A stretch of 51,293 nt of DNA, the filler included, from Circinaria calcarea (lineage: Eukaryota): NCBI GenBank assembly GCA_051942165.1. It is 3 parts of 3 records of this genome, joined end to end, with 100 filler letters (N's around TTAATTAATTAA, not from the genome) between each part and the next. Parts side by side here need not be neighbours in the genome. Positions count along the whole stretch, not along the records: positions 17,139 to 34,166 come from JAVECS010000289.1; 2 more parts are not named here. One strand, written 5' to 3'. Under the pieces are notes generated by a model. That model was not told where the DNA came from. It ran no database searches and saw only the letters and a program-made list of their open reading frames with translations. Shown here piece by piece: positions 1-51,293 of the stretch. A program made the position numbers and the translations under genes. Each line of letters opens with the position of its first letter. Positions within the stretch are counted from its first letter, which is position 1.

Positions 1-1042
1 GTGGTGTTTTTGAGGAGGGAAGGGGAAGAGAAAGAGGGGATGGTGAGTGGTGCTTCTGCTTCTGGTTCTGCTTTTGGGAAGAGGAATGGGGGATGGGAAT
101 GGGGGCGCATCAAAAGCTGACGTGCGGGATATTGGGATGGGGGGATTTAGGATACCATACGGCATCTCCTCGGCACCGTTTCCGCTGTGTTGGCGCATCA
201 TTCTTCGGCTTCGTCTTCGTCTTCGTCTTCTTCGACGGGTATGAGCTACGCGTACGATAGCTACGGCGCCGACGCTCCGCTTCTCCTCGCTGTTGCTCTA
301 CCATCTACCACGGCTACGGCTACGGCTACGGCAACGGCACCTCCATTGACCATGGAGGAGGAGAAATGGGAGGATCTGTGCCGGGAGAGCCGGGGGTGGG
401 AGTTTATCGACGGTACCGATGCTACCGGTGTAAATAAAGGGGTGGGGAAAGGGATAAGGAATGAGTATGGCGGTATGTCACCATCTCAATCACATTCACC
501 TAGGGGCCGATGGTGCAAGTACTGTTAAGATTTAAAGCTGGAGGGAGGCAAGGTAGAAAAAGGGCTAACGCCCCAATCCCAAACGAATCCAGAAACCACC
601 GGACTCGCACGCTTGAAAGAAGCACTCGAAGCGAATGAGTGGTCCATAGACGACGAGGGCGAGCAAGGGTTCGAGATCGAAGGAGAGTTGGGCGGCTTAG
701 GGTTGGAAGAGGAGGAGGAAGACTTTGGTGTTGAGATTAGGAGCGAGGGGAAGCAGGTAGACGAGGAAATGAGGGAGCCGATCCTGGGGAGGAAGGGGGA
801 TTGGGAGGATAACTTGCCAAAAGCTGCGCTGGAAGGCGGAGATGAAGAAGTCAGGGAGTTGGAGAGGATGATGTTGAAGATGCAGGCGGTGAAAGGTGAG
901 TTGCTGCTTCTACCATACTCGGGGATAGCAAATCACGGATAGCTAACATTGACTCCTCCTAGACATGGGCGTGGACATGCCCGAAGCCGAACGGAAGAAA
1001 TTCGCAGCCAAGGCAGTCCGAGAAATTATGAAAACGTTATGA
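1..1042 (+). CDS. IRC6: Alpha/gamma-adaptin-binding protein p34 / Irc6 family, 5' end outside window
   Basis: Manual splicing with GT-AG introns 43-150, 473-592 and 896-962 (each with a CTRAC branch site) gives ...WEFID...RNEYGE|TTGLARLKEALEANEW...ELERMMLKMQAVKD|MGVDMPEAERKKFAAKAVREIMKTL*, the typical fungal Irc6/p34 C-terminus. Confidence 0.8.
211..339 (+). repeat. Coding hexamer microsatellites (TCGTCT)3 and (ACGGCT/A)5
   Basis: Seen at 211-228 and 310-339; encode poly-Ser and Thr-Ala runs in the IRC6-like exon. Confidence 0.8.
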
Positions 1043-1326
1043 GCTGCTTACTTCATATTACTGACATCCTTTCTCTCCGGGAACAGCAAACTTTAGCCTA
1101 GCATCCATCAAAAGTTCCACCAACACCGAAAATCATACGAACATCGGCACCGGAAAATTCCAATTGTTGCTTCGTAAAACCACCAGCGATCTTTAAAAAC
1201 TCAAATATTCGCCCAGTGACTCCCATCAGAAACCCGAGCCGATGTCGTTGCTCTACCCGGCCCGCGCCAATCGCCATAAAGCCCGAAGACGCCAAACTCT
1301 TTGACACTCGGTCTAGGAAAAATGTT

Positions 1327-3289
1327 TCAAGCAGGCTCATTGGCGGTATCCGCGACGATACCCGCTGTCCTGCGTCCTGACACTCTGCCCGCACTACCAT
1401 GAAACACAAAAGGTCCTGCGTCATTTCGGGGCGTCAAGGGTCCTTCGGTGGTAAGCATATCATTGATGGTAGGCGTATTTGGTCGTAAGTACATCGACGA
1501 TCTGGCGGTAGCTTGTCCGTTGTATTGCAGACCATCCTCCATGCCATCCCTCGCCCAATGAGTTGGACCGGTATTGAGACGATGGTGTTCTGCCGCATCA
1601 AGATTCGCAGCTAAGACTGCGCCCTGTGGTAAACGAAGGTTTGAGCGATGATTCGGAGGCGCAGTCGAGGTTGATGGTGTCACCGCATGATTGACTACGG
1701 AGAGATGCCCGGTACTTTCGGCTAGATTCGACTCTGACACTGCGTGTAACTCTTCATCCGGTGGCGTCACGGAAGTAGAGACATGGAAGGGATGCCCTGA
1801 CTCAATCTCGTCGGGATTTGAGCCGAGCTCCTCGTCGTTGTCATCCCAGTCTTCCAGGTCGATCATATCTTCAATGTCTGCTTCAAGGTCTGCCATCGCC
1901 CGACAATTTGGACAGAGGAATTGCGGCCATGTTTTGTGATCGTTTAGAATAGGACGGATGCACTTGTAATGCCAGACGTGAGAGCATGGAGCAACAAAGA
2001 GTGATTGGCAAGGCTTGATGTCGTTAGTCATATGCGTGGTAAGCAACATAGGAGAGCTTTCAGCTTACAGCAATAGCCATCAGGCATATCGAACATTCTG
2101 ATGAGTGGGTGGACGCTGCGTCCGAGTCCACCTTGGCATCTGCTTTGCCCAAAGCTCGCAGTTGCCTGTGGGTTTGCACACTAGATTCCGTCAGTAGCGT
2201 ATAGCTCACCGAGACATAGTCTCGGGGGTAGGTATCTAACTTGAAATTATTGAGGCTTTTTTGCCATGACCGGTTACACTCGATCCGTATTTTGACACAT
2301 CGGAAAATCATCTCTTCTCCACCTCGGAAGTCGATACCTAACTGTACAATGTCACCATCATTGACTGGGAAGGGTCGTGATTCGACACTTGGCTGACTAA
2401 GTCTGATGTGGTTGAGGAAGGTCCCGGATGAGCTCCTGACATCCTTGATATACCATTGGCCTTGGGAACACCAGAACTCGCAGTGCCTGCGGCTGACCAC
2501 TTTTGACTTGAACCCCACAGGTGCTGACGAGGGCGCATTCGATGGAGGATTTGGATTTCCATCGCGTTCGGAATAGCGGCCAACCCTTATCACGCAGTCC
2601 TCATGTGGCAGAGTCCTCGATGTAGTAGCAAACGTAAGTGATGGCTTGCCGGCGCGAGGGTCCTGGTGGGGGATAAACTTGATCGTTGGCATCTTGTCCT
2701 GGGGCAATCCAGCAAGTCCTGCCGATTCTCGAGTCGTAGTGGGAACGGGAGCATTGCTGACAGGAGTCCCGGCGGGAGGGTTGCCCCCACTGGTACTTCT
2801 TACTTCTTGGCCGCTGGTATTTGCTGGAACAGACTGCCCACGGCGACTGCTCAGTGGGTTGTCTCCACCCCGATGTCGTGCCATGATTCTTGAAATCCCA
2901 CCCGAAGTTGAAGTTGGTGCGACGTCTTCTTGTGAAGCTTCGATTGACCCGTGGCGAGCATGTGTAGATGGTATAGGAATAGCAGATGAGCCACTGCTGT
3001 CGTGTGGCCAATCGCCAGGAGGTGAGGCGGGGCTTGTCGGGCCTGCTGGAGAGCCTTCATTCGAGAGGACTGCCTCGCTAGGATAGGTAGTAGATCGGAT
3101 AAGGGTATTGGGCCGTGCAGGAGGGGCTGAGGAGGAGGACTGTTGGGAGTGCAGAGAAAGGTGTTGCTGCGTGTAGCTACGTAGATAGCTGAGCCCTCTG
3201 AGCCTGCTTGGTCGGGATGGACTCGTAGGCGCGGCGGATGAGGTGCTGGTGGAGACAGTCGGGGACGATGGCACAGCCTGCGCGTACAT
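1327..3289 (-). CDS. dma1: FHA + RING E3 ubiquitin ligase (Dma1/Chf family)
   Basis: FHA motifs GRYSER...FKSKVVSRRHC...KDVRSSSGTFLN...DIVQLGIDFRGG; RING ECSICL|PCQSLFVAPCSHVWHYKCIRPIL...FLCPNCR; C-terminal EGPLTPRNDAGPFVF. Likely ATG at 3289 (MYAQAV); two introns near 2.0-2.25 kb. Confidence 0.93.
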
Positions 3290-3999
3290 TTTGTACAGAT
3301 AAAGGTGGGATTGGGAGGGATTCCTCGAATGGCTGTGCACAGGTTCAAGATTAGGGTGGGCGTGGGGCAGAAAAGTAGCGCCGTATGGTACTCCGTAGCC
3401 ATGGTATCCAGATAACATGAACCAGTCTCAAAGCCATGTGAATCAGATAATTTGCGGCAATCTGTTGATCCGCTGTACTTCCAATCCAGATATCAAGCCA
3501 TCCAAATAGTACCAAGTCTAGCAGTTTGATCTCATGGCCAGTGTGCTTCCGTACATGCGCCAGCAGAGTGTGCTTGCTTGGCGATGAAGATACTAAGACA
3601 ATCTCCATTCCGATAGAGATAGCTATATATGATTTTAACTCTAAAATAATCAGCTTGGTTTTACAAAACTAATATGAGTCATGTATTTATTATTATACCA
3701 ATTCAGTCTCTCTTATCTGACACTTTATATCCCAGCATGAACCATTTTGTGTTTCGAACCCCCTTTTTTTAGGTTATTCCGTTAGATGATGGGATATTAC
3801 GAAGTATATATGACTCTTTGTAAGTTTTTCTAATTATATTAAGAATAAGCTTTTAAAGAAACAGCGGTCCTCAGAACCGAGTATTCGTACTTACCTATCG
3901 TGCCCAAAGGCTTTTCCCTACAATCCTTCTTATGACAAGGTTGAAACATAGGGAGGCGGGAAAAACACCCGATCAATTGTCGAACACAACCTTCTAAGT

Positions 4000-4860
4000 C
4001 GGTCAAGACAGAAAAGGCCACCCCATACGGAGGGTCAGTGGCTTCATTCCTCCTAAACAAGGCTTCCAACCGCTGGTGCTCAAAAACGTAAGTTAGTCTG
4101 TGAAGACCATAAACTAGTAAGCTAATATCGTGCTAGACGGAAGAGGATATTGAGATGGTTCGACAGATCTCAAGGAAGAGACGATCGAGGTGCTTCATTG
4201 CCATAATGGACCACCCACTCTGGGAGTCGAGAGATAAAACGTCTATAGTACGCTCAAGACGTGCATATCCGAGTTACACGAGCAGCATTGCAGGATTCGA
4301 GTCACTGGTTATCCTGTGAATTCGGACTTCGCCCAGGACGTATACTGGCAGCACGCTCCCAAGTCTGTTTCTTTAAAACGTCAGAGACCAAAGCAAAGCC
4401 CACTTTACTATGTTACAAAGGGCCTTGAAACAGGTCGAGAAGGACCTAACGACCAACGATAATCCAGTGCAGAACCTTTTGAAAAACGCCCTCCTGGAAT
4501 ACTTGGAGAACAAAAGTATCATCCTACCGGACCGAGCAGAGGTTCCCGGAGATTTTGATGAGTTTGAAGATACGGATGACGGCAATATGAGCATTTACAT
4601 TACAAACTCCTTTAGACAATTTAGCAGATTTCATTCAGCCAGGCGCCAGGTTCCTTACCCGGAACACATCTCCTACCTCAAGTCCCAACAGCCTAATGCA
4701 AGCTATCGTGGAAGGTGATAGTGATGACAGGAAGGTCGGGCAAGACGACGGAGAGAGGGTTCCTGGAATGGCTGTCAGCCTTACGGCCAGGTTTGCTTCG
4801 CACGGCCTAAGACACGAGACGTGTGCACTGCAAAAGGCAAGGAGGATCAAATAGAATGAT
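4000..4860 (+). pseudogene. Degenerate coding-like segment of unknown function
   Basis: Clean intron 4088-4136 (GTAAGT...GCTAAT...CTAG) and protein-like ORF 4410-4718, but the frames do not join into one intact CDS. Boundaries approximate. Confidence 0.25.
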
Positions 4861-5171
4861 GGAGGGAAAGATCTGTGAAGTGGAGAGGAACATTGTCAGA
4901 CCAGCTTCGGAGGCAGATCTCGTATCTAAGCCAGAAGTTCGGACTCGTAATCTTTCGGCTATCCAAATGTCAAGATTGGATTCATGACGCTGCCCTTCAG
5001 GTCCACCTTATCAACTGACATATGCAATTTATGGTAGATCATCCAGCTTAAGGTAGCTATACCTTTCCGGATCGCTCAGCACAAAGCACGTTGAAAAGTG
5101 GCTGTACTCGGTTGATGGGAAAACATGATACTACGACTCTAGACTTTACGGTCCAAGAATCCTATAAGCTT

Positions 5172-6898
5172 CTAGCTAGTCGCAAAATCAGCCCCCTCAA
5201 GGAATGAAAGGACACCACCAACGAGATGAAGACTCCCGGTCACCAGTATCTGAATTTCGCCTTTATCCTGACTGAGTTGCCTGACATACCCGACTGCCTC
5301 TTCGATAGTGGGAATAACAGATACTTGTGACTGTGCATCCAAGATTCTCCACAGATCCGCGAAACCCTTTTGAACCGTCAAACTCGAAATGGCGCTGGCA
5401 TCGCTGTTGCGATTGACGAAATCTTTCAAGATTATTAGCAACGGGAACCTCCAATTGCAGAAGGCTCGGGCATGTCTATACCGGGTTTGTAGGTCATGGT
5501 TTTGTATGTTATATTTGTGCAAAAGATAACATGTTGCAGTCGAATCCCACCCTCGAGGCAAAGGGTACGATGGAGTATCTGCAATAATTCCACAGCATCT
5601 CTCTGCGACTGTTGGTTGAAAATCAGAACCTTCGGCAGCGACCTGTGCGCGATTCGAATTATGGCATCAGCTCTTTTCTAGCTGAGTCGAGGGATGTTGG
5701 TAAGTAGAGTTGAGAATAAATGTTGTACCTTTTCTGAGCAACCTTGGTGAACCAATTCCCGGCAACTTTAAGACTATCTTGAGTATGCGCCCCGTCTATA
5801 CACCATGTTCTATTCCCTTCCACCTTGGTCTCACAGCGTCCCCGCCAAACCGCCTTCCCTAAGCCCGTGACGAACTCGTCCGGGAGCTTTTCTCCTTCTT
5901 CCATAGTTGACACTCCAGCGTGTTCCAAAACAGTATTGGCGAGAGCAATCGCAAGCGATGCATTTACCCTTTGAAACTCCTCATCTGGTTTTATGTCCAC
6001 TTTGTAAATCTCAGGATGTACTTTAACGACTTGAAGCTGGACACCCTTCTCCTCGGCTCGTTGCTCCAAGACCGGTACGGCAGCCTGTACCTGTTCGACG
6101 GAGAATGCAGGGCAATGCGATTTGAAAATACCCGCCTTGTGCCACGCAATCTCTTCGATTGTTTCCCCGAGGGTTATAGTATGATCGATCCCGAGGGTCG
6201 TTATACCTGTCACGACAGGAGACTCAATGATGTTTGTAGAGTCGAATTCCCCTCCTACACCGACCTCATAAATAGCCGTATCGACGCCCTCTCTCATGAA
6301 AACATGAAAAGACAGCAAGGTAAGAAAACGAAAGTATACGGGTTTTTGGAGAGGATCTAGTCCTTGTGCCAAAGCTGAAGATTCGAGAGCCTCCCATACC
6401 TCGAAGAAGTACTTTGCGAATAGTGATTCCGATACCGGCTCAGAGTTTATTCTAATCCTTTCGCGCACGGCGATCAGATGGGGCGATGTATAGAGACCAA
6501 TCTTTTCTGGAAGTCCGGTTTTCGCTCGGTAATTCGTGAGTATTGAGTTCACGTAGGCACAAGTTGTACCTTTGCCTTTCGTCCCAGCAACGTGGACAAT
6601 GTTGAGGCGGTTAAAGTCGCTAGGCTTTTCAACAACATCAGATTCTGAGAATATACGGATATATATAAGGAACACCATAAGGGGACGACATACTTTATAT
6701 CCAATCCTACGAACCCATTCCCTCATTTCGCTGACTGCTGAACTGTCCATCTTGTGTCCTACTTTTCTCCTTTCTTCCAAGGTTGCGAAGCCTGATTGGA
6801 GAGAGTTCAAGCCATGGATCGCACTCTAATTCACTTGAATATAGTTATAACGCGTTGTTTTGAGGCTGACCAACCTCGTATGAAGACCTCTCTTCCAT
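5172..6898 (-). CDS. MET7: Folylpolyglutamate synthase (FPGS)
   Basis: P-loop HVAGTKGKGTT, LYTSPHL..VRERIRIN, YFRFLTL, EVGVGGEFDSTN, LGIDH, WRGRCE, DGAHT and C-terminal ILVTGSLHLVGG; multi-exon, first exon MEERSSYE. Confidence 0.92.
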
Positions 6899-7243
6899 AT
6901 TGGAGTGACGGAATTGGCAATAAGTTCTGCTCAGTTGGCTTGGACACGTATGACGTGGAATAATAAGATATAATCTGCGCATTGAGACTTGAGACGACTG
7001 CAGCCCCATCAATAAGGCAGAGTAAGAGAACGAACTGTGTTTAGATTGCACGTAAACGCAGATTTGTGGCTGAATGTGGGGGGTCTCAGTTACACAGCAC
7101 TATATCTAAGACCAGGGAACATTGCACATAACCCCGTTCAGGCGCTGCTCTTCTGCTCTTTCTCGAACCATCCTCTATCGAACAACGACGATACAATAGG
7201 AAAACAAGAACACGGTCGATACCAGCGCTCCACTGTTCAAGCG

Positions 7244-10200
7244 ATGGACGATGACAGTTATGGAATTACTATACTCCATCAACCCGAAAAGGATACTCGA
7301 ATAGTGCTTGAGTAATGCAATACGACCTCGGTTGTATTAATTATTATAACTGATTTTCTTCCGCAGTCTTGTAGCAATACATGGCCTGAATGGTCATGCC
7401 CTGCAAACATGGACCCACAAACAAACCAGGACAATGTGGCTTCGGGACTTACTTCCTGAATCTCTACCTAACGTTCGGATTATGACCTATGGGTATAACG
7501 CTAAGTTTCGAAATTTTACTGGGCATCAGGATTTAAGAAGCATTTCAATGAAGCTTCTTACAGAGCTTGTAGATCTTAGGAGAACAGCAGAGGTATAGTG
7601 ACTATCTTACGACATTAACAACTTTAATTAAGTTTAACAGACCTTGTGGAAATAGGAGATACGTCGACCGGTGATATTTGTTTGCCATAGCCTTGGTGGG
7701 ATTGTTGCGAAGAAGGTTTATTAGATATCGAAGTTCTGTATTATTATTCGCATATACTTACTCATATATTCAGGCGCTGTTGCTCGGCTGTCCCGAGGAG
7801 CAAACCAAAGTCCAACAAGCAGTATACGGAATCGTATTTCTTGGTATGGTTTGGGAGATAGCAAACAGACGCGTTCGCAGTGTTAACACTAAAACAGGAA
7901 CACCACATAACGGTAGTAGTATTGCTACTTGTGGGAAATTGGTCGCAAATATTGTTGCAGCTTGTTCGCCTGTTAGTCCTGCTACGATGATACTTGGAGC
8001 GCTTCGGAAAGATTCTACAGTTCTCTTTGAAATCACTGAAGATTTTGTTGAGAAGACATCAAGGCTGCAGTTGGTCTCATTTTTTGAAATGGAGATGACG
8101 AATTTCGGGTTTTTCAGAAAAATGTTAAGTTCTTCTTCTGGAGAATAGCTTACTCCCTAATCTCTATTACAGATTGTTGAGCATCGTTCCGCCATATTAA
8201 ATGTGCCCAGTGAAATCGTTATAGGACAGAACGCTGATCATCGGGATCTCGTGAGGTTTTCATCCCTGCATGATCGCAACTTCCGTCCGCTACTCTCGAG
8301 GCTTAAAAAGTTCAGGGATGATATCAATGACAAAGATATTGCCTCGCCTTATATTCACATAGGAATCCATGCGCTCCAGTTGGAAGGTACGTGCAAAAGA
8401 CCGGTTCTTGTATTTGTTGATACCAATAGTTCGAAATGCAGGCAATGCAATGCTTTTTGATATCCCCAACTCACCCTGCAATGTATTTCGTGGTAGAGAA
8501 GATCTCCTAATCAAACTGGACAAACATTTTAACCCATTGGGTTCAGAAAGTTACGGCCAGCTTACATTTGCTATCTGCGGTCTAGGTATACCCACTATCG
8601 TATTAACCGGTCTTTGCTAATCGATCTTAGGAGGATCGGGGAAGACTCAAGCAGCCTTGCAATATGCTATTCGGAACCGCGCCAGATATACATCTGGCGT
8701 GTGGTTTTTCAACGCTGACTCTACTGCAACTCTAATTGCAGACTTTGAACGGATATCTGGCATATTGAGGTTGGGGCATGATTCAAACAAGGTCGCTGCT
8801 ACGAAGAGATGGTTATCTAAAGAAGAAAACTCGAGATGGCTTCTGATTTTTGATAACGCTGATGACCTAGACTCTGTACGCATCTCGAAATACCTTCCGG
8901 CAGTCCCCTGGGGACATGTTATTATAACGAGCCGTGATCAAGCCGCAATTGGTAATGTGGGCAAAGAGGGTTATTTAATGGGTAGGCTCAAACAAGAAGA
9001 AGCTCTGGCAGTCTTACTCGAAAAGGCTGGCATTGGGAAGCCTACTGTTGAAGAGTTTGAAAAAGCACGGGAAATCGTGGAGCTCTTGGGGTGCCTACCC
9101 TTAGCAGTTGACCAAGGGGGTGCTTTCATTAGAGCCAGGCGGAAAACTTTAGCAGATTACCACCGCCTCTTTGAGGCGCAACAACGCGAAGTTCTGACAT
9201 TCAAGCCTCGGCTAGCGGAGTACGACAAGACGGTTTTGACAGCTTGGGAAGTCAACTTCAAACAGGTCGAGCGTGATTCAGAGGCAGCGTCCAACTTACT
9301 GCTCTTATTTTGCTTCCTTGACGCTGGGGATATACCTGAAACAATGCTTTCCCGCGGATGCTCATCTCAAAACCGCTGGGATTGCCAGGGCGAGATATCA
9401 AAAGCTACAGCAGCAGAAGGCGGCTTAGATCCAGATGTTATCGATCTCGTGATGAACGAGATGCGTTTTGACGCCGCTATTGAAAAGCTCCTATCATTTT
9501 CACTAATTCAACTCCAAATAAATGCTAACGGGTTGAGGAGTTTTGGACTTCATCCCCTGGTACAGTACTCTGCCTCCCAGCGTGTACCAACAACCATTCA
9601 AAACAGGTGGAGGCTTCAGGCGATTCTGCTAGTTTGTCACGCCTTTCCCAGGGAGAAGTACCTTGAGCCTATGTAAGTCATTCAAGACTCTAAATGCTGA
9701 TGACAACACTAAATCTCTTATGGCAAGTTATGGAGATATAGGGAGGTCGCAACTCCCACATGTCCACCGCGTACTAAAGGAGTATGACAAGCTCACGACT
9801 CTGAACCCAATGGTCCAGTCTGTTAGGCGCGAAGTTGCGTCAATGCTATTAGCAGCCTCTAGATTCTCAGATACATCCTGGAAACTTCACGCAATCAATC
9901 GAGTTAAGGATCTCTTACAGGGTGATTCCGATTGCTATATGCACGCATGGGCAGTACATCGGGAAAGTGCTTTATTGCGAATGTTTGGCAACCCAAAGCA
10001 GTCTAATCAGGCGCTGGAGACCTTTATTCATGGAACAGTATTCCCAGGTCATGATGTGGGGCTAGAATCGGATCCAAAATGGAACGCTCAACGTGGAGGC
10101 CTGGTTGTTTCATTCGCGGAGAATCTGATTCAGGACGGCGACTTAACCCGCGCCAAGAACGAACTACTAGAATGGGAGCCAATATATCCAAAATTCCCTT

Positions 10201-10934
10201 CAACACTGGAGAGCCTGGTGCTACGAAGCAGAAATGTAGCTTTAGGTAAAATCTTGAGATGTGAGGGCCATTTTAGTGATGCATTATCTTATCTTACGGA
10301 TGTTCTCGGAGAAAGCGCATACGACCAATCCTACGAAGGCACTGGTGAGCGCAGACTCTTGCTCTGCAACATCGCAGATCTCTACTGCGAGCTAGACCAG
10401 CCAACCAGTGCCCAAGAAATTCTGCAGCTGGAATTAAAAGAAATGAGTGAGGGAGAATGCAAGAACGTCAGCAGTGGAAGGCGTGTCCAACTTTCACTGA
10501 TAGAAAGTTTGCTTCGACTTCGTATGTTCGACAAGGCAGAAGAGTCTTCCTGGAACCTTGAACCCGCTTATGAAGCCATTTCCAACCCCGACGCCCTCAC
10601 CAGCATTAGTCATTTTCGGCTGTGGACTGGCTTAGCGAGGATCTCACACTTAACATGCCGCTGGGAGGAAGCTCTTCCCCGTTGGAGACGTGCGTTGAAG
10701 ATCCTAGAGGATCGCAAGTGGGTACCGAGTTATAATTCCGGGATAGTACGCTTCTCCATTTCGCATGTTTTGTATAAACTGCAGGATTTCCAAGAAAGCT
10801 CTGCGATGATGGAGAAGGCGAAGATAGACTTGGATAGCGAGGGACGCAAGTTCTGGATCGTCAGCCTGGGCTCTTATTGGTATGATTACATTACAGCGCA
10901 AGAGATGCCCGAGATCCAGAATGTCAAGAGGTAG
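7244..10934 (+). CDS. Fungal NLR-like protein: SesB-like alpha/beta-hydrolase + NB-ARC + TPR-like repeats
   Basis: Spliced N-terminus DLVAIHGLNG, WLRDLLP, RIMTYGY, FVCHSLGG, GTPHNGS, ADHRDL; NB-ARC FRGRE, GL|GGSGKT (Walker A split by an intron), LLIFDNAD, VIITSR, GCLPLA, LHPLVQ; helical TPR-like C-terminal exon up to 10934. Confidence 0.88.
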
Positions 10935-11738
10935 AGAGAGGTGTTTGCAATGATTCCTCCGTTTCATTGTATTATTCGGGGTCCGACAGCATATACCACC
11001 TTGGTCTTTTCTCTATTTAGTTCAGGGGACCAGAATACGTTGCATCCAAATTACTTTGTACTCAGCCTGGTGATAACTACTGGTAGCCGGAGTTCGGCTT
11101 GAACTCAGTGACGCAGCTGAGGTTGACCACCAAGTAGTTGGGGGGAAGTCGCCGGGGGGAAGTCCTCCGGTTTTCTTAAAGTAATTATCCAGTAGTGAAA
11201 CCAAAATTCAGCGTTACATGCATAGTGGAGGAGTCCAATTTCGATGTCGCGGTTAATTTAACACTTTACTATGCGCATCACTACCTATGTAAGTCACTTG
11301 ATGCTTGTAATCTGTATATATCTTGGTGGGCATTACATATAAAATGTACAGGGCATCAGCCACGGAAGTACGTGCAAAGGCTTTTAATTCAGAGATTATG
11401 TTATATTGAAATTTATTTTCTTGGTAAATTACTCTAAAAAAAACCAAGCGACTCCCCCCCAGTGTCTGGGGTTGTTGGGGTTGACCACCTTCTGCTTACA
11501 GTCGGAGCGGTATAGAAGCTTCCATTGTTATCGGGTGAGCATGAGATCTCTACGGATGTCTTACTGTGGAAGGAGGTGCTACATATTCTATGCTGTCTGC
11601 TTGCTACCTTCCTAATCCAATGGTCCGAGGATTCAACTATTTCCACCATACGGCACTAGCACTCGATCATATAAAGAACATGTTTCTGGTGGATTTTTTC
11701 AATTTTCCTTTGGCTTGAACCCTTCTCTCCTCGCAAGC

Positions 11739-12711
11739 ATGTCCGCTCTCAAAGTTCCTGAAGGTCTCGTTGATTTCTCAGTGCCTGGTGCGGGAAAACC
11801 ATGTCAGACGTGGTACAAAGTCGTCGGCGACCTCCAGTCCGGCACCCGTCCCCTTGTTTGTCTTCATGGGGGACCAGGCTGCAGTCACCATTACTTGCTA
11901 AGTATAGCTGATCTAACCTCGTTGTACGGGATTCCAACCATTTTCTACGACCAGATCGGCAATGCATCCTCCACCCACCTTCCGGAGAAGAACGGAGACG
12001 CCTCATTCTGGACGATAGAGCTCTTCCTCGACGAACTTGACAATCTGCTTTCCAAACTGGGGGTGCAGGATGACTATGATCTATTAGGACAGTCTTGGGG
12101 AGGCATGCTGGGAGCATGTCATGCCGCCCGTCAACCGACGGGGCTGAAGAGACTTATCCTTGCGGACTCGCCATCTGATATGCGTTTATTCGTGGAGGCT
12201 GCGAACCTGCTTCGAACCAGGCTACCCCAAGATGTGCAGGATGCCTTGAACAAGCACGAAACAGATGGAACGACGGACAGCGAAGAGTACGAAGCGGCCG
12301 TCGAAGTATTCTACTCTCGTCATCTGTGCCGCTTGAACCCCATGCCCGAGGAGCTGGTTACAAGCTTGGAGTGGATCAAAAAGGACCCTACCGTATACTT
12401 GACCATGTACATCTACCCCTAGCTCCTCCCTGTCAACTTACTGAACACAGAACAGGAACGGACCGTCAGAGTTTCACGTCGTAGGTACGCTGAAAGATTG
12501 GGATATCGACGACGACGCGCACAAGATCAATGCCCGAACGCTGCTTATCAACGGTCGCTACGACGAAGCGCAGGACAGCACCGTCGAGCCATTCTTCCGG
12601 GAGATACCCAAAGTGAAGTGGGTGACGTTTGCTGAATCAAGCCATGTACCGCAGTGGGAAGAAAGGGAGCGGTTTATGGAGATTGTTGGCAATTTCTTGC
12701 GAGCTAAATGA
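11739..12711 (+). CDS. Proline iminopeptidase / L-amino-acid amidase (peptidase S33)
   Basis: HGGPG, YDQIG, nucleophile GQSWGG; intron 12407-12455 joins PTVYLTM|NGPSEF; INGRYDE, SSHVPQWEE; stop TGA 12709-12711. Confidence 0.92.
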
Positions 12712-12828
12712 TATGTTTTCGTTATGTATCTCAATCTAGCATCAAGCCTCTTGATCCACAGGGTGAGGTTGGTTGTACCTGGTGTCAGTAAATCTATATT
12801 TCAAAGGGGTTGAAGGGAATGCATCCTC

Positions 12829-12851
12829 CCGGCTCACCGGCTCACCGGCTC
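12829..12851. repeat. Tandem repeat (CCGGCTCA) x ~3
   Basis: ccggctcaccggctcaccggctc seen directly. Confidence 0.7.
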
Positions 12852-13651
12852 CCCCGAGCAACTGTACAGCCACATCTTACCCGCCTCTTGGATTGTATGA
12901 CCCTACCCACGAGACGATGCTGGGGAAATACGAGGATCTTATTACACGAGTTGACATTACGAAGCTGCTCGGGTGGCATCGGAAGTGCGACAGCTCTCAT
13001 GACGGAAGTGCTGGCAATCCATTCTGGAAGAGCGTTCCAGATTCTTACCGAGTTACTTAGTAGATAGGTCCGACCGGAGGCTTACCTCCCACTGCTCGTA
13101 ATCGTTGCCGTTGATGCTTGGCAATAGTTTTGCATTCGCTTAGCGGCCTATCACAGCTCTCGAAATCCCGAAAAGGGTTAGTCTGTACGCTTGCTTTCAG
13201 CATCCCTTGTCACTTGTACCTTTTCTCTACCACTCCTCATAGAACGTTACGAACTTTACGATCCCGAAGTAAACCGTACTAACTCGACGGCGCACGAGAT
13301 TGACCTCAGTCAGTCAGACCCTCGGTAACTTTCCACTTCATGGTAGGAGCTGTCAGCTTCAGGGAAATGGAAGGCCGTCATGGGCTGGGAATCCCAATCG
13401 GGACATGTGGGCATGCTCTACATCTCCGGCGCTCTAAGCTACTAGACTTTAGTTTATAGAAGAACTGGGTGCCCTACGCGCTTTCTTCTTGCTTTTGTTC
13501 TTCTCCGCATCAACTTTAACGCATCTTTATTCCTTGGAGTGCTCTCGGTACAATTGGAGTATCCCCATTCTAAAAGTCACCGTCCACTGCTTCACATTCC
13601 CTTACGCATAGACGCCTCCCGGGAATCCGTCTCAAGGAAGACACAGTCATT

Positions 13652-14786
13652 ATGCGATTCCAAACCCTTTTCGCTGCTGTGTTTCTCGCCTCCCAAGGAG
13701 TGCTCAGCTCCCCAATTAACGAACCTGAGCTTGTAGCCAGAAAACAAACCCCAGAACAATGCTCGGGGTTTGTCAAGATCATCAAAGTCCTCAAATCGAA
13801 AAAAGCCACTCCCTTCTGTTCCTCATACCTATCAATCACGACCAAGACAGTAACCAGTGTCGTGTAAGTAGGGTTGCCCTCTTCGACGCAAATACGGCGC
13901 TAATATTTAAGCAGCTCAACTACATCGACCTTAACCATAACAACCGGCACAGCTTCGTGAGTTAGGCTCACTCTTTGGCTAGATATCAATGCTCATACTA
14001 TGCCTAGTACGTCTATCGTCTTCTTACCCGGAAATCCTCCAGCCAAAATTCGTCGCTCAGAAAGCAATACAGCCTCCGAGAATGAAGTGCAATGCCCTGA
14101 AGAATGCTCGGGTTCATCCTCGGGTTTTCCACCTTATCTGACGGCTTTTCCCACTGCAGCTATCTCTAGTGCCTGCTCCTGCTTGAATCTGCCAAGTCCC
14201 ACAGCTACCTTAACGTCCACATCTACCACCTCAACAACGACGACGGTAAGATCAACTAGCTCTTGACCAATTCAAATGAGCTGACCTACTTTCTTCAATG
14301 CTACAGGTGGCCCCTCCTAGAGCAACTAAGACAGTCTACCGTAAGTACAACTCAAAAAGCTCTCCTTGGGAACAATTGATTTGGTTCAAGTTAGCGACCC
14401 TCAGCAAGCCTAGCTAACTCTTATCACCAGCATGTGCCAACGGCGGAACCGCTGGTTATGGTAAAATCTCACCAGGCCCCAATATTGGCGCTACATCGAA
14501 CGCCCTCTACGGCGTAGGAACCACGGGAGACTCCCTCGAGGGCTGCTGTAATCTCTGCTACTTTGGCGCCCAGTACGGCGTCACGGACTGCATCCAAGCA
14601 TTCTATTACTCCTACCAAGGCTGTGTTGTTCAGACTGCCGCTGTGACGGGTTCTGGCGTCAGTGTTAGCCCCGTCTGCCCGGCCGGTATTATCAATGGTT
14701 TGAGCTATGCACCGGACTTTGATCCGCCTTTTCGCAGTACGGGGGATATTGCGGGACCTTGCGGACAGGCATATACGAACTTTTAA
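13652..14786 (+). CDS. Secreted Cys/Thr-rich protein of unknown function, 5 exons
   Basis: Signal-peptide-like MRFQTLFAAVFLASQGVLSS; GT-AG introns 13864-13914, 13957-14007, 14246-14306 and 14341-14430 splice in frame to TAA 14784-14786; motifs ATPFCSSYL, ISSACSCL and C-terminal CCNLC...C...C...C...GPCG. Confidence 0.85.
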
Positions 14787-15362
14787 GAGGAGGTTTTGGA
14801 GACGGGCAAGTTTTGTTCAATGGCATTGAAGATAAGCAATCCTAGGAAGATTTGATCTTATAGTAAACTCATTGTACCAAGTCTAAACTTTTGATCCACC
14901 CTTACCCTAGTTATCAACAAAATATAGAATTATCAAAAAACACAATCCAATCCAAAACATATCCGACCTGGTACATGCCAGATTCCTCTCCACGCAAAAT
15001 CCGAAATCAAACAAAGTAGCCTCAAATACCGGAATAGAACCCATATCCCTCAAGCGGATGCGTCAATCTTGATTCCCCTTGGAACTCGTCATAATATCCT
15101 CACGGGAGTCTCCATCTACTGTGGCGTAATGCTCCGAATCAAATGTAAGTTGGATACGGTATTTGATACTTGACGGTTGAAAGGCGAAACGAAGTTAATG
15201 ACTTGATAGGGCTGATGCAAGGTGAAAAGTTCCCGCTTTTAGCAAGCGGCTTAAGCCTGGTCAAAATGCTAAGCATTAGAACTGTAGAAATAATCATGGC
15301 ATAGCCTGCCCATAGAAATTTTGATATTCCTGGACCACTCAGTCAGAAGATAGCAAAGCCAG

Positions 15363-17038
15363 ATGCAATCCACATCTTGCAGAACACTTGCGCGCAGTGC
15401 GATCAAAGTAAGGAAGCTGCGAAAAGGCTTTCCGCAACAATGTTGCAGGAGACTTGCAACCGTTGTTGAACAAGCACCCAAGGTATTACACGAGGGTAAA
15501 CCCATCAGGGAGCAGGTGCTTATCACAGTATAGGATCCAGCAGAATTCGATCAAATCACCACACTACCAAATGGGGTCCGAGTGGCCACCGAAGCCCTCC
15601 CAGGCCCTTTCTCCGGAATCGGTGTATATGTGGATGCAGGATCACGATACGAAAATGAAGAGTTGCGTGGGGTAAGCCACATAATAGATCGCCTAGCATT
15701 CAAGGTAGGAAGAGACCACACAGGAGCGATTAGCGGTGTTGACTAATGTAACCCATAGTCAACCAGCGCCAGGACGTCGGATGAGATGCTCGAGTCCTTG
15801 GAATCCCTCGGCGGCAACATACAGTGCGCATCGTCACGAGAATCGCTGATGTATCAGTCTGCAAGCTTTAACTCCGCCGTTCCTACCACTCTTGGTTTGC
15901 TTGCAGAGACAATACGAAACCCCTTGATTACAGATCTCGAAGTCCAGCAGCAGCTAGAAACGGCCGAGTATGAGATTGGAGAGATATGGTCGAAGCCGGA
16001 GCTCATACTGCCAGAACTCGTTCATATGGCCGCATACAAGGATAACACCTTAGGAAACCCCCTTCTGTGCCCGCAGGAGCGTTTACAGTTCATCAATAAA
16101 AGCGTCGTGGAAAAGTACCGAGAGACGTTCTTTAAACCAGAGAGACTCGTCGTGGCTTTTGCAGGCGTTGACCATGAGCAGGCTCTAAAGCTCACCGAGA
16201 AATTTTTTGGCGATATGCAAAACCACATAGCGGCCCAGTTGCTTGACATCGATTCCGAATCGTCTTCTATCAGTTCATCGACCGGGAGCGTTTTTTCATC
16301 ACCACCGTCCACACCGTCCTCGTATAGCTCACCGTCCCCTTCACCACCGCAATCCTCGAAGCTACTTTCCAAAATACCATTCTTCAAGAACTTGTCTACC
16401 TCTGCACCCAAACACGCATCCGTTTCCTCACTCGACCCCTCGTCTCTACAATCCTCTTCTGTACTCGATCTTACGCTTCCTGCTCGCTATACTGGCGGAT
16501 TCCTATCACTCCCCGCCATTCCACCACCGCCGAACCCTGCCCTGCCTCGTCTTTCACACATTCATCTTGCCTTTGAAGCACTTCCTATATCTTCTGAAGA
16601 TATATATGCCCTTGCAACACTTCAGACACTACTCGGTGGTGGAGGGTCGTTTAGTGCTGGTGGCCCTGGGAAGGGCATGTATTCCCGATTATACACCAAT
16701 GTCCTAAACCAGCACGGCTGGGTAGAATCATGTGTCGCCTTCAATCACTCTTATATGGACTCGGGGCTTTTTGGAATTAGCGCGAGCTGTAGCCCTACGA
16801 AAGTCGCACAAATGCTGGAAGTCATGTGCCGGGAGCTACAGAATTTGACGCTCGACACCGGCTTTTCTGCCCTCCAGGCCGGAGAAGTCAACCGGGCCAA
16901 GAACCAGCTCCGAAGTAGCCTGTTAATGAACCTCGAAAGTCGAATGGTGGAGTTGGAAGACCTGGGAAGGCAGGTGCAGGTTCATGGACGGAAAGTAGGG
17001 GTCAAGGAGATGTGCCGCAAGATCGAGGCGTTGACGGT
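15363..17038 (+). CDS. MAS2: Mitochondrial processing peptidase alpha subunit, 3' end lost at contig end
   Basis: Basic presequence, [30 protein letters not shown] (no HxxEH), glycine loop [37 protein letters not shown]. Confidence 0.95.
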
Positions 17039-17138
17039 NNNNNNNNNNNNNNNNNNNNNNNNNNNNNNNNNNNNNNNNNNNNTTAATTAATTAANNNNNN
17101 NNNNNNNNNNNNNNNNNNNNNNNNNNNNNNNNNNNNNN
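17039..17138. other. Artificial contig spacer N44-TTAATTAATTAA-N44
   Basis: 100-nt spacer with a six-frame stop linker at 17083-17094; genes on both sides are truncated. Confidence 0.97.
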
Positions 17139-17482
17139 TGAGTTTGAGTAAGGCGATGAGGTATCTTGTGAATCCGAATCACAAATCTGTTCACGAAGAT
17201 GAAGGAGTATATTCGATCACGGATTTCGGGAGGAAGGCGAAGGAACGGTGAGGCCGAGGCATGCCCTGGAGCAAATGAGACTTGAGATAAATTGGAACGG
17301 GTCATTGGCAGTGGTCGCGGTCGATCAGCATATCTCTTGCGGAAGGCCCTCTCTTCCGGCGTCGGCCTAGGATGGAGACGACGAAAGAGCTTGTATGTAT
17401 AAACAACAGGGAGCCATATCGGCGCAAACGGACAGATGATGCAAACAATGCAAAGATTGCAGCACGATTCTGACCTTGTCAT
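17139..17482 (-). CDS. F-box-like fungal protein, 3' end lost at contig end
   Basis: Hydrophobic N-terminus followed by SPFLRLPPEIRDRIYSFIF (LP.EIR..IY F-box-like motif). Confidence 0.6.
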
Positions 17483-19252
17483 CTTCAGTAGGTATCGTAT
17501 AGACTTTGTAGGTATCAAGGCGTTCGTTTTATTCTTGCAGGACTTCTAATGCTTCTGGGATCGATGGAAACCCAGCATCGGCTACGTCTGCGTGCAAATC
17601 AAGAGAAGTCCAAGAACAACTTCGCTCGAAGGAAGGTAATATGAGAATGTTATGGACCAGGCTGATACCAGAAGACAGTTACATGACTTATGCGGTGTCG
17701 ATGGACAGCGCGAGGCTGATTTGGAACAAAATGCCGTACACGCCAAATTGACAAGTACCGGCACTTTGCTTGGATCACTAACGAGGGCTGCTGGTAACTA
17801 AGATATGCCTTCCGAAGCAATGATCCCACTTTGGGTAGAGTGATGATCGAGGAATAAGCCTCGTTGAGTCTATCGTGTAGGTAGCCCAATAGTATGTAAC
17901 ACGGGTCTTTCTTTACCCGGGATGACCGGGCTAATGACTAAGCTACCTCGGCATCCTATCTGTATTTTGGAGAAAGTCAACCGACAAATAGAAGCAAGCA
18001 GAACAGTCTCTACGTCTTCTAATGTGGCGGATAGACCCATGAGTATCTTTTTTGGGCTTAAATTGCTATGTGGGAAACTTGTAGTTCTCCTCTGAGAATA
18101 CTGGGGATAAATAACAAAAGCTTACATCCGGAGCATAATATCACTGCTTGTTTCGCTTAATGCAGAAGGCAACCGGCCACGATGCGAGACGAAAGAAGAG
18201 GCAACAACGACGACAAGCATAAAGAGAGACAATATCTTGCTCGTATCTTGCCACGGGTAGATCCTCTTATTTCCTCCAGCGCCACTATCATCTCTTGTTG
18301 TGCCACCTATCCCATCCCCACTCATAATTTTCAGGATCCGATGTTGCTAGCCGACTCTCTTATAGACCTCCTCGGCGCTTGTGCGTCTCCAGAGACCAAG
18401 ATAATCACACGGTAAGCAAGACATGCCATCGGTCTTGGATTTAATGAAGATAGTCTGTAAGAATGTTTTGATGATAATACACCAGCCATCAAGATTCACA
18501 ATCAGACTACCATCTAGAGCTATCCTTCCGGACAATTAAAGTATGAGGATAGTCGAGTCTCTCACCTAACTTCCATCTCAAACATGACCTTCGATGATTT
18601 AGGAGACATATCTCTGTCCAGCGACCAAGACAAGGATGATGGGGCTTCTACTAATTATGAATTACCACATAAGCGTTGACATTGATCAAATTACCTCTGG
18701 CATTCTGGACGCTCTCACCTTGAATGCAAACAACATTACGCTGATGGAGACCATAGACACTGCCCTGAGCGCGTCAAGGCACTCTAACTTAGTGGCAGTT
18801 CCCATAACTGCCCGTTCCGGACGAATCTGGAGATGTGGGCACACGGGAAACACGTAAATCGGCAACCTAGCTTATAGCCATATGTCAGCTTGCCAGTAGT
18901 CATAACCGTCTAGTCCAGTTGTTGGACCTTGGCAGTCCAGTCCAGCCGGCACCCCCTTCCTCTCTTCTACCACCCCCAGCAAGCAACTCCGGACTTTGAC
19001 TACCAGTGTGGTCTCGGGGGTAGACTGTCAGTACAATCCGTATTATCAGCGCATCCTCTATAAATATAAAGTGGCAAATTGCCTCGGTAATCAACCCGAG
19101 GGGGCCAAAGGAGGCGAGGCGGAAGTGGTATCCTACTAAACCTTGTACTGGACTGGCAGTGCACGATCCCCCGCTGCCAGACTACAAGCGGCGCTGCCCA
19201 AGGATTACTTACAACCTAATTTAAAACCCTTTGGTACCCTCTGGATTTTTAA

Positions 19253-20094
19253 ATGCTCTGTCCTGGAGAATCGTTTTTTCTCCGCGAGATATTTCTAGTC
19301 TACGATAGACAACTCAAGAAACACCCCATTGCTAAATTAACGATCCCGTTGTCTGACGGGACTGCATTTCTTAAGTCTCACCCCTTCTTCTCTGACATCC
19401 GTGTCAAATGCCTTATCTGCTGTTTGACTGAAGGCTCACGCGGCATATAACCGAACATCATAACAAGATTGACTTTTTGTGCCCGTGGCCCGGATGCTAC
19501 GATATCCTGGAAGGAGAAGACCAAGTCAGAGAATATGTTCGGATAATACACGAGCTTTGTGTATATGTATGTCCGGCTAATGGATGCTATATGCATTCTC
19601 CCTCGAATCTCGCAACGGTGCAGCAGTTACGGAAATCTCACGACATCATCGATAAGGACGACCAGATATTTCCGAAAGTCATCGAAACATTGCAAATGAT
19701 GAAACAGCCTCGGGAACAAAAGTATTCAAATAAATGGAACTGGTGTAATGAGCTGATCGCCTGGAGGAAGGTTTTCGGGGTCTGGAAATGCCCTAAATGA
19801 GCACATCGGGTTTTCAATGAGGAAGCTGGCTACGTTGATTGCTGATATATTACTAGCGTTAATCTTATCGGTCTCCGCTGAACAGTCTATAGCAAAACAC
19901 CATCCAGCCACTTGTGTCGACGACCATGCTGCCAGAATATATATGATGCTCATCTAGAATCCTTACCCATTAACACCTCTCGCGCAAAGTGCGTTGATGG
20001 CTTCGAAGCAAACCGGTGCGGTTTCTGCTCTACTCACGATCCTCGGTGTGGATTGTATAAGGCAAGGATACTTCATCACTGGCAAGGCTCTTAA
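19253..20094 (+). pseudogene. Decayed gene: C2H2-type zinc fingers + His-Cys-box (I-PpoI-type His-Me) endonuclease domain
   Basis: One frame 19432-20094 read through TGA stops gives RLTRHITEHH, CPWPGC-x12-Y-x4-H, CPANGC-x12-Q-x4-H and SHLCRRPCCQNIYDAHLESLPINTSRAKC...CSTHDPRC. KCLIC lies in the neighbouring frame just upstream (frameshift). Confidence 0.72.
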
Positions 20095-20367
20095 CTCACA
20101 ACTAGACGATGTTCTTAATACAACAGCGGGAACTCGCACTAAGCTACAACCCACGAGCGGAGATGTGGATTCAAGTATTGTTCGTCATACAATAAGCTTG
20201 TATCATGAACAAACGTCATTTCAGCTGTTTATTTTTACTAATATATATCCGTTCTGATGCAAGCTATTTGTCTTAGAATATCTATTTATAAACTTAAATA
20301 CTGATCTCGAAGATCAAACCTAATTTTATCTAAACCGTGATTCAACAGACCCACGAGATTTCTAACA

Positions 20368-20763
20368 ATGGCTTATTACGGCATTAAGAAACGGAGGATA
20401 CTTGCCCAGGCCCGAACAATTAAACGCCATAACGATCATTCAAGTCTCCCCTCGAACGATGTTTTCGTTGACGAATGTATCTATAGGTCTGGCAAACGTG
20501 CTTAGATATCCTTCAAGTTATATCAAGCAGATCGTATAGCCACTACCAAACCTGGGAAAACGGCGTACCTCATTATTGAAGACAAGCAGTGGACGGTGGA
20601 AAATATAGTCGAACCACCGGGAAAATTTCAGTACCACTTGAGCGATTCCTCCGGGAATCAGATGAAAAGGGAATATATCTTATTTAACGAAAAACACGCC
20701 ACATCAACCGGAACAATGGATATCCGTAAGCTCGTCCAGCTTGCGCAGAACCGAAACCTGTGA
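20368..20763 (+). pseudogene. ~130-codon frame with one internal TAG, unknown product
   Basis: ATG 20368 to TGA 20761-20763, interrupted only by TAG 20503-20505. Confidence 0.3.
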
Positions 20764-21109
20764 TCACAGAAAATGGCTGGCAGTCGAGACAAAAAAACAA
20801 AAATGTAAAGTATTTAGATTTATGCGGAATCAGGAGACAGAGATTATCCTCGCTAAATAACGTTAAAATCCAGAAAAAGTTTTATTCCCTGAAAATTTGA
20901 TCAACGGAATCGCCGCCGAGTGTGCCGTTATTGACGTGGAGGAGGCGGCTCGATTCATCTTCGCAAGAGATTACCCCGGCCACACCGGTGGGTAGACAGC
21001 ATATAATAGTTGAAAACTATTATTGGCTGCCTTTTGTAGATCGGTGGCAGGTTGTCATGGGTTAAGGAGAAAGCATGGCTTCGCCAGGATCGCGCCTGCA
21101 CGTCTACTA

Positions 21110-22320
21110 GCATATAGCATTTAAGTATGAAGAGCGCATAGCAAACAAATAACTATATAACACTTTATATACTCCATACTGATAGTTCTGAATGATTTTA
21201 TAAAAGTAGTTTAACTAATTGCCCAAGAACCTACGTAAGCTTAACTCACGTCGATGATACCGGACTAGTTAACCGCTTAGATCGAAAAATGGGACGATTA
21301 ATAGGCCGGGTAATCTAAGAAGGGTAAAGCAAAGCTAGAAAGAAATATAATTTTATACCCGCGGATAATTAAAGCCAAGAAAAGAACTGATAAGCAGTAA
21401 TACCGGGAAAATATAACAGACGACGAAGAAATTAATATTAATAATTGGCACGAGAAGGACGTGGAACGGTGAAACAAGAATTTTATAAATCGGTGGTTAC
21501 GGAACTCAACTTCCACGGAAATTATATAGTGTTCAACGAGAAGCCTATTGTACCGGGTTAAGCCTTAAGGCCAACGCCCTTCGAGAACCCGGGGGGGATT
21601 TATCACGGGGGTCCCGCGGAGCTCTCCGTGGTGAGGAAGGTGGAAATAGAACTCTGTATATTAGAAACGACATGAGCGGTCCTCTTGATAAATTCGACTC
21701 GGTATTCAAGCGAGGGGGATCAACCCTAGTTGTTACGGTCAGCCCCCTGCGTCGATCAATGGCTGGGAGAATTAGACAGAAATTTTGAACTGGTAGTTAT
21801 ATATTTACGTGGCTAAAGTCTTAGAGTCAACAATTCTTACTAGGAGTACCGTATTATATGTTTTTCTACCTCAAGGACAAGTCTATCACGGCAACCTAGC
21901 TTTTTCGGTACGACGTGATTGTAAACACGTACTGGTTTTGTCCAGCGCCAGCACGCTTTCATTCCTCAAGAATAAAGCTATGAGTTTAGATATGCAGATA
22001 GCAAATACAAAGGTATTCCACCTCCACCTCTTAGCAACAAAATATACATTCAGCCGCTATCAGCACCAGATGATTTCCAATCTAGGAATTTATAAAAAAG
22101 CGATACGGAATGGTGGTCGGTCCCGAAAGCAGAGAGGGTATCAATCCGTTCTTCTCTTATCAGTATATTGCTGCTACAGAAAAAAAATATAAAAGTTGAT
22201 TAAATGTAGTTAGCACTTTTGATAGGCCCCCCGTAGTAGGAATATAATCCTGATATTCCGAAAAATAGCATCATACCGACTCCATTTTATCCAGCTTATA
22301 TACGTTATGCGCTAGTGTCA
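21110..22320. mobile_element. AT/TpA-rich degenerate repeat relic (RIP-like); class unassigned
   Basis: Locally AT- and TpA-rich with broken frames; purine run GAGGGGGAT shortly before an LTR-like TGTTACGG at 21731; no matching LTR end found. Boundaries approximate. Confidence 0.3.
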
Positions 22321-22599
22321 ATTGGCAAGGCGCTGTTCTGCCATAGCCATGCGAATCCCGCGGAGCCCCTGATATTGGCCGCCGAGCAGAATGGCTATCT
22401 GCCGCCGGATTCACCGCGATGTGTGGGTCGCCCGGATTACAGTTTCGGGGGCTTTGGGATCCTGAATTGCGGAGGCCAATAGCAGCGTATACATGATTAC
22501 GTGTCTTAAATCAGAATGCAGTCAGTTTCAGAGTCTTGTTCGACTGGGAAGAGAAAGGGCTCATGAAATTGTCTTCTCGCAGTAAATCTTTGACATGTT

Positions 22600-24097
22600 C
22601 TACTGTTCACTAAAACCTAAGCTGAATCGCAAGCTTGCCTCCCAGGGCAAACCTGCGAGACCTTTGCCGATGAGAACAAGTTTACCTCTATCATCTTTGG
22701 TCGTTTCTGGCGTGTCTTTAGGTCCTTTGTCTAGTCCCCTATCCAGATCGGTGATTTCAAAGACCTCCCGCACCCCTTGGACCATCTTCACTGCTCCAGA
22801 GTCCAAACGTATTCGACCTTTGAGGCGGTGGATCAAAGGTTTCGGTGTGCTAATCGGAATCGTCAGTCCACTGGGGAGACTTAGGTTACACTCCCATAAT
22901 AGCTCTCTGAGCCATACGTCAAGCATGAGGAGCTTCGTATCTGTAAGGACTGGAACGGGAATGCTGAGTGTCGAAATACTCTTGGACGAGATGTCAGTGG
23001 AACCGGCAGAAAATAGAAGAAATATTCCTAATGCAACCGGCGAACTAGCATACCTCGTCATGATGGCTGTGCCCTTTTTCTGAGGTCTCCAACGACCCAA
23101 TGCCGTCATAGGCATGGAGATCAAGTACTAAACCTTCCAACTTCGGTATCCTACTGTACTCCGTTACGTGTACGGTGGCTAAGCTGTTGATACCCTGCAC
23201 TCGATCCTTGACTATTTGGAGGTCCTCGGCAGATATAGTGTCGCCTTTGTTTAGGACAATGACATCTGCATGCGAGATTTGCAGATGGGCTATCGTTACC
23301 TGAGGGCCGTGGTGCTCTTCACTTACCAACAAGGAGCCTTCCTTTGGTGTTTCCTCGAGGCTCAAGATAATATTCTTCGCATCTACAAGCGTTACTATTC
23401 CGTCCAGGTAAATGGTGCTTCCGAGGCCGTCATCAACCCAGAACAGAGGTGCGATGTTTCCCGGATCAGCTAGGCCGGACGTCTCGAGAAGGATGTAATC
23501 AAAAGCTCCACGACGCTCCATAAGGGATTCAATGGCATTTACGCCTGAGTCTCTGGTTTGACATTTAGAACATGATAGGGTTTCCTAGTGGAGAAATCTT
23601 AGTCGAGACATACTTAACGGAGCAGCAAATACATCCATTTGCGAGTTCAAGCCATTCTTCTACTTCTTGGCCATTTTGATTAACTGTCAATGCTTTCTCA
23701 ATATCCGCGGCTTTCGATAGATAAGCCCGTGTGTTTTGTATGGCTCAACGAGCAACTCACAATCACCAAACTCTGTTTCAACATTAGTCAAATCCGTAGG
23801 GTTATTACCTAAACTATGGTGATTACAAGCCATTCAGTATAACAGCAATCTTCTTTCCATGTTGCTCTTTGAGGATATAGTTCATCAAAGTGGTCTTGCC
23901 AGCTCCCAAGTAGCCTACACCCTCATGAGTGAATTGATCTTTGTGGTGCAGTAGGGTTCACTACCAGTGACAATGGTAATGGGAACTTTGACCAGACTTG
24001 CACCATCTAGTGATGTTTCTGTGGTCTGTTTAATAGGGCTCGCTAAAGACGTAGCCGTGGCCACCAATTCGGGCGGACTGTCTTCGTCAAATTCCAT
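22600..24097 (-). CDS. ZNG1: CobW/COG0523 zinc metallochaperone GTPase
   Basis: [30 protein letters not shown] (CxCC), [16 protein letters not shown]-terminal HRLKG and LVLIGK; multi-exon. Confidence 0.9.
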
Positions 24098-24435
24098 ACT
24101 TGCAAATTATCAGACTTCTTCGAGACAACCATGTAGTCATGCCATACGGTCGTCGTACAGCAGGTCGTCCACCGTTCAACTCTCCAAGGTCACTTTTCGC
24201 GACTATGGCGCGTCAGTCGGATCGAGAAAATAGACCGCGTTTGGAACTGGGCACACTTGACAGCCGCGCGGCTAATCAACCTGGGCAATTAGCCGTCACT
24301 GATTGGTTTATTGACAGCATCCATGGCCCCGATGCACTCGGTCTTGACTTTTCCTCTAGTTCCGCAGAGGAGCTCGATACCCCCCGCAGTATCTACACCC
24401 TCGAGGACTTGAGGGCGCAACAGGACCGTTTTGCT

Positions 24436-25948
24436 ATGTCATCAGCTCTTGCGCCTGCCGCCGGAAGCGTCTCTCCTTCCAATTCACCGCGTTTGCCAAG
24501 TCCGCCGCCATTTCCAGAAGTGCAGCTGGGTCCTAAGTCTCCTAATCCAGGCAGCGCGAGCAGGTCCACTTTGCAAGATATCAATGACGCGACTTTTCTT
24601 GATGGTGGAGCCACGAGGAGGATACGCCCGGGAACAAAGGCGGTGGACATGGCCTCTGGGCCTCCCTTAATTCCCCTTTCCGAGGTAAAGTCTTCAATCG
24701 ATGGATATCTCATTCTTGAAGAGTAAAGCTGCATAACGGTGCGGCTAATACTTGCTGCAGCTCGATTCGCCATTTCAACTGCAAGAACACCTCAAAGCTC
24801 TCTATTACCACCATACCAAATCCGACACTAATCAAACAACCATACCTATTACCCATGAGACTGCGCTGATTATCGCCACTCCTCCTGAAAACGTTGATCG
24901 ATCTTTGTGGTTGTACGAACTATGTCGCTTCCTGGTTCAGAAGGCCAACAACCTCATTGTGGCATTTTTCTGCGACTCCCCTCCCTGCTCTGCTCAGACT
25001 TGTCCCGAAATGCGAGCTTCGGAGTGGCAGTATCTCTGTGCCGTACACGATCCACCGAAATCATGCTGTGCGATCGATTACTGCTGCCACACGCTCGATT
25101 GGGCTGCAAACATTCTCACCTCTCAGAAGCACTTTCCTAGCCGCCTGACTCTGGGAAGTGACGCTGCCGGAGGAAGCCAACAGAGCGTGAGGCAACTTGC
25201 AAACATATTCCGTCGAGTCTACCGCATGTTTGCTCATGCTTGGTTCCAGCATCGTCAGGTTTTCTGGAACGTTGAAGCCAACGAGGGGCTCTACATCTTC
25301 TTCAAAACGGTGTGCGACTTCTACAATCTAATCCCAGAGGAAAATTACACTGTACCACCAGAAGCCGAAGGCAGTAGTGCCGAGGAGAGGCAGACAGGCG
25401 AAGAGAAGGGACCGCACTCGGATCTTAGTGCAGGTGTCCGACACAGCAGTATCGTAGAAAAGCCCAAGGAAGAGACACATGATCATACAGAGGAAAGTGC
25501 AGAAGCGACAACCACAATTAGTACCGGCGCTACCACGCGGAGACATAAGCACACCCCGTCCACCGGCTCATTAGTCACAACGATCCTCGAAGGCGAAGAG
25601 GAAGAGTCAAGACCGACTCCTGAATCATCACTCCCTCCAACTCCCCAACAACAGATACATCAACCAGCACCTGAGCCATCCAAATTGTCCGCGTCACTCC
25701 CGTTTCGATTCGAATCCGGCGAGGTAGAGGAGAAGAGCGACGGAGATGATCTGCGCGGTCCCGCCCATGATGAACAGCATAAGCTCAAGGACGAGGGCAA
25801 TGAAGAAGAGAAGGCCTCTGAAAAGGTCGATACCCATGTTCCTGAGGATAAGGCAGACGCCAAGGCAGAACCACACGAGGTAGCGCAGGATGAAGCTGAG
25901 GGGCCGGAAGGTACGGAGAAGGAGTCAAACGTTGTAGGAGACGAATGA
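24436..25948 (+). CDS. mob-3: MOB4/phocein-type STRIPAK subunit (fungal MOB3)
   Basis: Intron 24685-24760 joins GPPLIPLSE|LDSPFQLQE; WLYELCRFL, TCPEMRASEWQYLCAVH, CCAIDYCCHTLD, FPSR, RRVYRMFAHAWFQH; acidic tail. Confidence 0.92.
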
Positions 25949-27120
25949 GCGGGTGTCCAGCACTAGGCGTTGTTTGCTCCCCTTGTGCAATTCTTCTGCG
26001 TCTTACGAGATACCCCCCAGATCGGAACTGGTCTGTTAGTTCGGAGGCAGGATTTGTTCTTGTTCACGATGAGATGTTCGATGCGATAAGTGCTGATAGA
26101 AATGGGAAAGGAACCCTTTGCACAACGAGATCTCCCGGCTTCTGGGATTTACATGAATTGAGCGACTGACAGGAGAAAAGAGTATATCTTACATAATCCT
26201 CCCCTGGCTTCATGTCATCTATTGCTCTCCGTGTCGCTCTCGCGAAGGATGATCGGCCGAGACAAGCTAGGAGACCATAAAGGGGGGTCCCATATTCTCC
26301 ATCTAACCCTCGAAACCGTTTCCAAGCTGTTCGTATACGGTGTATTCTAAACTCAACAGTCCCCCCCCCCTCCGGTGATGCCATCCCCCCTCCAATTTGA
26401 ACAATATCCACACTCCTCCATTTCACGCCCCCTGGATCCCGCAACGAGGGGAGGTCCTCGTTTCCCCAACTCCACGGATCTCTGTGGAGCTTCTTATTTT
26501 CCTAAATCATGTACCTGGATCATGTACAGAGAGAATGGAGCTACCTGGAGAGGGCACCTCCATGCAGGGGCTACTACGCGTGTGGTGGGTACGGAGTAGA
26601 CCCTCTGTACGAGTGGATCCGAACTCACACGGGTTTGTGTTTGTGTTGTGGCGATACGCGTGCTTTAGGGACCAAGGTTCAATGTTCACGGATTTGAATT
26701 GAATTTTTGTTCGTGATTCGGGTAGCTCCCCCCTTTTCCTTTTCTTTCTCCCTCGAATGCCAACGGTAATTGGTTTTCCCCCTTCGAAGGATAGGGCTTT
26801 TAAATTCTGCTTTCATCGAAAAGGAGGTTGGAAGAATCGTTGAGATGCGTGGTCTTTCGTTGGAGGCAACAACGTTCGAGTTTGTTATCCTGGCATTCAG
26901 ACGCCGTGCTAAGTTCTTGTCACTATCCGTCGATTTCACGATTTTCTTCTTTATATTAATCAGAGTCCGACCCTTTGAGAGATCAACGAACTAGGCTCAA
27001 AGCAAATTTCTAACGGGATGGGGGAAACTGGAAAATAGGCCTAGGGCGCTCGCGTTCGTGGTACCATGACGCTGGCCGAACACTAGAGCCGAGTGAAGAC
27101 GTAAGTCTAGCGCGGAAATC

Positions 27121-29045
27121 TCAATCGAGCTCTTCATAGTCTTGAAACGGCCAATACTTTTCAACGCAGAGTCTATCCTCATCATCCTCCGCTTCATCCA
27201 GCCATTCCTTTTTCAACCGCCGGTTCTCCTCCGCAACTTCCTCGTATGATTCGTTTCTGACCCATCCGTCCTGGCCCAGGTCGTCCAAGACGGAGCGCCA
27301 GTGTTTCAGTAGAATCGTAGCTGTGAACCAATTCTTTTCCGTGCGGTAAAACTCTTCTTCGTCCACTGTCGCGAACTTCACCGGGCATACGATTCTCTCG
27401 GAGGCACCAGACACGAACTGGCCCCAATTGGCGACGGCTCTGACGAGCGCTCCTTTCAAAGTTATCGTGTTGCCACTCCATTGCCGCCCAGCTCTATCAA
27501 CCAAATGTTGGCGGATCGATAGGAGCGGATCACGAAGAGCACTGAGATGGGATTTGTTGTCTTTGCCGTTGAAAATCATGTATGAATAAAGTAGCATCCT
27601 CCGTCGATGAAGCTCCTCCGCCTGAAACTTCTCATGGGGGTTGAGAGACTGATAATTATCTGGGAGAGAAGGCTTTTCAAAGCCCTTTGGAGGTTCAGAG
27701 TCAGGGTTCTCGAATAGCGGTGGATTCCCCGCCGTCAGCAACAAAGGCAGAATAGTTGTGTATTGCCAGTCGATGATACATGAGACCTCACAAGATTCGG
27801 ACACAAAAATGTTAGTTGGGTTAAGATCTGTACTCCAGTCATTAAGAGAACATTAGAAAATAGTTTCCGGGATGGTTACCTGGGTGACGCAAAGTAGGTC
27901 GGTTTAGTGCATTGTCACGATCCCGCGGTAGGATATAAGGGCATATAGACAGATATTTGTCCAACAAATCGAGGTAGTTCTCGGGGTGGATCTCGCCCTT
28001 GAGAACAGTGTTATGGGGGAATTTATTCATTCGAGGCTTCCCAAACTTGCGGGTCCATTCCATCTCTCGCAAGCCGACTGAATGAAGATAGTCGCGCGGA
28101 TCACTCCCTGTTCACATGTGTGATCAGTAATTCATACGGTGAAATAGAGGAGAAAGACTAACAGGGCCCTCGATTCAAGTCAAGCTGTGCACGCTTGCCA
28201 CGCCAGAACATATAGTCGGTAGTCGGGCCAATGCAAAATCGACTTGCATCGCGGTTTTGGTCTGGCGTCTCACGTCTGTAGAGATCGGCTTGGAGGTGCA
28301 AAGGCAAGTCGCCCTTATAATACAAGCTACCATAGGAATCCAAAGAAAAAGAGAATAGTCTTCGCTCAATTTCAACGAAGCTTGTCACTAAACGCACTCT
28401 TTCCTTTGGTGTCAGACTATACCATCGCTCTTCCAGGGGCTCTCCCGAAGCCTTTTCCATAATAATATATTCTACCCCAACCGCATTATCTTTATCTGAG
28501 GACCAGGCGTAGACATGAGGAACAGGTACTCCATTCGAACGTAAAAAGTCCAATGTGGCAACTTCACTCTTTGTTGTCAAGTGCTCCGGAACCATAAGAG
28601 AATATAGAACCTTAGCAATAACCTCAAACCCGTCGTCCATGGTGAGAAGAAAAACTCTGTTAAAGCCACCCTCTGCAAGTTTCTTGATATCTGCAACGCA
28701 ATCTCGACCAAGGCATTTTGCAGTGATATTCTTGAGGGCTGTAACGTCGAATTCAACATGTCTCTCGGCTAGGCGAAGTCTCTCGTTGTAGAGGTAGCGA
28801 CCGGAGGTGTAGGTAAAAAGCTTTCCGTTTGGTTTCGAGCCTGTCGATGCAAGCATGATTGCTGTAGATTGATACCTCCTGAATGCATATGAGTCTAGGT
28901 ACTTAGGAATAACGGGGCCTGAGGCATGAGTGAAGTGGCTTGCAAAAGGATTGAGTCGCGTTGAGGAGCGAGCGAGAGTGAAGAGAGGTGTACAGGGAAT
29001 GGAAGGGGAAGCATAAGACAGTGTTTGATTAACGATTGTCGGCAT
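27121..29045 (-). CDS. APH/phosphotransferase family protein, Aim9-like (3 exons; start may be 28856)
   Basis: FTYTSGRYL, LAEGGFNRVFLL, SEVATLDFLR, EYIIMEKASG, RHP|DLNPTNIFV, IIDWQ, DGWV, terminal WPF. Confidence 0.85.
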
Positions 29046-29092
29046 AATGAGTTTACAGTCGGGTGGGGGGTTTTCTAGTCAAACCAAGTCTC

Positions 29093-29126
29093 CCACTTAG
29101 TATCGGTCCACTTAGTATCGGTCCAC
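29093..29126. repeat. 15-bp tandem repeat CCACTTAGTATCGGT x2.3
   Basis: Copies at 29093-29107 and 29108-29122 plus CCAC. Confidence 0.8.
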
Positions 29127-29375
29127 CGTAGTGATTCGCCTGTTTGACACGAGATTGCGCCCGAGGATTTCCTAAGAGGACAAGTATGCTTCCCTAGTAC
29201 GACGAGTATATGAGAGGAATAACACTTTGGTGGTACATTATGTAAGCTATAAGAAAGGTGAATCCGGTTCCATGCAGGAATATCCTTCATACTATTAACG
29301 CTTCATGAATCGAGAGGGATAAGCAAGTAGCACATCCGTACCAAACGCCCGAGATGAACAAAAAGAATAGGAGAC

Positions 29376-31286
29376 TCAATGGCGCAGATCAGACCCCGAC
29401 ATAACTCGCCGCAGACCTTGGGTGGCCCACGAAACCTTGGTCGTCAGCTTCTCGAACTCCCTAGAGCGAGCCCAGAACTCCTTGTACAGGTTGTCAATCT
29501 CCTTCTTGTATAGATCTATAGTCTCTCTCCGTAAAACCATACCGTTGATTGATCTTACCAATGGCTTGTCCGGCGAAGCGATGATAATTAGGGACTTGCT
29601 CAAGCGCACTGGCTCGCCGGTAGTCTGGTTTGCCCGTTGGACCATGGGCCAGATATGGTCAATGACCTTCCTCCGCTGCTTGATCTCGAGAACCCTACTG
29701 GTCATCTCCACAATCAGAAAAGGCTTTTTCCGACCTTCACCGCCAACGAGGGCAGTCCGAATGTTGGGATGACGCTGAATTTCCGTCTCCATCTCTGCTG
29801 CATGCAAGCGGCCGCTAGAGAGCAGTATGACTTCGTCAGTCCGCCCAGCAAAGGCCCAAGTGTCGGGTTCGGTCGGATGCTTGGCGAATAGGTCATGGGT
29901 ATAGAATCGGTCTAGCCCGGGGTATATGCTGAAGACTTGTTGCCAGCGTGTGAGCTCTGGCTTTTGGGTCAGGACTAGCTCGTACAGATTTCCAGAATGG
30001 TGCTCAAACTCGAAACCCATCATAGGATGGAATCGGTAGTAGTTCCAGTTTGCCGAATCTAGAACAAAGTTCGTGAATAGTCCAACTTCTGTACTGCCAA
30101 TAATCGGTATAAGCTTCGTGTGCTGGGAAATGAGATCTCCTGTCCGCTTGTCCAACGGGGCGCCTGCAAAAGCCGCGAACTTGAGTTTCTTGACACGCTC
30201 AAGCATCGGTGTGACCTGCGTGATGTCCTGGTACAGCGAAGAAGGATAGACCACGCCGCTGACATTTCCAAACTGAAGTACCTTGTCGGCCATTTCTGGG
30301 GAAGTTGTCATTCCACTCGAAGGGCCGGTGACCAGTGTCATATTCCAGAAAACCGTCAACTGCAGCGCCATGAACATTTTGATAACCTGTCAAATTTGGT
30401 TAGACGGTTATGACGCAGAAACATTGAATGGGTGTCACATACATGAACAGCGGGTAATGGACAGAAAACTCGCGAGTTTGCAAAGTGATGATGTAGGAGC
30501 TCTTCGTTAGGATCTGGTAAGAGGTGGCCAGCATCAAAAACTGTCATCATCTGGTTGGTATACACTATGAGCTTGGGTAGACCTGCGGGTAACGGGTCTA
30601 CTATTAGATTGGGCAAGATAGAGGTCAAGGATGCTTACCAGTGGTACCAGACGTATGGAATATCATTATGGGGTCGTCCTTGGCATCGCTGAACGTCTTG
30701 TCGTATATGTATGGTTTCGGGGCTCCTTCGCTAAACCACTCACTTAGACTAGGTATGGTCACTTGCCGAAATACCGGCCACTCTGTATGTAGCTCTTTGA
30801 CAACGTGAACGGTGGATTCCGCACACAAGTATGTCCGGCATCCCGTCGAATCGAGAAGATGAATGCGGGCTTTCAATGGCAGAGTTGGCGTGGTAAGTAG
30901 AATCTAGCCAAACTGTCAGCGGCACTCGCGCATGTATTGCTTTGCGGATATGATGCACTTTATACCTTCTTTCCAACTTTGATAGCCGCCACTGCCAACA
31001 CTGGGTATCTTAGGTCCTTGGGTCCATTGTAAGCAAAAGTCTCAAAGCGACCCTCGCTTTTTCCAAGGACTGCGCTCAGCCACCAAGCAGCTCTATTTAT
31101 TGCATCTGCAAACTCTCGGTAGGTGATGTCTCTAAACCCTTTGGATATGTCATCATCGTCTCGTGGCATAGAAGCCCAGACCCTGTCGGGATTCTTTTCG
31201 GCGCAATGGTCGATTACCACAGGGAGGAGTCTTTTACCCGGCTCCATCCCTGGGGGATACGAGTTCTCTTCTCCAAATCTGTGCAT
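29376..31286 (-). CDS. Adenylate-forming (ANL) enzyme resembling the A domain of NRPS-like reductases
   Basis: ITYREFADAIN, FHTSGTTG|LPK, FAGAPL, GSTEVG, FYTHDLF, GRTDEVILLSSG; three introns; ends ~30 codons after LYKKEIDNLY. Confidence 0.85.
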
Positions 31287-32525
31287 GATGATGACCTTGC
31301 TATGTGTGTAGAAAGAACCAATGCACAATAATAAGAGTCGAGATCGGGATAAGTTTGAATCTAACAAGGTCTATAAAATCCGAAGAAAGAACTCCGAAAT
31401 GGTGAAGTATTAAGTTACAGTGAAATAAGTAATGTGGGAGCGGAAGAGTCTAAAGCGACAGATCAGATACATATGATGAAGATCGAAGCCGGCTAGAGTT
31501 GAGAGGAGGAATAAATAAACGGCATACGCCAAGTAATTATCGAGGCTGAAACAACTGCTACTCTCACACGAGGCAGCCGTGAGATCACGATGCTATAAGC
31601 ACCGGCTTTAGTAAAATGTCTGATGAAAACACGGGTGTGGCGTGCAGCCGCCAGATGCATAGTAATGTTACATCCCTCTATGTGACGATGTAACGGGAAA
31701 TTGTAGGGCTGAGAGTGGTTGATCGACCATAGTATTCGTACGATAACACTCTCCACGTCCCAAATCCGCGAATCACTCGACACGCCAAGAAAAGATGTAC
31801 AGACAGCGCATACCTGGAGACGGACGAAAAGGCGAAAGGAGGGACATGCCGTCGAAGCGGTGCAAAGGCTCGGGTCAGTCATCAAGTTGCCAGCTCCATC
31901 TCCAGACCTATGCGTCACACCATGCAGCTGCCAATAAGCAACAGAAAAGGCTCCCGCTAAAGATAACATTTTGGACTCGCCATAGGATGTCATCCCCAGT
32001 CATCTTCTCGGATTAGGGTCCGAATAAGCTGACGGGAGCCCCAAGCGTCAGAATCAAACCATGTGGTGGCTATGCCAGGGCTGACACCTGAGTCTTGCGT
32101 GTACTCTATCTATAGTGAGAGGCTGCAGAAGGGCATCGGCAGTATTGTAGAAATGAGGCCCCGTAGTAATGCGAAAACACGAAAACAGTTGATCAAACAC
32201 CTGGAGGCATGACTAAAGAAATTGCTGCCCAGGGAAGCGTGGGGATGGTAAACATAGTAGCCGACCGGCACCGTGTTGAGAGAAGCTTGTGATGCTAGAG
32301 GATGCATCGTCGATGCTCTCTTCTCCAGATTATTCGTTGTCTTCAATGTAACGCGGAGAGGAGGGAGAGGAGAAAGAGTTAATCTTTAAAAACCGGCTTA
32401 TGAACGGGCCGGAATTTGAAATATGAAACAAACGTCACTGGGATTGATTTAAGACCAGACGGTGAAACTGATCTCTATACATATTGAACGCCTAACAGCT
32501 TCCACGGCCTCTTTGTGGGAACGCA

Positions 32526-33443
32526 ATGCGGTCAACGATACGGTTGCTCGCCAGCGTTAAGTCCGGCCGATATCTAGAGCCTGGTAACCCGACTGGTCTA
32601 ACGGGCCTCTTCACCCACCCTGCACCTCGATCTACACTCGTCTATCTCTACAGCTCCACGCTCGACAAGCTCAAGGCATTCCCAGAGTCTTCCGTATATC
32701 GCCAATCGGCAGAATCAATCACGCGTCATCGCCTCAAGATTGTCGAGTCCATTAAACCTGACGGTTATGATGCATGGTCAGAGAAGGCGAGGAAGACAAT
32801 CGCCGATCATCCTGAAGTCTTCAACACACCGGAAGGGCGTACCGCGCACGACAAAGGGAAAAACATCCGGAGTGTACATGATGGCAGGACCTTTGTAACG
32901 ACGCAATTGCCGGAGGAGCAGGATGAGCGTTTGGTGGAGTGGGACGGGGAGAAAGCACCGGCGGAGCTTGAAGGAACGAGGACCCGAGCAGAGAGAAAGA
33001 GTCAGCGGCTACTGGGTATGGAAAGGCCCGGGTCGGATCAGAAGACTGTGGAATGGACACCGGAGCCACCGTTAGCAGCTTCGCAGTAAGTAGATATTTA
33101 CTCAGAGTGACGGGAAGAAGACCTCGCTGACCGATCTTGTCCTTTGCAGAGTTGAGGAAATGGAAAATCAGATAGGAGCAGGTCTGATCGAAGAAGTCAT
33201 ACAAGTTGCAGAAGGCGAACTGAAGCTTGTAGACACAATGTTGGAATCTCGGATGTATGTTGCCTCAATATCCAAGTCCGATCCATCCACCATGTTGACG
33301 CTAATACCTTGTCGTTGACCATGCTAACCATTGACCACAGATGGGAAGAGCTGGAAGAGAAAGCCCCTCAGGGCCAGTGGGAATACTTTGCTCGCGACCT
33401 ACATATGCCCACGACCCAAGCGCCTCCTAATCCTAGTAAATAA
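32526..33443 (+). CDS. NDUFA5: NADH:ubiquinone oxidoreductase 29.9 kDa subunit (NDUFA5)
   Basis: PTGLTGL..HPAPR, SVYRQS; introns 33086-33149 and 33255-33340 give VEEMENQIGAGLIEEVIQVAEGELKL and WEELEEKAPQGQWEYF; TAA 33441-33443. Confidence 0.93.
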
Positions 33444-34166
33444 ATGCACTGGTACATATCAACACTTTTGCAAGCCTCAATGTTTGGTGTTTTGAGATTT
33501 CTCTAAAAGGAAATGCTTAGCTTGACCTACACCGATTTCACGAAGCCCGGTTCACCTTAATGTACTACATAAGCTGCCTGACGAGGTAGCGTTTTGACCA
33601 GCACAAAAAAATGACTGCTTCACCCTTCACTCCACATGCTTTTCGAAAATCGCTTAAACTTGCCTTCATCTAGATCTGCCCTCTTTTCCCTACAACCTTC
33701 CACCTCAGTAACTCATCTCCGTCTCCAAGTCTTCATTTCAACCTTCAAGTGCCAGCAATCTTAAGGAATCCCAGAAGGCCGTCGCATTGATGATATCAAG
33801 TCGAAAGTTGAAGCTTACGAAAGTAGAAGGAACAGTTGGATCTTCTTGCGCAAAAAATCCGCAAAATTGGATCCCCTTGGACCAACACCTCTTGAAAGGT
33901 TTGATTCTTACCGTCTTAGATGGTAAGGTAAAACTCTGTTAGTTATTTAATTACTCTCAAAACGGATCCGTGCAGTTATTAGGAAAAAAGCTTGGTAGCC
34001 TTGTGCTCCCCCCCCCCACCCCAGCCAGGTAAACTCCTTCTTCTCACTGGGCTAAGGGGTAGGGATAGGAAGCTATGCAGAAAGAATTGCATAAGTTGCC
34101 CCATCCTTTTTTTTTGGGCAAAAATAGGGCTTCCTTATTGCGGTTTCGACAACCCCGTCTCCGCGC

Positions 34167-34266
34167 NNNNNNNNNNNNNNNNNNNNNNNNNNNNNNNNNN
34201 NNNNNNNNNNTTAATTAATTAANNNNNNNNNNNNNNNNNNNNNNNNNNNNNNNNNNNNNNNNNNNN
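34167..34266. other. Artificial contig spacer N44-TTAATTAATTAA-N44
   Basis: Identical 100-nt spacer, linker at 34211-34222. Confidence 0.97.
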
Positions 34267-35078
34267 CTCACCCCCCTCACCCCAACACCTTCTCTTTTTC
34301 TTTGTCGGGTTCAGGGCGTGGGCGTGGACGTGTACGTCGTACCCGGTATTCCGTATCCTCCCATATTCCCCAGGTTGGGTAACACTTTCCCCTCGAAGAA
34401 GCGAGACAGGGAGAGAGAGGGAGAGAGGGAGAGAAGGAAGGGGGACGTGAAGGGAATAAGATAATAGGAAATAGCTAATAGCTAATGGCTAGGGCTAGGG
34501 GGATTTATGGGGTGAGTTTTTGTTTTGCTTGTCCGCTGGCTAGGCGGAGAGTAGGCGGGCGGGTAGTCCTAGACGTTAGGCACGGGGCGGAAGTCGTGCT
34601 GGGCGTAGTAAGGGGGCCCGTCCGGGGACGTGAGCGATTAGGACTCGAAAACGCCCCCTGGACCCGACTGGACGGGAAAAAATCAAATTCGCCCCCCGGG
34701 ACCCCTATCCTCCGCACACTTCTGTCTGTGCCGGACTGGACAGCAAAAAACGAAACTATCTATCCTTTTAAAAACAACGTCGATATGTGAAGAAGAGTAG
34801 TAAACCCCGAGAACCGAGGAATGGGACGGGGAAAGGAAAAACCCGGAGCTGGATTAGAAAAAGCCAATAGGCATTGCAGATGTATGCATGCGTACTGCAA
34901 AGTTGAAACGCTACTTCCAACCCCGGGAGAGGGGGGGTAATCTAGCAGGCATCTGCACAAATGCCACAAAAAAGCCCATGCAGAAGTCCATCTGAGGTGG
35001 ATTGATTGCTCCATCTCTTCTATGATTCCCCACTGCTATCAATCGCCAAGCCCCATGCATGCATATTCGCTACGAGTA

Positions 35079-37909
35079 TCATCCCGAGGTCTTTGCAAAC
35101 ACAAACGACACGCCGTTTCCCTCATCCTTGAGCACACTGAGCAAGGCCCCGTCATGTATCAGAGCTTCCATGTCCTCATCTTGCTCCGTCGCAAACTTTG
35201 AAGTGTTGACGTGCGAATATGCCATGAGTGACTGCATTTTTCCGGCACTCCCCTGCTGTTTGGTTGCTTGGTTGTCTTCCCTGATCCTACGTTCCTGCTC
35301 AGCTATGTTAACTTGAGAAGCTTTAATCAGCTGTGGACGATCCGTGAAGTCGTCCTCTTCTTCGCCGACTTCTTCCGGAATATGGTCAATGTCAACAAAG
35401 CCCTCATCCGGAGCGGAATCATCCGACATCCCTCTTCCGCCGCATTTGCATCCGATCAGTTCGTGAGTCTGACAGCCCAGGTTTTCGTCGAGTCTGAACA
35501 GATCCTTCAATTCTTCTCTCGTAAAGCTACTGGTTCCTCCCTTTTGATCCATGACACTACTCGCAAGCCCTAGTTTCGTGACTTGTCTTTGCCAGATTTT
35601 CTCATCTAACCCGCCGGCCATAAGGAATCGATAAATGACGCAAGGTCTCTTTTGCCCGTCTCGATGTATCCGCGCCATGGCTTGCAAATCAATCGAAGGA
35701 TTCCAGTCCACATCAAAGAGCGCAAGACGTGAGGCCCCAATTAGATTTAGACCCATGCCGCCCGCTTTAGCAGACAAAAGAAATGCAAAACAATCCGAGG
35801 AAGGTCTGCGATTGAAGGCGTCAACAAGATCTTGGCGTTTAGCCGACGGTGTCGAGCCATCGAGGCGGAGAAACGGCAAAGCAAGAGAGGTAAGCAGAGT
35901 AGAGAGTAGATCAAGAGTTGATGTGAAGTTGGATACGAGGACAATCTTCTCACTAGTCGTGGTGCGGAGGGTATGAAGGAGTTGATCGAGCACGCGAATT
36001 TTAGTACTACTTGTTGCGCTGTTGCGAAGCAGATGAGCAGGTATTGCGGATAGAAGAGAAGCGGTCATGGGGCTGACGGGCTGGTCTGGATTGCTAGTTA
36101 CCTTGGAATCGAGTAACTTTGGGCTATTACAGACTTTCTTCAAGATGGTGATTAGTTGGAGATGAGCCTCTGGACTTCCGAGAGCCGTCTGAAACATAGG
36201 CGATGTGAGTATATGCCGATATATTGAGGCTTGCGTAGCGGTTGGACGGCATAGGAGAACATACTCCGTCTTCGGTGGCAGGTACTTGGAGAGGATATCA
36301 GCAGTCCGCCGAAGGATGAAGACTTTGGTCAGATCGTTCAGTTCTTCGCTGCTTGCATCACCCCTTTCGATATCTTTTCCGAGCGCTTCGGGTTGCCTAC
36401 CCTTCACAATAGGAACCTCGAACTTCTTGGTAAATTCCTTGAAGGTACCTAGCAGGCAGGGATTGATGAAATCTACCATCATGAAGAATTCGCTCAGATC
36501 ATTCTGAATCGGGGTACCCGAAAGCAGGACACGCCTCGGAGTAATGAGAGATTTGATGGCCTGAGCACTCTTATTCTTTGCAGTTTTCAGCCGATGTCCT
36601 TCGTCTGCGATAATTATGTCGATACCGGAACCTTTCTTTAGCTCCTCTTGAACATTCCTCAGCTTTTCATAGCCGATGATCATGATGCTGTAGCTTTTCC
36701 CCATGGTAAAATCTGTAAGCCTTGACTTGGTATTGTCCGCTACAAAAACTCCGATCCTCTCATTGCCCAGCCATTTGCGGAACTCCTTTCGCCAATTGTT
36801 TATCAAAGTGACAGGGCAGACTATTAGTGCTTTTTTGATCACCGGAGCATCCTCGTAGATTGGATTCTGCTTCAGAAGCGTCCAGAGAAGTGCAATTGTT
36901 TGTAGTGTTTTCCCGAGCCCCATTTCATCAGCTAAAATTGCACCTTGACCGTCAAAACCGCGCATACCCATTACACACTCATAGAGAAACTTGACACCCT
37001 CGGTTTGATGGTCACGGAGATGTCTTGTAAGAATGGGGTCGACTACGACATCGACGATCTGTTTACCTTTCGGTACGCTCTTTGGCCGCTTCATAACAAT
37101 TGCTCCAGGAGTATTGGGGTCGTGTCGTGGTGTTGGCTCCTTCCCTTCTTTCTTGGCCATTACTGTGCTCGCCAGCATGGGGTTCTTCCAACGCGCTTGT
37201 GTGGCCATGGTCTTTGGTGCTGCCACATTTAGTGTCTTTTTCGTTTCCTCCTTCTCGACAACAGTCATGACCTTTACTGCTGGCTTAGGTTTTGGCTTTG
37301 GCAAAGCTTTTACTTCCATGACGGGTGCGGGCTTGGGAGTACTTGTGTTGAGAAAGGCCTTCCCCGATAGGTACTCTTTCTTAGACATTATGGAGTCCAC
37401 TTCAACCTCCTTTCCCCCTATCGACAGAGTTGATCCAGGCAACAGTGGATCACCGAAGGCCGTTCTGCCCATATCTTTCCCCGAGATGTCTTTCAGATAA
37501 GCATATCCACCGGAGACAGAAACGATGCCATCACCGTCCCATGTCTTGTGTTTCTTCGTTGTAAACTTGCGCCTAGGTTTCAGCATCAGAACTCATTCAT
37601 ATTGCAAGAAACTGTGGAGGTCCAAAGCTACCATAAGACGTTGTAGTATGTCTCCGTGTCTCTCTCCGAAGGAGTGATGACCTCACTTGTTGCATTCGGA
37701 TTTTTGACTGCCAGGAGTGGTTTCCGAGGTAGTGAAGATATACCTGGGTTCTTGAAGACCAATTGAGGGCCTCTCAAGTTGTCCGTCTTCTCGACCTCAT
37801 CATCTAAACGCCTTCTCTTGGCTGGAGGGGCCTCATCAGCAGTTTCCTTGGGGGGCGCTGCGGAGGGAGTTTGCTTAAGCAGCGGAGACCGAAAAGGTTT
37901 TCCGAACAT
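35079..37909 (-). CDS. RDH54: Rad54B/Rdh54 SNF2-family DNA translocase
   Basis: Intron 37573-37631 joins YYNVLW|RKFTTKKHKTWDGDG (Rdh54/Rad54B N-terminal signature); ILADEMGLGKT, DEGHRLK, SGTPIQNDL, WNPSIDLQAMARIHRDGQ. Confidence 0.92.
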
Positions 37910-38369
37910 TGTCCAGTCTTCCTACTCATCAATCGCATCCATGGACGCAGGCATAAACAGAGGTGAAAGGTCCTATTGTCGTGGATTATCTCCGCTTTGG
38001 GGAAACGCGTTTTGAAGCGAGACGTGATTTATGACGCGATAAAATCCTACCCCTGTCAAAGCCGTAGGTTCAATCCATAAGGATTCTCCTTCTTCCCCTC
38101 CCGTGTCTTTCTCACCTTTACAGTACAGTGATTTTGAACAGCCTTACTTAGCGTACTTCACTGGATACGGTTTTTAACCGTACACATTGTACGACTAATC
38201 GAGAGAATTAATCCAAGTGATCCACGTAATCTAGTTTCCCTCTCTCAGCGTTGTCATTCGGGAAGTAACATGTCTCGGGCAAAAGCGACATGATATCTAG
38301 CATCAAAACTACAAAGAACAGCCTAGTCGTTCACTCTCAATTCTGCTAGCCTCTTTACAATACACCTGA

Positions 38370-40470
38370 TCAGACCTCCCTCTCCCCGGTCCCAAACCCC
38401 TTTCCCTCTCCAAACTCCTGGGCTGATCCTAAGCCTCCGACTTCCAACCCTTCTTCCTCTATCGCCTGTGCTTGCTCCTCGCTTAAGTTGTCCCCATCAA
38501 TTGTAATCTTCGGTCCGGTAAACCACTTCCTCGCATCTAAATAATAGTAGGCCAAGGCGCCACCCCACACAGCCATGTTGATGACGACCGTGTAGTTCAT
38601 TGTTTCCGGTGTAGGGTTGGGGCCTCCAACAGGAAACATGGAAAGAATGATGCCGAAGACGAGGAACGCGATTGCTGTCCACGCGATGGGGATGGAGAGC
38701 CTGTCACCCGTGTAAAATGGGCCTGGCTTGAATTTTCTCTGACCCCAGACCACTCGTGCAAAGATAGGCATTACCCACGCAAGGTTGTTGCCAGCAACTG
38801 CTAGACTAAACAGCGCTTGTGCAGCGGCAGGAGCGATGAGGCTCAAGAGACCCAAGATAGCTCCGAGGAACACACAGCCCCAGATAGTTCGAAGAGGAAT
38901 AAATCCAAATCGCTCGGAGATGGGACGAAAGAATTTGGAGAACGGGAGGGCGCCATCACGAGAGAAAGCCCATGTCTGGCGAGAAGCGGCCACCAGGATA
39001 GAAATACCCATTAGGAACTGCACTATCATGAGGAGAGACATGAGGAAGAGGGTGCCTTGTTTTCCAACGGCATCATAGTAGATCTGATAAAGGATTAGTT
39101 GTCATTACGTAATATTAGAGTTGGAGCATCTCAAAACTAATCGCGAAAACACACCTGAGCCATCGGTTGACCAAAGGGGCTTTCTAGAATGGATGATAGA
39201 TCGGTGCTCATACAAGCTGCAATCACAATCACCAAAATGAAACCGAAAAGCCAGCAAGATCCGATCGACATAAGGATGCCGTATGGAACCGCTTTTGTGG
39301 CATTAGCTGCTTCCTCGCTCATGTGGACGCAGCTGTCAAATCCTCCGATTGTCCAGATCGGGCTCAACCATGCAAGCATGAACGCCCACCCCGCAGGCCA
39401 GGTAGTGAGATTTTCGACATGGCCGAAGATATATGGACCATCATTTCGACGGGAAGCCTTGCCAACTGGAAGGGCAATAATGGTAGCAAAAATGAGAATA
39501 AAGTTCATAACCACGAAGACTGTCTGGAGCTTTCCCATAATCTTGGACATTGTTGAAGCCAGAATGCCGTGGCAGACGACACAAGCAAGAAAAACAGCAT
39601 AAATGATTCCGTTAGTGGGAGCCCAATTACCATCACGAGCGATAACGATGACGGAGAGAAACATCAAGGAGAACCCGTCTGTGAACACGTTAGTTTGTTG
39701 ATTGTCTGCGAAACATTCAATTGGTAGTGACTGGGCATCCTTCTCCATATTTCACTTGCCACGTGTACCAGGACGCCGCGATCATGAGAGCGGAACTCAT
39801 GGTGCATATACGATCTCTGAAGTACTCACAGTCAATTGAAACAAGACCGCCAACAAGACCCAAAGTATTACTGTACCCGACCAAAAAGCACAGTGGATTG
39901 CGTGTGGCCGGAGATGCGAAGAAGTGTGTCCACCAATACAGACCACCTATAAATTGGTCCAGATGTGTCAAGGATCTCGCTATAATAGTAGCATACCTGA
40001 CGTTGGCATAGCGGAGCCGAGGTCGGCCTAGGCGTCCTCAGTGAACTTTCAAAGTCGTGTCCCACCAAACGCTTACCATCGCCAATCCAACAATGAAAAT
40101 GAAGCCGCTAGCCAAAAACCAGCCCTAAACACGTTTGAGCCGGGGCATCCATATCAAGCTTTGTTTCTCGGCTGACCCAAACCAAACCGACGGGTCCTGC
40201 AGGAATTGAGTATGCCAACGTAGAGGCAATTGATGGCAAAAGTCCCATGATACTGAAAGCGATACCAAAGACCTCGATCAAGCTGAAGTTGCGGCGTAGT
40301 TCCTGCTTGTAACCGAGCTTGGCTGTTGCAGAAGTCAGTCAATGGAGATATGCAGTCCATAATCCGAGCATACCTAAGACAGCGGCGTCATCTACACTGG
40401 CCAGCGCTGGAGCAGAAGCTGTTGAGGCCTTCCGAGCATGCGGCTGAGAGGTATCTCCCTGCGAAGACAT
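38370..40470 (-). CDS. APC amino-acid permease, GABA permease (Uga4/GabA)-like
   Basis: AKLGYKQELRRNFS, DLGSAMPTS|GGLYWWTH, WTIGGFDSCVHMSEEA, SRQTWAFSRDGALPFS, FKPGPF, MNYTVV, ARKWFTGP; multi-exon, ATG at 40470. Confidence 0.88.
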
Positions 40471-41576
40471 ATCTACAATCGCCGACGACCAAGCAACACG
40501 CTGTGTAGGATGAAATTCAAGTCAAGTCTGAAGATCAAAACATAAGACGGTAATAAGAAACAACTGGGTATGGCGACGCAAACATAGGTTAGATAAAGCC
40601 CCAAACAGCCTCGGTATGAGCCACACGTACGGCAGAGGCATGTCTAATGAACCTGGTTGTGTGCGATAAGGATTGGATTGATCGGTGATGGACGGCAAGG
40701 CTCCACACCGCCAAGTAGGTGGGATGATATTTGATTAGCGGAGAGAAGTAGGCTATTAAGATACAGTTGGTGGAGAAAGATAAGAAAGTCTGTCCGTCCA
40801 TTTCCTTGATTGGCGTCGAGGAGAATTCAAGGCCAATCAATGACAATGGTAGAAGCAAGCCCTACCTGTGCGAAAAGAAGTAGAAATAGATTTCCAATGC
40901 AATCGGATAAAGCAGGCCACGGTCTGTGTAATCTAACCAGACATCGTCGTCTCCAAAATAAAATTTCCGTCATTGAGTACTCTCGTCCCAAGAATTGCCA
41001 ATAGTCGATGGCGATATAGATTGTCAACTAGTCCTTGCCTTCGACTTTGAAAAGCTACACCCTGTTGCCGATGAAAAGGTAATTGGGCAAGGGAGATGTT
41101 TGGGATCTCTGTGATGGAGACTCCAAAGTCTTGTGCTCCTCATGATACATTTATCATCCAAAAAAGCTGCCCAATTCATCCGTAGTTTCGCCATCAGATC
41201 ACGCGTCAGCGTCATGTTCGTGAGCGGCTTCAACAATGTACAGTGAAGGGCGAAAGTGTAGGCGCTTTTTGAGAGAGCGCTACATGTAAGACGATAATTC
41301 ATTGATACAGCCTATTAATAATATACTCCCGATAATCCAATCGGATCCCCGCCCAGAGGGTAAAATATTCATCGCTTAAGATAGTGTTTACTAGCAATTT
41401 ATTATGAGCGAGATACCAAAACCGAATTATCCGTCTCTCTTTCGGAACAGGCACACCATTACTTCATGTCAACATGGAAAGCCCTGGACTAGGTAGTCTG
41501 TCAGCATGATCGGCGATTCGGAGAATCCAATTACCTCTGACTGGTCTTTTGTGTATGATTTAACTCCCGCATCAAA

Positions 41577-42152
41577 ATGCAGCGCCGTATGGTAGGTATG
41601 GTACAAATATCTAATCGGACTTGACTTACACCAAATTTATTAGCTATCCAAAGAAGACGAGGCTGCGGTGACCACCGATGAGAACGAAGTTCGGCGTGAA
41701 GACCAGGATAAGATCAATCGATTCAGCAGACTCCACCAACGCGAGATGCTACTAGAGGAGGAGTTGAAGACCAAAGCGGTCAGTTACAGAGGGCCGACGT
41801 CGTCCGTTGTGCTAATAATCGAGATGTTACAGAAGGACAAGGAGGATTTGGATGAAGTGTCCAACGAACTCGAATTAGCCGATGAAGATGATAAGATACC
41901 GCAGGTCCCCTCCTACAGTCAATGTCGAGATTACAAAGTGGCTAAATTAGACCTCATAGCTACAAGATAGGAGACTCATTTGTCTCGTTACCGCTGCCGG
42001 AGGTACAAGAAATGCTTGCCTCCTCGACCGCGAAGATCGAAGAAGCCGTCTTGGCTGTGGAAGAGAAGTTGAGCGGCGTCCGAGAAGAGATGCAAGAGCT
42101 GAAGGTTGCACTTTATGCTCGCTTCGGGAGATCTATCAATCTGGAAACCTGA
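41577..42152 (+). CDS. GIM3: Prefoldin subunit 4
   Basis: MQRRM|LSKEDE...EVRREDQDKINRFSRL...KEDLDEVSNELELADED..P|YKIGDSF...LKVALYARFGRSINLET*; three introns. Confidence 0.93.
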
Positions 42153-42789
42153 ATGAGTAGGATGTGTTCCGGCTCTTGCGGCCTGGGATCTAGTCTTGGC
42201 GCTGGCGTAGGTCTATCTCCGGTCCTAAGGTATGTGTAAGAATCCAAAAGGAGGGGGGATTTAGACATATCGGTTGATGGAGGATGTGATCCCATTTTGT
42301 CGTGGCTGAGGATACTGCTTATAGGCAGAGACATGACATAGGGGGACATAGACAAGACAGAATGCATTGTTTCGGAGCGTATAGGTATCTTACGCATTCT
42401 TTAGAAAGGGTTGATTGCTCATGAGTAAACCCTGCCTCCCCACAGTAAGATACCTTAATCAGCAAACGGCTCTCCCACCATCCACGAAAGGTGTCAGGGT
42501 GGAGATAAGCTTTGACCCGGTCTAGCGCGGCCAGTTCTCGGTTGCGTCATTGCCTGTGGACCAAACCGTTACCTACTCAGCCACTAAGAAGATACAATGT
42601 AGACATACGTCGTGGAGCCGTCATAACCGTTTTGATCTGCCGTTCAATCATTAGTTCTCCTGCAGGCCGATCAATGCCTGACAGGCACACTTTGCAGCAA
42701 CATGGGACACCCCAACGCTCTGACTCAGGCCCAACTGTTTTCATATCTCTCCTGCGAATCTCAATGTCCAATTTACTACCTGCAGCAAG

Positions 42790-44701
42790 ATGACCTGCTT
42801 GATATCTTCCAAGGAGACTGTGGACAGTTCAAATCGAAGTGGAGACAGTGGGGCAGTTGATAAGGAAGGGGGCTTGAGTGGTATGTCTCCAGGCTACTTC
42901 GTCCGCTACGATGTTTGATTTAGAATAGGTCATTTTGCTGTTTATGGAGCGCAAAGAGAACCCGTGAAAGCCGAGAAGGAGAATCTCAACCAGATGTCAA
43001 CCCGCGAGACTACAGTCAAATCTCCTACTGTGAACGGCGGAGAGAAAATAACAATTTCCTTCACTGGTCACGAAGACCTTGAGAATCCATTCAACTGGTC
43101 CAGGGTACGAATAGCATCCCCGGTTCCGTTGATGAAAGTCGGTTGACATTCGACAGGGCAAGAAAATCTGGGTTGTTATAGTAGGAATCATTGCGGTCAT
43201 CAATAGCACCTGGAACTCTGCTCTTCCCAGCGGTGCTACAGAACCCCTCGCCAAATATTTCAATATATCAAGTCAAGAGCAGCTGGTGCTCCCAATATCT
43301 CTCTATCTGGTCGGCTATGCCTCCGGGCCTTTACTCTTTGGGCCATTGAGTGAACAAATTGGCCGAAGGGTTATCATGATCTCGACCTTCTCGATGTTCA
43401 CCATCTTCACCCTGGCTTGTGCTCTGGCTCCCAATTGGCCCTCCCTTTTGGTTTTCCGCTGGATAGTTGGCGTATTCGCTAGTAGTTCGATTACAATCGT
43501 GGGAGGTTTGTATGCTGATGTGTACGACGATCCAGTCACTAGAGGGAGAGCCATGGCAATTTTCATGGCTGTAATATACCCTTGATCGTACTGAAGTATT
43601 CGTTTCTGACTGACTTCTTGGGCTCAGGCTACCACTTTTGGTCCTCAGCTGGCTCCGTGCGTCTCTGGCTTTGTCTCAGTTGTTAGTTGGAGGTGGTCGT
43701 TCTGGGTCGGCTTCATCGTTGCTGGATTATCAATGGTCGGGCTGCTTCTGTTACCAGAGACATATGGGCCTGTAATCCTTAAGAAGCGAGCTCGTATGTT
43801 GAGGGAAAAGACAGGCAATAACAATATTCTTGCGCCAATCGAACTGGAGAAAACCGGGGTCAGGGAGATATTGACAAAAATTCTGGCGAGACCATTCCAA
43901 ATGTTCTTCTTCGAGGCAATTGTCTTATTAACATGCCTATATTTATCGCTAGCATGTATGTATAACCCCTGTCACAAGATTGCAATGGCGCTAATGCGTG
44001 GCATAGATGCTATTTTCTATATGTATTTTGATTTTTACCCACTTATCTTCCAAGGCATCTATTCAATGGATGCTGGCGAAGCTGGCGTAGCTTTCTTTCC
44101 GATCGCGGTAGGCGCATGCTTTGCTTGTGGAATCTTTCTTTACTACGATACTATACTTCAGAAAGCCCAAAAAAAGAACACTTCTTGGTCTTCTATTGAG
44201 GAGTATCGTCGTCTGCCATTAGCATGTTTGGGAGGCCCTCTGATCGTTGTATCTCTGTTCTGGCTCGGGTGGACTGCTTCACCACGAATTCACTGGATCG
44301 TACCAATGCTTGGTGGTATATTTTTCGGGGTAGGATACCTACTTATCTTCATGGCCTTATTGAATTACTTGACCGATGCTTATCGAGTCTTCGCCGCCAG
44401 CGCCATGGCAGCTGCGACTTGCTGCAGAAGTATTTTCGGCGCTGCTCTGCCTTTCGCTACAACGCCAATGTACAGCAAGTTAGGGATCGCCTGGGCAACC
44501 AGTTTACTCGGATTCTTAAGTCTAGGGATGACTATCGTGCCGTTTGGGTTTATTAAGTATGGGCCTAAGATCAGGGCAAATAGTAAATTCTGTCAACGCC
44601 TGGAAGCCGAGAGGAAGAAGGACTCTTCACAATGGGGAAACTGTTCTACGGATGTTACAACTTCACCAGCTGAAGGCTCTGGTAATTTGGAAAAAGGGTG
44701 A
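42790..44701 (+). CDS. MFS drug:H+ antiporter (DHA1 family)
   Basis: DLENPFNWS, GPLSEQIGRR, GGLYAD, WRWSFW, LPETYGPVIL, EYRRL, YLTDAY, AASAMAA; first exon from ATG 42790, intron 42881-42928. Confidence 0.9.
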
Positions 44702-47629
44702 AGAACTGTCAATGCCCCGAGTGCGTGTTAATTCGGCTGCTGGAAGTAATGAATCGCGGAGCACAGGTATGATTGTTAGAGCGCACAAATCAAATATAGA
44801 TATATTATAATAATGAGTATTGACGCTACTCTCCAAACCTATATCCTTATCTTCAAGCTTATCGTAGGTTTATTTCAAACTCAATAGGTTTCTTCAGAGC
44901 ACCGTTGATCGTCGATACGGTATATGCACCCGAGGGGACCTCCAATAAAGCTAAAGGTGTTCTGGTTTTAACCCCCTGAGTACAGACAAACTTGCATTCA
45001 AAATCTTATTCATATCTTGACAAATCTTGCTCTGAATATCAATAGTTCCCATATATATGAATAGTAGCGACATAGAAATCGGTTTTCGAAGAACGGCTAC
45101 TACTACTTGTACTCCATTGTTCTTCTCGTTTTATATATGAAGAATTGGATTTTTATGCAACTGCAAAGATGTATATCAGTTCTTCTCAGCATTCTCGTTT
45201 GAACTCTTTCCTGGGCTTCTAGATACTTCTGAGTTGTCTTATAAGCAACTCATGCACCCCCGGATTTTGAGCGGTTACAAAAGGATATGGAAGCTTATAG
45301 GATGCTTCAGAACCTAAATTCCCCGTCGACACGTATCTCATATACTCACCGCAGTACGCTAAAGAAACTGAGAAGGTAGCAATCCCGGCAAAGAACGAGT
45401 GGATTCTGGGAAAAAGTAACGAGAACGAAGGACAACGAGGTATTGTCGAATTGGGCGAAATCGGAAATGTGAATCCCAATAAGGAGGTTCATCCCTTCTT
45501 CAATAAGAAAGCTGCGTGCCTCGAAGTTCTTAGGAAACACCATCCTATAAAAGTCGGAAAAACCCTCCGAACATCCGCCTCCTAGAAATCCACCCTTTCG
45601 AGAACCCCCTCCATCTCATTCCTCATCGCCACTTTCCCAACGTCTTTCTACCCCTAGAACTATCCAGCTCTCGCAAAATCTAGGAGAAGTAGTGCTCTTG
45701 CGCGGTTTCCTATCGGCCGGCACGAGGGTTTTGAAGCTTATACGAGAGGCGTTTCCTCGCCGCTATCCTTCCATTTCCTTCGTGCACCGCTGGACTTCGA
45801 AGGAGCAATCGCAACAAAGCTGCAAGAGGAACACATGGACGAGTTCTACCAAGCTGAAAAAAAATCCCAAACGTGTCTCAGCTTACCTCTATCAATGCAC
45901 CCCGTTACATGCCGCCCAACATCTTGAGCGAGATCAATATGATGACCGAAGCAGATGAGAATGGAGACAAAGACATTGTAATGGAGCACGCCCAGAGTGC
46001 GATAGCGGCAGCGGAGTCAGAACGACAAGGATACCAGAATATTGTGAACAGTCTTAGCATGACTGTTTGTTGACTTCGAAAGTCACAAAGACGCGATGCT
46101 GTCTTCCAAGAAGAGGTCATTGTCTCCGGATCCAAGTCCAGAGGAGGCCAACTTAGGCACTGAAGCTCTTGATCTGAACGCTAGCAGAGAAGCACGCAAG
46201 GAGCTTCTTGGCAGAAACCTAGCCTAGAAAGATCTATTTCGAAAATGGTCGCATCCGGAAGAGTGTCGTAACAAGGTTTCGTGAAATTGGGGACTGAGCA
46301 ACCCCCTGTCGTTCATTCTCAAACGGAAGCCTTGGTAAGTAAGAGGTCCACTCAAACGTGAACGATACTCGCGTGATGCCGGAAAGCTTCCTTTAGGGAG
46401 AACAACCTGAAGCCCTTAGCTCCGTTACTAACGGTTCACAAATCAACCACCAGTGGTCCCGTCCCATATCTCCGCCCCCGGCTGTCGCAAAATGTTTTAA
46501 TATGTTCTACTAGACTCTCGGCTCATCTGAGACTACCTCGTTGGTATGTCCAAATGAAGAGTTTTCCACGGCAAAATAGAACGTGGCAGAGGAATATAAA
46601 TGGCAATGGATGGGTATCAAGACAGCGTGGTGGACAATACCAAATTCACCAGTCAGTTTTGTTAACAGTTTGCTGGCCTGACGCTCCGGACTACCATACT
46701 AAGATGGACTTGCTGTATGGCAAGACATCAAGAAGCAATTTCTTTATCGTATATTGTTATAGTTCCGCTTCAGGCTTATAACCCAACAATAAAGAACCTA
46801 CTTAAGCCGTGGATACTTACCTTGAATGGCTGCTCGCCGCACGTGGGCATGATTCCTAAACCAGAATTCACGATTCATATCGCCCCGTAGGACCAGCCTC
46901 TCCTCGTTGAAGCGGCAACGACAATCACAGCATTCAAGAAGCATATTCTTGCCGAACTTGAAGAAGTTGGTTTGTGAACCGATGGAGAAAATAGAATGGC
47001 TGCTTTCATAAATAATCATACGAAACCCCCTACAGTCAGGAGTGCTTCTGTTGAGCCTTACCGGCTGAAAGTGGGGGTGGGAAACTTGCTGCGGTTGATT
47101 GTATTTAAGTTCGAAGTCGATTCGCCCTAGTATCTTAATCGTGATGTGAGTTTCACAACAATGCCAATTACAGGATTGAGCGGTTATACTCCTTTCAATA
47201 TCGGAAGATCAAAAAGGGAGCAGTCAAGGACTTATTGATATGGACTGTTACTGAATCGTTTGCATCATTTCGTCATTTCTTCTTCTCGCAGTCGGACTGA
47301 GCTCCTTGGATCCGGATCTTGGAGGACCGGTGTCTTCAGTTCTGATGCCGCCAACCTGAGAGACGAGAACCAAGTCACAAGCAAGGCCAAGGCAGGTACC
47401 TCTATCAAAGAAGCTCGCAGGAAGCCATTCTTGCTTTCGGCTTCAGCTAGAAGCACCAACATCATAAACCTCACTCATACGTTTATGAGCTATCGTTCGA
47501 GCATAGGGTACCGTACTAGGACCCGCAGAAGCATCCCTCATCACCAACAATCAAGAATTCCACAAATTACGACGGAAAGACCAGATAATCCGATTTTTGG
47601 GGAACTAATACCCGGCTGGTAATTACCAC

Positions 47630-48780
47630 CACACAGGTTCTTTGATGCCATTTGGGAACTTTGAGTCCCAGAATGGTTTGTCGTGTAAACACGGATTACA
47701 TTAAATAATATATTAGAAGAAGAGGAGTCCGCGGAAGCGTTAACAGCAGATCGTACCAAGAATCAGATGATTAAAGGGGAACAGGCCGCACTTAATAATT
47801 AATATCACGCCGCGTTCACTAAAATACTCGGTCAGATGCCCGTCAATTTATCCGATATGATCACGACGAATATTCGACTACCGATCGATTCAAAAACGAA
47901 AGAGAAGTTATTGGATTCTCTTTATAAAAAAGCCCGGCTGTTATACCCGGCTGACGAATTCACTGGGGGGATGAGCGTTGCTGGATTCCGTAAATAATTT
48001 AAGGCGCTGTTAATCTAAAGGCCTTGGGTATTACTGAGGATTAGAGCACCGCCAAGATAATCGAATTCCTGTTAATATAAAGAAAATTCAACTCCGTCAG
48101 CACCTCACCCTTTAATTATACTATCGTTTACTAACATCTAGATCTTAACCCCTATATTCCGATACTAGGCAAGCTGGTTTTACATCCTCACCAGGTGCAA
48201 GGAGTCATTCAAATCCGGTTAATAGAGAAATCGAAAATTCGGGCGGCCTTACTGGCAGACAATATGAGGTTAGATAAAACAATCCAAACGCTGTCAGTGA
48301 TAAAAGTGGTTATTAAAGAAAGAAAAAAGCGTATATCCGTCGCAGATAGAAGGAAGGGTAAGATGCCTGCGGTTATTCTTAAGCCGACTCTCGTTATGTT
48401 CCCCCATACCGCGACCGGGGTATAAGTAAAGGAATTAAGTGAAAGTTTCCCTCAATTACGCGTCTACTTCTTTCAAGGCCACCCGAAAAAATATCCGGTT
48501 AAAGACCGGGAAAACACATTAGGCACGTCGGTTGAGGCCTAACAAACTTCTTATTAACAAGCCTCAATACAGGTCGCACCGTTGTGTTGACCACATATAA
48601 CACCTTTCATTCGAGAATACTGGACACCAGCCAGGTTCACCACGCGACGGCTAAGCCTAAGGAAACCCCTCAGGACGACGACAAAAAAAAGAGTTAGACG
48701 AGGCGACACTGACACTTATAGTTACCCTGATGAAGATTAAAGACGGATTTGAACAATTAATATATGCGGCAAACTTTGTA
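47630..48780 (+). pseudogene. Mutated SNF2-family helicase relic
   Basis: LHPHQVQGV (Q motif), LLADNMRLDKTIQ (motif I), KPTLVMFP (Ia), *VKELSESFPQLRVYFFQG, VVLTTY at 48581 in another frame; many stops. Boundaries approximate. Confidence 0.7.
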
Positions 48781-49715
48781 CCCGATTATTCAGCGCCTTA
48801 TCCACCCTACCATAACTCCCACGGGCATAGAATACGAAAACAGTCGAATCAGTGTTATAATGATTGGCTATCCATCTTCCGGAATCGCTACCATTATTGG
48901 AACCGTGAAATTTTTTGACCAGAAGAGCCTACGCAGAAACGGGCCCAGATCCCAATGGAAGAAAGGAGTTCCTATTTCGGGAGCACCGGAACTAGCCCTT
49001 TCTTTGACAGATTGTCCTTTAAGTCAACCTCGAAAACAAACGAGAAGTAAGATTATCCTCGTTTAATGGCCACAAGTTGGATGGGTGATGGAAATGTTCT
49101 TGAAAATGCTAGAATTATAAAAAATTCCTAATTATAATTCTGGATTAAGCCAGAAAGCAGCACTAATAGGTGATCGAAGATTTCAATCGAAAAGACTCTT
49201 CTATTTATATAGCGTTAGCTGTTGCCGCGCGGATCTGAACCTTGACTATCACTCTATGGTTCTTTTTCGAAGTTACGATCAATACTTGGGTTAAGAACCA
49301 AGGATACGGTTAATTCTATCGAATTGGACTTGCAAAACAGTACGTCCAAGGGTAGATAATCGAAGAGGAAACGGAACCGGGCAAGCACCTACGACGGAGA
49401 GGGGAGAGGAGGTGGAGTCTACGCATGGTGATGGGAACTTTCGACCGCCGAGGCTCCTCGTTGATTGACCTTCAAGGCAAAACCTTTTAAAAATAACGCC
49501 ACGCTGATTGCAAATCGAATATGATATCACGGAGGAGGTACTTAGCGTCGACGTTACTAATTATTATTTCCGCAAATCGAGTTCCAGCGAGTTAACTGAA
49601 TACCCTTAATGGTGTAGCTATTTTCACAGACAGTAAACTGAGTTTTAGAACATAAAGCTGTCTAGATATAGTAGGTTCGGACAATAAAGATTAAACACAG
49701 CTATGGGTATCATAG

Positions 49716-50351
49716 TTGCTATCAAAATACGGATGTTGCATACTGAAATCATGTGAAGGGTACACGCCTATGCCAGGAATCGATGAGGTCGATTTAGCTG
49801 CAAGACCTCCTAAGCACCTACACCAAAGAAGTTGGGTGAAAAGTACTTTCGCTGCCCTCACAGCAGCCGCACTACTGGCCGTTCCCTTAACAGCCGTACC
49901 GCAGTCGGATTCGGGCGCTGTGGAGAAGCCTACACCGCTATTACAGGAGACTGTGCTTAGCAACGGAACTACCGTACACGGATCCGCAGATATGGTTGCC
50001 AAGATTGAGAGCGTCGTTGACGCTTATCCTGACTTGTGGAAGGACCAAGGTTTTGTGAAGATCCCGGAGGAAAACTGGATGCGTATACCGCTGAAGTCTA
50101 ATTGGGAAGAAAGAGTCACTAGCAGAGCCAAGGTGTACCCTCTTAATATTAAGGATCGAACCGTTGTCGACTCCACCTTCAACGAGCTCCACGATCAAGG
50201 AAGGCTCAAATGGACCGACAAGTCCACTCCCTTTTCCTATCCTGTATTCGTGGTTTGGCGTACCTTGCCCAGCGGTAAGCGAAAAGGACGAGCAGTCGTG
50301 GACATACGTGAGTTGAACCAGATCACTCAGCCAGATAACAATGTGCAATGA
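49716..50351 (+). mobile_element. Ty3/Gypsy LTR-retrotransposon pol fragment (N-terminal part of RT)
   Basis: KVYPL...VVDSTFNELHDQGRL...TPFSYPVFVVW...KGRAVVDIRELN; stops before the YxDD region. Confidence 0.85.
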
Positions 50352-50697
50352 GCGGTAAACTGAGTCTCTCCTATTCAACTAAAGCATTCTAAAGCCCATG
50401 GCCATGCATAATTATGGCCTCAAATAGGGTCTTTGAAACAACCCCCCTCCCTTTCCTGACTTCTGTGCAGACAAGGGCGCCTCGCGAATGAACGTGAGTA
50501 ACTCGGTACCTGGCTGGACTCTTACTGTGTAGTTAAGCACGCGGTCATCAGGTTTGATGGAGACTGCACTCTAAGAGAATTAGCTACACACTCTTTCCTA
50601 AGACTAATACCCAAGTCACTTACACCCTGCCAAAGGATTGCCTTCTGAACCGCCATGAATATTGTAAACGCGATTCTTTGCCAGCATCCTTGCGGCT

Positions 50698-51293
50698 TTA
50701 GCTACGCTGTGACTTAACCCCTTGTTTTCGGATCTTCCTAGTAATGCGCAGTCTGGAAGAGACCGGGGCACTTTCTGACGTGACTTTGGAACTGGATCGC
50801 GGAGGCTTTTTCCTTTTGCGAATGCCGGAGGGCCGATGACTTGACCTCATACTGGCCTTGTCTTTCTGCACAATCACAGACTCCCAATTCGTGCCACTAG
50901 CATAGCGCTTGTATATCATCGCCTCCGTTTCCCAATACTCTCTATCCGAAATCAAGTCACGAATGTCATCCGTCGTCACTGAGTGGAGGCGGTCGGATTC
51001 CTTTGATAGCTTTCGAGTTACCAGATCCCAGTATTCTGCATAGTGCGTGGCCTCTGTTTTCCAGTATTGCATGTAGGGTATTGATTGCCGAATCTCATCT
51101 GCTGCTGGCTTGCCGAGGAGTTTCTCAAGCTTGCCTCTAGCTGCTCGAGCAGCTGACTTCCAGTGATCAACCCCCGGTGGGATCTCCATGATAAAGGGTG
51201 TTGATTCTCGGGAATTGAATTCGACTTCGTAGGGACGAGCTGGCTTGTTGTTTGATAGAAGAACTGCCAAATGGTTGGCATCTGGAGGCTGGT
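50698..51293 (-). CDS. Hypothetical protein, frame open to the window end
   Basis: >190 open codons; duplicated YW(K/E)TEA..Y motif; basic C-terminus GIRKRKKP. Confidence 0.5.
   Translation of the reverse strand, partial: QPPDANHLAVLLSNNKPARPYEVEFNSRESTPFIMEIPPGVDHWKSAARAARGKLEKLLGKPAADEIRQSIPYMQYWKTEATHYAEYWDLVTRKLSKESDRLHSVTTDDIRDLISDREYWETEAMIYKRYASGTNWESVIVQKDKASMRSSHRPSGIRKRKKPPRSSSKVTSESAPVSSRLRITRKIRKQGVKSQRS

What the first reader, a model, noticed from the sequence alone, without database searches (positions are those of the whole stretch)
19253..20094. Free-standing zinc-finger/His-Cys-box endonuclease fusion (natural ZFN-like architecture) outside rDNA
Seen: the separate ORF-track fragments 19477-19800 and 19912-20094 are one reading frame broken by TGAs. 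It ends in SHLCRRPCCQNIYDAHLESLPINTSRAKC-x8-C-x2-C-x2-HDPRC, preceded by three degenerate C2H2-like fingers; in one, the expected His is Tyr (CAT>TAT). Knowledge: the I-PpoI His-Cys box, recalled as [29 protein letters not shown], has the same SHLC-x4-C-x-N-x6-ESL-x2-N-x2-R-x2-C spacing. The general-base His and Mg-binding Asn positions are retained here; the zinc-ligand His of PLH is Asp. Such enzymes are classically encoded in rDNA group I introns, but I see no rRNA or intron core nearby. Inference: a decayed copy of a selfish or mobile element whose nuclease may be targeted by modular zinc fingers. This copy is probably dead.
Basis: partly seen in the sequence, partly recalled or inferred. 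Interest (0 to 1): 0.8.

Follow-up and report, generated by a model that had tools for sequence, protein, structure and literature searches.

The report
Dead zinc-finger/His-Cys-box nuclease gene relic
This is a broken leftover of a fungal gene that once joined DNA-binding zinc fingers to an I-PpoI-type DNA-cutting domain; the copy is dead, but it points to an apparently undescribed family of large multi-domain proteins in lichen-forming fungi.

Summary
Window 19409-20094 (+) is one decayed coding stretch: three C2H2-type fingers, a linker, then a His-Cys box with I-PpoI spacing (His 0, Cys +2, Cys +7, Asn +21, Cys +27). It carries three in-frame TGAs, a frameshifting 16-nt loss in finger 1, three lost zinc ligands and a roughly 50-residue deletion in the nuclease domain. 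The window's own Pfam PF05551 match is sub-threshold (12.6 bits, cut-off 27). Homology is secured through relatives: a family profile hits the fingers at E 3e-16, and the box is the best of 2922 background windows. Intact relatives run to 968-1301 aa; the four that carry an organism name come from lichen fungi (Usnea, Bacidia, Xylographa, Letrouitia). They hold a coiled coil, a Ulp1/SENP SUMO-protease domain, the three fingers, the His-Cys-box domain and C-terminal GATA-like fingers. PF05551 reaches cut-off in 2 of 13, and I-PpoI is the top structural match for two models (Z 5.3 and 4.5). So "fingers plus nuclease in one ORF" is real, but the gene is not a small free-standing ZFN. The window holds a 5'-truncated fragment with no Ulp1 remnant. 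Mobility is not shown: no terminal repeats, no transposase, no second copy in the window, and no genome was available to search. No rRNA or group I intron lies in the window.

The parts
19409..19423 (+). Finger 1 Cys pair (KCLICC), read in the frame of ORF 19253-19450
   Evidence: Matches C-D/N-I-C-C/W of relatives; frame differs from the rest of the relic
19424..19443 (+). Frameshifted remnant of the finger 1 core; together with the Cys codon at 19421-19423 it makes 23 nt between the second Cys codon and the first His codon, where relatives have 39 (net 16-nt loss); holds the TGA at 19429-19431
   Evidence: counted from the sequence
19444..19461 (+). Finger 1 His pair (HITEHH)
   Evidence: Aligned to H-K-L-E-K-H of relatives
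19480..19551 (+). Finger 2 (CPWPGC...YVRIIH); first His ligand is Tyr (TAT 19534-19536)
   Evidence: family HMM i-E 3.3e-16 over 19432-19683; best library hits E 2e-7
19570..19641 (+). Finger 3 (CPANGC...QQLRKSH); first His ligand is Gln (19624-19626)
19642..19905 (+). Decayed linker and N-terminal half of the nuclease domain; TGAs at 19798, 19843 and 19879; about 50 residues missing (the Y-WWVLFLHQ-EG-LDKFI-LLG block)
   Evidence: homology in this stretch is weak and not significant on its own
19906..20049 (+). His-Cys box relic: S, His 0 (19909-19911), Cys +2, Cys +7, Asp +12 (19945-19947), Asn +21 (19972-19974), Cys +27 (19990-19992), then C-x2-C-x2-H-x3-C
20092..20094 (+). Terminal TAA of the frame; relatives continue with GATA-like fingers that are absent here

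Best explanation
Window 19409-20094 (+) is a non-functional, 5'-truncated pseudogene fragment. Its parent family consists of large fungal proteins built as coiled coil, Ulp1/SENP-type cysteine protease, three atypical C2H2 fingers, an I-PpoI-type His-Cys-box (His-Me finger) nuclease domain and C-terminal GATA-like fingers. The four members that carry an organism name are from lichen-forming Lecanoromycetes.

Shown: colinear homology of fingers and box to that family; the frameshift, three in-frame stops, three lost zinc ligands and an internal deletion; the absence of any Ulp1 remnant upstream.

Inferred, for the intact ancestor: the fingers, and probably the GATA-like fingers, position the protein on DNA. 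The beta-beta-alpha-metal site then cleaves it, with the box His as general base and the +21 Asn holding Mg2+, the fold being stabilised by two zinc sites as in I-PpoI. The Ulp1 domain would remove SUMO from chromatin or repair factors at that site.

Whether the family is a selfish element or a host gene is open; I lean slightly to selfish or recently selfish (about 0.45). Several members are truncated or have lost catalytic or ligand residues, and C48 peptidases and I-PpoI-like nucleases are both known passengers of DNA transposons.
For: Stops, frameshift and ligand losses. Finger homology: 43 library hits at E<=1e-3, best 2.1e-7; tblastn of 8 relatives gives E 1e-10 to 6e-8 over 19402-19806; family HMM i-E 3.3e-16. 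Box homology: 10.7 bits, reached by 1 of 2000 shuffles, rank 1 of 2922 natural windows; PF05551 is the only family hit for the box peptide, at profile positions 68-119.

Family nature. PF05551: 27.9 and 27.4 bits against cut-off 27 in P0049 and P0050; 25.4, 23.2, 22.7, 20.8, 18.5, 17.0 and 16.6 bits in seven more; no hit in 4 of the 13. Box residues in 13 relatives: His 0 in 12, Cys +2 in 13, Cys +7 in 13, His +12 in 12. I-PpoI is rank 1 for two AlphaFold models with two aligners: Foldseek E 0.011 (prob 0.96) and E 0.35; VIA Z 5.3 (rmsd 4.2, 104 aa) and Z 4.5 (rmsd 4.3, 103 aa, next row 3.1). The family profile hits SENP1 at 8e-10 and GLI/WT1 fingers at 1.4e-10 among PDB sequences. Named members: Usnea florida, Bacidia gigantensis, Xylographa soralifera and Letrouitia subvulpina.

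No Ulp1 remnant in 17139-19400.
Against: The window's own PF05551 score is far below cut-off (12.6 against 27, E 0.16). phmmer of the box against PDB sequences finds no I-PpoI, and neither family profile does (0 hits; not among the 60 rows shown of 92). The nuclease-only HMM scores only 3.8 bits when run on the long six-frame translation. Homology of the 19642-19905 linker is weak. The structural Z scores (4.5-5.3) lie in the range that the tool notes call common for unrelated folds, and both models have low confidence over the second zinc site. All four read-through stops are TGA, which is unexplained, although relatives do not have Trp at those positions. The contig starts only 2.26 kb upstream (17139), so 'no Ulp1 remnant' covers just about the length an intact N-terminus would need.
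Confidence: 0.85

Rival explanations
1. The relic descends from an ordinary lineage-specific host gene, for example a SUMO-linked chromatin or repair factor with a nuclease domain, that duplicated and decayed. Nothing selfish or mobile is involved.
For: No terminal or inverted repeats of note around the relic. No transposase, recombinase or RT domain in 17139-22600. No second copy in the 51 kb. Relatives sit in singleton 90% clusters on 1-2 contigs. The surrounding genes are ordinary. Catalytic residues are well kept in most relatives, as expected under selection.
Against: Several members are fragments or have lost key residues: P0033 His 0 to Gln, P0006 His +12 to Ala, P0007 without nuclease, P0035 degenerate, and this relic. 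That pattern resembles the decay cycle of homing-endonuclease genes, though short contigs explain part of it. Both non-finger modules are known on DNA transposons: KolobokP for the I-PpoI-like nuclease (PMC9587614) and oomycete Cryptons for the C48 peptidase (PMC3212892).
Confidence: 0.4
2. The locus is still a working short gene: an intron removes the three TGAs, and the product is a small finger-plus-box protein.
For: Five frame-preserving GT...AG candidates span the three TGAs, for example 19745-19885 (141 nt, donor GTAATG) with a CTRAY motif 43 nt upstream of the acceptor.
Against: None of the five donors matches the usual fungal GTRAGT (consensus recalled). Finger 1 is frameshifted, and there is no ATG in frame between the TGA at 19429 and finger 2. 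Three zinc ligands are replaced. Any such splice would leave no N-terminal half of the nuclease fold, which relatives conserve strongly.
Confidence: 0.04
3. The box is a stray piece of an rDNA group I intron homing-endonuclease gene that landed next to unrelated zinc fingers.
For: His-Cys box genes are classically intron-borne in nuclear rDNA (PMC9587614 and PMC5714182, passages read).
Against: No rRNA or group I intron signal in the window at gathering score or at E<=1 in 17139-22600. Fingers and box are colinear in one ORF in 11 of 13 relatives.
Confidence: 0.03
4. Chance: a Cys/His-rich ORF fragment that merely looks like a His-Cys box.
For: The window's own PF05551 E-value is 0.16, and 1 of 2000 shuffles did reach the score.
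Against: The box is the best of 2922 natural windows. It lies in frame and in the right order about 90 residues after fingers that match the same family at E 3e-16. The S-H-x-C...N-x2-R-x2-C offsets are identical to those of all complete relatives.
Confidence: 0.02

Closest known systems
I-PpoI and other His-Cys box homing endonucleases (Pfam PF05551; His-Me finger group 12 of PMC5714182)
   Same: S-H-x-C-x4-C-x4-H...N-x2-R-x2-C spacing. PF05551 is reached by 2 of 13 relatives and approached by 7 more. I-PpoI is the top structural match of two relatives' models. The predicted chemistry is the same: His general base, Asn-bound Mg2+, zinc-stabilised fold.
   Different: Not in rDNA or a group I intron. 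Not a roughly 160-aa stand-alone protein but one domain of a 970-1300-aa protein with a Ulp1 protease, C2H2 fingers and GATA-like fingers. The layout of the second zinc site differs (C-x10-C-x6-H-x-H-x-H-C). The window copy is dead.
KolobokP transposon-encoded I-PpoI-like His-Me nuclease (PMC9587614; passages read)
   Same: An I-PpoI-type nuclease living outside group I introns in nuclear DNA.
   Different: KolobokP is found in animals, has a DDD/E transposase and long terminal direct repeats, and its nuclease is a separate ORF. Here there is no transposase and no terminal repeats, and the nuclease is fused to fingers and a protease.
Engineered zinc-finger nucleases (C2H2 arrays fused to the FokI cleavage domain; recalled knowledge)
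   Same: C2H2 fingers N-terminal to a nuclease domain in one polypeptide. The family's fingers match DNA-bound GLI, WT1, YY1 and CTCF fingers.
   Different: The nuclease is a His-Me finger, not FokI (PD-D/ExK). I-PpoI-type domains carry their own sequence-reading beta-sheet, so the fingers may add to specificity rather than supply all of it. Extra Ulp1, coiled-coil and GATA-like modules are present. No cleavage data exist.
C48/Ulp1 peptidase passengers of DNA transposons (oomycete CryptonF/CryptonS, PMC3212892; passages read)
   Same: A Ulp1-type protease domain associated with DNA-manipulating element proteins.
   Different: Cryptons use a tyrosine recombinase; none is seen here. The association in this family is a fusion with fingers and a nuclease.

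Membership tests
His-Cys box / PF05551 (I-PpoI family) | Window peptide reaches the Pfam PF05551 gathering score | tested here: not met
   12.6 bits, E 0.16, cut-off 27; aligned to profile 68-119 of 131. As part of the 232-aa read-through: 9.3 bits.
His-Cys box / PF05551 (I-PpoI family) | Intact relatives of the relic reach or approach PF05551 | tested here: met
   P0049 27.9 and P0050 27.4 bits (at or above 27). Seven more score between 16.6 and 25.4 bits with E<0.01. 4 of 13 have no hit.
His-Cys box / PF05551 (I-PpoI family) | General-base His and metal-binding Asn at I-PpoI spacing (H98, N119) | tested here: met
   Window His at 19909-19911 and Asn at +21 (19972-19974); same offsets in all complete relatives. 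The residue roles come from PMC9587614 passages.
His-Cys box / PF05551 (I-PpoI family) | Eight Cys/His ligands forming two zinc sites | tested here: not met
   In the window the +12 His is Asp, the N-terminal part that should give the fourth ligand of site 1 is deleted, and site 2 has a different spacing from relatives. Relatives keep Cys +2, Cys +7, His +12 and Cys +27 in 12-13 of 13.
His-Cys box / PF05551 (I-PpoI family) | I-PpoI-like fold | tested here: inconclusive
   Only relatives were folded. I-PpoI ranks first in all four searches, but with modest scores: Foldseek E 0.011 and 0.35; VIA Z 5.3 and 4.5. The second zinc site is modelled at low pLDDT.
His-Cys box / PF05551 (I-PpoI family) | Encoded inside a nuclear rDNA group I intron | tested here: not met
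   No Rfam family at gathering score in 51 kb. Only a chance sR18 hit at E 0.3 in 17139-22600.
His-Cys box / PF05551 (I-PpoI family) | Site-specific Mg2+-dependent DNA cleavage as a homodimer | not testable with these tools
   Needs biochemistry on an intact relative.
C2H2 zinc fingers | Significant similarity to C2H2 finger arrays | tested here: met
   43 library hits through query residues 12-90, best E 2.1e-7. The family profile hits GLI at 1.4e-10 and WT1 at 2.6e-9. Pfam finger models stay below cut-off on the window itself.
C2H2 zinc fingers | Complete Cys2-His2 ligand sets | tested here: not met
   Finger 1 is split by a frameshift; finger 2 has His to Tyr; finger 3 has His to Gln.
Unnamed Ulp1 / C2H2 x3 / His-Cys-box / GATA-like family of lichen fungi | Colinear fingers, linker and box | tested here: met
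Unnamed Ulp1 / C2H2 x3 / His-Cys-box / GATA-like family of lichen fungi | Ulp1/C48 domain and coiled coil upstream | tested here: not met
   tblastn of 8 relatives, family HMM on six frames of 17139-34166 and Pfam on six frames of 17139-22600 find nothing upstream.
Mobile element (transposon or homing element) | Terminal repeats, target-site duplication, transposase or recombinase | tested here: not met
   Only short, low-identity repeat pairs; no Pfam domain in the flanks.
Mobile element (transposon or homing element) | Multiple copies and empty sites in the genome or in relatives | not testable with these tools
   No genome is held for this window. No sequencing run was listed. The JGI metagenome scans were empty.

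The most novel reading that the evidence does not exclude
The intact relatives are natural zinc-finger-guided nucleases. Three C2H2 fingers, together with C-terminal GATA-like fingers, steer an I-PpoI-derived His-Cys-box cutter to chosen nuclear sites. A fused Ulp1 SUMO protease disarms SUMO-dependent repair or silencing at the break. On this reading the family is a new kind of selfish, homing-like element (or its domesticated descendant) that escaped the rDNA group I introns abundant in lichen fungi, and the window relic is one spent copy of its invasion-decay cycle.
Probability: 0.25. Interest if true: 0.8.

Novelty: new variant of a known kind. Interest (0 to 1): 0.55.

Why it matters
His-Cys box endonucleases are known almost only as small proteins encoded in nuclear rDNA group I introns. 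In the library searched, the one reported escape is the KolobokP transposon of animals. A family in lichen-forming fungi that fuses this cutter to C2H2 and GATA-like fingers and to a SUMO protease would show a second, independent recruitment. It would also be a natural counterpart of engineered zinc-finger nucleases. If intact members cut DNA at finger-defined sites, they would be useful for studying how modular DNA binding and a sequence-reading nuclease combine. They would also raise the question of what a SUMO protease does at a DNA break. The window locus itself has no function; its value is as the pointer to the family and as evidence that copies decay.

Tried and rejected
- Whole-genome search for paralogues: no genome is held for this window.
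- Word-indexed protein search with the read-through translation: nothing. With P0009 residues 680-1010: only itself and P0045.
- phmmer of the box against PDB sequences: no I-PpoI, only chance rows with E>0.7.
- Nuclease profile A1 against PDB sequences: 0 hits.
- Full family profile A2 against PDB sequences: SENP and C2H2 hits only among the 60 rows shown of 92.
- ESM Atlas with P0009 662-1000: best scores 0.75-0.78, to HNH_3 and Endonuclease_7 phage clusters. These are below the level the tool calls meaningful and count only as leads.
- Earlier findings of this scan: nothing by sequence, place or words.
- Sequencing runs: none was listed and no RNA holder was listed. The stops could therefore not be checked against reads.
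- RIP as the cause of decay: RIP-type dinucleotide indices are normal over 19001-20000 (TpA/ApT 0.77; (CpA+TpG)/(ApC+GpT) 1.22).
- TGA as Trp (mitochondrial-type code): rejected. Relatives have Thr/Ser, Asp/Glu and the like at those columns, not Trp, and the flanking genes are nuclear-type.
- A weak tblastn hit of the P0007 Ulp1 region to 20970-21104 (E 0.26): downstream of the relic, not supported by the HMM or Pfam, so treated as chance.
- Complex prediction (nuclease homodimer) was not run; the report does not rest on a binding claim.
- Literature: no paper in the searched library holds both 'His-Cys box' and 'Ulp1'. 'I-PpoI-like' occurs only in the KolobokP paper. The 'His-Cys box' + 'lichen' search returned 8 papers, none of which by title or abstract start describes such a fusion (listing only). 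Searches gave nothing relevant beyond the Crypton paper.
Full report
**What is in the sequence**

The + strand between 19396 and 20094 reads as one frame with TGAs at 19429, 19798, 19843 and 19879 and a terminal TAA at 20092.

The frame ends with S-H-L-C-RRP-C-C-QNIYDAHLESLPI-N-TS-R-AK-C, followed by C-x2-C-x2-H-x3-C. Counting from the His at 19909-19911, the offsets are Cys +2, Cys +7, Asp +12, Asn +21, Arg +24 and Cys +27. Upstream lie three finger-like units.

The Cys pair of the first unit (KCLICC, 19409-19423) is in the other frame, that of ORF 19253-19450. Between its second Cys codon and the first His codon there are 23 nt where relatives have 13 codons. That is a net 16-nt loss, which shifts the frame. 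The TGA at 19429 lies inside this shifted piece.

**Is it more than chance?**

The window's own Pfam evidence is weak. PF05551 (zf-His_Me_endon) is the only family reported for the 63-aa box peptide, but at 12.6 bits, E 0.16, against a cut-off of 27. phmmer of the box against PDB sequences does not find I-PpoI.

The read-through translation, searched with HMMER against 1.84 billion representatives, gave 43 hits at E<=1e-3, with the best at 2.1e-7. All of them ran through the finger region. Most are generic C2H2 proteins.

A subset, however, are colinear relatives: P0009, P0042, P0041, P0006, P0020, P0025, P0033, P0007 and P0035. They carry the same unusual fingers (F-x-C-x-WPGC...RIHE...C-P-x3-C-x-x-R-F), and most are followed 140-150 residues later by S-H-K-C-H-W-x-x-C...H-L-E...N-x-D-R-x-x-C.

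A profile search with the nuclease parts of six of them brought seven more (P0046-P0052). Three tests then tie the window to this family:

- tblastn of eight relatives against the window matches 19402-19806 at E 1e-10 to 6e-8.
- An HMM of 15 family members matches 19432-19683 at i-E 3.3e-16.
- A nuclease-only HMM scores the window's box peptide at 10.7 bits. Only 1 of 2000 composition-preserving shuffles reaches that score, and the box is the top scorer among 2922 overlapping 69-aa windows from all six frames of the 51 kb.

Run on the long six-frame translation, the same HMM gives only 3.8 bits for the box. The case for the box therefore rests on three things together: rank, exact spacing, and its position in frame behind the fingers.

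**What the family is**

Full-length members (P0048 968 aa, P0006 996, P0045 1001, P0009 1141, P0041 1301) are built as follows:

- a Lys/Glu/Ala-rich N-terminal region;
- a Ulp1/C48 domain: Pfam PF02902 up to 33 bits, and the family profile against PDB SENP1 gives E 8e-10;
- an acidic linker;
- the three fingers: the family profile against GLI gives 1.4e-10 and against WT1 2.6e-9;
- a conserved linker;
- the box domain;
- one or more C-terminal G-P-C-x4-C...W...C-x2-C units. In the P0049 model these superpose on GATA fingers (GATA1 Z 3.1, rmsd 1.6 over 32 residues).

PF05551 reaches its gathering score in P0049 (27.9) and P0050 (27.4). It is the hit in seven more relatives at 16.6-25.4 bits. 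Four of the 13 box-bearing relatives show no hit.

In those 13 relatives the box His is kept in 12 (Gln in P0033). Cys +2 and Cys +7 are kept in all 13, and His +12 in 12 (Ala in P0006). Asn +21, Arg +24 and Cys +27 are kept wherever the region is complete and uninterrupted.

AlphaFold models of P0049 (mean pLDDT 67.5) and P0046 (58.0) were compared with the PDB:

| Model | Foldseek | VIA-align (48,161 representative chains) |
|---|---|---|
| P0049 | I-PpoI at ranks 1, 2, 3 and 5 (best E 0.011, prob 0.96) | I-PpoI 1a73_A first: Z 5.3, rmsd 4.2, 104 residues |
| P0046 | I-PpoI at ranks 1-4 (best E 0.35) | I-PpoI 1a73_A first: Z 4.5, rmsd 4.3, 103 residues; next row 3.1 |

I-HmuI and the Smad MH1 domain, both His-Me fingers, appear lower in the lists. 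These scores are modest and the second zinc site is poorly modelled. I therefore call the fold test supportive but inconclusive. The assignment to the I-PpoI type rests on the combination of PF05551 hits, identical ligand and catalytic spacing, and consistent top rank. PMC9587614 (passages read) lists S97, H98, H110, E114 and N119 as the conserved residues of this group, which fits Ser -1, His 0, His +12 and Asn +21 here.

**Who has it**

The members that carry a name are 'hypothetical' or 'uncharacterized' proteins of Usnea florida, Bacidia gigantensis and Xylographa soralifera and of Letrouitia subvulpina. All four are lichen-forming Lecanoromycetes. The rest come from unnamed ENA/Logan assemblies.

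Each sits in a singleton, or once a four-member, 90% cluster seen on one or two contigs (up to six for one member of the four-member cluster).

The window itself looks like nuclear DNA of a filamentous ascomycete. It holds M16 peptidase, CobW, Mob1, NB-ARC/TPR, SNF2, NDUFA5 and amino-acid permease genes.

**State of the window copy**

Compared with relatives, it has:

- a frameshifting 16-nt loss in finger 1;
- Tyr for the first His of finger 2 (TAT, 19534-19536);
- Gln for the first His of finger 3 (19624-19626);
- three in-frame TGAs in the linker and N-terminal nuclease region;
- loss of about 50 residues, namely the strongly conserved Y-x-WWVLFLHQ-x-EG-x2-LDKFI-x4-LLG block that precedes the box;
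- Asp for the +12 His;
- an altered second Cys/His cluster;
- no GATA-like tail.

Upstream, the 2.26 kb back to the contig start (17139) shows no trace of the Ulp1 or coiled-coil parts by tblastn, family HMM or Pfam on stop-masked six-frame translations.

Five frame-preserving GT-AG intervals could in principle splice out the three TGAs, but none has a good donor. No such splice would repair the frameshift, the ligand losses or the missing half-domain. The locus is a dead, 5'-truncated relic.

RIP-type dinucleotide indices are normal over the relic, so ordinary mutation rather than RIP accounts for the decay.

**Context and mobility**

The window is not one continuous piece. Two spacers of 44 N, TTAATTAATTAA and 44 N stand at 17039-17138 and 34167-34266. 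I read them as artificial joins between contigs; that reading is inference. The relic therefore lies on a 17-kb piece (17139-34166), and its apparent neighbour, the M16 peptidase gene, belongs to another contig.

Around the relic there are:

- no convincing direct or inverted repeats (the best pairs are 14-27 nt at 70-100% identity);
- no Pfam domains;
- no rRNA, group I intron or tRNA;
- no second copy in the 51 kb.

No genome, sequencing run or metagenome contig was available to test copy number, ends or empty sites. Mobility therefore remains an open hypothesis.

In its favour:

- decay is frequent among members (P0033, P0006, P0007, P0035 and this copy);
- both accessory modules are known on DNA transposons: an I-PpoI-like nuclease on KolobokP (PMC9587614) and C48 peptidases on oomycete Cryptons (PMC3212892).

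Against it:

- the apparently low copy number;
- the good conservation of catalytic residues in most members.

**How it most likely worked**

All of this paragraph is inference, and it applies to intact relatives only. The C2H2 fingers, and probably the GATA-like fingers, bind DNA. The His-Cys-box domain cuts with the chemistry of I-PpoI: the box His activates water, the +21 Asn holds Mg2+, and two zinc sites brace the fold. The Ulp1 domain removes SUMO from proteins near the site. Whether the fingers supply the specificity, as in engineered ZFNs, or only add to the nuclease's own DNA-reading surface cannot be told from sequence.

**Novelty**

In the searched library no paper joins 'His-Cys box' with 'Ulp1'. 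'I-PpoI-like' occurs only in the KolobokP paper. The His-Me finger classification lists the I-PpoI group as 62 eukaryotic (fungal) sequences, with no mention of such fusions in the passages read (PMC5714182). Subscription journals and database annotations were not searchable, so 'undescribed' is provisional.

I rate the family as a new variant of a known kind: a His-Cys-box nuclease in a new architecture and setting. The window locus is an ordinary dead pseudogene of that family.

**Verdict**

The pseudogene-relic reading has confidence 0.85. Whether the family is selfish or a host gene is undecided. Interest is 0.55: the object in hand is dead, but it leads to an apparently unreported domain combination that is directly testable.

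Noticed in passing
window 17039-17138 and 34167-34266: Two identical spacers of 44 N + TTAATTAATTAA + 44 N. They look like artificial joins with stops in all six frames, so the window is probably three contigs (1-17038, 17139-34166, 34267-51293). Synteny across the spacers should not be assumed.
   Followed up: partly
window 20100-22500, especially 21001-22000: AT-richer, ORF-poor stretch directly downstream of the relic with RIP-like dinucleotide indices (GC 0.41, TpA/ApT 1.2, (CpA+TpG)/(ApC+GpT) 0.78). No Pfam domain in six frames. It could be a fully degraded repeat.
   Followed up: partly
window 8657-10934 (+): Two adjacent ORFs with NB-ARC, DUF7779 and TPR repeats: an NLR-like gene typical of filamentous fungi.
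   Followed up: no
window 17139-17518 (-): ORF cut by the contig join, containing LRLPPEIRDRIYSF. From memory this resembles the 2EXR/F-box-like motif common in ascomycete proteins; no Pfam hit at E<=0.001.
   Followed up: no
relatives P0009, P0045, P0048-P0052 (C-termini); P0041 and P0047: The tails carry one to three G-P-C-x4-C...W...C-x2-C units that model like GATA-type fingers. P0041 and P0047 instead carry repeated C-R-K-G-C-G...H-E units, so the DNA-binding tail is modular and variable within the family.
   Followed up: partly
P0047 residues about 290-308; P0020 C-terminus: P0047 has a 19-residue insert inside the box (after HLEFVR), and P0020 ends at the same point. This looks like an unspliced or mis-called intron at a shared position in that subgroup.
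   Followed up: no
P0007 (Letrouitia subvulpina, 438 aa): Carries the Ulp1 domain, two ordinary C2H2 fingers and the family's fingers 2-3, but no nuclease domain. It is either a truncated gene model or a natural nuclease-less variant.
   Followed up: no
window 19429, 19798, 19843, 19879: All four stops in the read-through frame are TGA. Relatives do not have Trp at those columns, so a TGA=Trp reading is not supported. The bias is unexplained and may be chance.
   Followed up: partly
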